Below are positions 1 through 64,000 of a stretch of 64,000 bases of DNA, piece after piece. Below the pieces are notes generated by a model, which worked only from the letters and a program-made list of their open reading frames with translations, searched no databases and had not been told where the DNA came from. A program made the position numbers and the translations under genes. The DNA is from an uncultured cyanobacterium (lineage in GTDB: Bacteria > Cyanobacteriota > Cyanobacteriia > PCC-9006 > JAAUQQ01). The stretch's first letter is position 1. Every line of letters starts with the position of its first letter. The stretch covers positions 5,504,001-5,568,000 of the forward strand of contig OY970368.1 in the NCBI GenBank assembly GCA_963718615.1. The letters are read 5' to 3'.

Positions 1-150
1 TTCTCGTCTATCAAGGATGTCAGTGTTATCATCGGTGGCTACCCTGAGACTCCCGAAACTCCCTCCACGCTAGCAGATCGCCCCTTTTCTCTCCAGCTCC
101 TTGAATTCCATATTGAGCCTGCAACTATTGGAATTGCGCCATGCACCTGG

Positions 151-177
151 GTAGGACGAACAGCTGTTCGTCCCTAC
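151..177. repeat. REP-like GTAG-type palindrome
   Basis: GTAGGACGAACAGCTGTTCGTCCCTAC; resembles cyanobacterial GTAGGGGCGAACGGCCGTTCGCCCCTAC-type repeats; second copy of the core at 1159-1178. Confidence 0.65.
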
Positions 178-229
178 GGTTGGCTGGTTACGCATGGGGA
201 ATTGTTGGATGGATTTTAAAAAAATCCGA

Positions 230-244
230 TCGCGCTGCACGCGA
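230..244 (-). other. Short GC hairpin with GNA triloop downstream of the FGE-domain gene (possible DGR homing hairpin and/or terminator)
   Basis: Minus strand TCGCGT-GCA-GCGCGA, followed by TCGGATTTTTTT, about 65 nt after the stop codon. Confidence 0.5.
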
Positions 245-310
245 GGGCAAAATAGCCCCAAAATAGCTGCTATATCAACAGAAATACGAAAAAGGCAAGA
301 GGGCAAAGGG

Positions 311-2386
311 CTAGGTCCTCAGGGCGGCGCACACCACCCGAAAACCGGTGAAGAAGTTGAAGTCGTCGGGCACATTCCCGACGCGCTGCGCGGAGCGGCA
401 GTTCCTCGGATTGAAGTTCCAGGAGCCGCCGCGTAGTATATGCAACTCTTTGCTATCGTCAAAAGTTATCCAAGTTGAACCATCCGTTGGAGCTTTCTCG
501 TAGTTGTCATGCCATTTGTCAGCACACCATTCCCACACATTCCCATGCATGTCATATAGCCCAAAGGCATTGGGCGGAAAGCTACCCACTTCAGTGGTCT
601 GTTCTCGATACTTCCCCTTGCTGCTCTTGCCGTAGGTGTAGTTTCCGTCGTAATTCACGAGGTCTGGTGTGATCGTTTCACCAAAGTAAAACGGCGTGGT
701 TGTCCCCGCCCGACAGGCATACTCCCACTCCGCTTCGCTCGGCAACCGATACTCTCGCCCCGTCCTCTCGCTCAGCTTTTTACAAAACTCCTGGGCATCA
801 TTCCAGCTCACCTGCTCCACCGGACGGTTCTCGCCTTTGAAATTTGAGGGATTTTCCCCCATCACCGCCTCATACTGTGCCTGGGTCAACGCATACTTGC
901 CCACACAAAACTCTGGGACCTGAACCCGATGGTGTGGGTATTCACTGCTTAAAGCCTCTTCTTCGCCATCCGCTGCCCCCATCCAAAACTCACCCCCAGG
1001 GATATCCACCATCTCCAACGTGATGCTATTGCCCAGATCTTCGATAAACTGCTCCGCCGATCGGGCCTCGCGCTGGGTGATCTGGCCCCGCTCATCCACC
1101 TGCACTGTCTTAAAGTCAAACCGAATGAGTTTGGGGCCGTTGGCGGGGGCTGAGGGCGGGACGAACGGCTGTTCGTCCGTACGGGGGGTGGGCGATGTTC
1201 GGGATCCTGGGGGGGATGGCTGGGGCTCTGGCTGCGGCGACTTGGGTGCTGATCGAGGCTGTAGCTGCCGCTCTTGGATCATCGCCTGCTCAATCCGCTC
1301 CGCATCCGCCTTCCCCAACTGTAAATTTTGCCGAATCCCCTCCAACCGACGCCTCGAGCGCTCACTCGGCAGACAACCATCCCCCACCGCCTGCCCAAAA
1401 TACTCGCGATACTTCGCCCGCTGCCGTGCCCGCACCCCATAGGGAGCCTGCACCTTTTGCTCTAGCTGCTGCGCCACCTCCAGGGGCACCTCCAACCGCA
1501 CCCGCAGCGTCTCTAGAAAGCCCCGGTCTAGCGGATCGCTAATCTCCCCATCAAACGCCAGCCCCAACTCCCCATCCAACTCCTGAAAAATCCGATCCAC
1601 CTCCCGCCGATACTCCAACACCGGATCCAACCTCGGAGCCCGCACGATCGGAATCTCATAGCCCGCATCCCGCGCCACAATAATCTTCGGCGACACCCCA
1701 CCCTTCTGCTCCACCTCAAACCGCCGCTCCGCATAACCATGCAGATCCCGCGCCACAATCCAGTCCCCCGCCCGCTCCCCCCGCCCATCCTGAGGCAACG
1801 CCGCCCCCGCCATCCCCTCCAGCAAATAGTGCGTATAGAGCGACAACCCATCCACCGCCTGAAACGAAGACTGCGCCGCACTCGACGACGCCAAAATCAC
1901 CCGCCCCGGAGCCTTCAGCGCCTCCAGCGCATTCTCTCCCTCCCCCTTGCGCAACAGATCCGCAATGGCCCCGCTATAACAACAGTCCAAAATCACCACA
2001 ATCTGCCCCGCCTTACTCAGCGACATCTGCCGCTTCAGCGTCTCCGCCGACATCGCCGTCCATTCCTGCAACCGCTTTTGCTCCTTCCGCGACCCCTTCA
2101 CACAGAAATGCAACTGCTGTTGCGCCACACTGATGCCCAAATCCCCATGGCCCGAAAAATAAAACAGCAGTAAATCCCCTGCACCCGCCCCCTGGAAAAA
2201 CTGCCCCGTCGCCGCCTCCATCGCCAGCCGTTCCGGATTCTCCAACGCGATCGGCGCTTCAAACGCCCCCTGCTGCGGATCCCCCAACGCCGCCGCCATC
2301 CCCCGCACATCCAGCAAACTTCCCGGCAACGACTCAAAGCCTTCGCCATATTCGCTCACACCGATTAGCAACGCTCGTCGTGCCAT
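311..2386 (-). CDS. Caspase-like (peptidase C14) + helical linker + C-terminal FGE-sulfatase/CLec domain protein
   Basis: ALLIGVSEY, FYFSGHG and ILDCCYSG (His/Cys dyad); C-terminal RLPSEAEWEYACRAG, NAFGLYDMHGNVWEWC, RGGSW...GFRVV. Confidence 0.92.
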   Translation of the reverse strand: MARRALLIGVSEYGEGFESLPGSLLDVRGMAAALGDPQQGAFEAPIALENPERLAMEAATGQFFQGAGAGDLLLFYFSGHGDLGISVAQQQLHFCVKGSRKEQKRLQEWTAMSAETLKRQMSLSKAGQIVVILDCCYSGAIADLLRKGEGENALEALKAPGRVILASSSAAQSSFQAVDGLSLYTHYLLEGMAGAALPQDGRGERAGDWIVARDLHGYAERRFEVEQKGGVSPKIIVARDAGYEIPIVRAPRLDPVLEYRREVDRIFQELDGELGLAFDGEISDPLDRGFLETLRVRLEVPLEVAQQLEQKVQAPYGVRARQRAKYREYFGQAVGDGCLPSERSRRRLEGIRQNLQLGKADAERIEQAMIQERQLQPRSAPKSPQPEPQPSPPGSRTSPTPRTDEQPFVPPSAPANGPKLIRFDFKTVQVDERGQITQREARSAEQFIEDLGNSITLEMVDIPGGEFWMGAADGEEEALSSEYPHHRVQVPEFCVGKYALTQAQYEAVMGENPSNFKGENRPVEQVSWNDAQEFCKKLSERTGREYRLPSEAEWEYACRAGTTTPFYFGETITPDLVNYDGNYTYGKSSKGKYREQTTEVGSFPPNAFGLYDMHGNVWEWCADKWHDNYEKAPTDGSTWITFDDSKELHILRGGSWNFNPRNCRSAQRVGNVPDDFNFFTGFRVVCAALRT

Positions 2387-2391
2387 TCCCC

Positions 2392-2790
2392 TTATTGCGC
2401 CTGCTTCGCGGATTCGATCGCCGTTACAAATCCCTTAAATTCATCCATCACCGCCGCCAATTCCTTCGCATTGCGCCCATCAAACTCAAACTTTGCCCCC
2501 CCATACTCAAACTTCGCCTTCGTAGACGTCCCCACCAGGCGACCATAGAGCCACTTGCCAAAGGCCGCAATATTTTCCAGATTGATTTCCACATCCAAAA
2601 TACTGCCGCCAGGTTCCCCCTTCGGAATCCCTGCCATCACCGGCACCTGCCCCGCCGAAAACGGTACCACCCGCGCCGAATGCTCCTCCAGCTCCGTGGC
2701 AATCACCCGCGTCATCGCTTGCAGTTCCTCATCGGAAGCCGCTTCATCCTCAACCCAGAGATGAAATTCAACCGTCTTTGCGTCACTCAT
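2392..2790 (-). CDS. Small protein resembling effector-associated constant component EACC1
   Basis: 132 aa from MSDAKTVEF; DEEL...TR.I..EL and G.KG motifs; ends 5 nt before the caspase start. Confidence 0.6.
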   Translation of the reverse strand: MSDAKTVEFHLWVEDEAASDEELQAMTRVIATELEEHSARVVPFSAGQVPVMAGIPKGEPGGSILDVEINLENIAAFGKWLYGRLVGTSTKAKFEYGGAKFEFDGRNAKELAAVMDEFKGFVTAIESAKQAQ

Positions 2791-2816
2791 GCGATATACG
2801 GAAAAACTACCTGCCA

Positions 2817-3722
2817 TTATAAATCCCTCAAGATAAACCGCTCAATCGCCCTGGCCACCGCCTCCGGCTTCTCCAAATGGGGCACATGGCCACAGTCTTT
2901 GATCCACTCCAACTGGCATTGAGGAATCGCCTGGGCAAAGGGCACCGCATCCTTCGTTCCCAGAATTCGATCCTGCCGTCCCCAAATCAGTAGGGTTTCG
3001 GCTTGAATTTGGGGGAGACGCGATCGCAACTTCGGATACCCCCCACTCTTCGTAAACCCCTTGAGCCCCTCATCCCAACGAGGCATTTGTAAATGCAACG
3101 CCGCGCAAAGTTCCGCATCGGGTGTGACGAGGCGATCGCCCGCAAAATAGGCATTCAAACTAATCTTCCGCCGCACATCAGACCGCCGCAAAAATTCCAC
3201 CGCCCACTGGTCTAAGGGCGAAAATAAAAACTTACCCATCACCGGACCATTCTGATAGCCTGCACTGTCCAAAAGCACCAACCGCTCAACCGTTTCCGGG
3301 TAAGTCAAGCAAAAGTCAATGGCCGCTGCGCCGCCCATCGATGCTCCTACAAGAACTACAGGACGTTGCAGTTTCTGTTGCCAGAAAGCGTAGAGATGGG
3401 TTTTGAGGGTTGCGGGGTTGAGGGGGATGTCTGTGGGGCGATCGCTAAAGCCAAATCCCAACAAATCCACCAGCCAAACTTCGCGAGTCTCAGCCAAGCG
3501 CGGAAACAACCGCCGAAATTCCAAAAGCGAGCTGTCAAAGCCGTGGAGAATCAACAAGGGCGGTGCTTCAGACGGGCGGCCTGCGGTGGCATAGGCCGTG
3601 GCGATGGGCTCGGAGCGGAGGGGCGTGGCGATCGCCTCCACCTGAATCCCCTGGGCGAGGGCGATCGAGGTTGGCTCTGTCAGTTGGCTAGCCAATTGGC
3701 GAATGGGATCGGGCAGCGACAT
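2817..3722 (-). CDS. Alpha/beta fold hydrolase
   Basis: LHGFDSS, DLLGFG, GASMGG nucleophile elbow, GHVPHLE. Confidence 0.92.
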   Translation of the reverse strand: MSLPDPIRQLASQLTEPTSIALAQGIQVEAIATPLRSEPIATAYATAGRPSEAPPLLILHGFDSSLLEFRRLFPRLAETREVWLVDLLGFGFSDRPTDIPLNPATLKTHLYAFWQQKLQRPVVLVGASMGGAAAIDFCLTYPETVERLVLLDSAGYQNGPVMGKFLFSPLDQWAVEFLRRSDVRRKISLNAYFAGDRLVTPDAELCAALHLQMPRWDEGLKGFTKSGGYPKLRSRLPQIQAETLLIWGRQDRILGTKDAVPFAQAIPQCQLEWIKDCGHVPHLEKPEAVARAIERFILRDL

Positions 3723-3828
3723 TCAAACTCCGGAAAGACGTGGACCTACAGGCTTGAATATACGACCCTAGACATCCCCCTGACACCTGCTAAAATGCGC
3801 CCAAGATTGAAGGTAAGGAAGGATCCCG

Positions 3829-4584
3829 ATGGCAGGCAGGTTGAACTGGACTTGGAACTTAGCTCGGAACTCAGCTTGGAACTCAGCTTGGCGCTGGGGA
3901 GTAGTGGCGATCGCCCTCCTAGCCCCTCCTTTGGCCCAACCGGCTGGAGCTCAGGCACCGCCTGGGGTGGTCCGTCCAGAACTGGAATTAGGCTCCCAGG
4001 GCACCACGGTTCAAGAAATTCAGGCCGTGCTCAAACTGTTGGGCTTTTATCGGGGAAGCGTGGATGGGGTCTTTTCCCAGGACTTTAGCCTAGCGGTGGC
4101 GCAGTTTCAGCAGGCAGCGGGGTTGCCGGGAACGGGCCGGGTCACGGTTGCGATGTGGGAGCGACTTTTTCCACCGACTGCTGTGGCGACGCAATTGCCG
4201 CTGACGACGAATCCGGTCAGCAATCGACCGATCACGCCCATTGGCAGTCTGACGGCTTCCGCGCCCCAGCCGGTTCCGCCCGCGATCGCCCAACCCGTTC
4301 CGCAACCGGAGGCCCCGCCAGAATTTCAAGACATCCGGCCCGAAGCCGAATTTGCCCCCCAGCCGGATCCCTTGGATCCCTACCCAATTTTGCGAGTGGG
4401 GGCTCAAGGCGATGCGGTGATGCGGCTTCAGGAGAAATTGCAGGCCCTGGGGGTATTTGAGGGATCCGTGGATGGGGATTTTGGCCCCATGACCGAAACA
4501 GCGGTGATGGCAGCCCAGGCGCAGTTGGGCCTGGAGCCCGATGGGGTGGTGGGGCCAGCCACTTGGGATGCGTTAGGACGTTAA
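3829..4584 (+). CDS. Secreted peptidoglycan-binding-domain protein (two PG_binding_1 domains)
   Basis: Signal-like N-terminus; two LxxGxQG...LQxxL..LG...G.VDG.F...V..FQ/AQ...GL...G units separated by a Pro-rich linker. Confidence 0.88.
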   Translation: MAGRLNWTWNLARNSAWNSAWRWGVVAIALLAPPLAQPAGAQAPPGVVRPELELGSQGTTVQEIQAVLKLLGFYRGSVDGVFSQDFSLAVAQFQQAAGLPGTGRVTVAMWERLFPPTAVATQLPLTTNPVSNRPITPIGSLTASAPQPVPPAIAQPVPQPEAPPEFQDIRPEAEFAPQPDPLDPYPILRVGAQGDAVMRLQEKLQALGVFEGSVDGDFGPMTETAVMAAQAQLGLEPDGVVGPATWDALGR

Positions 4585-4619
4585 GGCCGAACGTTAAGGC
4601 CGAACGTTCAGGCAAGACG

Positions 4620-5381
4620 CTATTGTTTTTGCAGAACCAGAAAGCCGCGATTTTTCCCCGAGGTGCGGTCTAGGGTGTTCATGGCTTGCCAGAGCTCCGT
4701 TGTCTTGACCCAGACCGGTGGATACTTGTAGCGCGAGACATCCAAGATCAAAAAGCGATCGCTCGCCGCACTATAGGCCGCCAGCGGCGAAATATGGCCC
4801 CCCCGCTCCTGACCGATCGCCGCCCGCAGATAATTGATCACCATAAAATTTTGGGGGTCCTGGAGATTGGCGATCGCCAACGCCCGAAACTCATCCACCC
4901 CTATCTCTCCACCGTAGTGAATTTCAGCTGTCACCGGATAGGTTGCAAAAATTCCCGCCAATTCTGCCAGGGTGAGGCCTTGGCGTGCGATCAGCGATCG
5001 CGCAATAATCGCCTCCGTCTGGGAATTTAAGACATTTTCCTGGGTGAAATAATCCTGGTCCCAGGCCGCCGCATCCGGCGCATCAATCCCTAGGGCATTC
5101 AGGACCATCGCAAGACTCGCCACCCCGCAAAAGGCCTGATTATCCTGGGTTACAAACTGGCTGCTCAGCGGCACAAAATCCGCCTGGGCCTTGCTCTGAC
5201 GCAGCAACAGCGCCCCTCGGTCAGAATTGAGCGGTAGCAAATTCTCCGGCAAGGGCAGCGTCTGGGCCTCTCCTCGGAATACGGGACCGGTCAGCGCTGT
5301 GATGAGGCTTAAGGCGATCGCCCCAAGAAACCCCCGCGCCTTTGATGTTCTCAAGCCCCGCCGCCCTTTTGAGAGACCCAT
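4620..5381 (-). CDS. Prokaryotic phytochelatin-synthase-family protein with signal peptide
   Basis: TQDNQAFCGVASLAMVLNAL, GGHISPLAAY, LILDVSRYKYPPVWV (Cys-His-Asp triad). Confidence 0.92.
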   Translation of the reverse strand: MGLSKGRRGLRTSKARGFLGAIALSLITALTGPVFRGEAQTLPLPENLLPLNSDRGALLLRQSKAQADFVPLSSQFVTQDNQAFCGVASLAMVLNALGIDAPDAAAWDQDYFTQENVLNSQTEAIIARSLIARQGLTLAELAGIFATYPVTAEIHYGGEIGVDEFRALAIANLQDPQNFMVINYLRAAIGQERGGHISPLAAYSAASDRFLILDVSRYKYPPVWVKTTELWQAMNTLDRTSGKNRGFLVLQKQ

Positions 5382-5831
5382 ACTGCTACCCTAACTGCTG
5401 GTTTTAGTGTTCAGTCTATAGCTGCTGCTCCGTTTCTAGGGGATTGGCATAGTCTAGGGGCGAGATTTTGGTGGAATCTAGCGGTCTGGTGTCCTGGAAG
5501 GGGAGGATGGCGATCGCGGGTGCGACCCCCAAGACCAGGGAAAACAGCAGCACAAGCCAAAAAAGGGAACGGGGTAGATGGGTTTTCATGATTAAAGTTC
5601 CTCAATCTAAAGGATCAGGGAGTTTGTAACCTGGACATCCATCGGTCTAAATCGCGAGTCGTCTCGCCAGCCGTTTCAGAGCAGCATGTCCTGGGATTAT
5701 CTACGTCTAGAAGGAAATTTATATGCAGCAGCATGCCCACCTCTCCCCAGGATTAATTTTATTTTTTTAGTCAAAATGCTGATTAGATAAGCCTTTCATG
5801 GCCAATGAGGTCGCCAATGTTCTAAGCCCCT

Positions 5832-5857
5832 AAATCCGATTTGAACCGAGCCCAGTA
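5832..5857 (+). promoter_or_regulatory. Putative ECF (SigK-like) promoter of the RTX gene
   Basis: AAATCC-N15-CAGTA; same architecture as 7180-7205. Confidence 0.55.
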
Positions 5858-5922
5858 TCTTTGACAGACCTAAAAAAACGGGTCTGCTAACCGATATTTC
5901 TCACCCTAGGAGAACTAGATCC

Positions 5923-7017
5923 ATGGCCCCTTTAAATCTGATTCTGGGCAATTTCTTAGACAACATCCTGACCGGTACTGATCAAGATGATTTAATCTTT
6001 GGTCTAAATGGTAACGACACAATCGAAGGAGGGTTGGGTGCTGATATTTTGATAGGTGGCTTTGGCGACGATTTTTTGGAAGGGAATAAAGGCGACGATA
6101 CGATGATCGGCGGGTTTGGCAATGATGTTTTAGATTGGGATGACGGCGACGGCAGCGATATCATGAGCGGTGGCTTTGGTTACGACACCATTGAAGTGGA
6201 TGGCTCCGTTACCCGAGGCGATAACTTTACCCTAGAAGCGAGAGGTCAGCAGGCCATTTTTACCCGTGTGGGTTTGGATGGACAAAAGGGCGTCGGCGTT
6301 TTTAGTTTGACGGTCGATTCTTCAGAGCTTTTCGATGTCAGTGGTGAGGGGGGAAATGACACCTTTTTTGTGGGCAATCTCAACGGAACAGGGGTTCAAA
6401 AGGTCAAGTTTGATGGAGGAGACGGTGACGATTTGTTTGATGGGAGTAACAGCAGCGTTAGCATTGAAGCCATCGGCGGCAGCGGAAATGACCGATTGAT
6501 TGGCAGCCAGTTTGATGACCTGCTAGTGGGGGGAGATGGGGTTGATACGATGACTGGGGGTGGGGGGCGCGATCGCTTTCTCTACACCGGCAATCCTTTT
6601 GCAAACGGCACACCCAACGTCACCCCGAACGGCATTTCTGCCCTCAATCGCCCGGATATTATTACCGACTTTACGCTCAATCATGACCAGTTTGCCCTGG
6701 ATGCCAGCGACCTTGGTATCCACTCGATTCACTTTAGTTCAGGTCTATCTAATCAGCTGGGGGATGGCAATATTTTGGTGCTGACCGATGGCTTTGCCAA
6801 TGCTGCTGCTGCCGCTAAAGCGATCGACAATAACCATAATATTACGGCTGATGAAGGTGTATTTATTTACTTCAATACTAGTCTGGGCATCAGCCGTTTG
6901 GTTTATTCCGAGAACCTGGGCGATGGTGGACCGATTAGCGTTTTGGCCAATCTGACGAACCTGACGAATGTGGGCAATCAGGCAAACTTTGGGGCACAAA
7001 ACTTCACGGTTGTTTAA
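5923..7017 (+). CDS. RTX/hemolysin-type calcium-binding repeat protein
   Basis: Many GGxGxDxLx nonapeptides; D.ITDF C-terminal region; AGGAG RBS. Confidence 0.9.
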   Translation: MAPLNLILGNFLDNILTGTDQDDLIFGLNGNDTIEGGLGADILIGGFGDDFLEGNKGDDTMIGGFGNDVLDWDDGDGSDIMSGGFGYDTIEVDGSVTRGDNFTLEARGQQAIFTRVGLDGQKGVGVFSLTVDSSELFDVSGEGGNDTFFVGNLNGTGVQKVKFDGGDGDDLFDGSNSSVSIEAIGGSGNDRLIGSQFDDLLVGGDGVDTMTGGGGRDRFLYTGNPFANGTPNVTPNGISALNRPDIITDFTLNHDQFALDASDLGIHSIHFSSGLSNQLGDGNILVLTDGFANAAAAAKAIDNNHNITADEGVFIYFNTSLGISRLVYSENLGDGGPISVLANLTNLTNVGNQANFGAQNFTVV

Positions 7018-7117
7018 CGGTCTGGAGCCGGACAAGCCGCCAGACGAACAAACCGGAATAATAGCCGGACGAACGCGGTGTACCCCTCCTGGTTAAGGCC
7101 CAATTCTTTTATGGATG

Positions 7118-7147
7118 TACCCCTTGTCTAGCGCTAGACAAGGGGTA
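7118..7147. terminator. Perfect 30-bp palindrome, probable terminator or stabilising hairpin after the RTX gene
   Basis: TACCCCTTGTCTAGC-GCTAGACAAGGGGTA; no clear U-tract. Confidence 0.55.
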
Positions 7148-7179
7148 AACGATTTGGATTTGATAAATCGTAAACTGCC

Positions 7180-7205
7180 AAATCCAACTGAAGGTTTAGA
7201 CTGAA
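7180..7205 (+). promoter_or_regulatory. Putative autoregulatory ECF promoter
   Basis: AAATCC-N15-CTGAA about 72 nt upstream of the sigma start. Confidence 0.55.
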
Positions 7206-7277
7206 GCACAGAATTCGATCACGAACGCCCATCGCGAACGCCCATCGCGAAGCCCGACCCTTTGTCTCTGGTAGTCT

Positions 7278-7847
7278 ATGGCCCATCCCCTGTCATCGCT
7301 GACTGATGCAGATCTGTGCGATCGCCTGCGTCAAGGCGATGCCAATGCCCTGCGCGTTTTGTATGATCGCTATAGTCGATTGGTCTACACCTTGGCCTAT
7401 CGCATCCTAGATCGGGCCGAAGAGGCCGAAGACCTGACGCAAGATATCTTTTTGTCGTTTTGGAAAACCCCCAAATTTGACGCCCAGCGGGCCTCCCTCG
7501 GCACCTATCTCAGCTTGCTCACCCGCTCCCGTGCCCTCGATCGCATTAGCCAGCGGGCCTCTCGCCAGCGATCGCTCCAGCGTCTCCAAACCGCCGAAAG
7601 TGCCTCGTCCCTCTGCGCCACGCCCCTAGACTACGCGGCCTACGACGAGCAGCAGCAGCAGCTCAAAACGGTCTTGGCGCAGCTCTCCGAACCCCAGCGT
7701 CAAGTCCTCAGTCTGAGTTATTATCAGGGGCTCAGCCAGTCCGCCATTGCCCAGCAGCTTGCCCTCCCCTTAGGGACCGTCAAAACCCATGCTCGCCAAG
7801 GCTTAATCAAACTTCGTCAATTATTGAATGATGCTAGTGAACTCTGA
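7278..7847 (+). CDS. ECF sigma-70 factor (SigK-like)
   Basis: GDANALRVLYDRYSRLVY, AEDLTQDIFL, LSYYQGLSQSAIAQQLALPLGTVKT. Confidence 0.93.
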   Translation: MAHPLSSLTDADLCDRLRQGDANALRVLYDRYSRLVYTLAYRILDRAEEAEDLTQDIFLSFWKTPKFDAQRASLGTYLSLLTRSRALDRISQRASRQRSLQRLQTAESASSLCATPLDYAAYDEQQQQLKTVLAQLSEPQRQVLSLSYYQGLSQSAIAQQLALPLGTVKTHARQGLIKLRQLLNDASEL

Positions 7848-8703
7848 AGATCAAGACCTCGCTGCTGGGTATGTGCTGGGTGATTTAGAGACCGCCGAGC
7901 AGACTGAGTTTGAGCTGAGACTGAGCCAAAACCCAGCCCTCCAGGCGGAAGTCAGTCGGTTGCAAACCAGTTTGCATCAGTTGCCTCTGGCCCTAGAGCC
8001 GTTAACGCCGCCAGATGGTTTGGGCGATCGCATCCTCGCAGCCTTTACCGCTACCCAGACCCCAGCATCCGCTGCTGAACCCGAGACCGTCTCCCTACCC
8101 GAGTCGGTTGCCGCCGATCGGGGCCACTTCGATCGGGGCCACTTAGGGGATCTCGGTGAAATCAGCCGCAGTCGCAGGTCTGGCTCGGGTCGACCTTGGC
8201 TGAAACTGCTGGGAATTTTGGTGGCCCTGGCGACGATCGCCCTCGGTCTTGATAATTTGCGGTTGCGGAATCAGTTGGCGATCGCTACCCAATCCAATAG
8301 CCAAGCCAACAGCCAAGCCAACACCAACCCACTGATTTCCAGCCTCGCCGATATCCTACAGCAACCCAAAAGCCGCCTGGTTTCTCTGCAAAACCCAGAG
8401 GCGGGTCTCTCGGGCACACTGCTGTTTACTCCTGGTCACTGGCAGGAAGTGGTCATTGCTTTTGGCGACTTACCGCCCCTGCCCCCGGATCAGGTCTATC
8501 GCATGTGGCTGGAGCTGGCGAATGGAGAGGTGCTGCCCTGTGGGGAGTTTATCCCCAATGCAGAAGGCCAAGTTTTGATCCGACTGACCCCTCCCCAAAC
8601 GCCTCCGAAGGGAGTCAAGGCAACGGGAATTTTTGTCACAGCCGACGCTGCCGGAGCCCCACTCCAGCCCACCGGTAACCGATTACTCTCTAGCGAGCTG
8701 TGA
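7828..8703 (+). CDS. Anti-sigma factor, RskA-like
   Basis: LAAGYVLGDL N-terminus, single TM segment, LPPLPPDQVYRMW and PTG motifs; overlaps the sigma stop. Confidence 0.88.
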   Translation: MMLVNSEDQDLAAGYVLGDLETAEQTEFELRLSQNPALQAEVSRLQTSLHQLPLALEPLTPPDGLGDRILAAFTATQTPASAAEPETVSLPESVAADRGHFDRGHLGDLGEISRSRRSGSGRPWLKLLGILVALATIALGLDNLRLRNQLAIATQSNSQANSQANTNPLISSLADILQQPKSRLVSLQNPEAGLSGTLLFTPGHWQEVVIAFGDLPPLPPDQVYRMWLELANGEVLPCGEFIPNAEGQVLIRLTPPQTPPKGVKATGIFVTADAAGAPLQPTGNRLLSSEL

Positions 8704-8764
8704 TGGCGTAACCGGCCCAGGCACTCAAGGGGCTAGCCAGTTCCAGCCCCTAGGCCAGAACGGT

Positions 8765-10003
8765 TTAGGCAGGAATCGGTTCGAGGGGCAGGGACGTCGG
8801 TACTTGCTGACGACTCCAGCGCTCCAGCATCCGAGCACAGCGATCCTCAACGATCACCTTGGCGTTGTAGGGTTGTGCGGCCCGCAGACAGGCTTCGGCA
8901 GTGTAGTGCTGCGGCTGTTGCAGAACTTGTTGGATCGTGGTGGCCACCGCTTGGGGCGATCGCCCTTCACAAATCAAGCCACTGCCCTCCGACAGCACAC
9001 GCGGGGTTTCGCCACATCGAGTGGAAACGACCGGAGTCCCGCAGGCCAAGGCTTCGAGAATCACCAGAGGAAGCCCTTCATAGAGGCTAGTTAATAGACA
9101 GATACTTGATAATTGATGAAGTTGGGCCAAGCGAGCCGGGGTAACGGGACCGAGGAGCGTGATGCGATCGCCCAATCCCAAACGCTGAATTTCAGCTTCG
9201 ACATCGGCCCGCATTTCCCCATCCCCAGCAATCAAAAGATGCACATCCGGCAATGGCAATTGGGCAAAGGATTGAATTAATAGGAGTGGATCCTTTTGGG
9301 GGTGCAATCGGCCAGCAAAGAGAATAAAGCGTGTCTCCGGTGCCAGACCTCGCTCGGCAGCAAAGGCTTGTCGTGCCATGTTCCGTTCGGCTGCACCAAG
9401 GGGATAAAAGACTTCTTCGTCAAAGGTATTGGGAACTAGGGAGAGGCGATCGGCCAAGTTGGGGTAGCGCTCACGATATTGCACCAGCGCATCCGTGTTA
9501 CAAGACCAAATTTCAGTAAACTGTGGCAATAACTGCTGCTCTAAACGAAGATAAAGCGAAGGGGCATGACGCCACAGAATAGCGCCCTTGCTCCCTTCCG
9601 TTCCCATTACTTGGGTATAGACATCATTTTGAACAAACCAGGTTTTTTCGCCGGACCAGCGATGTCCAACCAGGCAGGGCTCTAAGCGGTAAAAATGAAT
9701 AAAGTCAGACGAGAGATTATGCCTGAGCAGCGCCATCGTATAGCGTAGCGAGGTTGGAATCAGGCGTCGGTGATTGTCATCGGGGATATAGAGCAACGGT
9801 AAAAACTGTACGTCTCGCCCGCAAAATTCTCGGCGATGCCAGCGGTTCAGTTCAACTCCCGGCACCGCACTGACGCCCGCAAATCGAACTTCAAAGTCGT
9901 TGGGAATATATTTGAGAAAATAATTAACCATCGTTTGAATTCCCCCGATTGAGGAATTCCATGGATCATGTTGATATAGTAGGGAAATTGTAGGCTTACG
10001 CAT
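8765..10003 (-). CDS. Glycosyltransferase family 4
   Basis: FAGRLHPQKD, SLYEGLPLVILEALACGTPVVST; start taken at MRKPT. Confidence 0.92.
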   Translation of the reverse strand: MRKPTISLLYQHDPWNSSIGGIQTMVNYFLKYIPNDFEVRFAGVSAVPGVELNRWHRREFCGRDVQFLPLLYIPDDNHRRLIPTSLRYTMALLRHNLSSDFIHFYRLEPCLVGHRWSGEKTWFVQNDVYTQVMGTEGSKGAILWRHAPSLYLRLEQQLLPQFTEIWSCNTDALVQYRERYPNLADRLSLVPNTFDEEVFYPLGAAERNMARQAFAAERGLAPETRFILFAGRLHPQKDPLLLIQSFAQLPLPDVHLLIAGDGEMRADVEAEIQRLGLGDRITLLGPVTPARLAQLHQLSSICLLTSLYEGLPLVILEALACGTPVVSTRCGETPRVLSEGSGLICEGRSPQAVATTIQQVLQQPQHYTAEACLRAAQPYNAKVIVEDRCARMLERWSRQQVPTSLPLEPIPA

Positions 10004-10965
10004 GTTTTTTAACCTTCCAATAGAGGACGGCGGGCGAAACAACTACGAACGCAGGAAAAACAGAACAACGACCATCGAATCGATCAGTGCAGGTTAAGGT
10101 GCTGATCGACAGAGGACGTCAGGGCAAGCTCAATACGACCCATAAACAGCGCTGAGGGACTACTGGGCTGCTAGGTATATTGATTTAGCACAATGAATCG
10201 TGATGAAGAAAATATTTCAAATAGACTGATATAGATACACCTCAGAGCAATTCTGTTCCAGAAAAGATCTGAACCTAGACCCATAGCCTGTAACGTTTAT
10301 CTTGCTTAAGCTCAACTTTGAGTTCAGTCTTGAGAATACTGCGTATCGCAATGAAGTTAGTATAGATCAGCCCTCGGTTCTCGCTAGATCTGGTCAAAAA
10401 GATTCATCGATTCTTTAAGGATTTGGCAGTGAATTTACGGTGTTCTCTCTCAACTCACCCAGAGAAGAGTACGCTATCCGGATCTAATCGAGTTTAATTC
10501 GAATTTTAAAGACTCTATAAAAAATCTGATTTTTTCCGGATGGAAAGGTATTGCTTAGAAACACAGCCCCATACAGGTGCTAGAGACCTTAGTCTGTCCT
10601 GACTAGAATTAAGCACCACAAAAGACAACAAAAGATTGAGAAACAGTCAGATTAGATCGCAGGTCATGAATTCCCGTTGATGGCTATCTTTAAAGCCTTG
10701 TTAAAGAAACGGACCTTATTCAGTTCTTTTATTCAGCTATTTTGCTTATAAATTTTTATTCATCTAAATGCCTGCCAGTTTGGCAGCTCTTTTTCAAAAG
10801 ATTGAGCCACGATTAACCAAACGTTTGAGTCCTAATGGTTTTCTTTTGCTAAGCAAAAATAAGCAATTCAGGCTTGCTGTGCTTAATTTTAGACAAAAAA
10901 CCATTTAGCCTCATTGTTCTAAATGTTAGAGCGTTTGCAAAGCCGGTACCTGTCTTTTACTCGCC

Positions 10966-12438
10966 ATGACTACAGAAACCTTATTTCTTCAGCCTAGTTC
11001 TTCAACGACGAAGCCCTTTAACAATGTGGCCAACGGGACGGGAAGTCTCAGTTTTTATGACAGTAGTAAAAGCTCTACTGCGGTTCTAACGTCTACAGAA
11101 GCTCAAACGCTTGTGAGTGGTGGTGTAGCTGCTGCGATCGCCGAAGCAGCCGCTACTTATCTGGCGAGTCCAGATTTTTCCAATGTGTTCAATACCAGCA
11201 CCGTCATTGGTCAAGACGGAACCTATCAAGGGGTTGCGAGCAGCGCCGCAGAGATCCTGGCAACCTATGCGGTCAAGCCGGGAGATACACTGGACTTTAA
11301 TTTCAATGCTGATGTGGCGTTGCAGGCCACTGAAATCGAAAAGCCCAATAAGTATTATTCTTTGGTTGAGCAAAAAACTAGCTTTTTGGTCATTGATTTG
11401 GATCCGGCTCCATCCAATTGGTATAAGTGGTCGAAGTGGGGCAAACCTCAATCCCCTAAAATTATTGGCTACTTTGGCCTAACGGGGGATTTGGAATCTT
11501 CGAAGCAGTCTCTCAAGCAATCCTTGACGAAGAGCAATAATGTCCAACTGTTCTCCGATAAGAAGTCTTCTGATATCGATCGCAATAATGGTATAGACTT
11601 CCTTACGCGTCAAGTTTCCGGTAATTTTCGAGACAAGTTCTCTGACAGCAGCCGGATTGCCGTCGTGAAATTGACGACCAGTTTTGTCAAGGTAACCGGG
11701 GATGAATTGATTGATGGCTTGGGTCGTGACGTGACCTATGGAACCATTTTTAATGACACACTCTATGCTTCTTCTAGAGGCGGAAAAGTGTACGCTAGCT
11801 TGGGCGATGACACGCTAAAGGGCAGCAAGGGACAAGACATCCTCGAAGGCGGGGGCGGGAATGACAAACTCTACGGCGAAGATGGCAACGACAAGCTGTT
11901 TGGCGGGGATGGTAACGATTATTTAGAGGGTGGTTCTGGGGATGATTTTTTGATTGGGGGATCTCAGAATGACACTCTCAATGGTGGGTACGGGAACGAC
12001 AAGATAGTGGGTGTTGATTTCCGGATGGCCAATGCCGGAGCCTACGAAATCGATCAGTTGAGCGGGGGCGGATATCCGGGGGGCAATGTTTCAGACAAGT
12101 TTGTGCTGGGGGATAATAAGCAAGCCTACTACCAAGGGGGTGGAAATCAAGACTACGCCCTGATCAAAGACTTTGCAAAGGGTTGGGACAAGATTTGGCT
12201 GTACGGTGCAGCCGGGGACTATACCGTGGAATATGTAGGCTCAAGCTGGGGTTATAATCCTTGGGGATCTTGGGGCGGTGGCGGCGGCACGCCTTCCGAT
12301 GGATTGGCTTCCGGGTCACGCATTTATCGGACTGCGGGTGGGCAAAAAGATCTGATTGGTGTGGTTGAGAATGTCAATCTTTCTGGACAACTCAATTCGT
12401 CTTCGATATTCCAATACAATCAAACCGTAACGGCTTAG
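10966..12438 (+). CDS. RTX calcium-binding protein with unrecognised N-terminal domain
   Basis: GGxGNDxLxG repeats, EIDQLSGG..DKFVLG and DYALIKDF C-terminal motifs. Confidence 0.85.
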   Translation: MTTETLFLQPSSSTTKPFNNVANGTGSLSFYDSSKSSTAVLTSTEAQTLVSGGVAAAIAEAAATYLASPDFSNVFNTSTVIGQDGTYQGVASSAAEILATYAVKPGDTLDFNFNADVALQATEIEKPNKYYSLVEQKTSFLVIDLDPAPSNWYKWSKWGKPQSPKIIGYFGLTGDLESSKQSLKQSLTKSNNVQLFSDKKSSDIDRNNGIDFLTRQVSGNFRDKFSDSSRIAVVKLTTSFVKVTGDELIDGLGRDVTYGTIFNDTLYASSRGGKVYASLGDDTLKGSKGQDILEGGGGNDKLYGEDGNDKLFGGDGNDYLEGGSGDDFLIGGSQNDTLNGGYGNDKIVGVDFRMANAGAYEIDQLSGGGYPGGNVSDKFVLGDNKQAYYQGGGNQDYALIKDFAKGWDKIWLYGAAGDYTVEYVGSSWGYNPWGSWGGGGGTPSDGLASGSRIYRTAGGQKDLIGVVENVNLSGQLNSSSIFQYNQTVTA

Positions 12439-12550
12439 TGAAGAGAAAGAATGCGATCGCCTCTGCCGCATCTACACCATAGTGCCGAGGCGATCGCGTT
12501 CCTTTTCAGCGTAAGACTTTTGACGAAGGATCGCTTCTTGTGAAAAGGAT

Positions 12551-13807
12551 TTATTCCTCTTCATCGTCATCGTAATCCTCGTCTTCTTCGTCATCGTAAT
12601 CCTCGTCTTCTTCTTCATCGTAATCCTCGTCGTCGTCATCTTCATCGTCATTGTCTTCATCCTCGTCGTCGTAGTCCTCGTCTTCTTCGTCCTCGTCTTC
12701 TTCGGAATCTAAGGAATATTCATAATCTTCGTCAATTGCGAAGGTTTCACAGAGGCTATCTAGCTCTTCTAAAAAATCCTCTGAATCATCGATAGTTAAA
12801 TCAAAGTTGCTAATCGTAATTCTGTAATCATCTTCAGTTTCCTCCTCTTCATAGTCAAAGTAATAATCCTCTTCATTATCAATATAGCTTTGGCATAGTT
12901 CTTCTAACTTTTCAATAAAGCCTTCCGAATCATTTGTACGAATATAAAAATCATAGAGCAGAAGTGAGTCTTCACCCGCGAAGACGGAGTCTCCATCCTC
13001 CCAAATGTCAACACTAAAATCTAGATCGCTAATGGCTTTAATAATCCAAGAATCGTGACCGTTATAGTCATTGTGGATCACGTAGGAATAGGGAATATAG
13101 CAATAGCCTTTATCTCCCCATTCTGTACCCCAAGAGTTTCGTACAATAAACATGCGATCTTTATCGGAATAGCCCACACAGAGCATCGCGTGCCAGCCGT
13201 GGGTTTCGCGTACGTTGTCTGAACGCTTGGGCATAGGCACACGGCCCCGATGGCGGGTCGCTTCATCAAACGAATCAAAGGTATTGAGGGCAAAGGCGAT
13301 GGGGTAGCCTTCAGCCAGGGTATGCCGCCATAGGTTTAAATCAGTTTCAATTGCTTCAGCTTCAACAATTTTAAAGTTACTTGCTTGTTCATAGGCGCTT
13401 TTGTCAGGTTCTTCACAAATAAGCGATTCATCGTTTGCCCAGAGGTCTTCACAGCAGGCCCCATGTTCAATCAAAGCATTGATGGCGCAAAACATTTGTG
13501 AACCTTCATCGCTCTGTTCACAGCCTTCCTGGGCGCGGGCATTGTAGTAAACAAACAGACGACTGACATTCTCTGATTCACCCAGGTTGCGCTTGGCAAG
13601 ATATTCGTAGGCACCCACAAAGGCATTGGCCACACAGCTATTTCCGACCTGTTCTTCCACCTCAGTCATGTGCTTCCGCAAATCTACCCTGCGGGGCAAC
13701 TGCGCTGCTTGGAACCGATTATTTTGGTGGTATTTCGTATTTTCGGGCTTTTTACCGGGACGATAGCCCCCGATGCGACGATTGCGCACTGGCAAAAGAG
13801 TCAGCAT
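12551..13807 (-). CDS. Papain-like C1A cysteine peptidase with acidic C-terminal extension
   Basis: LPRRVDLR, QVGNSCVANA, GWHAMLCVGY, RNSWGTEWGDKGY; Asp/Glu tail. Confidence 0.92.
   Translation of the reverse strand: MLTLLPVRNRRIGGYRPGKKPENTKYHQNNRFQAAQLPRRVDLRKHMTEVEEQVGNSCVANAFVGAYEYLAKRNLGESENVSRLFVYYNARAQEGCEQSDEGSQMFCAINALIEHGACCEDLWANDESLICEEPDKSAYEQASNFKIVEAEAIETDLNLWRHTLAEGYPIAFALNTFDSFDEATRHRGRVPMPKRSDNVRETHGWHAMLCVGYSDKDRMFIVRNSWGTEWGDKGYCYIPYSYVIHNDYNGHDSWIIKAISDLDFSVDIWEDGDSVFAGEDSLLLYDFYIRTNDSEGFIEKLEELCQSYIDNEEDYYFDYEEEETEDDYRITISNFDLTIDDSEDFLEELDSLCETFAIDEDYEYSLDSEEDEDEEDEDYDDEDEDNDDEDDDDEDYDEEEDEDYDDEEDEDYDDDEEE
12560..12705. repeat. Imperfect 24-bp tandem repeats encoding a poly-acidic EEDEDYDD tail
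   Basis: TCATCGTAATCCTCGTC unit recurs three times within a longer TCN-triplet tract. Confidence 0.8.
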
Positions 13808-14014
13808 GATCCTTCGGCTCCTTCAGCATCAGGACTAAGTAATTTTACAAGGGGCTATTCAGCCTGTCCTAGGGTTAAAGTTCCCAATTCCGGCCTCGCC
13901 ATTGCTTGTGTCCTGCATCTTATTGAGATTGAATCCCCCACGAAGAGCTTCTCTTCTGCCTAGGGAATGCTAGGGGAATAAATTCACTTTGAAGGGTTGA
14001 GAGGCTCAAGAATC

Positions 14015-14254
14015 ATGGCAACAATTCGCAAAGTCAACACCGATCCCAGCACCACCTGGGACGATCTGAGTTGGACCGAGATGAACAGTACTGAACAAGA
14101 ACTCTGGGCCAAGCTAGGTTGGACCGAAGCCAGTTGGGAAGAAGACATTGATTCTCCTGCCAGCGATGACCAGTACTGGGCAGAGCTCAGCGCCACTGAA
14201 CGCCAAGCGGCCCAAGACCTGGGCTATACCCCAACAACTTGGGATGAAGAATAG
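14015..14254 (+). CDS. 79-aa acidic Trp-repeat protein of unknown function
   Basis: Two copies of W-x-E-[ML]-x3-E-x3-[WA]-x2-L-G-[WY]-T-x3-W-[ED]-E; GAGG RBS. Confidence 0.8.
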   Translation: MATIRKVNTDPSTTWDDLSWTEMNSTEQELWAKLGWTEASWEEDIDSPASDDQYWAELSATERQAAQDLGYTPTTWDEE

Positions 14255-14361
14255 TTCTTTGATCTTTCCGTAACACCAGGCACTCAGCGAGCAGGCTGGG
14301 AACGTCTCAAGCCTTACTTATCCCACTTCTGTTGCGATACTATATATCTTGCTCTTTGCTC

Positions 14362-16302
14362 ATGCAACAACTCATTAAGGGATACCCTCCTGCGCGTCGC
14401 CGTACGCGCTATGGTACTTTGGCAGACCGATGGCGCTATGGCTTTGATAATTTTATGTCTCGGGGAACCGCTGCCTTGGTCAGTGGTTTGATCCTGGCCT
14501 CGTTGGCTTTCATTTTGCCCATCAGTGTTTTGGTGAGCCTCGCAGGTATTGCTCCAGAGGGCGGCGATCGCCTCAGTCTACCGGAATCCATCTGGGCCGT
14601 GCTCATGCGCAGCCTTGACGCAGGGACCGTCGGTGGTGATACAGGCTGGGTCTTTCGTTTAACAATGCTGGTCGTCACCTTTGGTGGCATCTTTGTTGTG
14701 AGTACACTCATCGGTTTACTCAGCAGTGGCATTGACTCCAAACTTGAAGATTTGCGCCAGGGGCGATCGCGAGTCATCGAAACCGACCACATTGTAATTT
14801 TGGGCTGGTCGCTGCAGATCTTTACGCTGATTTCTGAGTTGGCGATCGCCAACGCCAATCGCCCCGATACCTGCATTGTCATCCTGAGCGAACAAGACAA
14901 AGTGCAGATGGAAATGGCCCTTTACGATACGCTGGGCAAGCTGCCTCGAATTCGATTAGTTTGCCGCACCGGTAGTCCGAGTAATATGACAGACCTCGGT
15001 ATCGTCAGTATTCAGACGGCTCGATCAGTCATTATTCTCAATTCCACTCAGGACCGTGCTGATACTCAATTGGTAAAGACTTTGTTGGCCGTTGCGAATA
15101 TTCCGCGATCGCTCCCCGAGCCCTATCATATCGTCGCCCAAGTTCAATCAGAAAAAACTTTAGAGGTGCTTAAGCTCATCAGCAAAAACCAGGAAGTTGA
15201 GCCTTTACTAACCCATGACTTAATCTCGCGCATTGTCGTCCAAACCTGTCGACAATCGGGGCTTTCGATTGTCTATATGGATTTGCTCAACTTTAGCGGT
15301 GACGAAATCTACTTCAAGGAAGAGCCTGCACTTCAGGGTAAAACCTATGACCAAGCACTCCTCGCCTACAACAACTCAACGGTGATTGGGATTCAAACCA
15401 TCCAGGGTGAAATTCAACTCAATCCACCCGGTCAAACGGTCTTGCAACCTGGTGAACGGTTAATTGTCATTAGTGAAGATGATGATACGATTTGTTTGAC
15501 AAATTCTGGCCATCGAGCCGTCGATGCTCAAGCCATTCAGCCTGCCAAGCCGATTACGCTGAAAGCCGAACACACTTTAATATTAGGTTGGAACGATCAA
15601 GTTAAAAATATTATTCGACAATTAGACCAATATGTTGCCCTGGGGTCTACCGTCACGGTGCTTGCCGAGTTGTCCGAGGAAGCACTATCGCGATCGGATG
15701 AATCCCTGAGCGAGTACAAACAGGCAGTACGTTATCTCTCTGGTGACCCCACAGACCGAGAGGTCCTCGAAAGTCTTCATTTAACTAAGTATAATCAGGT
15801 CATTGTTCTCTGTAATCCTAATTTAGATGCGGAACAGGCGGATGCACAAACGCTGATGACGTTGCTGCATTTGCGAGATATTGCCGATCGCCATCACCAT
15901 GATTTTCAGATTGTCACCGAAATTCTGGATGTCAAAAATCAAGCTCTAGCTCAGGTTGCTAGACCGGATGACTTCGTGATTAGTGAGCAAATTATTAGCT
16001 TGATGCTAGCCCAGGTGGCAGAGCAGAAAAGCATCAATGCAGTCCTCACTCGCCTCTTTAGTCCCGAAGGTTCGGAGATCTATCTTAAGCCCGCAGATTC
16101 CTATGTGACAGTAGATCGACCCGTTAACTTCTACACGGTAGTAGAAGCCGCCAGGCAGCGAGGAGAATCGGTGATTGGCTATCGCTGTCAAGGGGATGCT
16201 GACAATATGGCGAGAGCCTATGGGATTGTGATTAACCCACCCAAGGATCAGCCCATTCACTTTTCCTGTGAGGACAAGATTATCCTCTTAGCGGAAACTT
16301 AA
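14362..16302 (+). CDS. CASTOR/POLLUX (DMI1)-related putative ion channel with RCK domains
   Basis: FDNFMSRG, TM helices, pore-like LDAGTVGGD, HIVILGWS, QTCRQSGLS.VY.DLLNFSGDEIY, PEGSEIYLKP. Confidence 0.9.
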   Translation: MQQLIKGYPPARRRTRYGTLADRWRYGFDNFMSRGTAALVSGLILASLAFILPISVLVSLAGIAPEGGDRLSLPESIWAVLMRSLDAGTVGGDTGWVFRLTMLVVTFGGIFVVSTLIGLLSSGIDSKLEDLRQGRSRVIETDHIVILGWSLQIFTLISELAIANANRPDTCIVILSEQDKVQMEMALYDTLGKLPRIRLVCRTGSPSNMTDLGIVSIQTARSVIILNSTQDRADTQLVKTLLAVANIPRSLPEPYHIVAQVQSEKTLEVLKLISKNQEVEPLLTHDLISRIVVQTCRQSGLSIVYMDLLNFSGDEIYFKEEPALQGKTYDQALLAYNNSTVIGIQTIQGEIQLNPPGQTVLQPGERLIVISEDDDTICLTNSGHRAVDAQAIQPAKPITLKAEHTLILGWNDQVKNIIRQLDQYVALGSTVTVLAELSEEALSRSDESLSEYKQAVRYLSGDPTDREVLESLHLTKYNQVIVLCNPNLDAEQADAQTLMTLLHLRDIADRHHHDFQIVTEILDVKNQALAQVARPDDFVISEQIISLMLAQVAEQKSINAVLTRLFSPEGSEIYLKPADSYVTVDRPVNFYTVVEAARQRGESVIGYRCQGDADNMARAYGIVINPPKDQPIHFSCEDKIILLAET

Positions 16303-16305
16303 ACT

Positions 16306-17232
16306 TCAGAGGACGAGAAAGGATGCGATCGCCTCTGCCACCTCTACGCCATATTCTTCCCCTAGACCCAGGCTACCTGGGAGTTTAAGCATAGGAAAAA
16401 GAGCAGTGGGAGAAGAGGAAGACAGTGCCGTGGCGATCGCTTCCATTTCGGCTTTAGATGAGGGTGGAGCTTGGTCTGCAATCACGACCCCAATGGGAAT
16501 AGAGCATTGAGCCAACATCTGGAGAAATGCCTCCCGCGATTCGACTGGATCGAGCCCACCCGTGACAAAGGCGGCTGGGGCATAGCGGGCACCAGTTTTT
16601 TGGGTGTTCTGATGGCGTTGGGCAAGATAGTCGGGGGTGAGCTGAGTTGCGTCAACAAAGACGTGGCGACGGTACATCCATTTGAGAAAGCTAGGGCGGG
16701 TGTTGAGACCGTAAAGCGCTTGGCCTAGGAGGGGCGATCGCACCAGTTCCCGTAAGGCAGTCCGAACCCCTTTAGGCGCACCCATAACGGCCAGTGGCCC
16801 CCGCCAAGTCGGCGCAACGAGCACGAGTTTTGTGCATAGTCCTTGGTTCGCAGCCGTGAGGGCGTAGCCTGCGGCATGACCCGCAGCAATCAGGACAGGA
16901 GGCTGGGCTAGTTCCCGGATGAAGTCTTGGAGAAACTGATGGTAGAGAGTAGGTTCGTAGGACAGTTTGGGGCGATCGGAGTCGCCGAAGCCCGGCCAGT
17001 CGAGGGTGATGACTTGAACGCGATCGGGAAATTGTTGCAGCAACTGCATAGCCATAGCCCGCAGTTCGTGGCGGCTGGAGACGGTACTGAAGGCTGGCAG
17101 TAGCACCAGCGGTGTCCCTTGCCCCCAGGTTTCAAAACAGATGTTGAGGGCTTGGGTTTTCCAGGTCCAGGTCCAGGATGTGGTCTTGCTGGAAGACGTT
17201 GCGAGGGTTTGCGGAGCAGAGGCCTGATTCAT
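16306..17232 (-). CDS. Alpha/beta hydrolase-fold protein
   Basis: LLPAFSTVSSR, DWPGFGDSDRP, AAGHAAGY (non-canonical elbow); start at MNQAS. Confidence 0.85.
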   Translation of the reverse strand: MNQASAPQTLATSSSKTTSWTWTWKTQALNICFETWGQGTPLVLLPAFSTVSSRHELRAMAMQLLQQFPDRVQVITLDWPGFGDSDRPKLSYEPTLYHQFLQDFIRELAQPPVLIAAGHAAGYALTAANQGLCTKLVLVAPTWRGPLAVMGAPKGVRTALRELVRSPLLGQALYGLNTRPSFLKWMYRRHVFVDATQLTPDYLAQRHQNTQKTGARYAPAAFVTGGLDPVESREAFLQMLAQCSIPIGVVIADQAPPSSKAEMEAIATALSSSSPTALFPMLKLPGSLGLGEEYGVEVAEAIASFLVL

Positions 17233-17329
17233 GATGGTTGCACCAATGATGGATTTCAATCTCAATATCACCCAATTTATCCAAGCATGCTCCCCAAGTC
17301 TGCAATCATTTAATCCTTGGCCCAGATAG

Positions 17330-18088
17330 TCATCCGTGGCGAATAAATGCAGGGCCATAGGCTGCCGTTAGGGTATCTGGGTGTAGAACTTCCTCCGGGG
17401 AACCTTGATGAATCAACTGACGATTGAGACAAAGAACACAATCACAGTGGGTTCTGACCATATTTAAGTCATGGGAAATTTGTAAAATCGACCAGCCCTG
17501 TTCTCGTTTGAGTTGACTCAGTAAGGCATAAAACTCTGCTTCCCCTCGTACATCTAAGCCTGCGGGTGCTTCGTCCAGAATCAACAACTGTCGAGGACGA
17601 ATCAAGCAGTAGGCCAGTAATACTCGTTTGATTTCACCTCCTGATAAACTGCTGATAGCTTGGCGATGCAGATGGCTGGCTTCTACCTGGGCTAGCGCAA
17701 GCTGAACCGCATGGGATCGCTCTCGCCATCCCACCCAAGGAAGTTGCCAGCCTAATCGATCCCAGCCCAATCCCACCAGCTCCGCAACGGTCATGGGAAT
17801 CCGTTGATCAATCAAGAAGTTTTGTGGTAGGTAAGCAACATGATGGCGGAGCAAGGTTTCGGTCTTAGGACCCAGGCGTTGCCCCAGCAATGTAACCTGT
17901 CCAGCCTGATAGGGTAATAGCCCTAAAATAGCTTGAATCAGCGTACTTTTGCCTGCACCATTGGGGCCAATAATGGCCATGTCCATACCCGCAGGCAGCG
18001 AAAAAGAAATATCTTGGATAGCGGCTGTCTTTCCTCGATGGACGGTTAGACGTTCTACGGTCAGAATGGGAGGCATTGATGACATCAT
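17330..18088 (-). CDS. znuC: Zn/Mn ABC transporter ATP-binding subunit
   Basis: GPNGAGKST, YLPQ, LSGGE, LILDE, SHDL; follows the substrate-binding gene. Confidence 0.88.
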   Translation of the reverse strand: MMSSMPPILTVERLTVHRGKTAAIQDISFSLPAGMDMAIIGPNGAGKSTLIQAILGLLPYQAGQVTLLGQRLGPKTETLLRHHVAYLPQNFLIDQRIPMTVAELVGLGWDRLGWQLPWVGWRERSHAVQLALAQVEASHLHRQAISSLSGGEIKRVLLAYCLIRPRQLLILDEAPAGLDVRGEAEFYALLSQLKREQGWSILQISHDLNMVRTHCDCVLCLNRQLIHQGSPEEVLHPDTLTAAYGPAFIRHG

Positions 18089-18101
18089 AGGGGGGTTGGC
18101 A

Positions 18102-19148
18102 TCATGAGCCCGCAAAGGCTTGTTGCAGTTGAATAACATTCTCCCGCATGACGGTAAAGTAGGCATCGGGCCTAATACTATCCATCTCTCCCACTTCATT
18201 GGGCTGAAATGTACTGATGTTTACATTCAAATCTTGAGCTAAGGCCTGGAAGGGACCCGCTGTTGCTTGAGATTCAGTTAAGAGGGTTTTGAGCTCAGAT
18301 TTTTTTACGGCTTCCATGACTCGTTTGACATCATTAGGGGCAGGATTCTCTTCGGGAATTCCCACTAAAAATTCGACTTTTAAGCCATAGCGATCGGCAA
18401 AGTAATTGGCAAAGTCGTGATAGGTGACAAAGGTTTTACCTGCAAAGGGAGACAGGGTCTTCTGAATCTCCTGGTGAAGTGCTTCTAACTGTGCGTTATA
18501 GGTAGCAGCATTGGCCGTAAATTGTGCTTCACAAGTGGGCTGAGCTACGATCAAGCCATCGCGAATATTGTTCACTTGATCCATCGCTCGCACCGGATCT
18601 AACCAAATATGGGGATCGAATTCACCATGATCATGGCTCTCTGTTTCTTCGCCGTGATGTTCTGACTCTGTACCGTGATGATCATGCTCGCTCTCTACCA
18701 TGGGAATCAGATCGAGTCCTTCGCTACTATCAATAATCTTCAAGTTTGGATTGCCCGTATTCTCGATCATAGAGTCTAGAAAATGTTCAATTTCTAGGCC
18801 GTTTTGTACCAAGACATCTGCCTGTGACAGGCTTTGAGCATCACTGGGTTTAGCCTGATAATCGTGGGGACCAACATTGGTCGGCAAGAGTTGAGTGACC
18901 TCAGCGCAGTCACCCGCTACCGCTTTAGTGAACTGGGTCATGGGCAAAAATGTCGTTACAACCTTCAGCTTCTGCTCGCTGCTAGGGGCCGCATTATTGG
19001 CTAAGTCTTGAGCAGAGGTTTTGCCTGCGTTTTGGCCTGCGTTCTGGGCTACCTCTGGATTGGATTGGCCGGAGCAAGCACCTAGCACTAGGGCGATCGC
19101 CAGACCTAAAAATCGAACGTGAATGGATTGACCTTTAGCTAAAACCAT
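18102..19148 (-). CDS. znuA: Zn ABC transporter substrate-binding lipoprotein
   Basis: LGAC lipobox, GPHDY, His-rich loop, DPHIWLDP, TYHD. Confidence 0.9.
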   Translation of the reverse strand: MVLAKGQSIHVRFLGLAIALVLGACSGQSNPEVAQNAGQNAGKTSAQDLANNAAPSSEQKLKVVTTFLPMTQFTKAVAGDCAEVTQLLPTNVGPHDYQAKPSDAQSLSQADVLVQNGLEIEHFLDSMIENTGNPNLKIIDSSEGLDLIPMVESEHDHHGTESEHHGEETESHDHGEFDPHIWLDPVRAMDQVNNIRDGLIVAQPTCEAQFTANAATYNAQLEALHQEIQKTLSPFAGKTFVTYHDFANYFADRYGLKVEFLVGIPEENPAPNDVKRVMEAVKKSELKTLLTESQATAGPFQALAQDLNVNISTFQPNEVGEMDSIRPDAYFTVMRENVIQLQQAFAGS

Positions 19149-19156
19149 GGCTAAAA

Positions 19157-20272
<1,116 letters not shown>

Positions 20273-20280
20273 TTATTATA

Positions 20281-20301
20281 TGATAATGAAAATCATTATC
20301 A
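20281..20301. promoter_or_regulatory. Zur/Fur-type operator between hemB and the Fur-family gene
   Basis: TGATAATGA-AAA-TCATTATCA palindrome. Confidence 0.9.
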
Positions 20302-20355
20302 CTCAATTCGTCAAGAGAAAATGCTTCGTTTAGAAATGTTATTGAGAGGAAATCT

Positions 20356-20766
20356 GTGGTGAACCGGAGGTTAACGAGTAGTCAGATGTTGGTATACGAG
20401 GTGTTACAAGACACGTCTCTGGAATTAAGTGCTCAGGCGATTCATGCCGCTTTAGTTCGTCGCGGGCATGCCCGTGGCTTGGCAACGGTTTATCGGGCAT
20501 TGCGAGGGTTGCAATTGCTGGGGTTGGTGCGATCGCATTCCTTGCTCGCAGGAGAACAGGGATTTAGCTTGTGTCACAAAAACTCCCCCTACCTCACCTG
20601 TTTGCAATGCGGACAATCGGTATCTTTAGCAATGAGTCCGATGGAAAACTTTGTCCGACATCTTGCTCAACAAGCGAACTTTCTAGTCTATTACCACACG
20701 CTAGAGCTTATTGGGATCTGTTTGCCTTGTCAAGACAATATTCAAGGGGAACATCATCAAACGTAG
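20356..20766 (+). CDS. Fur-family regulator, divergent Zur paralogue
   Basis: LSAQAIH, GLATVYRAL, LTCLQCG, YYHTLELIGICLPC. Confidence 0.9.
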   Translation: MVNRRLTSSQMLVYEVLQDTSLELSAQAIHAALVRRGHARGLATVYRALRGLQLLGLVRSHSLLAGEQGFSLCHKNSPYLTCLQCGQSVSLAMSPMENFVRHLAQQANFLVYYHTLELIGICLPCQDNIQGEHHQT

Positions 20767-20768
20767 CC

Positions 20769-21404
20769 TTAGAAGTGGCGTTGATTTTGAATCGCTTCAA
20801 GGTCGCAAGTCCCGGTCTCCGCACAGCGATACCCGGCTAAAAGTGCCTTGTTAATCTCGACCACATGGTGGGAAAACTTTTGGTCGTGGGGTTTCGCATT
20901 TGGAAGACGATCGGCCTGTTGCTGATGCACAATGATTGATCCGGATGGAACATACTTTCCAGGCAGAATTTCTACATCCTGGATGAGTGCATGCATCATG
21001 ACGATGCAACCTTGACCGACCTTGGCATTAAAGACTGTGGAACGAAAGCCGATAAAACAATTATCGCCTACGTAGGCTGGTCCGTGAATTAGAGCCATGT
21101 GAGTAATACAGGTATTTCGACCAATCCAGACTGAATACAATTGTTGATCATCTCCAGTGACACGACCTTCCTCGAGGCCATGAATGACGACGCCATCTTG
21201 AATATTGCTGCGATCGCCAATGTGAAAGGGGGTCCCTTCATCCGCTCGAATCGAGCAATGGGGAGCAATCAGTACGCCTTCGCCAATGTGAATATCACCA
21301 ATGAGACTAGAGGCCGGATGAACATAGGCGGATGGGTGAGCTTGGGGACGATCTGTACTTTGGTCCCAGGGGGTTGGTGGTGCAGGTTGATAACGGAGTG
21401 GCAT
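20769..21404 (-). CDS. Stand-alone gamma-carbonic anhydrase domain closely resembling the CcmM N-terminus
   Basis: [65 protein letters not shown]; 211 aa, no RbcS-like repeats. Confidence 0.9.
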
Positions 21405-21477
21405 AGAAATGAAGCTTGCAGATGGATGGTATTTAAGGCACTGAAAACCAAACGTTGAGTTGAATGACCGGGAACCC

Positions 21478-21954
21478 TTAAAGTTGAGTTGGATTAGGTG
21501 CATCGCCATACACCTGTTGCGGATCGAAGGTTTTTTCTAACTCAGTAAAGTGCAGTGTGATCGACTGGGCTACTGCGTCCCCCAGCGGAATTTCACGATA
21601 GAAACAAGAATGATATCCCACATGACAGCTTGCCCCAGTTCCAGCCACATCGACTTTCATCCAGAGGCAATCTTGATCATCGTCAATCAGCAGTTGTCGA
21701 ACATGCTGAATCAGCCCACTGGTCGCCCCCTTATGCCAAAGAACCTGACGACTGCGGCTGTAGTAATGGGCTTCGCGGGTGACGATTGTGCGCCGTAGTG
21801 CTTCGGCATTCATGTATCCCTGCATGAGCACTTCGCCGCTGGAGGCGTTGGTGGTGATCACGGGGATTAATCCTTGGGCATCGAACCTTGGGGCAAGGCT
21901 GGTGCTTTCTTCAACTTGCTGAACGGACTGCCGCTGCGAAAAGGGGAAACTCAT
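21478..21954 (-). CDS. hisI: Phosphoribosyl-AMP cyclohydrolase (monofunctional paralogue)
   Basis: [44 protein letters not shown]. Confidence 0.92.
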
Positions 21955-21989
21955 GGCCAGAAAACGACATAGAATAATGATGGATAGTT

Positions 21990-22004
21990 TGATAATGATT
22001 ATCA
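21990..22004. promoter_or_regulatory. Zur box upstream of hisI
   Basis: Perfect 7-1-7 TGATAAT-G-ATTATCA. Confidence 0.9.
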
Positions 22005-22077
22005 TTTCTATTGTAGGGTACCATGGCGCTCTAACGCCGAGTGGTGCTAAATTGACGCCTAAGCACACCGTTCTAGG

Positions 22078-22986
22078 GTGATTGATGAGTTCCGTTCTGA
22101 AATTGTGAAAACACCAGTTTGTTGCTTTAGCGCTGTTCTGGGCTTTGGTCTGGGTTCTGTTTTCAGCCTGGGAGGTTTGTCGGCGATCGCCTACGAAGTC
22201 ACCCTAAGCCCCAGCAGCCCCCAACTGGGTGACACCCTCAGCGTTGACATTCGAGCCGAGCAGCCCAACTCTACCGAGCCGCCCCAGGTGCAGGTCGGCA
22301 GCAAAACCTATCCCAGCTTTGCTCTTCCCGGTCGTGGTTTACCCCAGTTTCGGGCCTTGATTCCGACGAGCCCTTTAGATAAGCCAAGCCGGTTGGTGGT
22401 ACAAGTCAGTGGTCAGGACAGAACCCGTAATCTGGCGGTGGAGTTGCGGGGGCGATCGTTCCGCACCCAGAGCATTTGGTTGCCCCCCGGAGATGACGAT
22501 TTGGGGACGGATTTTGAGTTCGATCGCGTCGATGCCTTCAAGCAACTGGTGAGCCCAGAACGCCACTGGTCTGGGCCGTTGCTGCGTCCGAGTGCAGGCT
22601 CAATCACGACGGAGTATGGGGTTCAGCGTTATTACAACGGCAAATTTGCGGATGACTACTACCACCGAGGGGTGGATTATGCCGCGCCCACGGGCACGCC
22701 TGTGGTGGCTCCGGCGGCGGGCTACGTGCGTTTGGTGGGGCGCGAGGCCGAGGGCTTTGAAATCCATGGCAATACCATTGGGGTTGACCATGGCCAGGGG
22801 GTGCTGAGTATTATGATTCACCTCAGCCGCATTGATGTGAAGGAGGGGGATTTCGTGACGGCGGGGCAGCGCATTGGGGCGATCGGCAATACGGGGGCTT
22901 CAACCGGGCCTCATCTCCATTGGGGTCTCTATGTCCATGGGGTGGCGGTTGATCCAGTGCCCTGGCGAACCACCGGTGTAGAGTAG
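22078..22986 (+). CDS. M23 family metallopeptidase
   Basis: HRGVDYAAPTGTPV, GNTGASTGPHLHW. Confidence 0.92.
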   Translation: MIDEFRSEIVKTPVCCFSAVLGFGLGSVFSLGGLSAIAYEVTLSPSSPQLGDTLSVDIRAEQPNSTEPPQVQVGSKTYPSFALPGRGLPQFRALIPTSPLDKPSRLVVQVSGQDRTRNLAVELRGRSFRTQSIWLPPGDDDLGTDFEFDRVDAFKQLVSPERHWSGPLLRPSAGSITTEYGVQRYYNGKFADDYYHRGVDYAAPTGTPVVAPAAGYVRLVGREAEGFEIHGNTIGVDHGQGVLSIMIHLSRIDVKEGDFVTAGQRIGAIGNTGASTGPHLHWGLYVHGVAVDPVPWRTTGVE

Positions 22987-23015
22987 TCCATTCTTCGCAG
23001 TACCCAGGTCAAGAC

Positions 23016-23741
23016 TCATTCATCTACTGCTTTGTCGAGGAGCATTATAGAAAGCTTGCATCGCTCCCTGATCGAAGTTTTTTGCGGTGCATACAGGTAG
23101 AAGAAATGACTCTTGGTCTGGGCTAGAAATCCCTCCTGTTGCAGTTGTTTCAATAGTCGAGTTGTTGTCACGCGTGTACTGCCCACAAAGTCTGCAATCA
23201 TTTGGTGCGTGAGACGCAAGTTGATCAGCATTCCGGTTTCTGTGCGTTCACCAAATCGTGAACCTAACCACATGAATAAACGCTCAATTCGCTGCATGAC
23301 TGGACCGTGACGCAAGGTTAGGAGAACTTGAGTCTGTTTAACTTGGTTAAGGGACTGATGTACCCATAGATCCGGGGTGAGGGTGCTGATCGGAACAACC
23401 GTGACCTGGGTAATGCTCTCAACTTCAAGGGCATCCTGGGGAACCAAGGGAAATCCCAGTAAGTCACCTTGGCTCCAGATACCGACGGGGATGAGCGTAC
23501 CGTCTTCGGCGAGAATGCAGGTGAGGATGAAGCCCTGAGTGATTTGCCAAAATCCATGTTGAGGTAGCTGTAATCGTTCTCTACGTTGAAAAGTGATGGT
23601 TTGAGGCTCTCGATTTGGCAGTGCGTACTCTGGGCAATCACCACTCATGTCTCTAACTTTCATCAGTGAGCTTTTCCATCGGGGTAACTCATTTTGTTCC
23701 TGCTGCTGCCAAGAATCACCTAGCCCTAATAAATCATCCAT
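23016..23741 (-). CDS. Crp/Fnr-family transcriptional regulator
   Basis: C-terminal HTH LTHQMIADFVGSTRVTTTRLL; degenerate cNMP-binding region. Confidence 0.85.
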   Translation of the reverse strand: MDDLLGLGDSWQQQEQNELPRWKSSLMKVRDMSGDCPEYALPNREPQTITFQRRERLQLPQHGFWQITQGFILTCILAEDGTLIPVGIWSQGDLLGFPLVPQDALEVESITQVTVVPISTLTPDLWVHQSLNQVKQTQVLLTLRHGPVMQRIERLFMWLGSRFGERTETGMLINLRLTHQMIADFVGSTRVTTTRLLKQLQQEGFLAQTKSHFFYLYAPQKTSIRERCKLSIMLLDKAVDE

Positions 23742-23751
23742 AAAATGGTGC

Positions 23752-24027
23752 CTAGGAATCGTTTAGATTCTCATTGTTCTGAAAAGCTTTGATTAAATCG
23801 ACTGGCTCGATCTCAGCCACAGCTTTATGAACCTTAAACTGCCTAACGGGATCTGTCATGACTGTAATTGCCGTTTCAATGGGAGGACAGTGAGGTTCAT
23901 GGCACTGTAATTGGCTAATTGAGATCACGATTTCTTCCTCAACATGGAGAAGTTCAAAGAGCCAACTTTTCAGTTGTTCGACTTGAGCGGGTTCGGCTTT
24001 GAGCGGTTGAGATGAAAAGAGATTCAT
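23752..24027 (-). CDS. Small conserved protein with CxEPxCPPxET motif
   Basis: QLQCHEPHCPPIETAI..FKVHK. Confidence 0.8.
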   Translation of the reverse strand: MNLFSSQPLKAEPAQVEQLKSWLFELLHVEEEIVISISQLQCHEPHCPPIETAITVMTDPVRQFKVHKAVAEIEPVDLIKAFQNNENLNDS

Positions 24028-24150
24028 GGTTACGATAGGTTTTGGATAAGCTGAAATAGATTGCTTCAGACCTTGATAAGACTGAGTTCATGAGACTGAG
24101 TTCAACCAACTGGAACTCAAGACATTGAGAAATAGTGAGGATGGAAAGCT

Positions 24151-26007
24151 TTAGATGAGAGATTTTTGGGCGATCGCCTCCTGCATTTTGTCGATGAGCA
24201 CTTGAAGCTTTAAGCAGCCTAAATCTCCCCCCATTCGGGTCCGAACACTGAGGGTTTCGCTCTCTACCTCTCGTTTGCCAATTACCGCAATCACAGGGAT
24301 TTTTTCAAGTTCTGCGGTTCGAATCATTTTGCCGAGGCGATCGCCACTCTGATCCACCTCTGCCCGAAATCCTTGTTTTTTTAACTGCTGAACCCATTGA
24401 TCTGCATAGTCCCGCTGTTTATCACTCACGGGCAATAGCCTGACTTGTACCGGAGCCAACCACAGCGGAAAAAGGCCCGCATAGTTCTCAATTAAAATGC
24501 CAAAGAATCGCTCTAGGGAACCGAAGATGGCGCGGTGAATCATGATGGGTCGTTTCCGTGAACCGTCCGCTGCGACATATTCCATGTCAAACCGTTCTGG
24601 CAAGTTGAAATCCACCTGAATGGTAGAACATTGCCACAGACGACCAATGGCATCGCGAATTTTGATGTCAATCTTGGGACCATAGAAAGCCCCGCCCCCT
24701 TCATCCGTGAGGTAGGGCCACCCCTTGGTTTCTAATGCTTCGATCAACGCAGCGGTGGCCAATTGCCAAATCTCATCCCCACCGACGGATTTCTCTGGTC
24801 GAGTTGAAAGATTGACTTCATAATCCTGGAAGCCAAAGTCTGAGAGGATTTTTTCCGTGAGGTCTAGAACGCCTAAAATTTCAACGGCGACCTGATCGGG
24901 TAAACAGAAAATATGCGCATCATCCTGAGTAAATCCGCGAACGCGCATCAACCCGTGGAGCGTGCCAGATCGCTCGTAGCGATAGACTGTGCCGAGTTCT
25001 GCCCAACGCAGGGGAAACTCCCGATAGGAATGGAGATCATGCTGGTAGGTCAACACATGAAAGGGGCAATTCATGGGTTTGAGCTGATAGGCTTGCTCCT
25101 CCACATCAATGGCATCAAACATGCCATCTCGATAGAAATCAAAATGGCCCGAGGTTTTCCAAAGCTCTAGGTTGGCCAGATGGGGGGTGAACAATAGCTC
25201 ATAGCCTGCCTCCGTATGAGCCTGCCGCCAATAGTCTTCGATCACACGGCGAATTCTTGCGCCCTTAGGGTGCCAAAACACCAAGCCGCCCCCCGCTTGC
25301 TCTTCAATGCTGAAGAGCTTTAGTTCTTGGCCCAACTTGCGATGATCCCGCCGTTTAGCCTCCTCTTTTTGTTGGAGATAGCTTTGGAGCTGTTCTGGAG
25401 TTTCCCAAGCGGTGCCATACACCCGCTGTAACTGTGCCTTGGTTTCGTCACCTCGCCAATAGGCTCCGGCCACACTTTCCAAGGCAAAGGCCTGGGGATT
25501 GATCTGCCCCGTCCGGGTCAAATGGGGGCCAGCACAGAGATCCCACCAGCAGGGGTGGGGGGGAATGACGACTGGGTGAATCAGAGACGGTTCGACTTCC
25601 GGGTGATTGGTCCAACCGCTGTCAGGGCAGCCGATGAAATAGCGACTAATGACGGCCTCCTCTGGGAGACTATCAAGAATTTCGAGCTTGTAGGGTTCGT
25701 TGAGTTGCTCAATTTCCGCCTTAATGGCTGTGCGATCAACAGTTTCTTGAATGATGGGCAGATCCGCTTTGATGATTTGCCGCATTTCCAGCTCAATCTG
25801 CTCTAGATCCTCTGGGGTGAAGGGAGTGGGGCAATCAAAATCGTAGTAGAAGCCAGTCTCCGTCCAGGGGCCAAGGGTCACCTTCGCCTCCGGAAAGAGT
25901 CGCTGCACGGCCATGGCGAGAACATGGGAGCAGGTGTGGCGAATCCGCTGGAGCTGGTCAGCGACCTCAGGAAGAGGTGAGAGTTGAACAAAAGCAGGAT
26001 GGGACAT
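24151..26007 (-). CDS. thrS: Threonyl-tRNA synthetase (probably the Zur-regulated second copy)
   Basis: RHTCSHVLA, DLCAGPH, RDHRKLG, KPMNCPFH, RVRGFTQDDAH, FYGPKID, HRAIFGSLERF. Confidence 0.97.
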   Translation of the reverse strand: MSHPAFVQLSPLPEVADQLQRIRHTCSHVLAMAVQRLFPEAKVTLGPWTETGFYYDFDCPTPFTPEDLEQIELEMRQIIKADLPIIQETVDRTAIKAEIEQLNEPYKLEILDSLPEEAVISRYFIGCPDSGWTNHPEVEPSLIHPVVIPPHPCWWDLCAGPHLTRTGQINPQAFALESVAGAYWRGDETKAQLQRVYGTAWETPEQLQSYLQQKEEAKRRDHRKLGQELKLFSIEEQAGGGLVFWHPKGARIRRVIEDYWRQAHTEAGYELLFTPHLANLELWKTSGHFDFYRDGMFDAIDVEEQAYQLKPMNCPFHVLTYQHDLHSYREFPLRWAELGTVYRYERSGTLHGLMRVRGFTQDDAHIFCLPDQVAVEILGVLDLTEKILSDFGFQDYEVNLSTRPEKSVGGDEIWQLATAALIEALETKGWPYLTDEGGGAFYGPKIDIKIRDAIGRLWQCSTIQVDFNLPERFDMEYVAADGSRKRPIMIHRAIFGSLERFFGILIENYAGLFPLWLAPVQVRLLPVSDKQRDYADQWVQQLKKQGFRAEVDQSGDRLGKMIRTAELEKIPVIAVIGKREVESETLSVRTRMGGDLGCLKLQVLIDKMQEAIAQKSLI

Positions 26008-26073
26008 CGACGTCTGAGAGAATCCCTACGAGAGCAATGCACTTGGAATACACCCTTGCGATCATAACATTTT

Positions 26074-26088
26074 TGATAATGATTATCA
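26074..26088. promoter_or_regulatory. Zur box upstream of thrS
   Basis: Perfect TGATAAT-G-ATTATCA. Confidence 0.9.
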
Positions 26089-26398
26089 TTCTTGTTGATG
26101 GAAAGCCATCAATTGGGTTGGCTTTGGCGGCTTCAAGGTGAGAGGATGTTTGAGAATAGCTGAGGCTGTGGCCATTTTCGCCATTACTCCCTGGCTTGCA
26201 CCGAAGCATCAGGCCATTCTGAGCTAGCCAAGGTATCAATTCCTGCAACTTGGCGCATTCTTAAACATCCTCTGAAAGATGTCACCCAACTATCCTCCCT
26301 CAGGGGATCTCTTATCCCCCCTAGGGGTATTGTTGTGTGTCAACCTTAGCATTTAGGGTTAGGGGAAGATTGCAAACATTTTTTGGGAGTCTTGTCTC

Positions 26399-26998
26399 AT
26401 GGCCTACGAATTACCGGCATTGCCCTATGACTACAATGCCCTAGATCCATACATTTCAAAAAGCACTTTAGAATTTCACCATGACAAGCACCATGCTGCC
26501 TATGTGAGTAAATTTAATCAGGCCATCCAGGGAACGGATTGGGATCAAATGCCCATTGAAAAAGTGATTCAGGCGATCGCAGGGGATGCCGATAAGACTG
26601 CCATTTTTAACAACGCGGCCCAAGCCTGGAACCATACCTTCTATTGGAACAGTATGAAACCAGGGGGAGGAGGGATGCCCAGCGGAGAATTAATGAAGAA
26701 AATTGAAGCTGATTTTGGGGGCTTTGAGTCATTTGCAGAAGCCTTTAAAAATGCAGGAGCTACACAATTTGGCAGTGGTTGGGCTTGGTTGGTGCTAGAA
26801 GGTCGCACCCTCAAGGTCACAAAAACCCTCAATGCAGATAATCCCCTCACCCAAGGACAAGTCCCTCTGCTCACGATGGATGTTTGGGAACATGCCTATT
26901 ATTTGGATTATCAAAATAAGCGCCCCGACTACATTGAAACGTTCTTGGGAAATCTCGTGAACTGGGAATTTGCAGCTCAAAATTTAGCTGCGGCCTAA
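26399..26998 (+). CDS. sodB: Fe-superoxide dismutase
   Basis: HHDKHH, FNNAAQAWNH (Fe-type AAQ), FGSGWAWL, DVWEHAYY. Confidence 0.95.
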   Translation: MAYELPALPYDYNALDPYISKSTLEFHHDKHHAAYVSKFNQAIQGTDWDQMPIEKVIQAIAGDADKTAIFNNAAQAWNHTFYWNSMKPGGGGMPSGELMKKIEADFGGFESFAEAFKNAGATQFGSGWAWLVLEGRTLKVTKTLNADNPLTQGQVPLLTMDVWEHAYYLDYQNKRPDYIETFLGNLVNWEFAAQNLAAA

Positions 26999-27126
26999 GC
27001 TTTTGTGCGGTTTCAGAGTCTTGACCCGATGTATGGGTGCAGGACACTGCTTGAACTGGAAAACTGACGATCCGATGGCTCTGTCCAAGCGGTAGAGCCT
27101 GATTCTTCATCCCCGTTGAGCCCACC

Positions 27127-27345
27127 ATGATTTTGAATCCTGACTTTCCTCATATTGTCTGGTCATTTCCCTATCGCGGCTGGCGATTGGAGGTAGATCG
27201 GAGCGAAAATGATGGGCAAGTTGTATATGCTGTTTGGGCTAATCATGAGGGAGGGACGGCGATCGCAGTGCCCTGTGCTTTGACCCGTGAAGAGGCCATC
27301 AAGCGCGCCAAGCACTATGTCGATTCCCGAATCAGCGCTGATTAG
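27127..27345 (+). CDS. Small hypothetical protein (72 aa)
   Basis: Fills the gap between sodB and the WD40 gene; protein-like composition (YRGWRLEV...EEAIKRAKHYVD). Confidence 0.65.
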   Translation: MILNPDFPHIVWSFPYRGWRLEVDRSENDGQVVYAVWANHEGGTAIAVPCALTREEAIKRAKHYVDSRISAD

Positions 27346-28418
27346 AACATTCGCCAAATCAACCATTCCCCCGCCTGCCCTCCAGCCACCAAAAACTGCC
27401 CTGAAGGATGCCACGCGACGGTAGAAAATCCCTGCATCGTGGCCTCAATTATTTGGCTTAAAATATGGCCCTTGCGCCAAAGCCCCAGAGAGCCATCCGC
27501 CGAGGCCGTGGCGAGTAACAAACTTTGGGGATGAAAGGCGATCGCCTCCACCCGTTCTGTATGCAACTCCAGTAATCGTGCCTCCCAGCCAATCGCATCA
27601 TCCTCGGATTTTTGCCACAGGACAATATCTTGGCTACTGGCACTCGCCAATAATGGAGCCTGACCCGACAGCACTGGGCTCCAGACGAGCTGCCTCACCT
27701 TCCCCGGAAAGCCCCCCATGCGCCAAGGATTCTCACTGTTGCCCTGTTGCCAGACCCAGAGCGTCCGGTCGAGATTGCCTGAGGCTAAGTATTGACCTTC
27801 TGGTGAGCAGGCGATCGCCAGCCCCGCAGAGGGCATCTCTAAAATCTGCGGTTCCCGGTCCCAATCGCCAGCCTTCCAAATTTTGACGCCCTGCTGTCCA
27901 CTGACGGCGAGCCAGTGCCCCGCCGGGTGCCATTGCAGATCTAATACTGACGACTGCTCAAAATCCACCGTCATCACGACAGCCTGGTCGATCGCATCCC
28001 AAACCTGAACATAATGACCCAAACTGAACGCCAGCTCAGGCTTGCAAGGATTCCAGGCTAGGCGATCGACCCAGACCCGTGGATGTTCAAGTTGGGTGAG
28101 CAGCGTCGGCCCCTCTTTGGAATCAGCTTGGATTGGCATCGACCACAGATACAGACATCCCTCCTGACCCCCGGCTGCCAGAAATCGGCCATCGGCGGAA
28201 AATTCTAAGGTATCGATGGAAGATCCCTGCGGTTCCGTCAATGGATGCAGAGACAATTCTTCCCCTAGCCAATGGCCCCAAACCACCTCACCCGCCGCAG
28301 AAGCAAGGGCAATGACTTGGCCCGTGGGAGACCAGGCGATCGCCGTGATGTAGTCCTGTAAATGGCCCTGGCTATGGGGGGTTACCAGGGTTTGCAGGGG
28401 TGCTCTTACTGTATACAT
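27342..28418 (-). CDS. WD40 repeat protein
   Basis: Repeated WSP.G/FSADG/WHP.G..LA.G..D...W units; overlaps the COG0523 stop. Confidence 0.9.
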   Translation of the reverse strand: MYTVRAPLQTLVTPHSQGHLQDYITAIAWSPTGQVIALASAAGEVVWGHWLGEELSLHPLTEPQGSSIDTLEFSADGRFLAAGGQEGCLYLWSMPIQADSKEGPTLLTQLEHPRVWVDRLAWNPCKPELAFSLGHYVQVWDAIDQAVVMTVDFEQSSVLDLQWHPAGHWLAVSGQQGVKIWKAGDWDREPQILEMPSAGLAIACSPEGQYLASGNLDRTLWVWQQGNSENPWRMGGFPGKVRQLVWSPVLSGQAPLLASASSQDIVLWQKSEDDAIGWEARLLELHTERVEAIAFHPQSLLLATASADGSLGLWRKGHILSQIIEATMQGFSTVAWHPSGQFLVAGGQAGEWLIWRMF

Positions 28419-29380
28419 GCGCAGAAGTCCCGCCGAAGTTGTTCTCCATCTAAGTCACGACCGATAAACACCAATTCATTCTTGCGCGTTTCGTTAGACT
28501 TCCAGGGGCGATCGGGTTGTCCATCGAAGAGCATATGTACCCCTTGAAACACAAAGCGTTGATCCTCTCCGGCAATATTCAAAATGCCCTTCATCCGAAA
28601 GATGTTTGTGCCTTGGGTTTGTAGCAAATGGCTCAGCCAATCATTCAACTTCACGCCATCCAATTCTCCTGCTTCCACGATAGCTACAGACCCCACCGAA
28701 TCATCATGCTCATGGGCATGTTCTTCCTCTAAAAACTCAGGCTCAATTTCCAAGGCTCGGTTGAGATCAAAGGCTTTGACTCCTAAGATTGCATCCATTT
28801 CAACCGCAGCATCCTGGGTCCGATAAATCTTGGCCATGGCATTCATGGCACGAATTCGCTGCTCTAGGGCAATTAAATCTGCCTCTTCCACGAGATCCGT
28901 TTTATTCAGCAAGATTACATCGGCAAAGGCTAATTGTTCCTGGGCTTCATCGGCTTCCCAATGCTGATGGATATGTTTGGCATCTACTACGGTGACCACA
29001 GCATCCAAGGCGAGTTGGCCTCGCATATCCTCATCAACAAAGAAGGTCTGAATGACAGGAGCTGGGTCTGCCAAGCCGGTCGTCTCAATGACCAGATGAT
29101 CAAACTTGTTTCGACGCTTCATTAAGTTGCCAATAATGCGAATCAAATCCCCTCGCACCGTACAGCAAATACAGCCATTGTTCATTTCAAAGATTTCTTC
29201 ATCGGCATCAATGACCAACTGGTTATCAATGCCGACCTCGCCAAACTCATTGACGATCACCGCAATCTTTTGACCATGCTCATGGGTGAGAATGCGGTTG
29301 AGCAGCGTTGTCTTGCCTGCTCCCAGATAGCCCGTGAGAACCGTGACGGGCACAACGCTTTCTTCGTATGCAATGCTCAT
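28406..29380 (-). CDS. COG0523/CobW family G3E GTPase
   Basis: TGYLGAGKTT, NEFGE, GCICCT, ETTGLADP, NKTD, CobW_C (RMKG, FQGVH, LVFIG). Confidence 0.95.
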   Translation of the reverse strand: MSIAYEESVVPVTVLTGYLGAGKTTLLNRILTHEHGQKIAVIVNEFGEVGIDNQLVIDADEEIFEMNNGCICCTVRGDLIRIIGNLMKRRNKFDHLVIETTGLADPAPVIQTFFVDEDMRGQLALDAVVTVVDAKHIHQHWEADEAQEQLAFADVILLNKTDLVEEADLIALEQRIRAMNAMAKIYRTQDAAVEMDAILGVKAFDLNRALEIEPEFLEEEHAHEHDDSVGSVAIVEAGELDGVKLNDWLSHLLQTQGTNIFRMKGILNIAGEDQRFVFQGVHMLFDGQPDRPWKSNETRKNELVFIGRDLDGEQLRRDFCACIQ

Positions 29381-29393
29381 AGCCGCCCTGGAT

Positions 29394-29408
29394 TGAAAAT
29401 GATTATCG
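29394..29408. promoter_or_regulatory. Zur box upstream of COG0523-WD40
   Basis: TGAAAAT-G-ATTATCG (2 mismatches to the 7-1-7 palindrome). Confidence 0.75.
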
Positions 29409-29494
29409 ATATCAAATAATATAGAGCAGGTTAGGGCTGAGGGCTACAAAGAATCATTACGGGGAATCATGGCAGACCCCTAGAGAGAATGGGT

Positions 29495-30559
<1,065 letters not shown>

Positions 30560-30589
30560 AGAGATCCAGAAATGAAAAGGAGAGAAGAA

Positions 30590-31597
30590 TTAGAAATGGC
30601 TAATACAGTTGTTGAGTCGTTGCTGAAGCTCCAATCTATTCAACTGTTTGCCAATAAAAACAAGTTGATTGATAGGTTCACGTTTGAGAGAAATCACATC
30701 GAGGCTAAATCGTTTTCCACTGAGCTGAAAAACGTAGTGGGGCTCTTGCCCTGCAAACCACAGAATTCCCTTAGCTCGATAAACAGTTTCTGGTAGATAA
30801 TCCGTCAGAAACAACTGAAACCGCTGTACGTCCAAGGGATACTGACTCGTGAAGGAGAACGACACAAAGCCGTCTTGATTCAAATGATTGGCGGAAGCCA
30901 AAGCGGGCGAAGGCGAACCCGTGGAGAGATCTTGCGGATCAAGGAGCTCCACCTCAGATCCTCCTAACCCTAGAATGACCGGCAATGGAACCTTTCCCCG
31001 TTCACAGCGAATAATCCTTGCCCCTTCTCGATAGTTATGGCATTGTTGCTCAATGCCTTCTAGCCTTTGTGTATCAACTAAGTCAACCTTGTTGAGCAAT
31101 AAAATATCGCCGTAGGTCAACTGACTCAGGGCAGCTTGACTGTTAAACAGATCAAGGGAGAAGTTTTCTGCATCAATGACCGTCAGAATACTATCAAGAT
31201 GCGTCAAGTCCCTCAGCTCCGATGATAGGAGGGTCAAGGCAATGGGAAGAGGATCCGCAAGACCCGTGGTTTCGATGACCATGTAGTCTACGCGATCGCT
31301 CCGCTCCATTACACTATAGATGGTGTCAACTAAGCTATCATTAATTGTGCAACAAATGCACCCATTGCTCAACTCCATCATATCTTCTTCTAAGGCAACC
31401 AAGAGTTGAGAGTCAATATTAATATCGCCAAATTCATTCACAAGAACGGCTACTTTTAGCGCTTGTCGATTATTCAAAATATGATTGACTAGGGTCGTTT
31501 TTCCACTGCCGAGAAACCCTGTAATAATCGTGATGGGAAGGCCGCATTTGGCTAGATTTAGTTCTAAATCTTGAGCGGCTTTAGTGGCTTGGAACAT
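30590..31597 (-). CDS. COG0523/CobW GTPase without His-rich insert
   Basis: TGFLGSGKTT, GCICCT, ETTGLADP, YRAKGILW. Confidence 0.95.
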   Translation of the reverse strand: MFQATKAAQDLELNLAKCGLPITIITGFLGSGKTTLVNHILNNRQALKVAVLVNEFGDINIDSQLLVALEEDMMELSNGCICCTINDSLVDTIYSVMERSDRVDYMVIETTGLADPLPIALTLLSSELRDLTHLDSILTVIDAENFSLDLFNSQAALSQLTYGDILLLNKVDLVDTQRLEGIEQQCHNYREGARIIRCERGKVPLPVILGLGGSEVELLDPQDLSTGSPSPALASANHLNQDGFVSFSFTSQYPLDVQRFQLFLTDYLPETVYRAKGILWFAGQEPHYVFQLSGKRFSLDVISLKREPINQLVFIGKQLNRLELQQRLNNCISHF

Positions 31598-31658
31598 AGG
31601 ATTTTATGAGATAGTTTTCTCTGTTTTTATGATTTCCAGAAAAATCAAAATCTGTTGG

Positions 31659-32486
31659 CTATAGGGGCAAAATGTGAAGATTTGGAATTGCGATCGCCCC
31701 CAAAAACAGCGCCAGCTGAACGACGACGATACTGGGGCCAGAGGGTAGATTGAAGAGGGCAGAAAGCAGAATGCCGGCGATCGCGCTACTCCCACCTAGC
31801 AGGGATGAAAGCAATACATACTGACTAAACTGACGACTCACTAACCTTGCAGTACAAGCGGGAATCACAACAAAGGCACTGACTAGCAAAACACCGACTG
31901 ATTTAATCGCAACTGCAACCATCAAAGACAACAAAATGACAAAAGCAAGGCGATGTGCATAGACAGAAATTCCTCGAGCCTTCGCTAAAGATTCATTAAG
32001 CGTTAGCAGCATTTGAGTTCGGAGAGTCAGACCTAAAAACGTCAAGCAAACCAGTAAAATGACAATGCTAAAGATTAGATCTATTGGTCGAATCGATAGA
32101 ATGTCACCAAATAATAATTGATTGAATCCTCCTTTATATTGACCCACAAAGCTAAGTGTAATCACAGCTAGAGCCAAGGATGACGAGTAAACAATATTGA
32201 GCAGTGCATCTGTCCAAAGCTTGGTTTTTTCTAGCAAATAGGTGACACCAATGGCAAAGATAACGGAAAAAGGAATGAGAACTAAATTGGGGTTTAGTCC
32301 TAGCAAAATTCCAAGGCTGATGCCCAGCAAGGCAGAATGTCCCAGGGCATCGCTAAAAAATGAAAGCTGCCGCAAAATTGTAAAACTGCCGAGCATACCG
32401 CCTGTGGTGCCGAGCAAAAGACCGCCCAGCAGAGCACGCTGCATAAAAGGAAGCTGGAGTAATTCGGAAAAATGAGATCCATCCAT
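31659..32486 (-). CDS. znuB: Zn/Mn ABC transporter permease
   Basis: FMQRAL, DALGHSALLG, LFGDILS, GVLLVSAFVVIPA, PSGPSIV. Confidence 0.9.
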   Translation of the reverse strand: MDGSHFSELLQLPFMQRALLGGLLLGTTGGMLGSFTILRQLSFFSDALGHSALLGISLGILLGLNPNLVLIPFSVIFAIGVTYLLEKTKLWTDALLNIVYSSSLALAVITLSFVGQYKGGFNQLLFGDILSIRPIDLIFSIVILLVCLTFLGLTLRTQMLLTLNESLAKARGISVYAHRLAFVILLSLMVAVAIKSVGVLLVSAFVVIPACTARLVSRQFSQYVLLSSLLGGSSAIAGILLSALFNLPSGPSIVVVQLALFLGAIAIPNLHILPL

Positions 32487-32512
32487 AGCCGTTCCCGTCC
32501 TCACTCATCTGA

Positions 32513-32533
32513 TGATAATGAAAATCATTATCA
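32513..32533. promoter_or_regulatory. Zur/Fur-type operator upstream of znuB
   Basis: TGATAATGAAAATCATTATCA, identical to 20281-20301. Confidence 0.9.
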
Positions 32534-32639
32534 CTCATTTGTCAATGGAAATCACCTTAATTTCGCAATGGTATCGGGCAGGATGGCCTGTCGGCCTTCT
32601 CCTATAATGGAGATTAAGCTTTGTATCACGATCCTGGCT

Positions 32640-33356
32640 ATGCGGCCCATTCAACCCTATCAACCGCTCCTGCTCCGCCTGCTCCATGGTGTGACGGCCC
32701 TATGTTTAATGCTCTCAATTCTGACGGCCTTTTGGACTTACAACACCTACGATGGCCGCTGGGGTACGATTCCTTTGCCGCAGTTCAAGGAAATTGAGGG
32801 CATTCATGGCACATTTGGTCTCTATACATTGCTGATATTTCCGGTATTTGTGCGCTACGCCTTTGGGCCAGGGCATCGTCGATTGGCGCAGGGAGATACC
32901 CTACAAAAGCTGCAGCAGGTGGGTCAACCGATTTGGTGGTATACGTTGAATCGCTTGACAAATACACTGACGCTAGTTGCGTTATTGTTTGCCCTGTTTA
33001 GCGGCAAGATGATGGATGAAACTTGGTTGCCGAAGGGGGATCTAGAGCATTTTTGGTATTACGGTCATTTGATTTCTTGGGTTGTCATGGTAGGGGCGAT
33101 CGCCCTCCATCTATTGATCAATGCCAAGGTGGGAGGAGTCCCCCTTTTGCTGTCAATGTGGACAAAGAAATTCCGGGCCAAGGATAGCCCTCGGCAATGG
33201 CCAGAACAGGTGGGGGCTTGGTGGGTGGCAGTGCGATCGCGGCGGTGGTCAGAGCGTTTGTCGGTGTTCGGGAGATTGTCGGGGTTGGAGTGGGTGATGT
33301 GGCTCGGCTGGGGAGCGGCGTGGGGGATTTCGCTGGTGAAGGAGTCTTTGGGGTAA
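32640..33356 (+). CDS. Cytochrome b/b6-like membrane protein
   Basis: PYQPLLLRLLHG, TM helices with His ligands (IHGTFG, YYGHL, ALHL). Confidence 0.8.
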   Translation: MRPIQPYQPLLLRLLHGVTALCLMLSILTAFWTYNTYDGRWGTIPLPQFKEIEGIHGTFGLYTLLIFPVFVRYAFGPGHRRLAQGDTLQKLQQVGQPIWWYTLNRLTNTLTLVALLFALFSGKMMDETWLPKGDLEHFWYYGHLISWVVMVGAIALHLLINAKVGGVPLLLSMWTKKFRAKDSPRQWPEQVGAWWVAVRSRRWSERLSVFGRLSGLEWVMWLGWGAAWGISLVKESLG

Positions 33357-33420
33357 GGGAGACGGATTAAGTTTTTAACCCAAGATGGGATAGATCAAAG
33401 CTTAAAAGTCCCGTTAGTCT

Positions 33421-33471
33421 TTAGGTCAAATAGGCTGTGTTGGGAATTAGCATGAACAGGGTGTATTCGTA
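33421..33471 (-). repeat. Orphan copy of the last 16 codons plus stop of CDS 40317-41129 (left direct repeat)
   Basis: 47/51 identical to 40317-40367; all four differences synonymous. Confidence 0.92.
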
Positions 33472-34164
33472 GACTATTTTAAGCAGTTCTCTATCGACCA
33501 TGGCTTTGCTGATTCGATCTCTGAAAGCCCTTCGGCTCAATATGAGCAACTCCATTAGGACGATGCCTTCCCTTGTCTTTGAGACTAAATTTGATTAGAA
33601 GCGGAAGTGTTCAGACTAACGAGGATAATCGATGATTACCAGCAAGAAAATGTCAGCAACATAGACAGGGAATACGGAATCACGAAATCTCAACCGCACT
33701 CATACAATCAACTGATGCTTATATTTTTATATTGAATATCATTGGCTTTAGGTTAGGCCTTCTGCCTAAAACAGCAACGTAAGTATAAGGATTACATCTC
33801 CACATTGAGGTCTATGCAAGAGGTGTACTCATCCACGTATAACTCATAGACAAAGAAAATGTCAAAAGACAACAGGTCAAGAACTATCTATTCTTCAGGA
33901 GTCAACAAGGAATTCTTAAAAAAATCTAATAATCTTGGTAAATACGAAAAATCGTTGAATAGTTTACAGTTGTTGACTCTCGTATCGAGCTACACTTGGC
34001 TATGACTTGGGTGGTTTTGAGAGTTTGCTCGAAAAGTGATAAACACTCAATGTTATGACTGCTTGCAGTTAGTTCAAGATGAATACTTATGCTTTGTTAG
34101 CAGTACAAGCGTTATTGGCTATTGGCAATTCACTTGATTGCTCAAAGCTAAAAAGGAGGTTGCA

Positions 34165-34299
34165 GTGCGATTAGAGGATATTTCAATTGATCAGGTTCTG
34201 GTTATTTCGACATTAACGCTTTTGATCCTAATCATATTTTCAGAGCTTATTTCTATGATCGAATTTTGTACTGATAGTCAGTTGATCTGTGGATTGTGA
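34165..34299 (+). CDS. Putative 44-aa single-TM microprotein (below the ORF-track cutoff)
   Basis: AAGGAGG RBS then GTG; MRLEDISIDQVLVISTLTLLILIIFSELISMIEFCTDSQLICGL. Confidence 0.45.
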   Translation: MRLEDISIDQVLVISTLTLLILIIFSELISMIEFCTDSQLICGL

Positions 34300-34358
34300 T
34301 GATGGCTGTTGAACAACATTAAATTAGTAGGATAGTTCATTTCATTTGTTGCAGCCCT

Positions 34359-34859
34359 ATGTTCAACTCTTTGCCCACACTCAATGATCACAATTTACCT
34401 TATCCTGATACAATCCATCCCATCGTCGTGCATTTTGTGATCGCGATGGTTCTCTTCTCTACTCTGTGTGATGGAATTGGATATTTTACGCGTAATCCCC
34501 GACTTTATGAAGTCAGTTGGTGGAATCTATTCTTGGCAACTATTTCAATTTTTATCGCCATCATTTTTGGTCAAATTGAAGCAGGTCTAGCCGAACCCTA
34601 CACAGCGGCAGCGGCAACATTAAATCTACATACTCTTCTGGGCTGGTCTTTATCGGGGATCATTGCGGCGGTGACAGCTTGGCGATATGTCTTGCGATCG
34701 CGTGACCCCAAGACTCTACCTCTGCCCTTTTGGGGAATTGCCCTACTGCTTACAGGCCTAGTCGTTGTTCAAGTGTATTTAGGAGATGTGCTGGTCTGGG
34801 TCTACGGATTACACAGCGTTCCCGTGGTCGAAGCAATGCGGGAAGGAGTATTACAATGA
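34359..34859 (+). CDS. DUF2231-type membrane protein
   Basis: IHPIVVHFVIA motif, four TM segments. Confidence 0.85.
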   Translation: MFNSLPTLNDHNLPYPDTIHPIVVHFVIAMVLFSTLCDGIGYFTRNPRLYEVSWWNLFLATISIFIAIIFGQIEAGLAEPYTAAAATLNLHTLLGWSLSGIIAAVTAWRYVLRSRDPKTLPLPFWGIALLLTGLVVVQVYLGDVLVWVYGLHSVPVVEAMREGVLQ

Positions 34860-35464
34860 ATTCAGATTTACTCCATCAGCTCCAAGCACAACTTGGTGAT
34901 AACGGTTTACCCTATGCCCTGCCAATACATCCTAACTTAGTCCATTTGACCTTGGGCTTATTTATTGTGGCGATCGCCTTCGATATCGTTGGTGTTCTCT
35001 TTCCCCTAGAAAAGCCGATCTTCAAATTTTTAGCGATCCCCGCAACCCGATCTAATTTTTTCGATGTGGGCTGGTATAACATGCTCGCAGCGGCCATCAT
35101 CACTTTTTTTACAGTTGCCGCAGGCTTTTACGAAATTATGCTCGCAGACCCCTCAACCGAGGTCGTCAGTGCTTGGGGTTTACGAGCGATGGAAACCATG
35201 CTTTGGCATGGCGTTGGTGGGGTATTGCTGTTGTTACTGATTGTAGCAATGACGGTCTGGCGAGGATTTCAGCGTTTCATTTGGCGTAAGGACAACGCTA
35301 GGCAGGTCCAGTGGAGCTATCTTTTGGCAGGTTTAGGAATTTTTGCCTTGATGTTTGTTCATGGCACTTTGGGGGCTCAACTCGCAGCAGAGTTTGGGGT
35401 ACATATTAGTGCCGATCGCTTACTGCGCCTAGGTGAGAATCCAAATCTGCGCTTAGGGAGCTAG
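34856..35464 (+). CDS. DUF2231-type membrane protein
   Basis: IHPNLVHLTLGL, WHGVGG, HGTLGAQLAAEFGVH; ATGA overlap with the previous gene. Confidence 0.85.
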   Translation: MNSDLLHQLQAQLGDNGLPYALPIHPNLVHLTLGLFIVAIAFDIVGVLFPLEKPIFKFLAIPATRSNFFDVGWYNMLAAAIITFFTVAAGFYEIMLADPSTEVVSAWGLRAMETMLWHGVGGVLLLLLIVAMTVWRGFQRFIWRKDNARQVQWSYLLAGLGIFALMFVHGTLGAQLAAEFGVHISADRLLRLGENPNLRLGS

Positions 35465-35468
35465 AGCC

Positions 35469-36428
35469 ATGAATATTCGCACAGGGTTAACTTTAGGGAT
35501 AATTGCCATTGCTCTCACTCTTGTGAGCCTATGGATGGGGCAGCAGGCCTATACTTGGTTGCCGCCCCAAGCGTCAGCAGAGTCCCAGTTAGTAGATCGG
35601 CTCTTTAGTTTTTTAGTCACCCTAGGCACATTTATTTTCCTAGGCGTCGTTGGAACCTTGACCTACGCGGTCCTTTTTCAGCGTGTGGGAAAATACGACA
35701 TGAACGATGGTCCACCTGTTGAAGGCAATGTCCCCCTAGAAGTCGTCTGGACAGCGATTCCCTTTGTCCTGGTGATTTGGATTGCCTTTTATAGCTACCA
35801 AACCTACGACCAAATGTCGATTTTAGGACCCATGGAACATGCTCATGCCCATCAATCGGTTGGTTCTTTCAAAAAAGGCTTGCTCAGAAATGCAATCAAC
35901 GTGGCGGCAATAGCAGAGAGCAATGGTTTAGACATACCAATCGATATGAAACCTATCAATTCCATTACAACCATTGAAGTTTACGCCCGTCAATGGGTTT
36001 GGGAGTTTCGCTATCCTGAGCAGCAAGTGATCAGTACCGAGCTGCACGTGCCCAATAATCAGCGGATAAAACTTATCTTGCACTCTGAAGATGTGTTGCA
36101 TGGTTTTTTTGTACCTGCCTTCCGGATTAAGCAAGATATCATCCCTGGACGGATCATTGATTTTGAGTTTACGCCGATTCGAGAAGGCCGGTATCGACTG
36201 CGGGATTCTGAATATAGTGGTACTTATTTTGCTGCGATGCAAACCGATGTGTTGGTGGAATCCCCCAACGCTTATCAAAAATGGCTAAGTGCAGCAGCAG
36301 CCCATCCCCCGGTTGTTGCAAGAAATCTAGCCTTTGATGAGTATCAGCAGGCGCAACAGTCTGGGAAACCAGGATGGAAAACAGTTGTTCCTGCCTCACC
36401 ACCTCTTGTTAATGCTCCTAGCCCTTAA
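35469..36428 (+). CDS. ctaC: Heme-copper oxidase subunit II, ARTO type (no CuA site)
   Basis: LEVVWTAIP, QWVWEFRYP, DVLHGFFVP; CxExCGxxH replaced by DSEYSGTYF. Confidence 0.92.
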   Translation: MNIRTGLTLGIIAIALTLVSLWMGQQAYTWLPPQASAESQLVDRLFSFLVTLGTFIFLGVVGTLTYAVLFQRVGKYDMNDGPPVEGNVPLEVVWTAIPFVLVIWIAFYSYQTYDQMSILGPMEHAHAHQSVGSFKKGLLRNAINVAAIAESNGLDIPIDMKPINSITTIEVYARQWVWEFRYPEQQVISTELHVPNNQRIKLILHSEDVLHGFFVPAFRIKQDIIPGRIIDFEFTPIREGRYRLRDSEYSGTYFAAMQTDVLVESPNAYQKWLSAAAAHPPVVARNLAFDEYQQAQQSGKPGWKTVVPASPPLVNAPSP

Positions 36429-36464
36429 GGTAGCGATATTCTCTCGTGATTCTGCAAGTAACCC

Positions 36465-38138
36465 ATGACAAGTTTTCCCACTGAAACGATCGCTCCTCTT
36501 GAGCCTCCCTCGCCCAGTCCCCAAAATGACTGGCAACGCTTTTTTAGTTTTAGTACCGACCATAAAGTTATCGGCATTCAATATCTAGTCACCTCGTTCT
36601 TTTTCTTTTTGGTTGGTGGTGTTTTTGCCATGATCATTCGTGGTGAACTCATAACACCAGAAGCAGATTTACTTGATCGTGCGGTTTATAATGCAATGTT
36701 TACTATGCATGGCACAGTCATGCTTTTTCTCTGGACTTTCCCTTCCCTCTTGGGTCTCTCAAACTATCTTGTACCTTTGATGATTGGGGCTAGGGATATG
36801 GCTTTTCCCCGGCTCAATGCCGCTGCATTTTGGATGGTTCCTGTGTTTGGAATTATCCTCATGACCAGCTTTCTAGTGCCAGGAGGACCATCTCAATCCG
36901 GTTGGTGGGCCTATCCACCGGTTAGCCTTCAAAATCCCACAGGTCATTTAATTAACGGACAAGTACTTTGGATTTTAGCAGTGGCTATTTCTGGCGTTTC
37001 GTCAATTATGGGAGCCGTCAATTTTGTCACAACAATTTTCAAAATGCGTGCACCTGGAATGACTTGGTTTCGGATGCCGGTCTTTGTTTGGACCGTCCTA
37101 GCTGCTCAGATTATTCAACTCTTTGGCCTACCAGCGTTAACCGCAGGAGCCGTCATGTTACTTCTAGATTTAACGGTTGGAACCAGCTTTTTTGACCCAG
37201 CCAAGGGAGGTGATCCAGTACTGTATCAGCATTTTTTCTGGTTCTATTCCCATCCAGCTGTGTATGTGATTATCTTACCTATTTTCGGCATTTTTTCAGA
37301 GATTTTCCCTGTTTATGCACGTAAGCCTCTCTTTGGTTATAAAGTCGTTGCAATTTCTTCTTTGATTATTACTGGATTAAGTGGCATTGTCTGGGTTCAT
37401 CATATGTTTGCAAGTGGAACTCCAGGCTGGATGCGGATGCTGTTTATGGCGACAACCATGTTAATTTCAGTGCCAACGGGTATCAAAGTCTTCGCTTGGG
37501 TTGCAACGATTTGGGGGGGAAAGTTATGCCTGAATACAGCCATGCTTTTCGCCTTAGGAGGCTTGGTCATGTTTGTATTCGCCGGAATTACAGGGATCAT
37601 GTTGGCTTCGGTACCTATTGATATTCATGTGAATAACACCTATTTTGTTGTTGGACATTTTCATTATGTGATCTATGGAGCTGTGGTTATGGGGATGTAT
37701 GCAGCCTTTTATCACTGGTTCCCTAAAATGACAGGCCGTATGTATTCAGAAGGTCTTGGTAAAATACATTTTTTCCTCACCTTTCTCGGTACAAATCTCA
37801 ACTTTTTTCCCATGCATCCGTTAGGTCTTCAGGGAATGCCTCGTCGCGTTGCTTCCTATGATCCAGAATTTGCCTTTTGGAATGTGATTGCTAGTATTGG
37901 GGCATTTCTATTGGGGATGTCTACATTGCCATTCATCCTAAATATGGTTGGGTCATGGATTCAAGGGGAAAAAGCCCCAAAAAATCCCTGGAGAGCCATC
38001 GGTCTCGAATGGTTGCTATCCTCTCCTCCCACCGTTGAAAACTTTGAAGAACTCCCGATTGTCCTTGCTGAACCCTATGGCTACGGTAAAGCTGAGCCTT
38101 TGGTTGCAAACCCTGATGCGTTGGAGGTCCACCCATGA
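36465..38138 (+). CDS. ctaD: Heme-copper oxidase subunit I
   Basis: TDHKVIG, TMHG, WFYSHPAVY, VWVHHMF, VVGHFHYV, GMPRR. Confidence 0.96.
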   Translation: MTSFPTETIAPLEPPSPSPQNDWQRFFSFSTDHKVIGIQYLVTSFFFFLVGGVFAMIIRGELITPEADLLDRAVYNAMFTMHGTVMLFLWTFPSLLGLSNYLVPLMIGARDMAFPRLNAAAFWMVPVFGIILMTSFLVPGGPSQSGWWAYPPVSLQNPTGHLINGQVLWILAVAISGVSSIMGAVNFVTTIFKMRAPGMTWFRMPVFVWTVLAAQIIQLFGLPALTAGAVMLLLDLTVGTSFFDPAKGGDPVLYQHFFWFYSHPAVYVIILPIFGIFSEIFPVYARKPLFGYKVVAISSLIITGLSGIVWVHHMFASGTPGWMRMLFMATTMLISVPTGIKVFAWVATIWGGKLCLNTAMLFALGGLVMFVFAGITGIMLASVPIDIHVNNTYFVVGHFHYVIYGAVVMGMYAAFYHWFPKMTGRMYSEGLGKIHFFLTFLGTNLNFFPMHPLGLQGMPRRVASYDPEFAFWNVIASIGAFLLGMSTLPFILNMVGSWIQGEKAPKNPWRAIGLEWLLSSPPTVENFEELPIVLAEPYGYGKAEPLVANPDALEVHP

Positions 38139-38782
38139 GTTCCTCTAAACCTATATTCTCGAACCCCGAATTATTGTCTGAAGCGCTCGCGGATGATACA
38201 GCAGTCAAGCAGAGTGAACTTGCACATCATCATCATCATGAAGCTGGCAATAGCATGTTTGGCTTTTTGGTCTTTCTGCTTTCTGAAAGTGTTATCTTCT
38301 TCAGTTTTTTTGCTGCTTATATTGTCTATAAAACTACGGCGATTGATTGGTTACCTTTAGGAGTAGAAGGACTAGAAATTCGAGACCCTACGATTAACAC
38401 AGTTATCCTAGTCTCCAGTAGTTTTGTTATCTATATTGCGGAACGTTTTCTGCACGCCCACAAGCTCTGGGGCTTTCGTCTCTTTTGGTTACTCACTATT
38501 CTCATGGGAAGTTACTTCCTTTATGGCCAAGCCGTAGAATGGCAGAGTTTGTCCTTTGGATTTACTGATGGACTGTTTGGAGGCACGTTCTATTTACTCA
38601 CGGGGTTTCATGGTCTTCATGTGCTGACAGGCGTTTTATTACAACTGATCATGCTGGTGAGATCGTTTATTCCTGGCAATTACGATGGAGGTGAGTTTGG
38701 GGTTGCTGCTACTTCTCTATTTTGGCATTTTGTCGATGTGATTTGGATTATTTTGTTTGGTCTCATTTATGTCTGGCAGTGA
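38135..38782 (+). CDS. ctaE: Heme-copper oxidase subunit III
   Basis: FLLSE, NTVILVSSS, TGFHGLHV, WHFVDVIW. Confidence 0.95.
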   Translation: MSSSKPIFSNPELLSEALADDTAVKQSELAHHHHHEAGNSMFGFLVFLLSESVIFFSFFAAYIVYKTTAIDWLPLGVEGLEIRDPTINTVILVSSSFVIYIAERFLHAHKLWGFRLFWLLTILMGSYFLYGQAVEWQSLSFGFTDGLFGGTFYLLTGFHGLHVLTGVLLQLIMLVRSFIPGNYDGGEFGVAATSLFWHFVDVIWIILFGLIYVWQ

Positions 38783-38791
38783 GGTGACGTT

Positions 38792-40303
38792 ATGATTATT
38801 GATGATCAACTTTACGATGTAATTATTATCGGTACAGGAGCAGGAGGGGGGACTCTATCCCAAAAGCTAGCACCAACAGGTAAGCGGATTTTGATTTTAG
38901 AGCGGGGAGAGTTTATGCCCCTAGAAGAACAAAATCGGAGCAATGTAGATGTGTTTAAGCGCGATCGCTACCACGCCCCTGAGCAATGGTATGACAGTGC
39001 TGGTGAACCCTTTTCACCTCAAACGAACTATGCGATTGGGGGCAACACCAAAATCTATGGTTCAGCTTTACTACGCTTTCGAGAGCGGGACTTTGAAGCG
39101 ATCCAACATCAAGGAGGAATTTCTCCGGCCTGGTGTCTAAGCTATAGTGACTTTGAGCCCTATTATACTGAAGCAGAAACACTCTACAAAGTTCATGGTC
39201 AAACCAAATTAGATCCTACGGATCCCTATCGGAGCAAAGATTACCCCTTTCCTGCGGTGGAGCAGGATCCGCAAATTGAGGAGATTGTTGGGGCACTTGC
39301 CGATCATGGTCTTCATCCCTCGCCTCTGCCCTTAGGATTAACTCGCCAAGAGGAAGACCCGACTAATGATTCCGAAGTAAGTGGTATTGTTCCCGCTTCA
39401 AAGTATCCAAATGTAACCATCATAACGGCTGCTAAAGTCGTTTGTTTACATACTGACTCATCGGGTCGAGTAGTGAAAGGAGTCGAAGCTAATGTTAGGG
39501 GACAGTCCCATCTATTTTTAGCTCATATCGTTGTATTGGCTTGTGGCGCGGTTAACTCAGCTGCTTTATTATTGCATTCAGTTAGCGATCTTCATCCCCA
39601 GGGCTTGGCGAACCGTTCCGGTTTGGTTGGGCGTAATTTAATGAAAAGCCTAATGACGGTCATCGTCCAATTCAACACTAAGCCTAATTCTGGGGCTTTC
39701 CCAAAAACAGTTTGTATCAATGATTTTTACTGGGGTGATACTGACTTTCCTTTCCCTATGGGTCATATTTATAATTCTGGAGGGCTACTAACGGATGTAA
39801 TTTTTGCAGAAGCACCGCCGTTACTCTCGGTTCTCGCAAAGTTTATGCCTGGTTTTGGTTTGAAGCAATTGGCAACCCGGTCAATTGGTTGGTGGGCACA
39901 AACAGAGGACCTGCCAAATCCAGACAACCGTGTGCAGATCCGGGAAGGGAAGTTATATGTGGAGTATCAAGCGAATAATACCGAAGCCCATGAGCGTCTT
40001 ATTTATCGCTGGATCGACACACTGAAAGCAATTGAGAAAAATCTAGATGGATTTCAACAAAATGCCCTTCACCCCCGAGGAGAAGTGCCCATTCAGGTGA
40101 TGGCTAATCAGTGTGGAACCTGTCGTTTTGGAGAAGATCCAACCACATCTGTTTTAGATCCTAACTGCCGGACCCACGATGTAGAAAATTTGTACGTGGT
40201 TGACGGCAGTTTCTTCCCATCTAATGCTGCTGTGAGCCCAGCCCTAACCATCATGGCAAATGCTCTACGGGTAGGGCAGCATCTGATTGGTCAGCTTTGC
40301 TAA
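38792..40303 (+). CDS. GMC family oxidoreductase
   Basis: IIGTGAGGG, GGNTKIYG, LACGAVNS, VVDGSFFPS..AVSPALTIMANA. Confidence 0.92.
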   Translation: MIIDDQLYDVIIIGTGAGGGTLSQKLAPTGKRILILERGEFMPLEEQNRSNVDVFKRDRYHAPEQWYDSAGEPFSPQTNYAIGGNTKIYGSALLRFRERDFEAIQHQGGISPAWCLSYSDFEPYYTEAETLYKVHGQTKLDPTDPYRSKDYPFPAVEQDPQIEEIVGALADHGLHPSPLPLGLTRQEEDPTNDSEVSGIVPASKYPNVTIITAAKVVCLHTDSSGRVVKGVEANVRGQSHLFLAHIVVLACGAVNSAALLLHSVSDLHPQGLANRSGLVGRNLMKSLMTVIVQFNTKPNSGAFPKTVCINDFYWGDTDFPFPMGHIYNSGGLLTDVIFAEAPPLLSVLAKFMPGFGLKQLATRSIGWWAQTEDLPNPDNRVQIREGKLYVEYQANNTEAHERLIYRWIDTLKAIEKNLDGFQQNALHPRGEVPIQVMANQCGTCRFGEDPTTSVLDPNCRTHDVENLYVVDGSFFPSNAAVSPALTIMANALRVGQHLIGQLC

Positions 40304-40316
40304 GTTAATCAATCTT

Positions 40317-40367
40317 TTAAGTCAAGTAGGCTGTATTGGGAATTAGCATGAACAGGGTGTATTCATA
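40317..40367 (-). repeat. Right direct repeat = current 3' end of CDS 40317-41129
   Basis: TTAAGTCAAGTAGGCTGTATTGGGAATTAGCATGAACAGGGTGTATTCATA. Confidence 0.92.
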
Positions 40368-41129
40368 CCAAGCAGTCCAGAGGAAGCTTCGCAGCCAGCG
40401 ATGCCGTTTGTCGGGGGCGATCGCATAATCAAAGGCCCCTGTACTTCGGTCAATAGTCGCCAAATGAGAATTACAAGCACAGCCATGTTGATAGGTAAAT
40501 CCCTGTTGGGAAGCGATGCTTTGCACTTTCATCTGGATGGCAAAGACTTTGCAGGCATGAAGGATAGCATCCCAGGAGCGCTTATGGTCTTGATCGCGGG
40601 GATCGTAGCGAAGGGCGCGTTCTTCAAAGATATGATCGCGATTGAGAGGGGCCAAATGTACCTCATAAAAGCTGGCGGGAAGGTCGTAGCCAAATTCGGC
40701 GAACAGCTCAAGGGAAATTTGGGCAACCTTGGCGGCATTACTTTCAGGCCCGTATTGGGTTTGGGCTTGAGTGAGAATTTCCTGGAAATTGGGGTACCGT
40801 TCGATCAGAAAGTCTTCACCATAAAAGGCTAGGGTTTCCCAGGCCAATGGCCCCAGGAGTTGTCCAAACATTGACTGGTAGCGCTTGAGGTGTGGACGCT
40901 CTTGGAAGAGATCAACGTCTCCGTTCTCGAATTTATAGAGAAAGAGCTGGGCCAGATGTACATAGGCTTGGCGGTTGCTTGACGAACTTCCGCAGGCGTC
41001 ATCTATACCTATTGGAGCTTGACCCTGGGCAATGGCCTGCCAAATGGGAGGAAGTTGCGTGAGAGGAGTCGCGTTCTCACCGGAGATCAGGCAGGGGGCT
41101 GTGAGGCTTGGGGCGAGATTAAGATGCAT
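40317..41129 (-). CDS. Hypothetical protein (270 aa) with HGCxCxSH motif
   Basis: Long ORF with natural composition; synonymous-only divergence of its duplicated tail supports coding status. Confidence 0.85.
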   Translation of the reverse strand: MHLNLAPSLTAPCLISGENATPLTQLPPIWQAIAQGQAPIGIDDACGSSSSNRQAYVHLAQLFLYKFENGDVDLFQERPHLKRYQSMFGQLLGPLAWETLAFYGEDFLIERYPNFQEILTQAQTQYGPESNAAKVAQISLELFAEFGYDLPASFYEVHLAPLNRDHIFEERALRYDPRDQDHKRSWDAILHACKVFAIQMKVQSIASQQGFTYQHGCACNSHLATIDRSTGAFDYAIAPDKRHRWLRSFLWTAWYEYTLFMLIPNTAYLT

Positions 41130-41499
41130 AGCTAGAGAACCTTTCAAATCCGAATCAATAAGAAATCTTAGGAGCGATCGCTCCTAAGCTATTGTCACTG
41201 TAGAATAATTTCACATCCTAGACCCATCTCTAGATAAATATTTTAATAATGAGTTGTATATTCGTGGCCTTATAAGATTAGAGTTTGATTATATAAATTT
41301 GATCGTGTAAAAAAGAGAGCAACTTGATCTGGCAACGTTTAATTCTAGTCCTCTCAAGCTTTGTGAATTGCCTTGGGTAGGCAAAGCAACGTTTTCCCCT
41401 AACACTTCTATCTAACACTTCTAGGGGAATACAGAGATACGGGAAATACAGAGATACAATAATCGCGTATTCAAAGTAGAACCATGGGAGGCTATCCGT

Positions 41500-44217
41500 T
41501 TGGCTCACTTTCAACCCAATTCCTACCATGTCCTATCCGAGCAGGACCTGCGAGCGCATTTTGCAAGTCGTGCAGATCAGGGATTAACACCGGAGGAAGT
41601 TGCAAAGCGCTACGAGCAGTATGGCTGGAATGAGTTGCAATTTAAACCGGGTAACCCTGCGTGGTTAAGGTTCCTCCTGCAATTTCATCAGCCCCTGCTT
41701 TATATTTTGCTCCTGGCTGGAACCATTAAGGCCTTTCTTGGATCTTGGACGAATGCCTGGGTGATTTGGGGCGTGACACTGATTAATGCCATCATTGGTT
41801 ATGTTCAGGAAGCCCAGGCAGAAGGGGCGATCGCCTCTTTGGCAAAGGCCGTTACGACCGAAACTACCGTTCTACGAGAAGGGCAACCCCTCAGAATTCC
41901 ATCGCGGGATCTGGTACCGGGAGATTTAGTAATGCTGACCTCTGGAGATAAAGTCCCGGCGGATTTACGATTGCTACGAGTCCGCAATCTCCAGGTCGAT
42001 GAATCAGCCTTGACAGGGGAATCGGTGCCGGTGGAAAAATCTGTTCAGGTTCTTCCTGCGGAGACTCCCCTGGCTGAGCGATACAACATGGCTTATGCCG
42101 GCAGTTTTGTGACCTTCGGGCAGGGGCAGGGGATCGTTGTTGCGACAGCAAATGCTACGGAAATGGGACAGATTTCCCAATCGATGGAAAGTCGTATCAG
42201 TCTCAGTACACCCCTGACCCGCAAGTTTGAGAAGTTTAGTCGTACCCTCCTCTATGGAATTTTGGTCTTGGCGACCTTTACGTTTGCCGTGGGCATCGGT
42301 CGGGGGGGGACCTGGATGGAGATGTTTGAGGCGGCAGTGGCCCTAGCGGTGAGTGCCATCCCCGAAGGCTTGCCGGCTGTGGTGACGATTACACTGGCCA
42401 TTGGGGTAAATCGCATGGCAAAACGCAATGCCATTATTCGCAAATTGCCTGCCGTGGAGGCCCTGGGGAGTGCCACCGTAATTTGTTCCGATAAAACCGG
42501 GACCCTCACGGAAAACCAGATGACGGTTCAGGCCATTCGTGCGGGCAGGCAACATTACGTTGTTAGTGGTGGCGGGTATAGCCCGAGGGGAGAGATTACG
42601 GCGAAGGGGGACGGGGATGCCTGTGTTTTAGAGGGCAAAGATTTACCCCCTGCCCTGGCGGCCTGTTTGATCGCTGGTCTGCTTTGCAATGACTCTCAGC
42701 TTCAGCAAAATGGCCAGGACTGGACCGTCGTGGGAGATCCGACGGAGGGAGCTCTGATCACTGTGGCAGAAAAGGCTGGGCTGAGCCAAGCGGGACTGGT
42801 GAATGCTCAGCCCCGGCTCGATTCGATTCCCTTTGAATCGGACTACCAGTATATGGCGACGCTCCACGATGCAGAACCTCGCATGATGTATGTGAAGGGG
42901 TCAGTGGAAGCTTTGCTGTGTCGGTGTACCCAGATGCTGGATGACCAGGGACAGGCGATCGCCCTTGATGCGGCTCAGATCCAGCAGGAAGTGCATACCC
43001 TGGCGGGTCAAGGGCTAAGGGTCTTGGCCTTTGCCCAAAAGATTACCCCCTCCCATCGCCATACCCTCGACCACGAAGACTTGGCCATGGATTTAGTGTT
43101 TCTGGGTATCCAGGGCATGATCGATCCCCCTCGTCCTGAGGCGATCGCAGCGGTTCATGCCTGTCAGTCTGCCGGAATTCAGGTCAAGATGATTACGGGG
43201 GATCACATTGCCACCGCACGGGCGATCGCCCAGCGCATGGGCATTCAAACCCCAGCAGGTGTGATTGCTTTTGAAGGACAGCAACTGGCCCAAATGAGCG
43301 AGTCGGAGCTACGGAATGTGGCCGCCGAGGGGTCTGTCTTTGCAAGAGTTGCGCCTGCACAAAAGCTGCAACTGGTGGAAGCGCTCCAGGCCCAGGGGAA
43401 TATCGTCGCCATGACGGGGGATGGGGTCAACGATGCTCCGGCCCTCAAGCAAGCGGATATTGGCATTGCTATGGGCAAAGGGGGCACGGAGGTAGCCCGT
43501 GAATCCGCTGCGATGTTGTTGATGGATGATAATTTTGCATCCATCGAGGCGGCGGTGGAAGAAGGTCGGACGGTTTATCAGAATTTGCGGAAGGCGATCG
43601 CGTTTTTATTGCCTGTTAATGGCGGGGAATCCATGACGATTTTGATCAGTGCCCTATTGGCTCGGGATCTGCCGATTTTATCCTTGCAAGTCCTCTGGCT
43701 CAATATGATTAACTCCATTACGATGACGGTTCCCCTTGCCTTTGAACCTAAATCTCAGGGGTTGATGCAACAGCCTCCCCGTGACCCCAATGAACCTTTG
43801 CTGAACCCAAAATTGTTTCGTCGTATTTTGGTGGTATCGGTGTTCAATTGGATTTTGATTTTTGGACTGTTTGAATGGGTGAAGTTAACCACTGGGGACA
43901 TTACCGTGGCACGGACGATGGCAATTCAAGCTCTCGTTGCAGCACGAATTGTTTATTTGATTAGTATTAGTCAGCTAGGAGCGAATCTTGGGCATTATTT
44001 GCGCGGTCGAATGAGGGCGATCGCATCGGCTCCAATGTTGCTGATCGGCATTGCCGCTGCTGTCCTTTTGCAGGTCCTGTTCAGCCAATGGGGGGTCATG
44101 AATACGCTGTTTGCAACAGCGCCCCTGACCTGGCAGCAGGGACTGATTTGTCTAATTCCGATGTTGCCGATGATTCCCACCGCCCTCTGGGCCAATCGGC
44201 TTGATTCTCCCCGATAA
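41500..44217 (+). CDS. Cation-transporting P-type ATPase (type II, Ca2+/cation)
   Basis: TGES, PEGLP, DKTGTLT, KGS.E, MITGD, TGDGVNDAPAL. Confidence 0.95.
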   Translation: MAHFQPNSYHVLSEQDLRAHFASRADQGLTPEEVAKRYEQYGWNELQFKPGNPAWLRFLLQFHQPLLYILLLAGTIKAFLGSWTNAWVIWGVTLINAIIGYVQEAQAEGAIASLAKAVTTETTVLREGQPLRIPSRDLVPGDLVMLTSGDKVPADLRLLRVRNLQVDESALTGESVPVEKSVQVLPAETPLAERYNMAYAGSFVTFGQGQGIVVATANATEMGQISQSMESRISLSTPLTRKFEKFSRTLLYGILVLATFTFAVGIGRGGTWMEMFEAAVALAVSAIPEGLPAVVTITLAIGVNRMAKRNAIIRKLPAVEALGSATVICSDKTGTLTENQMTVQAIRAGRQHYVVSGGGYSPRGEITAKGDGDACVLEGKDLPPALAACLIAGLLCNDSQLQQNGQDWTVVGDPTEGALITVAEKAGLSQAGLVNAQPRLDSIPFESDYQYMATLHDAEPRMMYVKGSVEALLCRCTQMLDDQGQAIALDAAQIQQEVHTLAGQGLRVLAFAQKITPSHRHTLDHEDLAMDLVFLGIQGMIDPPRPEAIAAVHACQSAGIQVKMITGDHIATARAIAQRMGIQTPAGVIAFEGQQLAQMSESELRNVAAEGSVFARVAPAQKLQLVEALQAQGNIVAMTGDGVNDAPALKQADIGIAMGKGGTEVARESAAMLLMDDNFASIEAAVEEGRTVYQNLRKAIAFLLPVNGGESMTILISALLARDLPILSLQVLWLNMINSITMTVPLAFEPKSQGLMQQPPRDPNEPLLNPKLFRRILVVSVFNWILIFGLFEWVKLTTGDITVARTMAIQALVAARIVYLISISQLGANLGHYLRGRMRAIASAPMLLIGIAAAVLLQVLFSQWGVMNTLFATAPLTWQQGLICLIPMLPMIPTALWANRLDSPR

Positions 44218-44321
44218 CTCTCCCCAGTCCTCCCGATCCTAATCACCCGTTACACAGTCAATCACCACATCGTCGAAAGCGGTTCAGGTTGTACTGCAAC
44301 CTGATGGCTTCCCAATTCAAG

Positions 44322-45044
44322 CTACCCAAACCCTTTCCTCGCACCATACCGAACTTCCCTAAACTCAACGCGATCGCTCCCTGGCTCATACAACACATAG
44401 CTCGCCTCCCCCGGCACCCGCCCCACAGACCCTACCCCAATCACCTTATGCACCGTCGGCTGATCCACCTGCCGGCAGTCCTCTCCATCCAAAGTTTGTA
44501 GCCGCTGCACCAACTGACCCGACCCAATCTCACAACAAAACGACAAACCCGATCGCCCACAAAATAACCGATTCGCCTGTACCCGTTGCAGCCGATCCAA
44601 CATCACCAACGGCGAAGTCTCCGGGGTTAGCGCCTCCTCAACCCCCGACGGACTGCCATGGATCATCAAACAATCCAACTCCATCATACCGAACTCCAGC
44701 CCCGACAACCAAGGCAACAGTTCCCGAGGAACCGCCTCCCAGAGTTGTGTAATCATCTCATTGCCATAGCGTTTTACCAGCTCCGTCGGCTCCTCACTAC
44801 GACCCAGAGCATAGAGAATAAGTGCCTGCTCCTCCCACCAACCCTGACAAACCTCCGGCGTCGCTTCACCGGTGCGGGGTGACTGCAACCGCTGGACGAG
44901 TTGGACATTGTGCGGCGTGGGTCCGATCACATCTCCCAAGACAAACAGTTGCTCAATCGACTGTTTTTGACGCTTGAGATCACTCAAAACCGCCTCATAG
45001 GCTGCCAAATTGCCCTCAATTCCACTCAAAATTGCCCAAGCCAT
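44322..45044 (-). CDS. Degenerate metallophosphoesterase-fold protein
   Basis: SGIEGN, LGDVIG, GWWEE, HGSP, CGRSG, GSVG. Confidence 0.85.
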   Translation of the reverse strand: MAWAILSGIEGNLAAYEAVLSDLKRQKQSIEQLFVLGDVIGPTPHNVQLVQRLQSPRTGEATPEVCQGWWEEQALILYALGRSEEPTELVKRYGNEMITQLWEAVPRELLPWLSGLEFGMMELDCLMIHGSPSGVEEALTPETSPLVMLDRLQRVQANRLFCGRSGLSFCCEIGSGQLVQRLQTLDGEDCRQVDQPTVHKVIGVGSVGRVPGEASYVLYEPGSDRVEFREVRYGARKGFG

Positions 45045-45076
45045 GCCGTTTCCTCCGTCTTCATTGACCCTTCCTC

Positions 45077-45895
45077 CTAACGTTCGCACACATGGGTCGG
45101 GTCGTCCGCCCGCTCTGCAAATTCCAACCCCTGGGCCAAGCGCCAAGCAAAGATTGGTGGCAACCCCTTTTCGAGAATTGCAGCACAGGTTTTACGATAG
45201 TCGTACTCTACCTCACGCAGGGTGGTTTGCTCGCTATCCGTGTCGTAGAGGACATAGGTGGCATTGGGTCTGCCGTGGCGAGGTTCGCCGACGGAACCGG
45301 CATTGATGATGCGCCTGATCGGAAAGTGGATGGGTTGAGCCACGATCTCGCCACTGTCTTGGGGCCGTTGGACTCGCATCTGAAGTTGGCTATCGCACAA
45401 CTCCCGCACGTAGGGCACATGGGTATGGCCACAAAACAGTACATCGCAGCCCAATCCCATGACTCGTTCCAGAGCGGTAAAGGCATCCATCTCAGGCAAC
45501 AAATACTCGTGTTGGCTGTTGGGGCTGCCGTGGACAAAGGCGAGGTTGTTCTGTTTGTGGGTGAGAGGAAGTTGGGCAAGGAATGCTCGGACTTCGGGAT
45601 TGATGACTTGGTCAGTCCACTGGTGAGCAGCTTTGCCGCGTTTTTCGGCCAAGAGTGAAGGGTAACTGCATTCACAGGCATTCAAGCCATCAACAATGTC
45701 CTCATCCCAACACCCTTGGACGGTGGGAATATCGAGAGAGCGAATCAGCTCAACAACTGCATTGGGATCAGGACCATAGCCAACCAGATCACCGAGGCAG
45801 ACAACTTGGTCGGCGTGATGTTGGTCAATGTCGCTGAGGACGGCATTGAGAGCTTCGTAGTTGCCGTGAATACAGGAGATGATAGCGAATTTCAT
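45077..45895 (-). CDS. Metallophosphoesterase with Cys-substituted motifs
   Basis: SCIHGN, LGDLVGYG, GCWD, HGSP, CGHTH, NAGSVGEPR. Confidence 0.9.
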   Translation of the reverse strand: MKFAIISCIHGNYEALNAVLSDIDQHHADQVVCLGDLVGYGPDPNAVVELIRSLDIPTVQGCWDEDIVDGLNACECSYPSLLAEKRGKAAHQWTDQVINPEVRAFLAQLPLTHKQNNLAFVHGSPNSQHEYLLPEMDAFTALERVMGLGCDVLFCGHTHVPYVRELCDSQLQMRVQRPQDSGEIVAQPIHFPIRRIINAGSVGEPRHGRPNATYVLYDTDSEQTTLREVEYDYRKTCAAILEKGLPPIFAWRLAQGLEFAERADDPTHVCER

Positions 45896-45914
45896 GGGAT
45901 CAAGACAAATAGGA

Positions 45915-46703
45915 CTAGGAGGCGATCGCCTGCAATTGAGCCTGATGTTGCTGAAGCAAACCATCGCTCAGGAGGCAGTCTTTCAGCGTGGCAAGGATGG
46001 CTTCGCCGTTGAGCTCATGGCCAGTGGCTTCAAGGGCACTGGGTAGCTGGGGACGGCCTTGGAGACAGGGTTCGACTTGCAACCGAGTGTAGGTACTCTG
46101 GGTTCCAGCAACGAAACTGAAGTAAAAGGCGGGACCATCCGCAAGACAAAACCCCCCTTTGGCTCGGTGAACCGTGCCAAAGGCCCCGCCTGTGAGTTCC
46201 TGCCAAAAAACATCCAAACTCGGGGGATCGAAAACTTGGCCCGTTAATTCGACAGCGCAGATTTGGGGCTCGGTGGCAAAGGGAGTCCGAGGGAATGGAA
46301 CAGGAGAAGGAAGTAGGCGATCGCTCCAAGCCTCCAAGTCTTTGCTTTGCCACCCTTCGGGCAACAGGCCAAGGGTCTCAAGGTCAACCCCGGCAGGGAA
46401 TTGGAGCTGAGCCAAATCGACACTGTTATCGATTTCAACATAAAGGGTGCGGTTTTGTGCCAGGGCGGCGGCAAGGGCAGAATCTCCTGGGGTCAAAATT
46501 TCTAAATTGGGGCATCGGGAGGCCAAAAACAAGGCATCTAGAGAGACTCCGGCTCCCCCCAGGGGCCAGTACAGAGCTGGCTCACTGACGCCTCTATCCC
46601 CTGAGGCGATGGCCTGCTGGGCAATCCAGGTGGTTTTGCCACTACCGGGAGGGCCTGCGATCGCAATAACGACAGCCCTATCCCGCCTGATTTCTCTGCT
46701 CAT
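45915..46703 (-). CDS. Divergent COG0523-like P-loop protein with CobW_C-like domain
   Basis: GPPGSGKTT; C-terminal FG.VHRAKG; lacks CxCC. Confidence 0.75.
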   Translation of the reverse strand: MSREIRRDRAVVIAIAGPPGSGKTTWIAQQAIASGDRGVSEPALYWPLGGAGVSLDALFLASRCPNLEILTPGDSALAAALAQNRTLYVEIDNSVDLAQLQFPAGVDLETLGLLPEGWQSKDLEAWSDRLLPSPVPFPRTPFATEPQICAVELTGQVFDPPSLDVFWQELTGGAFGTVHRAKGGFCLADGPAFYFSFVAGTQSTYTRLQVEPCLQGRPQLPSALEATGHELNGEAILATLKDCLLSDGLLQQHQAQLQAIAS

Positions 46704-46734
46704 CTTTTATCTCAGCAACATCTGCCATTAATAA

Positions 46735-46749
46735 TGATAATCGTTATCA
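46735..46749. promoter_or_regulatory. Zur box between divergent genes
   Basis: TGATAAT-C-GTTATCA, preceded by an extra TAATAA hexamer. Confidence 0.85.
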
Positions 46750-46792
46750 TTCTTGGTGTATAGTTTTTCTGGCGCTTTGCTGGCTTTGCTTT

Positions 46793-47287
46793 ATGACACT
46801 CGCTGCCCCTGCTACCCTGGACCTTGCGATTATCGGGGCTGGCCCCCATGCCTTAACGCTGGCGACCCATCTGTTGCAGAAGTTGATGGTACAAGCGGGA
46901 CGACTCCCCTTTCACTTAAGCACCGCCTCAGGGACCATTCGAGCTCGGCGAGTGATTATTGCCACTGGGGCAGGAAAACCAAAGTGGCCAGATTGGGCAG
47001 TGCGGACACAACTAGAATATCTGCTACAAGGTCATTCTCCGTCTGTTTCTCTCGCTCATTCCAGTCAAGTTGATCTGAGACAAACCCCAATCGTCAAGGG
47101 TTTACCCGTGTTAGATCAACATCTGCGTTGGCCCAACTTAGAGCTATTTTTAACGGGGGGACTTGCTGCTTTACAGTTAGGTCCTGTAGCCAGGAATTTA
47201 CACGGGGCAAGGATGGCCGCAGAGCGAATTGTTCCTGCGATCGCAAAACCCAGTTTAGCCCTAGGACAAACCTCTCTTTCACGATGA
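46793..47287 (+). pseudogene. Internally deleted FAD/NAD(P)-dependent oxidoreductase remnant
   Basis: 164 aa: N-terminal IIGAGPHAL, middle ARRVIIATG..PDW, C-terminal GLPVLD..LRW..GGLAALQLGPVARNL.GA; second Rossmann motif absent. Confidence 0.7.
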
Positions 47288-47341
47288 GTGACTGTTGCAG
47301 ATTAATTTTATTGTTAGCGCCTTGTTAGCTACGCTGATCGC

Positions 47342-49669
<2,328 letters not shown>

Positions 49670-49772
49670 CTAACTTTCTAGGCCACTGGGTGTTGCTATT
49701 GTAGGGAGAAGTGACTGGGGCGATCGTATCCTTGCGGACAGCGGCGATCGCCCCTCCCTGAACTCTACTGGT

Positions 49773-50915
49773 CTATCCTTGCGCAACCAAGGTTTGGCAT
49801 TGAACGTCGACCGGAGCCAAGGTTGACACCATTGCGCCCAGGAGTTGCGCGGGTGAAACGGCGAAGGGGAGGTGGTGAATATCTGACTCGGGTTTACAGG
49901 CGATTTCTGCGGCCCGTTGTAGATCCGCCAAGGTTGCTTGGGCAAGACCCAGTTCTGGGAGCGATCGCGGCAAACCAATCTCTTCATAAAACTTGAGCAG
50001 CTGTTGCCGCGCCGTTGCCGCCAGTTTGTTTCCCTGAACCATTTCTTCTAAGCGCAACTGCACCAAAATGCCATAGGCAACTTTTTCCCCATGGAGCCTG
50101 TCGTGGCAAGCCAGCAAATGGGTCAAACCATTGTGAACTGCATGGGCCGCAACGGTGCGACATTGGGCACCCCCCAGCCCCCCGATCACCCCAGCCAGTA
50201 AAACCGATGCATCCACAACCTCATGCCAAGCTTCGCCACCGGGCTCCGCTAGGGCCTCGGCAGATTTTTGGAAGAGCAGATCCCGCAGGACCCGTGCCTG
50301 TTGCACCGCCGCCACAATCAGCGTTTGGGTTGAAGCACCGCTGCTGACAGAGGCTTCATACCATTTAGCCAAGGCATCGCCAATCCCGGCCACCAGGGTT
50401 CGCTGAGGGGCGGTTTGGATGACGTCATAATCCAGAATCAGCAGTTCAGGGCAGCGGCTCAGCGGCACATCGTAGAGAAAGGCTCCCGCATCGGAATAGA
50501 CATTGGACAGGGCCGTCCAGGCGGCACAGGTAGCGGCGGAGGTCGGGACCGTTACGATGGGAAGATCGCACTGAAACGCAATCAACTTGGCGGTATCCAG
50601 GGCTTTGCCGCCGCCCAGGCCAATGATCACGTCGGCCTCGTGGGTTGTCACAGCATCCCGCAGCCTCGCTAGGGCATTTTCGCTGCAATCGGTACTGTAG
50701 CTGATGCGGGCGTCGTGGAGTTGGGCAAGGGTTTCGTCGAGCTGGGAGGCCAAGGCCACGAGGGTCTGATCCCCGCCGATTACCAGGGGACGTTGACCGA
50801 GACGGGCGATCGCCCCCCCCATCTGAGACAAAATACCCGCCCCCCGCACAACCTGGGTCGGAGACAGCAGCATCGGGGTCACGGGAAGAGAAGCAGCAAC
50901 AGAAGATTGGAACAT
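49773..50915 (-). CDS. gldA: Glycerol dehydrogenase-like (iron-containing ADH family)
   Basis: GLGGGKALDTAK, PTSAAT, AGIGDALAKWYE, AHAVHNG, HGEKVAYG. Confidence 0.85.
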   Translation of the reverse strand: MFQSSVAASLPVTPMLLSPTQVVRGAGILSQMGGAIARLGQRPLVIGGDQTLVALASQLDETLAQLHDARISYSTDCSENALARLRDAVTTHEADVIIGLGGGKALDTAKLIAFQCDLPIVTVPTSAATCAAWTALSNVYSDAGAFLYDVPLSRCPELLILDYDVIQTAPQRTLVAGIGDALAKWYEASVSSGASTQTLIVAAVQQARVLRDLLFQKSAEALAEPGGEAWHEVVDASVLLAGVIGGLGGAQCRTVAAHAVHNGLTHLLACHDRLHGEKVAYGILVQLRLEEMVQGNKLAATARQQLLKFYEEIGLPRSLPELGLAQATLADLQRAAEIACKPESDIHHLPFAVSPAQLLGAMVSTLAPVDVQCQTLVAQG

Positions 50916-50973
50916 AGAAAGGCTTGCCGTAAATCGAACGCTTGACGGAGTCAAACAGACATCTGCACGATTT

Positions 50974-51519
50974 CTATGCTAACGATAAATGCTCGCTTGG
51001 ACATCGCGGTAAATTGCGGTAAAAGCTAACCGCGTCATAGGTGGATAATTGTAAACCCGTCATTTGCTCGTAGGGTAAGGGGTCCTCGGTATCCAGATGG
51101 AACGCTCCGTCCTCTAGATTGCGCAAGTTGGCCAGCAGATCGAGCATCTGTAGCTGAAATAATTGTTGGACCTGTGGACCCGTGAGAACGCCCTGCTGCT
51201 TAAAATATTGGCCCATCGCCACACCCGGTGGACAGCATTTGGCAATTTGAGCCGTGGTGGTATAGCTGCCCCAGCCTTGGCGTTGGATCAGCCGCAGAAA
51301 TCCGTTGCTTCGACTATTACGGCTGGCTCCAACGAGCGCACCATTCTTGAACCACAGTTGATGGATCTGGAGGGGATGGGAGCCTCCCGATGGGGTGGGC
51401 TGAATTTTGAGCCAACCGGTGAGGCGTAACCGTTCAACCAGGTTGAGGAGTTCAATCCAGGGACATTCGTGGAGGTGACCGGTAATTTGCATGGGAGTCG
51501 GGGGGATGCAAGAGGGCAT
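50974..51519 (-). CDS. Stand-alone PATAN/DUF4388 domain protein
   Basis: ITGHLHE...ELL......LTGWLKI, LWFKNGALVGA, MGQYFKQQGVLT, EDGAFH. Confidence 0.75.
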   Translation of the reverse strand: MPSCIPPTPMQITGHLHECPWIELLNLVERLRLTGWLKIQPTPSGGSHPLQIHQLWFKNGALVGASRNSRSNGFLRLIQRQGWGSYTTTAQIAKCCPPGVAMGQYFKQQGVLTGPQVQQLFQLQMLDLLANLRNLEDGAFHLDTEDPLPYEQMTGLQLSTYDAVSFYRNLPRCPSEHLSLA

Positions 51520-51616
51520 AGATGAGACCGTTGGCTAAGAAGATTCAGGCGTTGGTCCCAAGCATTAATTCGGTTGGATATGGGGAAGTTATGCAGGGCA
51601 GCCCGCCCCATTAGCC

Positions 51617-51649
51617 AAAAAAAAGGGGGTGTCCTAGGACACCCCCTTT
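51617..51649 (-). terminator. Intrinsic terminator downstream of the PEP-CTERM gene
   Basis: Perfect palindrome AAAGGGGGTGTCCTAGGACACCCCCTTT running into an 8-T tract on the minus strand. Confidence 0.85.
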
Positions 51650-51788
51650 GGATTTAAGAAAACTAGGAGACCAAACCGTATCTAGGAGAAAACTTGAAGA
51701 GGCTGGGGGGTCTAGGATAGAGGTCTAGGAATCGTCACCCCCGATTCCTGTATAGACCGATCCTGAGAGTCCCCCAACGATGAGGCAA

Positions 51789-52580
51789 TTAGACTGCTTC
51801 GCCTGCGAGTTGACGACGACGCTTGGAGAGCAGCAGGGCCCCTGCCGACAGACCCAATGCCGCTAGGCTAGCGGGTTCAGGGACTTTCGTCGCGACCACT
51901 TTGTAATCGGGACCGTTGAAGCTGCCCACGCCTTTGTTGAAGCTCGACAACCGTACACCTGCCACATCGGAGGCAAACTTCAGCCCGTAGGAACCGACTT
52001 GCTGCGCTGCCAGAATCTCGGTGGTGTCGATGCTGTAGCCCGCTGCGCCCCAGAGGTCGCGGGTAATTTTGAAGGAATCCCCCACGACATTGCCGCTGGC
52101 ATCTAGCGCTTCCACGAGCAGGTCGCTGTTCATGCCGCGCTCCCAGAAGAAGAAGGAGTTCACGGGCTGGTCGAAGAAGAGATCGAAGACTGATGTTCCG
52201 TTCTTATCCTCAGTGTCAATGATGCTGTTGAGATTGAGGTTGCCCAGGGCGCTGACGATATCATTGGCGTCGGGAATTTCTACAGGGGTGCAGTTTGTGA
52301 CGAGATCACCGCAGTCCTTACTGCCGGGGCCAAGCTGAACACCCGTGAGGGCCGTATTTTGTTGAATCACTGCCGAATGGACTAGGGAGAAATCGTTAAT
52401 GACCGTACCATTCGATTTCTTCACCGAGATCAGGGTGATGTCTGCTTTGGGATCAGGATTGTCAGGGGTGAAGGTGGTGTCGAAGCTATAGCTGGAGAAG
52501 CCTGCGGCTTGGGCGGGCAATGCGCTCAGCATCACGCCAGTAGCCAGAATCGAAACCCCGAGAAGACCTTTGATAGCCAT
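51789..52580 (-). CDS. PEP-CTERM exosortase-dependent surface protein (XDP2-like)
   Basis: Signal peptide ..PAQAA; WERGMNSDL; VPEPASLAALGL...KRRR. Confidence 0.88.
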   Translation of the reverse strand: MAIKGLLGVSILATGVMLSALPAQAAGFSSYSFDTTFTPDNPDPKADITLISVKKSNGTVINDFSLVHSAVIQQNTALTGVQLGPGSKDCGDLVTNCTPVEIPDANDIVSALGNLNLNSIIDTEDKNGTSVFDLFFDQPVNSFFFWERGMNSDLLVEALDASGNVVGDSFKITRDLWGAAGYSIDTTEILAAQQVGSYGLKFASDVAGVRLSSFNKGVGSFNGPDYKVVATKVPEPASLAALGLSAGALLLSKRRRQLAGEAV

Positions 52581-53193
52581 TTGTAAGTACCTCAAGCAAG
52601 TAAAAAGCGCGTTCAGTGGTAGATACGTCCCCAATCTCTACTGCCATGAGGCAGATACACCGTTCTGAGTTGTAGAAGCTGCTCTGTCAGCCACCCCGTT
52701 CGAACTCCGTTGAGATTACTGAACTTATGTATAAATACTAACTGGTTGTTTCGCGGACTGGCAATGCAAATCTCAGGGTTTCACGCAGCCTTTATAGCTT
52801 TGCAGAAATTAAATTTTTGAGCGGCTTCAAAGCCTTATCCACAGGGCTTTTTAAAAGTTCACCAAGGTTGTTTTTTGTGCTTTATAGTTTTTCCGGATGG
52901 GGCGATCGCCCCATCCCCTCCCCCATACTCAAATCCTTTTTCCACCAGCATTTTGCCCTACAGTAATCGCCATAAACATGACCCCTTGAGGTTGAGGATA
53001 GGACGGCGGAAGTCGCCTGGGGCGATCGCCTAATCGGGCACAAAAGTTCCCTGTAATTACTGAGATTTATCTGCGCATTCATGACGCTATTTATACTTAA
53101 TGATGAGTGGCGGCTGGAGGATGTACGGAAAGATCCGCAATTGTCAGTTCCCCTGGACGAGGAGGACGGACCGATGATGTCAAAATAAAAGAC

Positions 53194-56133
53194 ATGGCAA
53201 ACCCGACTGATTTCCCCACCCTGCTCCTCGTGGATGGTCACTCCCTGGCCTTCCGCGCTTACTATGCCTTCGCCAACAGCCGTGACGGAGGGCTGCGCAC
53301 GTCCACCGGCATCCCCACCAGCGTTGCCTTTGGGTTTACGAAGTCCCTGCTGGAAACGATGGTGATGGAAAAGCCCGATGCGGTGGCGCTGGCGTTTGAC
53401 TTGGGCGGGCCGACGTTTCGCCATGAGGCAGATGCCAAATATAAGGCCAACCGGGCGGAGACGCCGGAGGATTTTATTCCAGATGTGAATAATCTGACGG
53501 AACTGTTACGGGCGTTGGATTTGCCAATTTTTGTGCAGCCGGGGTACGAGGCCGATGATGTGTTGGGGACGCTGGCCCAGCAGGGGAGCACGGCGGGGTA
53601 TCGGGTCAAGATTTTAAGTGGCGATCGCGATCTCTTCCAGCTCGTAGACCCCGCCAAACGCATCAGTATTCTATATATGAGCACCGCCTACGGCAAAGGA
53701 GCCCGCAGCAGCCAGATTCAGGAATATGGTCCCGAGGACGTTAAGGACAAGCTGGGGGTGACGCCGGAGCAGGTGGTGGACTACAAGGCGCTCTGTGGCG
53801 ATGCCTCGGACAATATTCCGGGGGTCAAGGGAATTGGTCCCAAAACGGCGGTGACGCTGCTGAATGAGTATGGGTCGCTGGAGGTGATTTACGAGTCATT
53901 GGACAAGCTCAAGCCCGCTGTGCGCAAAAAGCTGGAGGAAGACCGGGAGGCAGCGATTCATTCCCAGAAGATGGCGCGGATTATTACGGATGTGGCGATC
54001 GAGTCCGAGGTTGAGTTTGCGGAATGCTGCCAACTGCGGGGCTTTGACGTGGATAAGGTTCTGCCCCTGCTGGAAAAATTAGAGCTGCAATCCTTTATTC
54101 AGCAGATCCAAAAACTCCAAACCCTCCTAGGCGGTGCGTCGCGTTCTGCTCATCCAACTGAGCCAATCGCCCCCGCGCCCCTGACCCCCGCTCCAGACAT
54201 CTCCTCCGACCCCGATCTAGATTTCTTCAGCGCAGCCGAAACTCAAGCAGCCCAACGCCATGCAACCGAGACCCGGATTCAACCCTGGGTGATCGCAACG
54301 CCGGCCCAGCTCCAGGACTTGGTTGAAAAACTCAAAACCCACACCGATCCCCAAAATCCCGTGGCTTGGGATACGGAAACCAGTGCCCTGGATCCCCGCG
54401 ATGCGGAATTAGTCGGGATTGGCTGTTGTTGGGGCGTCGGTGCTGCCGATCTGGCCTATATTCCCCTGGGTCATAGTATCTTGGGGAGCCAGAACCTGGA
54501 ACTCTTGCCGACCCTCCAGGCCCTACGAGAGATTTTGGAAGATCCCCAATATCCTAAGGCCCTCCAGAATGCCAAGTTCGATCGCCTCATTCTCAAACAC
54601 CAGGGCGTAACCCTGCGAGGTGTTGTCTTCGATACCATGCTCGCCAGCTATCTGCTCAATCCCGACGATAACCACAAGCTCGAAAATATTTCCCAGCGGA
54701 TGTTGGGCTTTTCCTCGAAGAGCTACGACCAGCTCGGGCTCAAAAAAGGTGCTAGCATCGGCACGTTGCCGGTGGCGGATATCGCTGAATATTGTGGTTT
54801 TGATGTCTACGCAACCTATCAGCTTGTGCCCAAGCTGCGAACAGCATTGGCAGCGTTGCCCAAGCTGCTAGATTTACTCACCCAAGTCGAAATTCCCCTA
54901 GAGCCGATCTTGGCCGAAATGGAAGACCAGGGCATTCGGATTAATACGGCCTATTTACGCGAGTTTTCCAAGTCCCTGGAAACGGACCTGGCCCAACTGG
55001 AACAACAGGCTTATGACGCGGCGGGAGAAACCTTTAATTTAGGGTCACCCAAGCAGCTCAGCGAACTCTTTTTCGAGCGATTGGGGCTCGATACGAAAAA
55101 ATCCCGCAAAATCAAAACTGGCTATTCCACCGACGCCGCCGTGCTTGAAAAGCTCCAGGGCGACCATCCCGTCGTTGATTACATCGTCGAATATCGCACG
55201 TTAGCCAAGCTCAAATCCACCTACGTTGATGCCTTGCCCAACTTGGTGCGACCCGAAACGGGGCGAGTCCACACTGACTATAACCAAGCGGTGACGGCCA
55301 CGGGGCGATTGTCTTCTTCCAAACCCAATTTGCAAAATATTCCCATTCGGACTGCCTTTAGTCGACAGATTCGCCAAGCCTTTGTGCCTCAAGAGGGCTG
55401 GATTTTGGTCGCGGCGGATTATTCCCAAATCGAGTTGCGAATTTTAACCCATCTGAGCCAAGAGCCAATTTTGGTCGAGACCTACCGTAAGAACGAAGAT
55501 ATCCATGCACTTACGGCTAAACTCCTGCTGGAAAAATCAGAAATTACCAGCGAAGACCGTCGCCTTGGCAAAATCATTAACTTTGGGGTGATCTATGGCA
55601 TGGGTGCCCATCGGTTTGCTCGGGAGACGGGGGTGAGTTACGGTCAGGCCAAGGGCTTTTTGGATCGGTATCACGATCGCTATCCCAAAATTTTTGAGTA
55701 TCTTCAGCGGATGGAACAGGAGGCGATCGCCCAGGGCTACGTAGAAACTATCTGGGGCCGTCGTCGCTATTTCAATTTCACTGGCAACAATCTCCAGACC
55801 TTGCGGGGCAAAGATCCCAGCGAAGTCGATCTGGCTAAGCTCAAACCCCGAGGCTTCGATGCGGGCCTGCTCCGCGCGGCGGCCAATGCGCCGATTCAGG
55901 GGTCGAGTGCGGACATTATCAAAATTGCCATGGTCCAGCTCAGCAAACTTTTAGCCGATTACCAAGCGCGGCTGTTGCTGCAGGTGCATGACGAACTGGT
56001 CTTTGAAATGCCGCTGGAGGAGTGGGTGGAATTGGAGCATAAAATTCAGCACAGTATGGAAAATGCCGTGCAGCTCAGCATTCCGCTTCAGGTGGAAATT
56101 CGAGCTGGGGCAAACTGGATGGAGGCAAAATAG
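53194..56133 (+). CDS. polA: DNA polymerase I
   Basis: LLVDGHSLAFR, GYEADD, GDASDNIPG, DTET, TGRLSS..PNLQNIP, ADYSQIELR, NAPIQG, QVHDELV. Confidence 0.98.
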   Translation: MANPTDFPTLLLVDGHSLAFRAYYAFANSRDGGLRTSTGIPTSVAFGFTKSLLETMVMEKPDAVALAFDLGGPTFRHEADAKYKANRAETPEDFIPDVNNLTELLRALDLPIFVQPGYEADDVLGTLAQQGSTAGYRVKILSGDRDLFQLVDPAKRISILYMSTAYGKGARSSQIQEYGPEDVKDKLGVTPEQVVDYKALCGDASDNIPGVKGIGPKTAVTLLNEYGSLEVIYESLDKLKPAVRKKLEEDREAAIHSQKMARIITDVAIESEVEFAECCQLRGFDVDKVLPLLEKLELQSFIQQIQKLQTLLGGASRSAHPTEPIAPAPLTPAPDISSDPDLDFFSAAETQAAQRHATETRIQPWVIATPAQLQDLVEKLKTHTDPQNPVAWDTETSALDPRDAELVGIGCCWGVGAADLAYIPLGHSILGSQNLELLPTLQALREILEDPQYPKALQNAKFDRLILKHQGVTLRGVVFDTMLASYLLNPDDNHKLENISQRMLGFSSKSYDQLGLKKGASIGTLPVADIAEYCGFDVYATYQLVPKLRTALAALPKLLDLLTQVEIPLEPILAEMEDQGIRINTAYLREFSKSLETDLAQLEQQAYDAAGETFNLGSPKQLSELFFERLGLDTKKSRKIKTGYSTDAAVLEKLQGDHPVVDYIVEYRTLAKLKSTYVDALPNLVRPETGRVHTDYNQAVTATGRLSSSKPNLQNIPIRTAFSRQIRQAFVPQEGWILVAADYSQIELRILTHLSQEPILVETYRKNEDIHALTAKLLLEKSEITSEDRRLGKIINFGVIYGMGAHRFARETGVSYGQAKGFLDRYHDRYPKIFEYLQRMEQEAIAQGYVETIWGRRRYFNFTGNNLQTLRGKDPSEVDLAKLKPRGFDAGLLRAAANAPIQGSSADIIKIAMVQLSKLLADYQARLLLQVHDELVFEMPLEEWVELEHKIQHSMENAVQLSIPLQVEIRAGANWMEAK

Positions 56134-56145
56134 CGAGTTCTTCCC

Positions 56146-56442
56146 CTAGTCCAAAAAAATCTTTCGAATCATCTCTAGATCATCCAGGTGATAGCTCAGC
56201 CAAGTTTTGCCCTGAATCCACACCTCCACATTGGGGCAATCAAAATCCCGCGCCAGCACATCCAGACGCACCGTTAGCCCATCGGCCAAGACCTCCGCAA
56301 ACAGACGATCCACGGATTCCGTATCTGCACAATGGGCGATCAGAGTATGGTCATCCATGGATTCATCATCCTTGGCGGCAATGGTGAGACCCTCGATCGG
56401 GGGAAGATGATAGCGATCGCGTAGCGTTTGAGTCAAGCTCAT
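56146..56442 (-). CDS. Hypothetical protein (98 aa)
   Basis: ORF fills the gap after polA; no family recognised. Confidence 0.6.
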   Translation of the reverse strand: MSLTQTLRDRYHLPPIEGLTIAAKDDESMDDHTLIAHCADTESVDRLFAEVLADGLTVRLDVLARDFDCPNVEVWIQGKTWLSYHLDDLEMIRKIFLD

Positions 56443-56636
56443 GGTACAGGCTCCAGATTGCGTCCAGACGCCCCTGAGTAAAAAGAGGTCGCCTATACCC
56501 CAGTCGGAAAACCGTTGGTTCGAGTCGTAATAAATTTCAGGTGCATCGTTCTTTTCTCCTCTGCCGCATATTAGTAATTATCTATACAGAGTGATCTGCG
56601 AGTCTTCCGTACAACCTGAAAAATTTAAGATCGGCT

Positions 56637-58298
56637 TTAGCTCAGACTGAAGGAATTTACGCCAGTCACCGTAGTTCCATTCATTTGCCAAATCTTGAGC
56701 TCCCCTAGACTCGCATTATACCAGGCGATATCCGAGTAGCTGTCTACGGTGTAATCGGCGATCGCCCCCAGCACCCAACCGTCCGCTACGCCTGCGGTGT
56801 CGATACTGCTATCGATTGCCTCCAGGGATAGCCCGACCCCATTGCTCTCTAGCTGCTGCGTAAACAGAGCAGCGGATTGTGAATCCTGCCACAACAGTTC
56901 GAAGGTTCCATCCTGGTCAAAATCGCCACTCCCCACAATGGTTTTGCCCGTGACCGAGCCCAGTTGAAACGGCACCTTGTCCGTTTGCTGACCCTCGCTG
57001 ATATACCACAGGACCGCTGCTCCCGTTTCCCTGTTATACCAAATCAAATCCGACTGATCATCCTGATTAAAATCGCCCGTGCCGTGGATTTGCCAAGCCC
57101 CGTCGGTCACCGAAGGGAGGACCATTGCCGTGGGACGCTGTTCGGCATCCATCAGCCAAAGTAGGGTTTGGCCTGTTTTTTGATTGCGCCAGACCCAATC
57201 TGCGATCGCATCTCCATTAAACTGACCACTGCCTTGAATTTGCCAATTCGCATCTTGGATCGTGGGACCGACCTGCTGAATTTGCTGAATCTGTGTGCGA
57301 TCGAGAGCCACGACCTGAGCGGCTCCCCCTTGGGGCGATCGCAGTAGAAAATCGCTCTGATAATCTCCATTAAAGTCTGTAAGAACCGTTGGATTTTGAA
57401 CCTGAATCAAAAAAGTTTGTTCGACGGCATTACCCTGAAGATTAGTGGCACGCAGTGTAATGGATGTGCTGCCGATTTTTTTCGGTAGATAATCAAGAAT
57501 GAGTTGATTGTTTTCAATCTTTGCATTGATCAGATTGGGGTTGGAATTTTGGGCGATCGCAAAACTCAACTCTTCTTGCTGGAAGACCGTGATGCTTTTG
57601 TAGCGCACAAAGTTTTCATCCCTAGTGATCAAAAGACTGCTAGGATCGTCAAAAATTATAGGAATCTCGGCAAAGGCACCGTTGACCCTACTGACGTCAA
57701 ATCTGGGGAGCGCTGCGATCGCATCCACCGCGACCAAGTCGGCCTCAGAGATCACTTCTCCAAAAACCGTAAACCCGTCATTTTGACTGTTGAGACTAGC
57801 CGAATTATCCTTGAGGTTAAAAAACCATTGACTCGTTGCACTATTTGGGTCACCACCGATCTTGGCAAAAGCGATCGTTCCTCGGGTATTGGAGCGCGCA
57901 GCACTAAACTCGTTCTGAATGGGCGCATCCGTTGGGACTGAGAAAATCGCATTGTTAGGGGTTTGGAGATTATTCGCTAAATCGTTAACAATAAACCCTC
58001 CCCCCTGAACGACAAAATTCGGAATAGACCGATGGATAATACTATTCACATAGTCACCATCATTCACATAGTTCACAAAGTTTTGAACACTCACCGGTGC
58101 GCCACTACCGGGTTGATCGTAGAGCAAAACATGGGTAATGCCACCGCCCAAACTAGTGTTTTCTAACTCAAAGCGAGCGGTTAATCCTGTCGTTAATGGA
58201 TCATCAAAATAGTCAAACAAGCTAATGACGCTATCAGCCGCTGTAGGAAGGGTGAGAATGTCTGAGATGGGGGTTTTAACAATGGGTGTGGATGGCAT
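56637..58298 (-). CDS. Cyclophilin-type peptidyl-prolyl isomerase fused to an Ig-like segment and FG-GAP/VCBS repeats
   Basis: HRSIPNFVVQGGG, RGTIAFAK, SATSQWFFNL, FTVFGEV; DFNGD/GDFNQD/GDFDQD repeats. Confidence 0.88.
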   Translation of the reverse strand: MPSTPIVKTPISDILTLPTAADSVISLFDYFDDPLTTGLTARFELENTSLGGGITHVLLYDQPGSGAPVSVQNFVNYVNDGDYVNSIIHRSIPNFVVQGGGFIVNDLANNLQTPNNAIFSVPTDAPIQNEFSAARSNTRGTIAFAKIGGDPNSATSQWFFNLKDNSASLNSQNDGFTVFGEVISEADLVAVDAIAALPRFDVSRVNGAFAEIPIIFDDPSSLLITRDENFVRYKSITVFQQEELSFAIAQNSNPNLINAKIENNQLILDYLPKKIGSTSITLRATNLQGNAVEQTFLIQVQNPTVLTDFNGDYQSDFLLRSPQGGAAQVVALDRTQIQQIQQVGPTIQDANWQIQGSGQFNGDAIADWVWRNQKTGQTLLWLMDAEQRPTAMVLPSVTDGAWQIHGTGDFNQDDQSDLIWYNRETGAAVLWYISEGQQTDKVPFQLGSVTGKTIVGSGDFDQDGTFELLWQDSQSAALFTQQLESNGVGLSLEAIDSSIDTAGVADGWVLGAIADYTVDSYSDIAWYNASLGELKIWQMNGTTVTGVNSFSLS

Positions 58299-58412
58299 GG
58301 GGAAACTCTCCCGAACGATCGCGCAGGCTGAAGGATGGATGCTTAGGGTACCCGACTCGACCTTAATTTTTGCGCAGTACTGTAGATCTTAGGTCATATT
58401 GGATGCTGCAAT

Positions 58413-59306
58413 TCAGCGCCGCTTCAGTAATTTCCTGCCTTGGGGGGCAATGAGGGCGATCGCCACCAAAACCGCTGTCACCAAATTCAAATCCTGAGCC
58501 TGGAGGCCAATCCAGTCTGCATTGAGGGCGAGGGCGATCGCCAATCGATAGACCACCGCCCCCAGCAACACGCCCAACGTCCGCAGGGGCACCTTGCCCG
58601 AGCTTCCCCCCAGCAGCGCCTCGCCAATAATCACCGCCGCTAAGCCAAACACAATCGTTCCCACCCCCAGAGACACATCCGCAAAGCCGTTGGTCTGGGC
58701 AAACAAGGCTCCCGCCAACGCCACCAGGCCATTACTCAGCGCTAGCCCGGTCATGATCATGCCCCCGGTCCGAATCCCCTGGGCTTCTGCCATGGTTGGC
58801 GTCGAGCCTGTGGCACGCATAGCCAGACCCATTTCGGAGGCCAGGAAGGCATCCAGTAAAAATTTTGTTGCGATCGCAACCCCAAACAACACCAGGGGAA
58901 TCCCTACCCGTTTCGGCAACAGCTCCAGCACCCCTTGGAGCGGTGTCAAAATTGTCGGTTCACCCAGGAGCGAAACGTTGGGCTGGCCCATAATCCGCAG
59001 ATTGATTGAATAGAGCGCGATCATCGTCAGGATGCTGGCAAGGAGATTGAGAATCTTGAATTGGACCGACAGCCAAGCGGTGCAAAGACCCGCGAGACCG
59101 CCTGCGAGGAGAGCGATCGCCGTTGCCCAGATCGGATGAACCCCATTGACAATCAGTGTAGCCGCCACTGCTCCGCCCAGGGGAAAGCTACCGTCAACGG
59201 TGAGATCAGGAAAGTCGAGCACTCGGAAGGAAAGATACACCCCGAGGCCAACCAAGCCATAGATAAAACCTAGCTCAAGGGCACCGGAGAAGGCGATCCA
59301 GTTCAT
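58413..59306 (-). CDS. ABC transporter permease (putative aromatic amino-acid type)
   Basis: FRVLDFPDLTVDGSFPLGG, LYSINLRIMG.PN, GLAMRATG, LAAVIIGE. Confidence 0.9.
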   Translation of the reverse strand: MNWIAFSGALELGFIYGLVGLGVYLSFRVLDFPDLTVDGSFPLGGAVAATLIVNGVHPIWATAIALLAGGLAGLCTAWLSVQFKILNLLASILTMIALYSINLRIMGQPNVSLLGEPTILTPLQGVLELLPKRVGIPLVLFGVAIATKFLLDAFLASEMGLAMRATGSTPTMAEAQGIRTGGMIMTGLALSNGLVALAGALFAQTNGFADVSLGVGTIVFGLAAVIIGEALLGGSSGKVPLRTLGVLLGAVVYRLAIALALNADWIGLQAQDLNLVTAVLVAIALIAPQGRKLLKRR

Positions 59307-59687
59307 GACAAACGCTGAAGAACAAGAGACGATTCCTTAATCATCCCGCATTTATCCTAGGCCAAGATCCATTTTGGGAGACATGGCGACAGCGCAACAA
59401 AAATGCATGACAACCCCAAGGCTAATAATATTGTGTTACGCTCGATACAAGCTAAGTTTAAATCGAGACTCAATTCAGGCTTGAGATCTTCGGCACCGAT
59501 CCTGCATGACTTAGGCTTGCAGATCCATGTTTTGGCCGAATTAGATTTTTAATAACCTCGAAAATACAAAACACCAGGTTAATGATGCCTGATGCTCATT
59601 TTTCATGCCGAGAAAACCTTGGTCATCGACAGAGCTTACAGCTTCGAAAAGCCCTGAGAGACTCAAGAATAGATAGGAAAAACTAAA

Positions 59688-60809
59688 ATGGCAATCCTCA
59701 AAGAAACCGCCTTAGTCTATTGTGAAAATCAGTTTGGCCTAGCCGATGGTAAAACAGCCGCAGGCTTAGTTCGGCATTCTGAACTCTATGATATTGTCGG
59801 CGTGATCGATAGTGCGCTAACGGGCAAAGATGCGGGGGAGGAGTTAGGCGAGACAAAGCGTAACATTCCGATTTTTGCCAATTTAACCGAGGCCCTGAGC
59901 GAGCTTGTACAAATTCCCGACTGTTATATCTATGGGAAAGCTCCCTTAGAAGCCTGCATCTCTAAGCTAGAAAGACTGCTGATCTTAGAAGCCATGGAAA
60001 AGGGCATGGATATTATCAATGGTCTCCATCAACTTTTTTCAGAAGATCAAGAATTTATTGATATGGCGGTTCAATGCCGAGTCAATATTAAGGATATTCG
60101 CAAGCCCCCAGAATTAAAAAATCTCCATGTTTTTAGCGGCCAAATCGCTCAAGTGAACATTCCCGTCATTGCGGTATTGGGCACCGACTGCGCCTGTGGC
60201 AAGATGACCACAGCGGTAGAGCTGAATGAAGCCCTAAACCGCCAGGGCATCAAATCCATCATGATTGCCACCGGTCAAACCAGCTTGATGCAGGGCGCTA
60301 AATATGGTGCGCCCATGGATGCTCTCGTGTCCCAATTTGCCATCGGTGAAATCGAGCATGCTGTTGTGCAGGCCTTTGAGCAAGAACAGCCCGATATCAT
60401 TTTGGTCGAGGGGCAAAGCTCCGTGAGCCATCCCGCCTTTATGAGTTCTATCGGCATTCTCAAGGGATGTTTGCCCGATGGTATTATTCTCCAGCATCCG
60501 CCCGCTCGAAAAGCTCGCTGTGATTTTCCCCAGTTAGCGATGCCAAACATTGAAGATGAGATTCATTTGATTGAAGCGATCTCCCAATCCCAGGTGATGG
60601 CGATCGCCCTCAGCCACGAAGACCTACCCGAATCAGAAATTCCCAAAATCATTGCAGATTATGAAACTCGATTGCAATTACCCACAACGGATGTGTTGCA
60701 TTATAGCTGTCAGAAATTGATTAATGCGTTGTGCGATCGCTTCCCCAATCTCAAGCAAATTATTGAACGCAACCGTTTAGAAAAAATGCCGATGCTCTCC
60801 GCAAGATAG
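59688..60809 (+). CDS. DUF1611 family P-loop protein (DgcN-like)
   Basis: GKTAAGLVR, IINGLH, GTDCACGKMTT, ATGQT, VEGQ. Confidence 0.88.
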   Translation: MAILKETALVYCENQFGLADGKTAAGLVRHSELYDIVGVIDSALTGKDAGEELGETKRNIPIFANLTEALSELVQIPDCYIYGKAPLEACISKLERLLILEAMEKGMDIINGLHQLFSEDQEFIDMAVQCRVNIKDIRKPPELKNLHVFSGQIAQVNIPVIAVLGTDCACGKMTTAVELNEALNRQGIKSIMIATGQTSLMQGAKYGAPMDALVSQFAIGEIEHAVVQAFEQEQPDIILVEGQSSVSHPAFMSSIGILKGCLPDGIILQHPPARKARCDFPQLAMPNIEDEIHLIEAISQSQVMAIALSHEDLPESEIPKIIADYETRLQLPTTDVLHYSCQKLINALCDRFPNLKQIIERNRLEKMPMLSAR

Positions 60810-60842
60810 GCAGAGTGGATCGGTACAGCCTAGACCGCAACG

Positions 60843-61910
60843 ATGAAGTCATTCCTGCCACGGATAGAAATTTCTCTATCCAAAATTCGACATAATGCTC
60901 GGATCCTATCCGAGCGCTATGGGCGTCAGGGTATCGAACTCATGGGCGTCTCCAAAGCAATCTTGGGAGATCCTGCGATCGCCCAGGCCATGGTGCAAGG
61001 GGGGGTCAAGTTTATCGCGGACTCTCGCCTCGAAAATATTGAAAAACTTAGAGCATCTCAGCTAGAAACCCAGTTTGTTTTACTGCGCACGGCCCTCAGT
61101 CAAGCAGAAGCGGTGGTGGCCCATGTTGATATTAGTCTGAACACAGAACTGGAGACGTTAAAAGAACTTTCCCATTACGCCCAATCAACGAACAAAATCC
61201 ATCAAGTCATCATCATGGTGGAGCTAGGGGATTTGCGAGAGGGTGTACTGCCCGGTGATCTTTTACAATTCCTACAGCGAACCCTGCGATTGTCCCATCT
61301 TAAGGTGGTTGGCATTGGCTGCAATTTAGCCTGCTATGGCGGCATCAAGCCCGACCTCGCTAAAATGCAGGAGCTCTCCCAGTTGGCCACTGCCCTAGAG
61401 CATAAACTTCACATTCAATTGCAGATTGTCTCTGGCGGTAACTCTGCCAATGATGAATGGGCTCAATCTACGCCAGAAGTGGGAAGAGTTAACAATTTAC
61501 GCCTAGGTGAATCAATTTTGTTAGGGCGAGAAACGGTCTATGGCAAAACGATTGCTGGACTAAAAACCGATGCTTTTGAACTCTTTGCTGAAGTCATCGA
61601 ATCCAAACTAAAACCCTCTTTACCCTTTGGACAATCCTGCCCCAATGCCTTTGGGGAAATGCCCGTTTTTCGAGATCAAGGGATGCAGCAAAGAGCTATT
61701 CTGGCCTTGGGCAGGCAGGATGTTTCGATCTCTGATTTACGATCCGACGCGGTAGAACTCCTCGGTTCTAGCAGCGATCACATCATTCTCCATAGCAACC
61801 AAGAGCCGCTTGTCCTGGGTAGCACCGTCAAGTTTCAGCTCAACTACGGCGGTGTTTTGGCCGCCATGACCTCTCCTTTTATTCGCAAGCAATTTATCGA
61901 CCCGCTTTAG
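60843..61910 (+). CDS. PLP-dependent alanine/ornithine racemase family protein
   Basis: GVSK (PLP Lys), ADSRLENI, ELGDLREG, NLACYGG, SGGNS, RLGE, LGSSSDH. Confidence 0.9.
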   Translation: MKSFLPRIEISLSKIRHNARILSERYGRQGIELMGVSKAILGDPAIAQAMVQGGVKFIADSRLENIEKLRASQLETQFVLLRTALSQAEAVVAHVDISLNTELETLKELSHYAQSTNKIHQVIIMVELGDLREGVLPGDLLQFLQRTLRLSHLKVVGIGCNLACYGGIKPDLAKMQELSQLATALEHKLHIQLQIVSGGNSANDEWAQSTPEVGRVNNLRLGESILLGRETVYGKTIAGLKTDAFELFAEVIESKLKPSLPFGQSCPNAFGEMPVFRDQGMQQRAILALGRQDVSISDLRSDAVELLGSSSDHIILHSNQEPLVLGSTVKFQLNYGGVLAAMTSPFIRKQFIDPL

Positions 61911-61980
61911 GTGCCCTGGCCCTTGCCACCGTCCAAAAGGCTCTACCATAATGGGCCTGTTCCTCTGCCCCCCCTGCGCT

Positions 61981-62448
61981 ATGGCTGCCCCTTGGCAAAC
62001 GGAGCCCGTCATCCAACACACCCAGCGACTGCTGTTTAGTTTTGAATATTGGCTGGGGCGATCGCTCCTTCCCCAGGCCACTCTCTCTCCCGAAAATAAT
62101 GCCCAGCAATTATTCGACGCCGACTTTGTTCTGGTTTCCCACGGTTTGCAGGCCGACCCGATCTTCAACTACGGTAACCGCCAAGCCTTAGCGCTCTGGG
62201 AGCTGAGCTGGGACAGCCTCATCCAAATGCCCTCCCGTAAAACTGCCGAAGTGGATCTGCGAGCCGATCGCGCCCAAATGCTCACCGCTGCTCTGCGCAA
62301 GGGCTATATCGAGCATTATGAAGGGATCCGAATTTCTAGCACGGGCCACCGCTTTCGCATCCTGGATGGCATTATCTGGAATGTGGTCGACGAACTCGGC
62401 ACCCGCTGGGGCCAAGCGGCCACGTTTTCACGCTATGAGTTTCTATGA
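61981..62448 (+). CDS. MEKHLA domain protein
   Basis: VSHG.QADPIFNYGN..AL.LWE, MPSR.TAE, YEGIRISSTG.RF, GQAATF. Confidence 0.9.
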   Translation: MAAPWQTEPVIQHTQRLLFSFEYWLGRSLLPQATLSPENNAQQLFDADFVLVSHGLQADPIFNYGNRQALALWELSWDSLIQMPSRKTAEVDLRADRAQMLTAALRKGYIEHYEGIRISSTGHRFRILDGIIWNVVDELGTRWGQAATFSRYEFL

Positions 62449-62452
62449 GCCC

Positions 62453-62755
62453 ATGTCTTCCCTCGAACCGCCCGAACCGCCCAACGCCCCAGAAGTCTCT
62501 ACAACTCCACCAACCGCCCTTAGCGTTTGGGCGTTTAAGCCTTGGTGGTGCCAGCCTTGGAGTATCTTACTGACGGGATTTGGGGCGATCGCCCTCAGTT
62601 GGTTCCTGGCCCATCGGCTCTGGCTCACGGGCCTCGTCGCGATTCCGTTCCTAGCCTGGATGGGCTTTTTCCTGCTGGTCTTTCCCAAAGCCATGGCTGA
62701 AAGCGGCTTACTCGAAGAAATGCAGCGCAAGGCCTCCCCGCCGTTCGATATCTAG
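62453..62755 (+). CDS. Small membrane protein (DUF6737-like)
   Basis: W..KPWWCQPWSILLTG and two TM segments. Confidence 0.8.
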   Translation: MSSLEPPEPPNAPEVSTTPPTALSVWAFKPWWCQPWSILLTGFGAIALSWFLAHRLWLTGLVAIPFLAWMGFFLLVFPKAMAESGLLEEMQRKASPPFDI

Positions 62756-62949
62756 TTGATTTGGGCATTCTGGTACAAAGTCATTCTGTCATCCATCAGG
62801 CATCGGCTTGTTCCAGCCTGGATTGCGTATCCCCACTGATCCCCTCAAGACAGGTTCTCCTCCAACCGGTCTATCTCTCTATGGTTTTAGCACCACCCTA
62901 GGGAACATTTTTGCTGAGCGAGATTTATCAATACCGGGAGACAAGCACG

Positions 62950-64000
62950 ATGTTGACGGTTGCCGTAGGCCACAGTATCGATCCAGATGCCCCAGAAGCC
63001 GTTGCCGAGGCTTTGGAACAATGCCAAGGGACCCTAGCTGGGCAGATCCCTCAAGCTGGAATTGTATTCGCTGCCATTGATTTTGAGCACCAAACCATTC
63101 TCGACGAGATTTTGCGGGTCTTTCCCGAACTAGAGCTGGTGGGCTGTACAGCGGATGGTGAGCTCTCTTCAGAAATGGGCTTTCAGCAAGATTCCCTGAC
63201 CCTCATGCTGTTCTGCTCCGACGAAGTCGAGATTCGTGCAACGGTCGGACGCGATGTTTCCCAAGCCCCCACGGACATTGCTCAGGCAATGGTCCGCAGC
63301 CTAAAAGACCAAATGCAGAGCCCCATTCGCCTCTGCTTGGCCTTTCCGGACGGGTTGCGGACCAATGCTTCTACCCTGGTCAACAGCCTGCAATCCGAAC
63401 TGGGACCCGTTCCGCTGCTGGGTGGCGTGGCGGCAGAGCAACCCAAAGCTCAGCAAACCTATCAGTTCTACCGCAATGAGGTCCTACAGGATGCTTTACC
63501 CCTGCTGGTTTTCGGCGGCAGTCTCATCCTCTCCCATGGCTTTGCCAGCGGCTGGAAACCTCTCGGTAAGCGAGGTGTGGTTACTGAGGTGCAAGACAAT
63601 ATCCTCTATCGGATTGATCACCAGCCCGCCCTGGCGTTTTATCAACATTATTTTGAGAATTACAGCCCTGATGCGGCCTATCCCTTGGCCGTATTTGCCC
63701 CCGGTGAAGAGAAGTTCTTTATCCGAGGATCGGTCAGCTATGACCCAGAGCAAGGCAGCCTGACCATGGGTGGCAATGTGCCCCTCGGTGCAACGGTGCA
63801 AATTACCGACGCGGAGCGCGACGATATTGTCAACGCCGCCAAACAAAGCCTAGAACAGGCATGGAGCACCTATCCCGGCGTAGCTCCAGCCGCAGCCCTC
63901 TTTTTCTCCTGTGCCTGGCGACGATGGGTATTGGGCACCCATACCGATCGCGAATATGAAGCGATCGCCTACACCCCCGGTCGAGACCGCATTCCCACCT
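62950..64000 (+). CDS. FIST-domain sensor protein (runs off the window)
   Basis: MLTVAVGHS.DPD, VGCTADGE, FPDG, LLGGVA, SGWKPLG, FSCAWR; no stop seen before 64000; absent from the ORF track. Confidence 0.88.
   Translation, partial: MLTVAVGHSIDPDAPEAVAEALEQCQGTLAGQIPQAGIVFAAIDFEHQTILDEILRVFPELELVGCTADGELSSEMGFQQDSLTLMLFCSDEVEIRATVGRDVSQAPTDIAQAMVRSLKDQMQSPIRLCLAFPDGLRTNASTLVNSLQSELGPVPLLGGVAAEQPKAQQTYQFYRNEVLQDALPLLVFGGSLILSHGFASGWKPLGKRGVVTEVQDNILYRIDHQPALAFYQHYFENYSPDAAYPLAVFAPGEEKFFIRGSVSYDPEQGSLTMGGNVPLGATVQITDAERDDIVNAAKQSLEQAWSTYPGVAPAAALFFSCAWRRWVLGTHTDREYEAIAYTPGRDRIPT

Follow-up and report, generated by a model that had tools for sequence, protein, structure and literature searches.

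A stretch of 64,000 nucleotides from the genome of an uncultured cyanobacterium, referred to below as the window, includes a gene for a Fur-family protein of the Zur clade in which three of the four ligands of the sensory zinc site have been replaced and the structural zinc site has been kept. The protein is a paralogue of a canonical Zur encoded elsewhere in the same genome, and its gene is divergent from hemB2 across a perfect Zur operator. Judged from sequence, the evidence suggests a paralogue that is rare, is under selection and is suggestively wired beside that operator. The reading that we put forward, tentatively, is that it may be a Zur-box binder that needs no zinc at the sensory site, and that during starvation it would exert negative feedback on the zinc island around it and on its own gene.

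The gene, its operator and the zinc island

The coding sequence (P0001) runs from 20356 to 20766 on the plus strand and gives a protein of 136 aa from a GTG start, as defined by the list of open reading frames together with the matches to Pfam FUR and to 7NE9. A Shine-Dalgarno-like stretch, GAGAGGA, lies 6-12 nt upstream of the GTG. The initial annotation had the gene begin at 20281, which is the first base of the operator and has to be given up as a start; the gene end at 20766 stands. There is an ATG at 20280, but it is in a different frame from that of the paralogue and meets a stop at 20333. The match to Pfam FUR (PF01475) covers residues 5-118 of the 136 with 54.1 bits against a cut-off of 23.1 (E 2.2e-14), and by HMMER the closest solved relatives in sequence are Zur proteins, headed by SynZur (7NE9, E 3.8e-15). 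The AF2 model of the protein (pLDDT 80.9) has the Fur fold, with a winged-helix DNA-binding domain and an alpha/beta dimerisation domain, and when it was used as a Foldseek query all of the top matches were Fur-family chains, the best again being 7NE9 (TM 0.63/0.70, rmsd 3.6 A). The motifs GLATVYRAL, CLQC, CLPC and YHTLE that had been reported for the protein are each found in the translation. There is no NCBIfam equivalog at cut-off for the paralogue or for the other Fur-family genes of the genome.

The operator is a 21-bp perfect palindrome of 9-3-9 form, TGATAATGAAAATCATTATCA, at 20281-20301, which may be seen as a pair of overlapping 7-1-7 Zur boxes. It lies in the divergent intergenic region of 104 bp between hemB2 and the paralogue gene and ends 54 nt before the GTG, the distance originally given for it. 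An identical 21-bp operator is present at 32513-32533 in front of znuB (ABC-3), and in its right flank about 14 further bases resemble 20302-20315. Perfect 7-1-7 Zur boxes are also found at 21990-22004 (TGATAATGATTATCA), between the minus-strand hisI2 and gamma-carbonic-anhydrase-like genes and the plus-strand M23 peptidase gene, and at 26074-26088, upstream of thrS2. If up to three mismatches to the 21-mer are allowed there are 7 sites in the window against 0.02 expected (100 shuffles), and these make up 7 of the 10 such sites in the genome, where the reversed-pattern control gave 1. All 5 of the genome's sites with at most one mismatch from the 7-1-7 form TGATAATNATTATCA are likewise within the window (control 2).

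The strong Zur boxes of the genome are all in an island at about 17-33 kb of the window that includes znuC, znuA, hemB2, the paralogue, the gamma-carbonic-anhydrase-like protein, hisI2, the M23 peptidase, a Crp-type regulator, thrS2, an Fe/Mn superoxide dismutase, a WD40 protein, three COG0523 proteins and znuB. On the minus strand hemB2 (19157-20251; Pfam ALAD), the divergent neighbour with which the paralogue gene has the operator in common, has znuA downstream of it (18102-19166; Pfam ZnuA, E 1.4e-72), which encodes a His-rich loop, and on the same strand is a znuC-like ABC ATPase gene (17330-18199; Pfam ABC_tran). HemB2 is a porphobilinogen synthase of the zinc-independent type, as it has the motif DVALDPY..GHDG and the other ALAD copy of the genome (G000:C1:247068) has DTCLCEY..GHCG, which we take to be the zinc-independent and the zinc type respectively. 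The gene set of the island agrees with the Anabaena Zur regulon as summarised in the available part of one source (PMC6103462).

That the palindrome is a real and canonical Zur operator, as first proposed, is well supported by relatives of the source genome in which no paralogue was detected. The 19-mer core of the box recurs, with one mismatch at most, in front of znuA in G001 and G004 and in front of znuC in G007, and no paralogue was found in these three genomes, which are 93%, 87% and 62% complete respectively. The box is thus the ordinary Zur operator of the family, independent of the paralogue, and the canonical Zur can serve it. In G003, which is from the same family as the source genome and from another genus, the orthologue of the paralogue gene is again divergent from hemB2 with the 19-mer core in the intergenic region, and downstream of hemB2 on the same strand are znuA, znuB, a hydrolase gene and three COG0523 genes. 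We also considered whether the paralogue could be the necessary dedicated regulator of the box, and this is ruled out by the presence of the box in genomes without a detected paralogue (62-93% complete).

With only 104 bp between the two start codons, the promoter of the paralogue gene must overlap or abut the box. A sigma-70-like promoter, GTGATA-16-TATAAT (10/12), at 20275-20302 on the minus strand reads towards hemB2 and is overlapped by the operator. It was the one promoter-like site in a consensus scan of the region, against 0.8 in shuffles, which is not significant alone, and the scan of the intergenic region found no promoter on the plus strand, that of the paralogue. In our reading of the minus strand, there is also a -35-like hexamer in the box flank at three aligned boxes (TTGACG, TTGACA and GCGACA). 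From this arrangement we consider it likely that the paralogue gene is under Zur control, with the sign of that control uncertain; were the promoter to follow closely on the box, the box could even have an activating role. The starvation induction proposed in the initial annotation is, with the one promoter-like site at the box reading towards hemB2, no more than putative.

It is also conceivable that the operator serves the hemB2-znuA operon alone, in which case the paralogue gene would be transcribed irrespective of zinc and its product would have a regulon of its own, perhaps connected with hemB2 and tetrapyrrole synthesis. The direction of the sole consensus-like promoter overlapping the box and the minus-strand hexamers at the three aligned box flanks would fit this, as would the distribution of the gene, for among the relatives the paralogue is found only where hemB2 is present at 80% identity and the region upstream of it is assembled (G003), and G001, G002 and G006 have only ALAD copies of 61-63% identity, with no paralogue found. 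However the co-occurrence comes from few related genomes of 62-93% completeness, and in G004, the other genome with hemB2 at 80% identity, the contig ends inside the 5' end of hemB2. The box is moreover 54 nt from the start codon of the paralogue, and Zur bound there could hardly spare the opposite promoter; the arrangement of box and gene is also conserved in G003. We think it unlikely that the operator is for hemB2 and znuA only, and the discussion below takes the paralogue gene as probably Zur-controlled.

Sensory and structural metal sites

In SynZur the structural zinc site is made up of Cys83, Cys86, Cys123 and Cys126 and the sensory site of Asp77, His79, Cys95 and His115, and it is proposed that Arg78 relays zinc occupancy to the DNA-binding domain (PMC9337993, in the part available). 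The SynZur mutant C95A is dimeric and keeps one zinc, and in EMSA its binding to the Zur box is abolished (PMC9337993). The ligand list of that paper was transferred to the paralogue by HMMER alignment to 7NE9.

The structural ligands are all present in the paralogue, as C82, C85, C122 and C125, and this Cys4 site is invariant in the group of four proteins to which the paralogue belongs. The sensory ligands have fared differently: D77 is replaced by N76, H79 by P78 and C95 by S94 (codon at 20635-20637, plus strand), and the proposed relay residue R78 by S77, and in the alignments H115 is the sole sensory ligand retained, as H114 (codon at 20695-20697, plus strand). The codons for C73-T81, at 20572-20598 on the plus strand, cover the hinge and the first strand of the dimer domain, in which D77, R78 and H79 lie in SynZur, and read C-H-K-N-S-P-Y-L-T. 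The initial annotation had the replacements as N-S-P-Y before LTCL and M-S-P after the first CxxC, and this is exact, the sequence being K-N-S-P-Y and A-M-S-P at the two places, where the canonical Zur of the same genome has D-R-H-H and H-C-P. In all four members of the group the Asp77, His79 and Cys95 positions are occupied by Asn or Ala, by Pro, and by Ser or Asn respectively. The salt-bridge relay of SynZur (Asp24/Glu25, Arg62 and Arg78) is also missing from the alignment of the group: the Arg78 position is Ser or Thr, at the Arg62 position the four members have His, Tyr, Arg and Arg, and Leu22/Glu23 occupy the positions of Asp24/Glu25. With three ligands and the Arg relay lost, zinc presumably cannot gate DNA binding by the paralogue in the way described for SynZur.

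Replacement of these residues is exceptional. His79 and Cys95 are reported to be conserved across cyanobacterial Zurs "with a single exception" (PMC9337993), which is possibly a protein of the kind that we are describing. As a control set we used 80 ordinary Zur genes from metagenome contigs, and D-H-C-H is kept in all 80 of these cyanobacterial genes.

The term "zinc-blind" that was first applied to the paralogue is apt for the known sensory site, which has gone with one of its four ligands left, but it claims too much for the protein as a whole, as an invariant Cys73 permits a relocated site and makes a re-wired protein no less possible than a blind one. This Cys is present in all four paralogues and in none of the 80 metagenomic Zur genes. 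The four also share His114, and they have His or Glu as the next residue (74) and an acidic one, Glu or Asp, at 97. HMMER alignments pair Cys73 with Cys79 of S. coelicolor Zur and with Cys76 of M. tuberculosis Zur, both of which we take to be ligands of the inter-domain regulatory site of those actinobacterial proteins. The new Cys73, His/Glu74, the retained His114 and the acidic residue 97 make a relocated metal or redox site possible, and the paralogue could then be a re-wired sensor and not blind, with a relocated or changed site comprising Cys73, His/Glu74, His114 and perhaps residue 97. Such a sensor would still respond to zinc, with a different affinity that would set a second threshold within a graded response to starvation; alternatively its signal would be some other metal or the oxidation of thiols. 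It is in keeping with this that Cys73 and Pro78 are the sole invariant positions of the least conserved strand of the protein. However the canonical inter-domain regulatory site 2 of S. coelicolor Zur consists of D65, C79, H85 and H87, and in the paralogue the Cys position alone is filled, by C73, with R59, a gap and Y79 at the remaining three. These are non-ligand-like or not conserved, being R/R/Y/Y at 59 and Y/Y/H/H at 79 in the four members. Three candidate ligands spread over the hinge do not demonstrate a site, and its geometry is putative. A re-wired sensor is the chief rival to the reading that we prefer; it is in our view doubtful, though far from fanciful, and we continue with the paralogue as a protein that may act without zinc at the sensory position.

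Distribution, descent and constraint

The source genome (G000; 6.10 Mb in one contig) has five Fur-family genes, namely a FurA-like gene, a PerR-like gene, a cysteine-less form of 189 aa, the paralogue and a canonical Zur at C1:1755001. The last has all four sensory ligands (D-R-H-H...H-C-P...YYHTLE), which settles a point that had been left for confirmation, namely the presence of a canonical zur at another locus. The possibility that the paralogue is the sole zur is ruled out by the same gene.

Proteins like the paralogue are rare. A word-indexed search of 5.8 billion proteins gave three relatives with more than 50% identity (P0002 at 67%, and P0003 and P0004 at 56%), and the remaining matches, at 48% identity or less, are ordinary Zur proteins, with the genome's own Zur at 41%. 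When a profile of the four members was run against 1.84 billion cluster representatives, P0001 scored 254.5 bits and the next protein 131.2 bits, and from this gap the paralogue group is a single 50% cluster. Within the class, 2 of 401 genomes gave a match at E up to 1e-32, these being the source genome and G003. The sampling is limited in that four members are known and two of them are nearly identical.

The ligand pattern N/A-P-S/N-H is confined to the four paralogues among 202 aligned Fur-family proteins, of which 67 have D-H-C-H and 39 have H-H-C-H. Some other cyanobacteria have a second or third Zur-like gene, and the D, H and C are kept in those. Two singletons in the alignment, P0055 (A-H-Y-H) and P0064 (H-P-L-H), also have degenerate sites; P0055 groups weakly with the paralogues, and a search of metagenomes for its context returned ordinary Zur genes alone, at 48-55% identity, which then served as the control set given above.

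The placing of the paralogue in the Zur clade, which was part of the initial annotation, is upheld by the tree, in which the Zur-like sequences part from the FurA and PerR of the genome with support of 98/90. Within the Zur-like proteins the paralogue group is a clade of its own (support 99/100) on a long stem of 1.23, and the canonical Zurs from the taxonomic family of the source genome make up another, tight clade (100/95). A grouping of the paralogues with the canonical Zurs of the family is not rejected by the AU test (p 0.189), although the free tree does not so place them. It is possible that the paralogue arose by recent duplication with acceleration, and it is also possible that it is an older paralogue. 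There is no anomaly in GC content over the island.

The gene is intact in four lineages at 54-67% identity, so that up to 46% of positions differ, and 58 of the 121 positions compared are invariant across the four members, including all four structural Cys. The invariant positions include 14 of the 21 in the recognition-helix segment and 13 of the 18 in the beta5-CxxC strand of the dimer interface and structural site, and the former sensor strand (C73-T81) is the least conserved, with 2 of 9 (C73 and P78). When the source genome is compared with G003, the paralogue has a dN of 0.35-0.40, against 0.16-0.17 for canonical Zur and 0.14 for hemB2, which makes its value about 2.3 times that of canonical Zur. 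At all three loci dS is saturated (for the paralogue neither NG86 nor YN00 gave a value and ML gave 21.5), and no dN/dS ratio is usable. By these comparisons the constraint on the paralogue is relaxed, or its function shifted, relative to canonical Zur, yet constraint is clearly present.

The raised dN could be taken to mean that the gene is a decaying duplicate without function, and the long stem branch of 1.23 and the patchy distribution in 2 of 401 genomes would go with this. However the frame is open in four lineages that are invariant at 58 of 121 positions, with the structural Cys and the recognition helix among them, synteny and operator are kept across two genera, and dS, being saturated at each of the three loci, far exceeds the dN of 0.35-0.40. 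This is not neutral decay, the outcome against which the original proposal was set, and we find a functionless duplicate scarcely credible.

Some changes are invariant in the group and near-absent from the 67 canonical Zurs, namely L14Y, L69G, Y70F, H78P and L99F, and the region of helices 3-4 has a net charge of +3 to +4 in the paralogues against a mean of +1.4 in the 67. Such hydrophobic or rigidifying changes and the added positive charge would fit a lock that needs no metal and an affinity for DNA that has been kept. From the conservation of its recognition helix, DNA binding by the paralogue is probably still under selection.

Proposed role and comparison with known systems

Under the reading that we prefer, zinc-loaded canonical Zur would occupy the shared box when zinc is sufficient, and both of the divergent promoters would be held down. 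When zinc is exhausted Zur would leave the box, and the paralogue would be made along with the island. The paralogue dimer would then bind Zur-box DNA without zinc at the classical sensory site, and would put a ceiling on expression of the island and of its own gene while canonical Zur is inactive, which amounts to negative feedback. The parts of this scheme that we infer are the Zur control of the gene, the retained DNA binding, the zinc independence and the sign of the effect. Against a feedback repressor, it is not easy to see what a starving cell would gain by repressing its genes for zinc uptake. Three ligands have been lost, and as the C95A change alone makes SynZur non-binding in the available account (PMC9337993), the paralogue might not bind DNA unless the loss is compensated.

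If it is in fact a poor DNA binder, it could act as an anti-Zur, one of the roles offered in the initial annotation, pairing with canonical Zur to give defective heterodimers that would lock the regulon on, with positive feedback and hysteresis. SynZur C95A is a precedent of sorts, being dimeric with one zinc and without Zur-box binding (PMC9337993, available part), and the dimer strand of the paralogue, FLVYYHTLE-G-C, hardly differs from the one in canonical Zur. A complex of canonical Zur with the paralogue is predicted with a score of 0.51, against 0.01 for the best of three controls, which is weak support, and at least 88% of contacts are common to the runs, with a partner pLDDT of at least 75. 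Of 80 solved complexes 58 reached the mark for the complex score, as did 2 of 110 mismatched pairs, but those passing at 0.60 or below, as the paralogue complex does with 0.51, include only 7 of the 80 solved complexes and both of the passing mismatches. Fur-family dimers have moreover already been solved, and a pass may reflect likeness to them, with a preference for the heterodimer over the homodimer indistinguishable in the prediction. A decoy needs no DNA-reading head, yet 14 of 21 positions of the recognition-helix segment are invariant, and the paralogue departs from canonical Zur in helix 5 of the dimer domain. Its conserved recognition helix makes the paralogue more likely to have a role in binding DNA than to be a pure decoy, and we regard an anti-Zur as distinctly improbable and keep to the Zur-box binder that needs no sensory zinc as our preferred reading.

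We would also think it unlikely that the paralogue is a starvation-induced modulator of Zur in the sense of either an anti-Zur that makes the response bistable or a zinc-free stand-in that takes over Zur boxes after demetallation. If this were true, it would be a case of a metalloregulator controlling a sensor-less copy of itself, which is undescribed for the Fur family in the literature searched. Neither a full-text search of the literature nor the parts available of PMC9337993, PMC10957091, PMC3323870, PMC11672702 and PMC6103462 gave a Zur paralogue without its sensor or a Zur that controls its own copy. Zur is treated as the single sensor that sets cyanobacterial zinc quotas, and there is possibly a second regulatory layer in zinc starvation, be it feedback, a second threshold or an anti-repressor. 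A natural copy of Zur from which the sensor has been removed, with the DNA-reading and dimer parts under selection, also offers a test of the coupling between sensory site and DNA binding. The scope is narrow, covering one family of filamentous-type cyanobacteria, and an in vitro test would be cheap.

With regard to known systems, the nearest are the cyanobacterial Zur proteins, SynZur of Synechococcus WH8102 (7NE9) and FurB/Zur of Anabaena PCC 7120, which have their fold and clade in common with the paralogue and share the GLATVYR start of the recognition helix, the Cys4 site, His115 and the YYHTLE dimer strand. The paralogue is unlike them in having Asn or Ala for Asp77, Pro for His79, Ser or Asn for Cys95, Ser or Thr for Arg78, and the new Cys73. 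It also lies beside a Zur box in a zinc island, whereas among ordinary Zur genes with enough upstream sequence only 5 of 76 have a box within 250 nt upstream.

The resemblance to SynZur C95A is in the loss of the sensory Cys with the structural zinc site kept (PMC9337993, as far as available). However C95A is a laboratory point mutant that does not bind DNA, while the paralogue occurs in nature, has replacements at three ligands and keeps a recognition helix under constraint, and it goes beyond C95A in the group-specific L14Y, L69G, Y70F and L99F and in C73.

Autoregulated zur genes linked to znuABC are known in S. coelicolor, pseudomonads and Paracoccus denitrificans, going by the available part of a survey (PMC6103462), and here too a Zur-type gene adjoins znu genes behind a Zur box. 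In those cases the autoregulated gene is the sole zinc-sensing zur of the cell, whereas in our genome there is a separate canonical zur and the boxed copy is the one without the sensor.

Rhizobial Irr is a Fur-family protein that does not sense its metal directly, acts under starvation and controls hemB. The paralogue is similar in being without the usual regulatory metal site, in adjoining a hemB gene and in being presumed active under metal starvation. It is unlike Irr in keeping the Cys4 site, in its place in the Zur clade and in matching no Irr model, as the Irr equivalog models of NCBIfam gave no match to P0001 or P0003 at E up to 0.001.

Finally, the Anabaena Zur regulon includes the zinc-independent paralogues hemB2, thrS2 and folE2, according to the parts available of PMC6103462 and PMC3323870. 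The paralogue is comparable to hemB2, thrS2 and hisI2 as a second copy of a zinc protein from which a zinc site has been removed, encoded in the same island. Copies of the hemB2 and thrS2 type are enzymes that replace a zinc enzyme, whereas the paralogue is a copy of a regulator and keeps its structural zinc.

Distribution of Zur boxes and the duplicated operator

The genome's entire set of strong Zur boxes lies in one island, at 12861-46749 of the window. In a genome-wide search all five sites matching the 7-1-7 consensus with at most one mismatch are in this island, as are seven of the 10 sites that resemble the 21-bp operator, and no strong Zur box was seen outside it, the region upstream of the canonical zur gene included.

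The perfect 9-3-9 palindrome occurs twice in the island, and the likeness extends beyond the identical 21-bp operators to their right flanks, CTCAATTCGTCAAG for the first copy (20281-20315 with the flank) and CTCATTTGTCAATG for the second (32513-32547). The spacing between operator and minus-strand start codon is also similar, about 30 nt for the copy at 20281 and about 27 nt for that at 32513. The two segments look like a duplicated promoter-operator module.

Genes and boxes within the island

Three tandem COG0523 (CobW-type) genes are on the minus strand at 28406-31597. A Zur box of degenerate sequence separates the first from the second at 29394, and the same trio also occurs in G003, the genome that carries an orthologue of the Zur paralogue. 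The hisI2 frame as listed (21478-22068) includes the Zur box at 21990, its start lying upstream of that site. The true start is probably an internal ATG (MSFPFSQ...), and in that case the box would fall between hisI2 and the M23 peptidase gene, in their common divergent region.

The paralogue is convergent with a gamma-carbonic-anhydrase-like gene on the minus strand (20769-21509), and the two stop codons are only 2 nt apart. As no terminator-like site was found between these stops (20764-20771), the two transcripts would be expected to overlap.

Other Fur-family and Zur-like proteins

The fifth Fur-family gene of the genome (G000:C1:3309394-3309738; 1390-1959 in locus L004) encodes a protein of 189 aa that matches Pfam FUR at 76 bits, with no NCBIfam equivalog match above cut-off. 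It has no CxxC pairs, is extended at the N terminus by about 40 residues, and ends in an acidic tail rich in Pro and Glu.

Several cyanobacteria (L015 in G035, L019 in G017 and L023 in G002) have Zur-like genes of a second clade, the HRVTL-G-TLYS type, in which the Asp, His and Cys are retained. The number of Zur-like genes in G017 is three. Sensory ligands are also missing from two unrelated singleton Zur-like proteins, P0055 and P0064, which have A-H-Y-H and H-P-L-H respectively at the positions of SynZur D77, H79, C95 and H115. The sensory site may have been lost on more than one occasion among Zur-like proteins.

Follow-up and report, generated by a model that had tools for sequence, protein, structure and literature searches.

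A second, shortened CcmM carbonic anhydrase domain behind a Zur-type box suggests a replacement carbonic anhydrase for the carboxysome at zinc depletion

The window, which is the whole stretch of 64,000 nucleotides of cyanobacterial DNA that was analysed, contains on its minus strand a gene that we call ccmM2 (20769..21404). On the basis of its open reading frame, its matches to the NF053794 model and the 3kwc structure, its signature residues and its position in phylogenetic trees, we assigned it as a satellite CcmM that lacks the SSLD (the Rubisco-binding, Rubisco-small-subunit-like domain) and consists of a 211-aa gamma-carbonic anhydrase (gamma-CA) domain. The open reading frame listed on the minus strand spans 20769..21509, and an internal ATG at 21404 yields the 211-aa protein. 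This start agrees with the N-terminus of the relatives, with an offset of 0 in 26 of the 27 aligned rows of SAT1 (SAT1 and SAT2 are labels coined here for two satellite CcmM clades) and also in L101; the start of L034 lies 6 residues further in. The N-terminus of ccmM2 is common to the satellite CcmM clade in the alignment. At the other end, the stop codons of ccmM2 and of a convergent Fur-family regulator gene, a candidate Zur (20356..20766, plus strand, PF01475), lie 2 nt apart. The best solved relatives of this regulator are 7ne9, 2o03 ('probable Zinc uptake regulation protein FurB') and 3mwm, and it is one of five Fur-family genes in the host genome. The RNA fold at the convergent junction was unremarkable (z 0.24), and base composition revealed no island-like anomaly.

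Residues 1-205 of ccmM2 align with positions 1-205 of the 320 positions in the NCBIfam CcmM model NF053794 (E 3.9e-113, 378 bits), a score that falls below the whole-protein cut-off of 550 bits because the SSLD part is missing. The best solved structure was 3kwc (E 8.1e-92, residues 5-206). The protein contains a complete signature of ten residues (R53, D55, E56, Q69, H75, E78, H102, H107, C194 and C200), the catalytic residues being mapped onto Cam numbering, and ends 11 residues past Cys200. An initial annotation of this DNA had described a stand-alone CcmM-type gamma-CA domain with three metal-binding histidines and a cysteine pair, free of any RbcS-like repeat. This is confirmed: the motifs that it quoted are present, and PF00101 has no match in ccmM2. 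RbcS-like remnants behind the stop codon, which the same annotation had named as a sign against its reading, are likewise absent: tblastn searches with 22 SSLD tails gave a best E of 0.039 in 18000-21000, and no match at E<=1e-3 in the whole window. Judging from these residues, ccmM2 is probably a catalytically competent, redox-activated gamma-CA. Use of Fe or Co, as the annotation had further envisaged, finds no support in the sequence, since canonical active CcmM has identical first-shell metal ligands, and the five residues diagnostic of the clade in the catalytic domain (D14, P30, C99, A170 and S178) do not include a ligand. We see no sign of zinc independence in ccmM2, and its use of a metal other than zinc is speculative.

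Directly upstream of ccmM2 lies hisI2 (21478..21957, minus strand; PF01502, E 3.5e-29), a second, monofunctional phosphoribosyl-AMP cyclohydrolase gene encoding 159 aa from an ATG at 21957. The host genome also contains a bifunctional hisIE, at 3.73 Mb. By the coordinates of the open reading frames, the two genes are separated by 73 nt (21405..21477, minus strand), as first annotated, with the hisI-type frame ending at 21478. A promoter and terminator scan of this spacer gave no terminator-like sites, nor any strong promoter-like one, and a consensus promoter scan of 20200-22150 found neither a terminator nor a promoter for hisI2; by eye, a TACAAT motif was noted directly upstream of the box at 21990-22004. 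Fifteen other SAT1 loci have hisI2-ccmM2 junctions of -4 to 37 nt. The 73-nt spacer is therefore the longest seen, and ccmM2 may have a separate promoter.

We identified a Zur-type box, TGATAATCATTATCA, a perfect 7-1-7 palindrome (21990..22004, no strand assigned), 33 nt upstream of the hisI2 ATG. This bears out the earlier reading of a Zur-boxed operon; the hisI gene in it is a second copy. A second perfect box, again TGATAATCATTATCA (26074..26088), is situated 66 nt upstream of thrS2 (24151..26007, minus strand; TIGR00418, 706 bits), a second threonyl-tRNA synthetase gene whose other copy is at 3.68 Mb in the host genome. On the far side of the Fur-family gene lie hemB2, znuA and znuC (17330..20251, minus strand; matches to ALAD, ZnuA and ABC_tran), of which hemB2 is a second hemB, the other copy being at 0.25 Mb. 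Between hemB2 and the Fur-family gene we found a 21-bp double box, TGATAATGAAAATCATTATCA (20281..20301), overlapping a promoter-like site on the minus strand that matches at 10 of 12 positions. An identical copy of the double box (32513-32533) and a box with 2 mismatches (29394-29408) accompany three COG0523 (CobW-type) genes and znuB (ABC-3), recognised by Pfam matches at 28406..32533 on the minus strand. Altogether, eight boxes with at most 2 mismatches were observed in the window, against 0.21 expected from shuffled sequences. Boxes with at most 1 mismatch number five in the 6.1-Mb genome, all of them inside the window: 5' of znuA/hemB2/zur, of hisI2-ccmM2, of thrS2 and of znuB/COG0523, and in one unassigned intergenic gap at 46735-46749. 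The TGATAATCATTATCA sequence is the site listed as Zur-binding for Anabaena alr3242 (PMC10957091, S3 Table), and a near-identical site of all3515, TGATAATCATTATCG, was bound by Zur in EMSA. The box, along with the comparative linkage described below, suggests that Zur represses hisI2-ccmM2.

The sole other CcmM-type match in the host genome is in a ccmK-ccmL-ccmM-ccmN-ccmO locus beside rbcL (G000, 4.866-4.871 Mb), about 655 kb from ccmM2, which agrees with the annotated position of ccmM2 away from any ccm cluster. The canonical CcmM encoded there scores 745 bits against NF053794, and its signature reads RDEQHAHHGC and therefore lacks Cys194. The main ccmM is so placed at 4.87 Mb, and ccaA, which the annotation had likewise left to be located, corresponds to L082, a CcaA-type beta-CA (E 8.9e-96 to 5swc). 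Two more beta-CAs are encoded in the host besides L082.

Of the 401 cyanobacterial genomes sampled, about 38 encode satellite CcmM proteins, which fall into two clades. In trees of the gamma-CA domain, the 27 SAT1 rows, including ccmM2, form one clan apart from canonical CcmM, with SH-aLRT support of 97 (58 rows), 99 (140 rows, omitting 6 partial or very long-branch rows) and 99 (a third tree). The initial annotation had called for such a phylogeny against full-length CcmM. As a kind, the protein is not new, being a derivative of the satellite CcmM already published. FastTree did not place SAT1 and SAT2 as sisters. A single clade of both was not rejected by an AU test (p 0.70), and the tree constrained to contain it outscored the free quick search by 14.4 log-likelihood units. 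Most clade members retain the SSLD, as do the closest relatives of ccmM2. Eight of 28 SAT1 proteins are SSLD-less (L001, L005, L006, L013, L014, L018, L019 and L021), a count to be read with L101 ending at a contig end, L035 (281 aa) left out of the check and the broken L033 standing outside the 28. These proteins occupy two separate subclades of the tree, so that the SSLD was lost at least twice. By its sequence relationships, ccmM2 appears to be an SSLD-less derivative of the known satellite CcmM paralogue, which consists of a gamma-CA domain and one SSLD.

The truncated form has been kept in other genomes, a point on which the first reading had hung: the 211-aa length occurs in 3 genomes, and an independent, parallel truncation to 213 aa was found in another genus. 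Values of dN/dS among the SSLD-less orthologues are 0.04-0.11, and 0.04-0.08 between ccmM2 and those orthologues that yielded a dS estimate (the estimate failed for L001-L005), indicating that the truncated gene is in all appearance functional and under strong purifying selection. The RDEQH-E-HH-CC signature is complete in ccmM2 and in every evaluable SAT1 protein (26 of 26), as it is in 10 of 11 SAT2 proteins. The C194/C200 pair is kept in seven of the eight SSLD-less proteins, the exception being L006 (188 aa), which has an altered C-terminus without C194. A decaying pseudogene was considered for ccmM2 and is ruled out by dN/dS. Decayed satellites do occur elsewhere, with an in-frame TAA in L033/L056 and a degenerate, 227-aa form in L114.

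We additionally identified a recurrent linkage of the satellite genes to Zur-type boxes and to a specific set of neighbours. Of 19 evaluable SAT1 loci, 16 have a box with no more than 2 mismatches directly 5' of the gene string bearing ccmM2, and a hisI2 frame lies directly 5' of ccmM2 on the same strand in the window and in 17 of 20 other SAT1 loci; many cyanobacteria thus share this linkage of box and hisI2. Each of the 11 SAT2 genes has a box that begins 21-27 nt ahead of its ATG. Across both clades, a Zur-type box was found within 1.5 kb of 28 of 39 satellite loci, versus 3 of 107 canonical ccmM loci (Fisher p 7e-18, with related genomes being non-independent). The usual neighbours are hisI2, COG0523, thrS2 and folE, and also znuA/C and hemB2; of these, COG0523, thrS2, folE, znuA/C and hemB2 are classic zinc-sparing genes. 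In one genome (G003, locus L061), a single co-directional string behind a box comprises thrS2, a small ORF, crp, hisI2 and ccmM2, and in L060 a homologue of the Fur-family gene at 20356..20766 lies directly 5' of hisI2-ccmM2. A PF08332 ORF is present between thrS2 and hisI2 in L044, and a clustered homologue in L049; PF08332, a candidate iota-CA partner, has no match in the host genome.

The full signature is present in the canonical protein of 8 of 35 satellite-bearing genomes, versus 39 of 59 sampled satellite-free genomes. As these eight retain a fully competent canonical CcmM, the satellite cannot be seen simply as standing in for a dead domain. A CcaA-type gene was found in 37 of 40 satellite-bearing genomes, and among satellite-free genomes an 'incompetent' CcmM is accompanied by CcaA in 20 of 20 cases. 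For G182 and G108 we found no CcaA-type gene, and the canonical domain is degenerate; the satellite there may therefore be the main CA and not a backup. The G182 locus (L059) has neither the box nor hisI2.

Among known systems, the gamma-CA domain of Thermosynechococcus CcmM (CcmM209; 3kwc, 3kwd and 3kwe) resembles ccmM2 in its three histidines and in its cysteines, which have the same numbers, 194 and 200. The 209-residue CcmM209 construct is reportedly active, and its end about coincides with that of the natural 211-aa ccmM2. The Thermosynechococcus domain forms the N-terminal part of a scaffold that carries 3-5 SSLDs, whereas ccmM2 is a separate product whose gene lies outside the ccm locus and downstream of a Zur box. 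Satellite CcmM with a single SSLD was described by Long et al. 2011, as cited in Sommer et al. 2017 (PMC5853843), and the available text of the latter counts 8 genomes with a second ccmM among 227 and draws no link to zinc, Zur or hisI. Like ccmM2, which nests within them (support 97-99), these are gamma-CA-domain paralogues away from the main locus; unlike them, ccmM2 is without an SSLD, and the two clades recovered here are mostly Zur-type-boxed. In beta- and gamma-proteobacteria, Zur regulons include a gamma-class CA (Cam) together with HisI, HemB, ThrRS and FolE paralogues and COG0523 (Haas et al. 2009, PMC2770081), and the sections of that paper available to us propose that the Zur-regulated Cam paralogues cover for zinc-dependent CAs. 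The setting is shared with ccmM2; in contrast, the Cam/YrdA-like proteins are cytosolic, and ccmM2 is of carboxysomal CcmM descent, with a redox cysteine pair and SSLD-bearing relatives. The Zur regulon of Anabaena sp. PCC 7120 has the 15-bp box and the partners znuABC, hemB2, thrS2, folE2 and COG0523 (Napolitano et al. 2012, per PMC6103462), but as summarised in the available part of PMC6103462 contains no CcmM-type or hisI gene. We found no published link of CcmM to Zur or zinc in the literature covered, outside which fall most subscription journals and RegPrecise; the accessible text of PMC11672702 likewise holds no such link. New here, thus, are the two satellite clades in about 38 of 401 genomes, their Zur-type boxes and their linkage to hisI2, COG0523, thrS2 and folE.

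The explanation that we favour, with somewhat better than even confidence, is that ccmM2 encodes a Zur-derepressed, redox-activated gamma-CA that would give carboxysomal CA activity at zinc limitation. In this proposal, hisI2 and ccmM2 would share a transcript whose promoter the Zur box covers, and ccmM2 would therefore be off at sufficient zinc and on once Zur loses its zinc. The usual carboxysomal CA would be the zinc-dependent, CcaA-type beta-CA, the canonical CcmM lacking the first cysteine of the activating disulfide, and at zinc limitation ccmM2 would provide CA activity in the oxidising lumen of the carboxysome. Without an SSLD, it would probably rely on the gamma-CA domain for entry, by forming mixed trimers with the N-domain of CcmM or by attaching to CcmN. 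Because ccmM2 has neither an SSLD nor a known encapsulation signal, its carboxysomal location is putative; the SSLD in most clade members and the cysteine pair in the SSLD-less forms count for such a role.

A general, cytosolic zinc-sparing CA, replacing non-carboxysomal beta-CAs outside the carboxysome, is an unlikely alternative. It would parallel the Zur-regulated gamma-CAs of proteobacteria, which are cytosolic housekeeping substitutes in the available sections of PMC2770081. It also fits the want of an SSLD or remnant in ccmM2, the two further, also zinc-needing beta-CAs of the host, and the two losses of the SSLD, as if Rubisco tethering were dispensable, although the closest relatives retain this domain. 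The cysteines are harder to accommodate, as C194/C200 is kept in 7 of 8 SSLD-less proteins, and the pair reportedly forms only in an oxidising compartment and is required for activity, the reduced form being inactive; ccmM2 should therefore not function in the cytosol. An active cytosolic CA is, moreover, said to short-circuit the cyanobacterial bicarbonate pool.

We give rather less credence to ccmM2 being the main, constitutively needed carboxysomal gamma-CA, with the canonical CcmM domain inactive and the box weak or specific to hisI2. The missing Cys194 of the host CcmM, the scarcity of full canonical signatures alongside satellites (8/35 versus 39/59) and the boxless satellite of G182, with its dead canonical domain and no CcaA found, would suit such a role, and a promoter of its own could sit in the 73-nt spacer, although our scan detected no promoter-like site there. 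The CcaA-type beta-CA in the host and in 37 of the 40 satellite-bearing genomes speaks against it, since the constant company of CcaA with 'incompetent' CcmM in satellite-free genomes (20/20) marks CcaA as the expected main enzyme, and in SAT2 the box stands at the start of the gene itself (11/11). A last alternative, already disfavoured and very improbable, sees in ccmM2 a remnant or scaffold piece without catalysis, duplicated and then truncated by a rearrangement that placed the Fur-family gene at its 3' end. The protein is shorter than its relatives of roughly 310 aa, only 2 nt separate its stop from that of the convergent gene, and decayed satellites are known (L033/L056, L114 and L006); against this, its dN/dS is 0.04-0.08, its ten signature residues are intact, and the 211-aa form recurs in 3 genomes beside the parallel 213-aa truncation in another genus.

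Cyanobacteria cannot concentrate CO2 without a carboxysomal CA, and many waters are poor in zinc. If our favoured explanation is true, a CA of carboxysomal descent under Zur control would tie carbon fixation directly, at the molecular level, to the supply of zinc, and would be the first case of metal-dependent remodelling of bacterial microcompartment cargo. In a broader form, which we put forward tentatively and hold to be doubtful, about one tenth of beta-cyanobacteria would switch their carboxysome CA by zinc supply: a competent satellite gamma-CA released by Zur would replace CcaA, their own CcmM domain having often decayed to a pure scaffold, and the tail-less forms would join the trimer of the CcmM N-domain (or CcmN), reviving a dead scaffold trimer, where Fe(II) or Co(II) might serve. 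The comparative pattern observed here is one of an intact satellite beside an often degenerate canonical domain and a CcaA gene. With the natural tail-less forms, one can ask cleanly if encapsulation needs more than the gamma-CA domain of CcmM, a question relevant to engineering carboxysomes into plants.

The product of ccmM2 (minus strand, 20769-21404) is 211 aa long. The longest ORF extends upstream to 21509; the relatives begin at the position equivalent to the ATG at 21404, with an offset of 0 in 26 of 27 aligned rows of SAT1, the clade of short CcmM paralogues to which the protein belongs. Pfam returned only hexapeptide repeats. The NCBIfam CcmM model NF053794 aligned residues 1-205 with model positions 1-205 of 320 (E 3.9e-113); its 378 bits fall short of the 550-bit cut-off, since nothing in the protein corresponds to the RbcS-like portion of the model. 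The closest solved structure was 3kwc (E 8.1e-92). The catalytic and disulfide signature is intact (R53, D55, E56, Q69, H75, E78, H102, H107, C194 and C200, own numbering); we equate these residues with the catalytic set of Cam, and take C194/C200 to be the cysteine pair whose disulfide has a known role in CcmM. The initial annotation had described a 211-aa CcmM-type gamma-CA domain with three metal histidines and a C-terminal cysteine pair, and H75/H102/H107 and C194/C200 are indeed present. It had also placed the end of the protein before any RbcS-like repeat, in agreement with our search using 22 tails carrying the Rubisco-small-subunit-like domain (SSLD), which found no remnant 3' of the stop (best E 0.039 in 18000-21000) and no match at E<=1e-3 anywhere in the 64-kb window. 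The stop lies 2 nt from that of a convergent Fur-family gene.

The upstream gene hisI2 (21478-21957, minus strand) encodes a phosphoribosyl-AMP cyclohydrolase (PF01502) of 159 aa from the ATG at 21957, in line with relatives of 158-161 aa, and ends at 21478, leaving the 73-nt spacer to ccmM2 that had been read from the sequence. In alignment, the hisI2 paralogues (window, L042, L044, L047 and L060) read DDDQDC...SCH.....C, versus DCDSDA...CH.....C in the housekeeping HisIE (L085). The cysteine of the DCD motif is thus replaced by Asp, with a new cysteine four residues further on; these changed positions may represent a re-built metal site.

Both genes lie within a compact zinc-starvation island (17330-32533) comprising znuC-znuA-hemB2, zur, hisI2-ccmM2, thrS2, three COG0523 genes, a WD40 gene and znuB. 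The operon had been called Zur-boxed, and we identified a perfect 7-1-7 palindrome, TGATAATCATTATCA, 33 nt upstream of hisI2 (21990-22004). This putative box is identical to the alr3242 site given in PMC10957091 (S3 Table); that paper also shows by EMSA that Zur binds a near-identical site, that of all3515. A second copy of TGATAATCATTATCA lies 66 nt upstream of the ThrRS gene thrS2 (26074-26088), 21-bp double boxes occur between the hemB-znuA-znuC string and the Fur-family gene (20281-20301) and before the znuB-COG0523-COG0523 string (32513-32533), and weaker or additional copies occur at 29394 and 46735 (46735-46749). The window holds 8 boxes with <=2 mismatches against 0.21 expected, and all 5 boxes with <=1 mismatch in the whole 6.1-Mb genome fall inside it. 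The window hisI, hemB and thrS are second copies, the others lying at 3.73, 0.25 and 3.68 Mb, respectively. The closest solved relatives of the adjacent Fur-family protein are 7ne9, 2o03 (named probable zinc uptake regulator) and 3mwm; as its gene is one of five of the family in the genome, we infer the name Zur from context. The thrS2 box lies in the 391-nt stretch separating thrS2 from a divergently transcribed Fe/Mn superoxide dismutase gene (26399-26998, plus strand), and a review (PMC6103462) lists sodA among the genes whose expression rises in an Anabaena zur mutant.

A homologue search restricted to proteins of 116-370 aa yielded 955 relatives, the best being a 214-aa protein of 90% identity. 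Most of the 120 listed are of ~300-330 aa, with a gamma-CA domain and one PF00101 domain, at 66-76% identity; these one-SSLD relatives, from sources including Acaryochloris marina, Nodosilinea, Leptolyngbya spp., Rubidibacter lacunae and Phormidium willei, are closer to ccmM2 than is the host's own CcmM. They are the "satellite" ccmM duplicates already in print, which Sommer et al. 2017 (PMC5853843) record in 8 of 227 genomes, crediting Long et al. 2011, with no link to zinc in the text consulted. Lacking an SSLD, located away from the ccm locus and with a score under the model cut-off, ccmM2 is not CcmM proper; it is a member of the satellite clade, minus the SSLD of that clade.

Across 401 cyanobacterial genomes of >=90% completeness, 347 had a CcmM-type match. 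SAT1 was identified in 26 of the genomes sampled, the present one among them; one further case is cut by a contig end and another may be a fragment. The clade formed one clan in three trees of the gamma-CA domain (support 97, 99 and 99). A second short clade, SAT2 (N-terminus MDIH.IPAPPTPW.QQLVEP), was found in 11 genomes, in one of them degenerate, and formed one clan with support of 100 in two trees; the two clades together occur in ~38 of the 401 genomes. The SAT2 paralogues (L092, L093, L095-L098, L100, L106-L108, L114) are of ~315 aa, with a gamma-CA domain and one SSLD. Satellite branches are short and do not follow genome families, with f1 and f34 rows, and f29 and f34 rows, placed together in the tree. 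Satellites are near-identical across these pairs of families and intermixed among f9, f11, f22 and f4, whereas the canonical CcmM sequences of the same genomes are far apart, which hints at horizontal transfer of the satellites with their zinc island. Decayed satellites also occur: L056 (G251) has an in-frame TAA, with a hisI2 fragment still behind a box, and L114 (G195) is a 227-aa form without the cysteine pair.

We examined the neighbourhoods of 20 SAT1 loci with ~5 kb of flank on each side, calling ORFs with a simple script of our own and naming their clusters by Pfam. In 17 of the 20, the satellite is immediately preceded by a co-directional hisI2 ORF, at a gap of -4 to 37 nt in the 15 with both genes intact; further neighbours are COG0523, thrS2, folE, a FeoB-like gene with a Pyr_redox_3 gene, crp, and znuA/znuC/hemB2/zur. 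Immediately before the gene string of the satellite, 16 of 19 evaluable loci carry a box with <=2 mismatches (L045 being cut by a contig end), and none was found at that threshold in L051, L052 and L059. All 11 SAT2 genes have a box starting 21-27 nt before the ATG, and 8 of them are followed by a COG0523-hisI2 pair in convergent orientation. By comparison, only 3 of 107 canonical ccmM loci (380,657 nt) have a box, each with 2 mismatches, against 28 of 39 same-sized satellite loci; Fisher values for this enrichment are overstated, as related genomes are not independent. The putative Zur-type box is thus conserved at orthologous satellite loci. In L044, a CaMKII_AD/SnoaL-type ORF (PF08332, a candidate iota-CA; 6176-6745, minus strand) separates thrS2 from hisI2 within one string headed by a box, and L049 has a homologue (6186-6764, minus strand) assigned by BLAST clustering only; PF08332 had no match in the genome studied here.

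SSLD-less SAT1 genes occupy two places in the tree, indicating at least two losses of the SSLD. One is the window subclade (81-90% identity), comprising G000 (this genome), G003, G223 and G255 (both from another family), and a 188-aa gene of G001; the other is genus g136, with 213-aa proteins in three genomes. In its sister genus g144 the protein is still 310 aa long. The G003 gene reaches its contig end, and a 214-aa database protein has the same C-terminal residues. No SSLD remnant was found in the five SSLD-less loci examined. The truncated form is therefore conserved in other genomes, and with dN/dS among SSLD-less genes of 0.04-0.11 (dS being saturated for one pair) it is under purifying selection.

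The initial annotation had set ccmM2 apart from any ccm cluster and proposed locating the main ccmM and ccaA. The sole other CcmM-type match in the genome (551 aa, 745 bits on NF053794) lies ~655 kb away, within ccmK-ccmL-ccmM-ccmN-ccmO and adjoining rbcL. It is 63-68% identical to ccmM2 over the gamma-CA domain, and its signature, RDEQHAHHGC, keeps the three histidines with Cys194 replaced by Gly. Of three beta-CAs in the genome, L082 (264 aa) matches 5swc, which we take to be Synechocystis CcaA, over residues 1-211 (E 8.9e-96).

We scored the ten-residue signature in every sequence, and CcaA-type genes by >=50% identity to L082. The full signature is present in 26 of 26 evaluable SAT1 and 10 of 11 SAT2 sequences, but in only 8 of 35 canonical CcmM sequences from satellite-bearing genomes, and in 39 of 59 evaluable ones from genomes without a satellite (a sample of 60, with one or two genomes taken from the head of each family's list before any sequence had been seen). 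CcaA-type matches occur in 37 of 40 satellite-bearing genomes, being missing in G182 (94% complete), G108 (99%) and G114 (90%), and in 40 of the 60 satellite-free ones. Among the satellite-free genomes sampled, each of the 20 whose canonical signature is incomplete carries a CcaA-type gene (in one case with an in-frame stop), and each of the 20 that lack CcaA has a complete signature. In the published view CcmM is the active CA where CcaA is absent, and the agreement of this pattern with that view supports the signature scoring. Satellites are over-represented in genomes that, like this one, combine an apparently inactive canonical domain with CcaA, and are not confined to them.

The gamma-CA domain of canonical CcmM in satellite-bearing genomes (L062-L081, L088-L117) is often degenerate, most having lost the cysteine pair; a metal histidine is changed to Gln in L066, L073, L080 and L081 and to Glu in the partial L103, and H107 to Asn in L067 and L072 and to Phe in L081. 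G182 (L040, L059, L081) and G108 (L015, L043, L079) combine a degenerate canonical domain with the lack of any CcaA-type match, and in them the satellite may be the sole carboxysomal CA; the G182 satellite has neither box nor hisI2.

The sequence observation on ccmM2 is confirmed, and its first interpretation, a low-zinc backup carboxysomal CA, is partly supported. Zur would repress hisI2-ccmM2 in zinc-replete cells; on zinc depletion ccmM2 would be made, be active only where its disulfide can form, the carboxysome lumen, and there cover for the zinc-dependent CcaA. The weakest link of this explanation is encapsulation of the SSLD-less protein, which might proceed through co-trimerisation with the N-domain of CcmM (63-68% identical) or through CcmN binding. 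We found no sequence sign of a metal other than zinc in ccmM2: the SAT1-diagnostic residues D14, P30, C99, A170 and S178 (of which only P30 is also found in SAT2) are not ligands. Any zinc sparing would thus rest on the use of Fe(II) or Co(II) of which gamma-CAs as a class are capable, according to PMC11672702 and PMC2770081. In its way of working ccmM2 would resemble the Zur-regulated gamma-CAs of proteobacteria.

Satellite CcmM is known; what appears new is its widespread predicted link between the zinc-starvation regulon and the carboxysome CA, as no connection of CcmM, satellite or other, with Zur or zinc was found in the literature searched (most subscription journals and RegPrecise lying outside it). 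The naturally tail-less forms offer a handle for experiments, and the value lies less in the single gene than in the pattern, which would tie a zinc-starvation regulon to the carbonic anhydrase of the carboxysome.

Follow-up and report, generated by a model that had tools for sequence, protein, structure and literature searches.

Integrative elements and genomic islands restore the 3′ end of the gene that they target by means of a carried copy. Cases targeted to tRNA genes have been described, and the same source reports the insertion with long target duplication, a scar that is found mostly in naturally competent species, often spans a stop codon and counts the cyanobacterium Microcystis among its cases (PMC2853133). 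In the T6SS effector-immunity arrays of Vibrio, homology-facilitated illegitimate recombination results in C-terminal displacement, and it was proposed that ordinary homologous recombination spreads the arrays after they have been made (Kirchberger et al. 2017, PMC5361080). As regards respiratory genes, the ARTO-type oxidase is patchily distributed within Prochlorococcus populations of low-iron waters, and a role in Fe(III) reduction was suggested (PMC9313322, PMC5776111, PMC4390870, bioRxiv 10.1101/2022.08.17.504260).

The window analysed here, a whole stretch of 64,000 nucleotides from an uncultured cyanobacterium, holds a predicted ARTO-type operon between two copies of the tail of a resident gene, referred to as gene X. 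The kind of event is already known, and the scar type has been published for restriction-modification genes; the present locus extends it to respiratory cargo. It offers a base-resolved case in which a whole terminal oxidase operon appears to have been gained or lost among close cyanobacteria without mobile-element machinery, leaving a conserved gene unbroken.

The repeat, gene X and the cargo

The two copies of the direct repeat, at 33421-33471 and 40317-40367, are identical at 47/51 bases and spaced by 6,896 bp, with 6,845 bp between them. As the earlier note had described, both encode YEYTLFMLIPNTAYLT-stop on the minus strand and differ by four synonymous mismatches (Tyr TAC/TAT, Asn AAC/AAT, Tyr TAT/TAC and Thr ACC/ACT); each of these is a third-position transition. 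The chance that four out of four changes are synonymous is 0.003 when any substitution is allowed and 0.024 for transitions only. Genome-wide blastn with the repeat returned one other copy only (E 4e-14). The right copy (40317..40367, minus strand) is the working 3′ end of gene X, and the left copy (33421..33471, minus strand) is an orphan tail comprising the last 16 codons and the stop of the same gene. A 29-bp core, 33440..33468 paired with 40336-40364, is identical in both copies.

Gene X (40317..41129, minus strand) encodes a conserved cyanobacterial protein of 270 aa with unassigned function. Nine of its last 16 residues are at least 90% conserved among 61 aligned homologs; the tail is conserved family-wide, so that X would stay whole only if a replacement were in frame. 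The protein belongs to no Pfam or NCBIfam family, its Atlas matches scored 0.77 or lower, and its predicted structure, a confident model (pLDDT 83.6), gave no Foldseek match at E<=0.001 and, in a separate comparison, a best Z of 3.4; searches with this model neither name a fold for gene X nor prove it new. On the left flank, a cytochrome b561-type gene (PF01292; 32607..33356, plus strand; start codon uncertain, the longest ORF running from 32472) is convergent with the orphan tail.

A Pfam scan assigned six ORFs of the block, all on the plus strand, to DUF2231 (twice), COX2, COX1, COX3 and GMC, and found no mobility genes among them. They correspond to two DUF2231 membrane proteins (34359..34859 and 34856..35464), a ctaC-like subunit II (35469..36428), ctaD, the heme-copper oxidase subunit I (36465..38138; TIGR02891, 691 bits against a cut-off of 670.75), ctaE, subunit III (38135..38782), and a GMC-family oxidoreductase (38792..40303), the last gene of the operon, which ends 13 bp from the gene X stop. 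The absence of CuA ligands from subunit II is a criterion for an ARTO. The genome carries a second, housekeeping ctaCDE set (G000, 0.99 Mb), whose subunit I is 58% identical to that of the cassette; the two-cysteine CuA motif is present in the housekeeping ctaC, whereas the cassette ctaC lacks a cysteine at the corresponding position. Judged from these domains, the cargo is a six-gene operon of predicted ARTO type. The block does not consist of the oxidase cluster only, as was first thought, since it also holds a 119-bp ATPase relic (33472-33590) and a hydrophobic ORF of 44 codons with an AGGAGG ribosome-binding site (34165..34299, plus strand), for which weak counterparts lie upstream of the operon within the loci retrieved from G211 and G253 (tblastn E 0.002-0.004).

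The greater AT-richness claimed for the insert was confirmed, with 44.4% GC against 52.3% in the genome and a value this low in only 3.0% of equal-size segments. The repeats do not delimit the AT-rich zone, however, the GC content being 45.5% at 30000-33420 and 47.2% at 40368-41500. The block is situated in a zinc-starvation-type gene cluster. With its heme-copper oxidase additional to the housekeeping COX and its subunit II devoid of the CuA motif, the locus resembles the cyanobacterial ARTO systems described as ctaC2D2E2 or coxBAC3 (PMC9313322, PMC5776111, PMC4390870, bioRxiv 10.1101/2022.08.17.504260). It goes beyond the patchiness reported in those sources in that a mechanism of presence and absence of the predicted oxidase seems to be visible at base resolution, in a cluster of the zinc-starvation type. 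A literature search that reached a minority of subscription papers turned up no description of an ARTO operon enclosed by gene-tail repeats. Since ARTO presence and absence has been linked to oceanic iron limitation, a pair of filled and empty alleles would represent a ready natural test of the benefit of the oxidase to its host.

Junctions and the empty site

Both junctions were recovered from metagenomes of independent studies: one contig bridges the left junction over 33332-33681 (run X3, study P2), and another bridges the right junction over 40192-40513 with zero differences (run X2, study P1). In the block-carrying contig of run X3, the left tail is without its stop and a Tyr is changed to Cys (depth 3; a single contig, in which these may be errors), as would be expected if the displaced tail were unconstrained.

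The earlier note had predicted that relatives would carry an empty site with gene X directly convergent with the cytochrome b gene, and such an allele was found in a related organism on a single contig of 1,995 nt, from one run (X6); the first 19 bases of this contig do not match. The contig, which includes the last 37 bases of the cytochrome b561-type gene, skips exactly 6,896 bp, with the joint 33439->40336 and a 29-base ambiguity, and the join thus falls inside the repeat, within the identical core. Run X6 gave no further contig matching the cytochrome b gene at 88% or above, and the empty site was not seen in the other 6 runs examined, which have low cover; the analysis took in 7 out of 10 listed runs. 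Among the joints listed for the low-cover assembled contigs, none connected the right repeat backwards to the left one.

The empty allele shares the variants of the left copy at three sites (33424, 33430 and 33439) and that of the right copy at the fourth (33469). The three cassette-specific synonymous variants of the right copy lie within 40317-40335. Over its terminal 19 bases, the working X differs from the empty allele at these 3 synonymous sites, compared with 4 differences over the next 565 bases (p=0.0009), and this excess indicates that the tail now used by X is cassette-specific, in accordance with the synonymous replacement tail proposed at the outset. Additionally, the tails of 12 relatives examined match at 27-42/51 bases, whereas the two copies match each other at 47/51. 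Both tails are therefore lineage-specific, which places the origin of the replacement tail in this lineage rather than in the distant source of the operon.

This structure is like the published scar (PMC2853133) in its insert of less than 20 kb (here 6,845 bp), its direct repeat of more than 30 bp (here 51 bp) across a stop codon, its intact target gene, its lack of mobility genes in the insert (here among the six ORFs scanned), its low-copy repeat and its single-copy empty site elsewhere. That survey was screened on R and M genes, whereas the cargo here is a respiratory oxidase operon; for this reason the block is not filed as a restriction-modification insertion, but only as the same structural scar. 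It differs further from the cases set out there in that the insert opens with a decayed fragment of the nearby ATPase gene and in that insertion and deletion both fit the junction. A strain-specific block enclosed in a direct repeat, with one copy in the other strain, is likewise seen in the deletions of Haloquadratum walsbyi, although the repeats described there are usually under 20 bp and are not gene tails, in contrast to the 51-bp gene tail found here (Dyall-Smith et al. 2011, PMC3119063).

The ATPase relic and the provenance of the operon

An intact cation (type II-like) P-type ATPase gene (41500..44217, plus strand), divergent from X, lies on the right of the block; it is broken in the empty-site relative. 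Directly behind the left repeat, a decayed relic of such a gene (33472..33590, plus strand) matches its segment 43635-43753 at 87/119 positions (73%, E 2e-12). An nhmmer profile of ATPase orthologs gave only 33465-33590, and an extension of the relic past 33590 was discarded; 33472-34358, searched for other relics, had no match in the plasmid collection. The differences between the relic and the intact ATPase number 11/13/8 by codon position and affect 19 codons non-synonymously and 7 synonymously, a neutral decay with many damaging changes. The relic is nearest to the ATPase of its own genome (87/119 against 68-84 for 24 orthologs), a closeness that is modest, since the discriminating sites comprise 6 own and 4 majority states.

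The fusion of left repeat and relic reproduces the arrangement of the intact X/ATPase pair on the right, both in order and in orientation, which points to an older local duplication of the same locus. The suspicion, recorded beforehand, that the repeat might be a local duplication remnant is thus partly borne out, and the original interpretation is supported in part. On this sequence evidence, the block would have been built beside the X-ATPase pair through that duplication, rather than delivered as a clean element. At codon positions 1 and 2, the tail copies differ at 0/34 sites as against 24/79 in the relic (p=8e-5), which suggests that both tails, and not the relic, have been under protein-level selection. 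Third-position divergence is alike in the tail (4/17) and the relic (8/40; p=0.74); a single old duplication would likewise predict this similarity.

The operon forms a conserved unit in 16/16 of the closest loci, none of which lies beside X, the ATPase or the cytochrome b gene, and the same six genes occur on Nostocales plasmids, one of them typed as conjugative. In the phylogenetic check called for by the earlier note, a clade of the operon with its family relatives was rejected by the AU test (p 2.4e-6 and 2.6e-11). These results support the view that the operon is foreign to the family and probably moves as a unit, so that the claim of its arrival as a unit holds in this respect, while the relic speaks for an older local duplication and against clean delivery. 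The operon was found beside X in 0/24 X-locus stretches (three of them retrieved twice and several located on short contigs) and in none of 20 further operon loci, each cut to about 9 kb; moreover, gene X had no match in 5/5 genomes with closely related operons, in a search run without a positive control. Two other leads were set aside. An ancestral ARTO linkage to the gene cluster was considered because in G001 an ARTO starts some 6 kb from znuB, and icd lies further out; the G001 operon falls in another clade (in a tree of only 464 columns) and was not taken as ancestry. Similarly, protein P0140, from a MAG named Prochlorotrichaceae, is the closest ctaD by identity (92.6%), yet is not sister to that of the window in the tree.

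Competing explanations

We consider, with moderate confidence, that host homologous recombination at the 3′ end of X, without an integrase, is the likely route by which the block came into an empty allele. The 6,896-bp block would then be an integrase-free presence/absence islet, in which the incoming in-frame end of X replaces the old end, left behind as the left repeat. In a first stage, long ago, a mobile ARTO-type operon may have become established next to the X-ATPase pair of this lineage; a part of the pair would have been duplicated, and the spare ATPase piece would subsequently have decayed. In a second, later stage, recombination between a block-carrying and a block-free allele would have put a recently working X tail against the relic, either by transformation with linear DNA or by crossover of a circle within the 29-bp core; comEC- and dprA-family genes are present in the genome. 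Two such stages would explain why tails that differ only synonymously stand beside a damage-rich relic. As in the Vibrio arrays, a module would be added without an integrase, anchored by homology to a resident gene whose old 3′ end is moved downstream (PMC5361080). The displacement described there alters the effector C-terminus, whereas here a synonymous replacement is combined with a cargo that bears no relation to the anchor gene; in addition, the tail/relic joint shows no significant microhomology, the best being 10/18, a value reached by 5.3% of 20,000 random pairs.

A local duplication with later loss is a possible but distinctly less probable account. One old event on one chromosome would have given X1-ATPase1-operon-X2-ATPase2, after which ATPase1 decayed and X1 stayed functional until a recent deletion of 3,267 bp left 51 + 119 bp; the empty site of the relative would be a later repeat-mediated deletion via the 29-bp core, with no incoming replacement tail. 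The order and orientation of the relic, its nearness to its own ATPase and the matching third-position divergence all agree with such a history, as does the fact that integration and deletion through the core yield an identical junction, the one seen. The relative's locus also appears decayed: its broken ATPase indicates that this lineage may be shedding DNA, and the empty site could be a later deletion; among the Haloquadratum repeat-bounded indels of known direction, 10/11 are deletions (PMC3119063). However, two adjacent X copies would have had to avoid any amino-acid change while the relic diverged by 27%, the deletion must happen to stop 51 bp from the stop codon, and short tail copies with a stop at their end are what insertion with long target duplication usually leaves behind. 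The closeness of the relic to its own ATPase, as stated above, is modest.

A further reading, in which the block is a reversible respiratory module that needs no recombinase, is very improbable. A 6,896-bp circle would leave via the 29-bp core and re-enter the empty alleles of other cells, each cycle swapping the tail of the host gene, so that both tails stay selected and the terminal oxidase becomes switchable. If this were true, the switching would take place in a metal-starvation cluster, either between the cells of a population or between the chromosome copies that a single cell holds.

It is likewise very improbable that the block is a non-autonomous site-specific element, excised and re-integrated as a circle, with the core as an att site for a tyrosine recombinase encoded elsewhere. 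The clean single crossover in an identical core would suit it, and the locus does resemble integrative elements in its duplicated target 3′ end, restored gene and precise empty site; PF00589 also has 5 matches at 4 places elsewhere in the genome. However, the nearest of these is about 1.5 Mb away, PF00239 has 0 matches in the genome, and no integrase or recombinase occurs in or near the block, as had been noted from the start. Unlike the target in the tRNA-targeted cases, gene X is neither a tRNA nor a tmRNA gene, no tRNA or tmRNA being found within the 64-kb window and no Rfam match within 30000-46000. The repeat has no further genomic copy, the left end of the block is a decayed fragment of a host ATPase gene, and neither the 16 closest operons nor the 5/5 genomes with close operons associate the operon with X. 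Finally, an assembly artefact at the repeat, which the earlier note had raised, can be dismissed, because contigs of two independent studies bridge both junctions and the copies differ at four sites.

Orphan 3′ tails as such were found behind 11/4,195 ORFs scanned, including one more in the same gene cluster; the unusual details of the present one are that its tails differ only synonymously and that an ATPase relic records an older layer.

Repeat copies and the filled and empty alleles

In the complete 6.10-Mb cyanobacterial genome G000, the direct repeats at 33421-33471 and 40317-40367 are 47/51 identical and spaced 6,896 bp apart, and no further copy was found in a genome-wide search. As the earlier note had stated, on the minus strand both copies read YEYTLFMLIPNTAYLT-stop, and each of the four differences is a synonymous third-position transition; the chance that four of four random changes would be synonymous is 0.003, or 0.024 when only transitions are considered. 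The right copy is the end of gene X (40317-41129, minus strand; 270 aa by the public collection's gene call), a conserved cyanobacterial protein with 164 homologs; an alignment of 61 sequences shows little or no variation at 9 of its last 16 residues. The tails of 12 relatives examined match either copy at 27-42 of 51 positions. Across G000, 11 of 4,195 ORFs have a short orphan copy of their own end within 30 kb downstream; the pair enclosing the oxidase block has the longest spacing of the 11 and is the only one free of non-synonymous change.

Seven of the 10 metagenome runs listed were compared with the window. The left junction is bridged by a contig of run X3 (study P2; 33332-33681) and the right one by a contig of run X2 (study P1; 40192-40513), both at low cover and about 99-100% identity, which excludes an assembly artefact at the repeat. 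The empty site predicted by the earlier note was seen in one contig only, from run X6 (1,995 nt, depth 24.6, study P4), which joins 33439 to 40336 and thus skips 6,896 bp, 29 bases at the join fitting either side. This contig has the left-copy state at 33424, 33430 and 33439 and the right-copy state at 40365, the pattern left by a single crossover within the identical core. Its first 19 bases have no match, and no other X6 contig lies on the left-flank cytochrome b561-type gene (32607-33356, plus strand) at 88% identity or more. Divergence rises in the 5' part of gene X and past it, and the contig's P-type ATPase gene is broken, the loose end after 41731 fitting 44011 (25/30). The working gene X departs from the empty allele at 3 of its final 19 bases but, over the next 565, at only 4 listed sites, with every difference synonymous (p=0.0009), so the gene end in present use is cassette-specific. 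In the X3 filled allele, the left tail carries stop-to-Gln and Tyr-to-Cys changes; at a depth of 3 these may be errors, but they are what a displaced tail free of constraint should show. Among the joints listed from these low-cover runs, none runs back from the right repeat to the left, the trace that an excised circle would leave. The block is a real islet, polymorphic and free of an integrase, whose cargo is respiratory.

The ATPase relic and the route of the block

The stretch that follows the left repeat without a gap, 33472-33590, matches 43635-43753 of the intact P-type ATPase gene (41500-44217, plus strand) at 87/119 positions. Its differences are spread over codon positions 1/2/3 as 11/13/8 and alter 19 codons non-synonymously and 7 synonymously, so the piece decayed without selection. 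Among 25 ATPases compared, the relic is nearest to that of G000 itself (87 versus 68-84 of 119), a modest closeness of 6 versus 4 discriminating sites. The gene X tail (minus) followed by the ATPase piece (plus) repeats the order of the intact right pair minus 3,267 bp, indicating that the block was put together here, next to this gene pair and within this lineage. As judged from its bases, the relic shows the trace of an older local duplication; the earlier account, in which the operon arrived as a unit, stands as regards the empty site, but it missed this record.

Third-position divergence is alike in the tail (4/17) and the relic (8/40; p=0.74), whereas first- and second-position divergence is very unlike (0/34 versus 24/79; p=8e-5). 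Synonymous-only tails would be naturally accounted for by two single-copy alleles kept in separate lineages. It is somewhat favoured that host recombination anchored on the gene X 3' end brought the block into an empty allele, the donor being a relative whose operon had long stood beside gene X while the spare ATPase piece decayed; ComEC- and DprA-family genes are present in G000. One old duplication on one chromosome, followed by a recent 3,267-bp deletion and a later block loss in the relative, would fit the relic and the junction equally well, but it is a distinctly less probable course, since two adjacent working gene X copies would have been needed for a long time. Action of a recombinase in trans is very improbable: the block has none, as the earlier note held, G000 has no PF00239 match, and its nearest PF00589 matches are 1.5 Mb or more distant. 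The last event at the locus may have been a gain in G000 or a loss in the relative.

Insertion with long target duplication, as outlined in PMC2853133, resembles the block in size, repeat length, lack of mobility genes and empty site; that class has restriction-modification cargo, whereas the cargo here is respiratory, so the block shares the scar type without being a restriction-modification insertion. The homology-anchored displacement outlined for Vibrio T6SS arrays (PMC5361080) works alike, and the repeat-mediated deletion outlined in PMC3119063 would be the counterpart if the direction was loss.

The intact ATPase gene shares 82-86% identity with genes of other families. A full match occurs in none of 7 family relatives, the copy of G004 (67-69%; L044) being broken, and in the empty-site relative the copy carries a deletion. 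On these comparisons, the gene looks horizontally acquired and repeatedly lost.

Content and origin of the oxidase operon

Gene calls and domain matches place two DUF2231 genes, ctaC, ctaD, ctaE and a GMC oxidoreductase gene between the repeats. The block was said to hold only this oxidase cluster; the six-gene operon is there, but so are the relic and, ahead of the operon, a 44-codon hydrophobic ORF (34165-34299) with a strong ribosome-binding site, which has weak counterparts at the matching place in genomes G211, G253 and G270. Subunit II is without the CuA-motif cysteines present in the housekeeping copy, and the oxidase is presumably of ARTO type. Since G000 also carries a COX operon and cytochrome bd subunit I, it would be an accessory third oxidase. 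Block GC is 44.4% (3.0% of equal-size windows are as low) and HIP1 sites number 3 versus a mean of 9.9 (5.3% as low); the AT-richness previously ascribed to the intervening DNA is real, but adjoining sequence beyond the repeats comes close to it. ARTO presence/absence in populations and a suggested role in iron reduction have been described (bioRxiv 10.1101/2022.08.17.504260, PMC5776111, PMC9313322, PMC4390870).

Matches to ctaD at E<=1e-300 occur in 98 of 301 class genomes, G000 included, the best (88-92%) being in other families. The six genes keep the same order in 16/16 closest loci fetched and, within the 9 kb fetched, in 15/20 further loci; gene X, this ATPase or the cytochrome b561-type gene was found at none of these 36. 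Conversely, gene X neighbourhoods vary among 24 stretches examined, none with the operon beside it. Concatenated operon identity is 72-73% to family relatives versus 82% to the best outsider. In a 40-row tree, the window operon groups with family f22 (SH-aLRT 98), and its clades with the relatives G003+G004 (p-AU 2.4e-6) and with the partial row of G001 (p-AU 2.6e-11) were rejected in AU tests chosen after the tree was seen and run on quick trees; old paralogy may lie behind this grouping. Nine plasmid records have DUF2231 matches, and both of those opened carry the full operon, including the conjugative-typed plasmid A of Trichormus variabilis ATCC 29413.

On two Nostocales plasmids (L154, 6396-16246; L155, 6547-16503), the operon stands between a BlaI/M56 pair upstream and cydAB downstream, by gene content a putative two-oxidase respiratory island. 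In the family relative G001, an ARTO operon of a different ARTO clade starts about 6 kb from znuB, and icd lies further on (L036, G001:C263, 2630-13706); it may have reached a metal-homeostasis cluster independently.

Gene X protein and the surrounding cluster

The gene X family, conserved in cyanobacteria, has no Pfam or NCBIfam match. Its confident, mostly helical model (pLDDT 83.6) has no clear fold match, and an invariant His-Gly-Cys-x-Cys motif (H215-C219) lies in a low-confidence loop. Homologs adjoin znuB (L017) or heavy-metal P-type ATPases (L010, L011, L022), these neighbours and the motif hinting at metal binding.

Another of the 11 gene-tail repeats lies in this cluster (12440-12481/16312-16353; 42 bp, 88%, spacing 3,872); it copies the end of gene 16306-17358 and, unlike the pair around the oxidase block, is decayed (1 synonymous and 6 non-synonymous codons). 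Putative matches to a Zur/Fur-like palindrome at 26074, 29394, 32513, 32519 and 46735 lie upstream of thrS, upstream of the cobW/WD40 genes, between znuB and the cytochrome b561-type gene, and upstream of a metallophosphoesterase operon; none was found upstream of the oxidase operon or gene X. Three tandem cobW-like GTPase genes, named by sequence resemblance (28406-31597), share a 203-bp repeat family, and one contains a His-Asp repeat tract.
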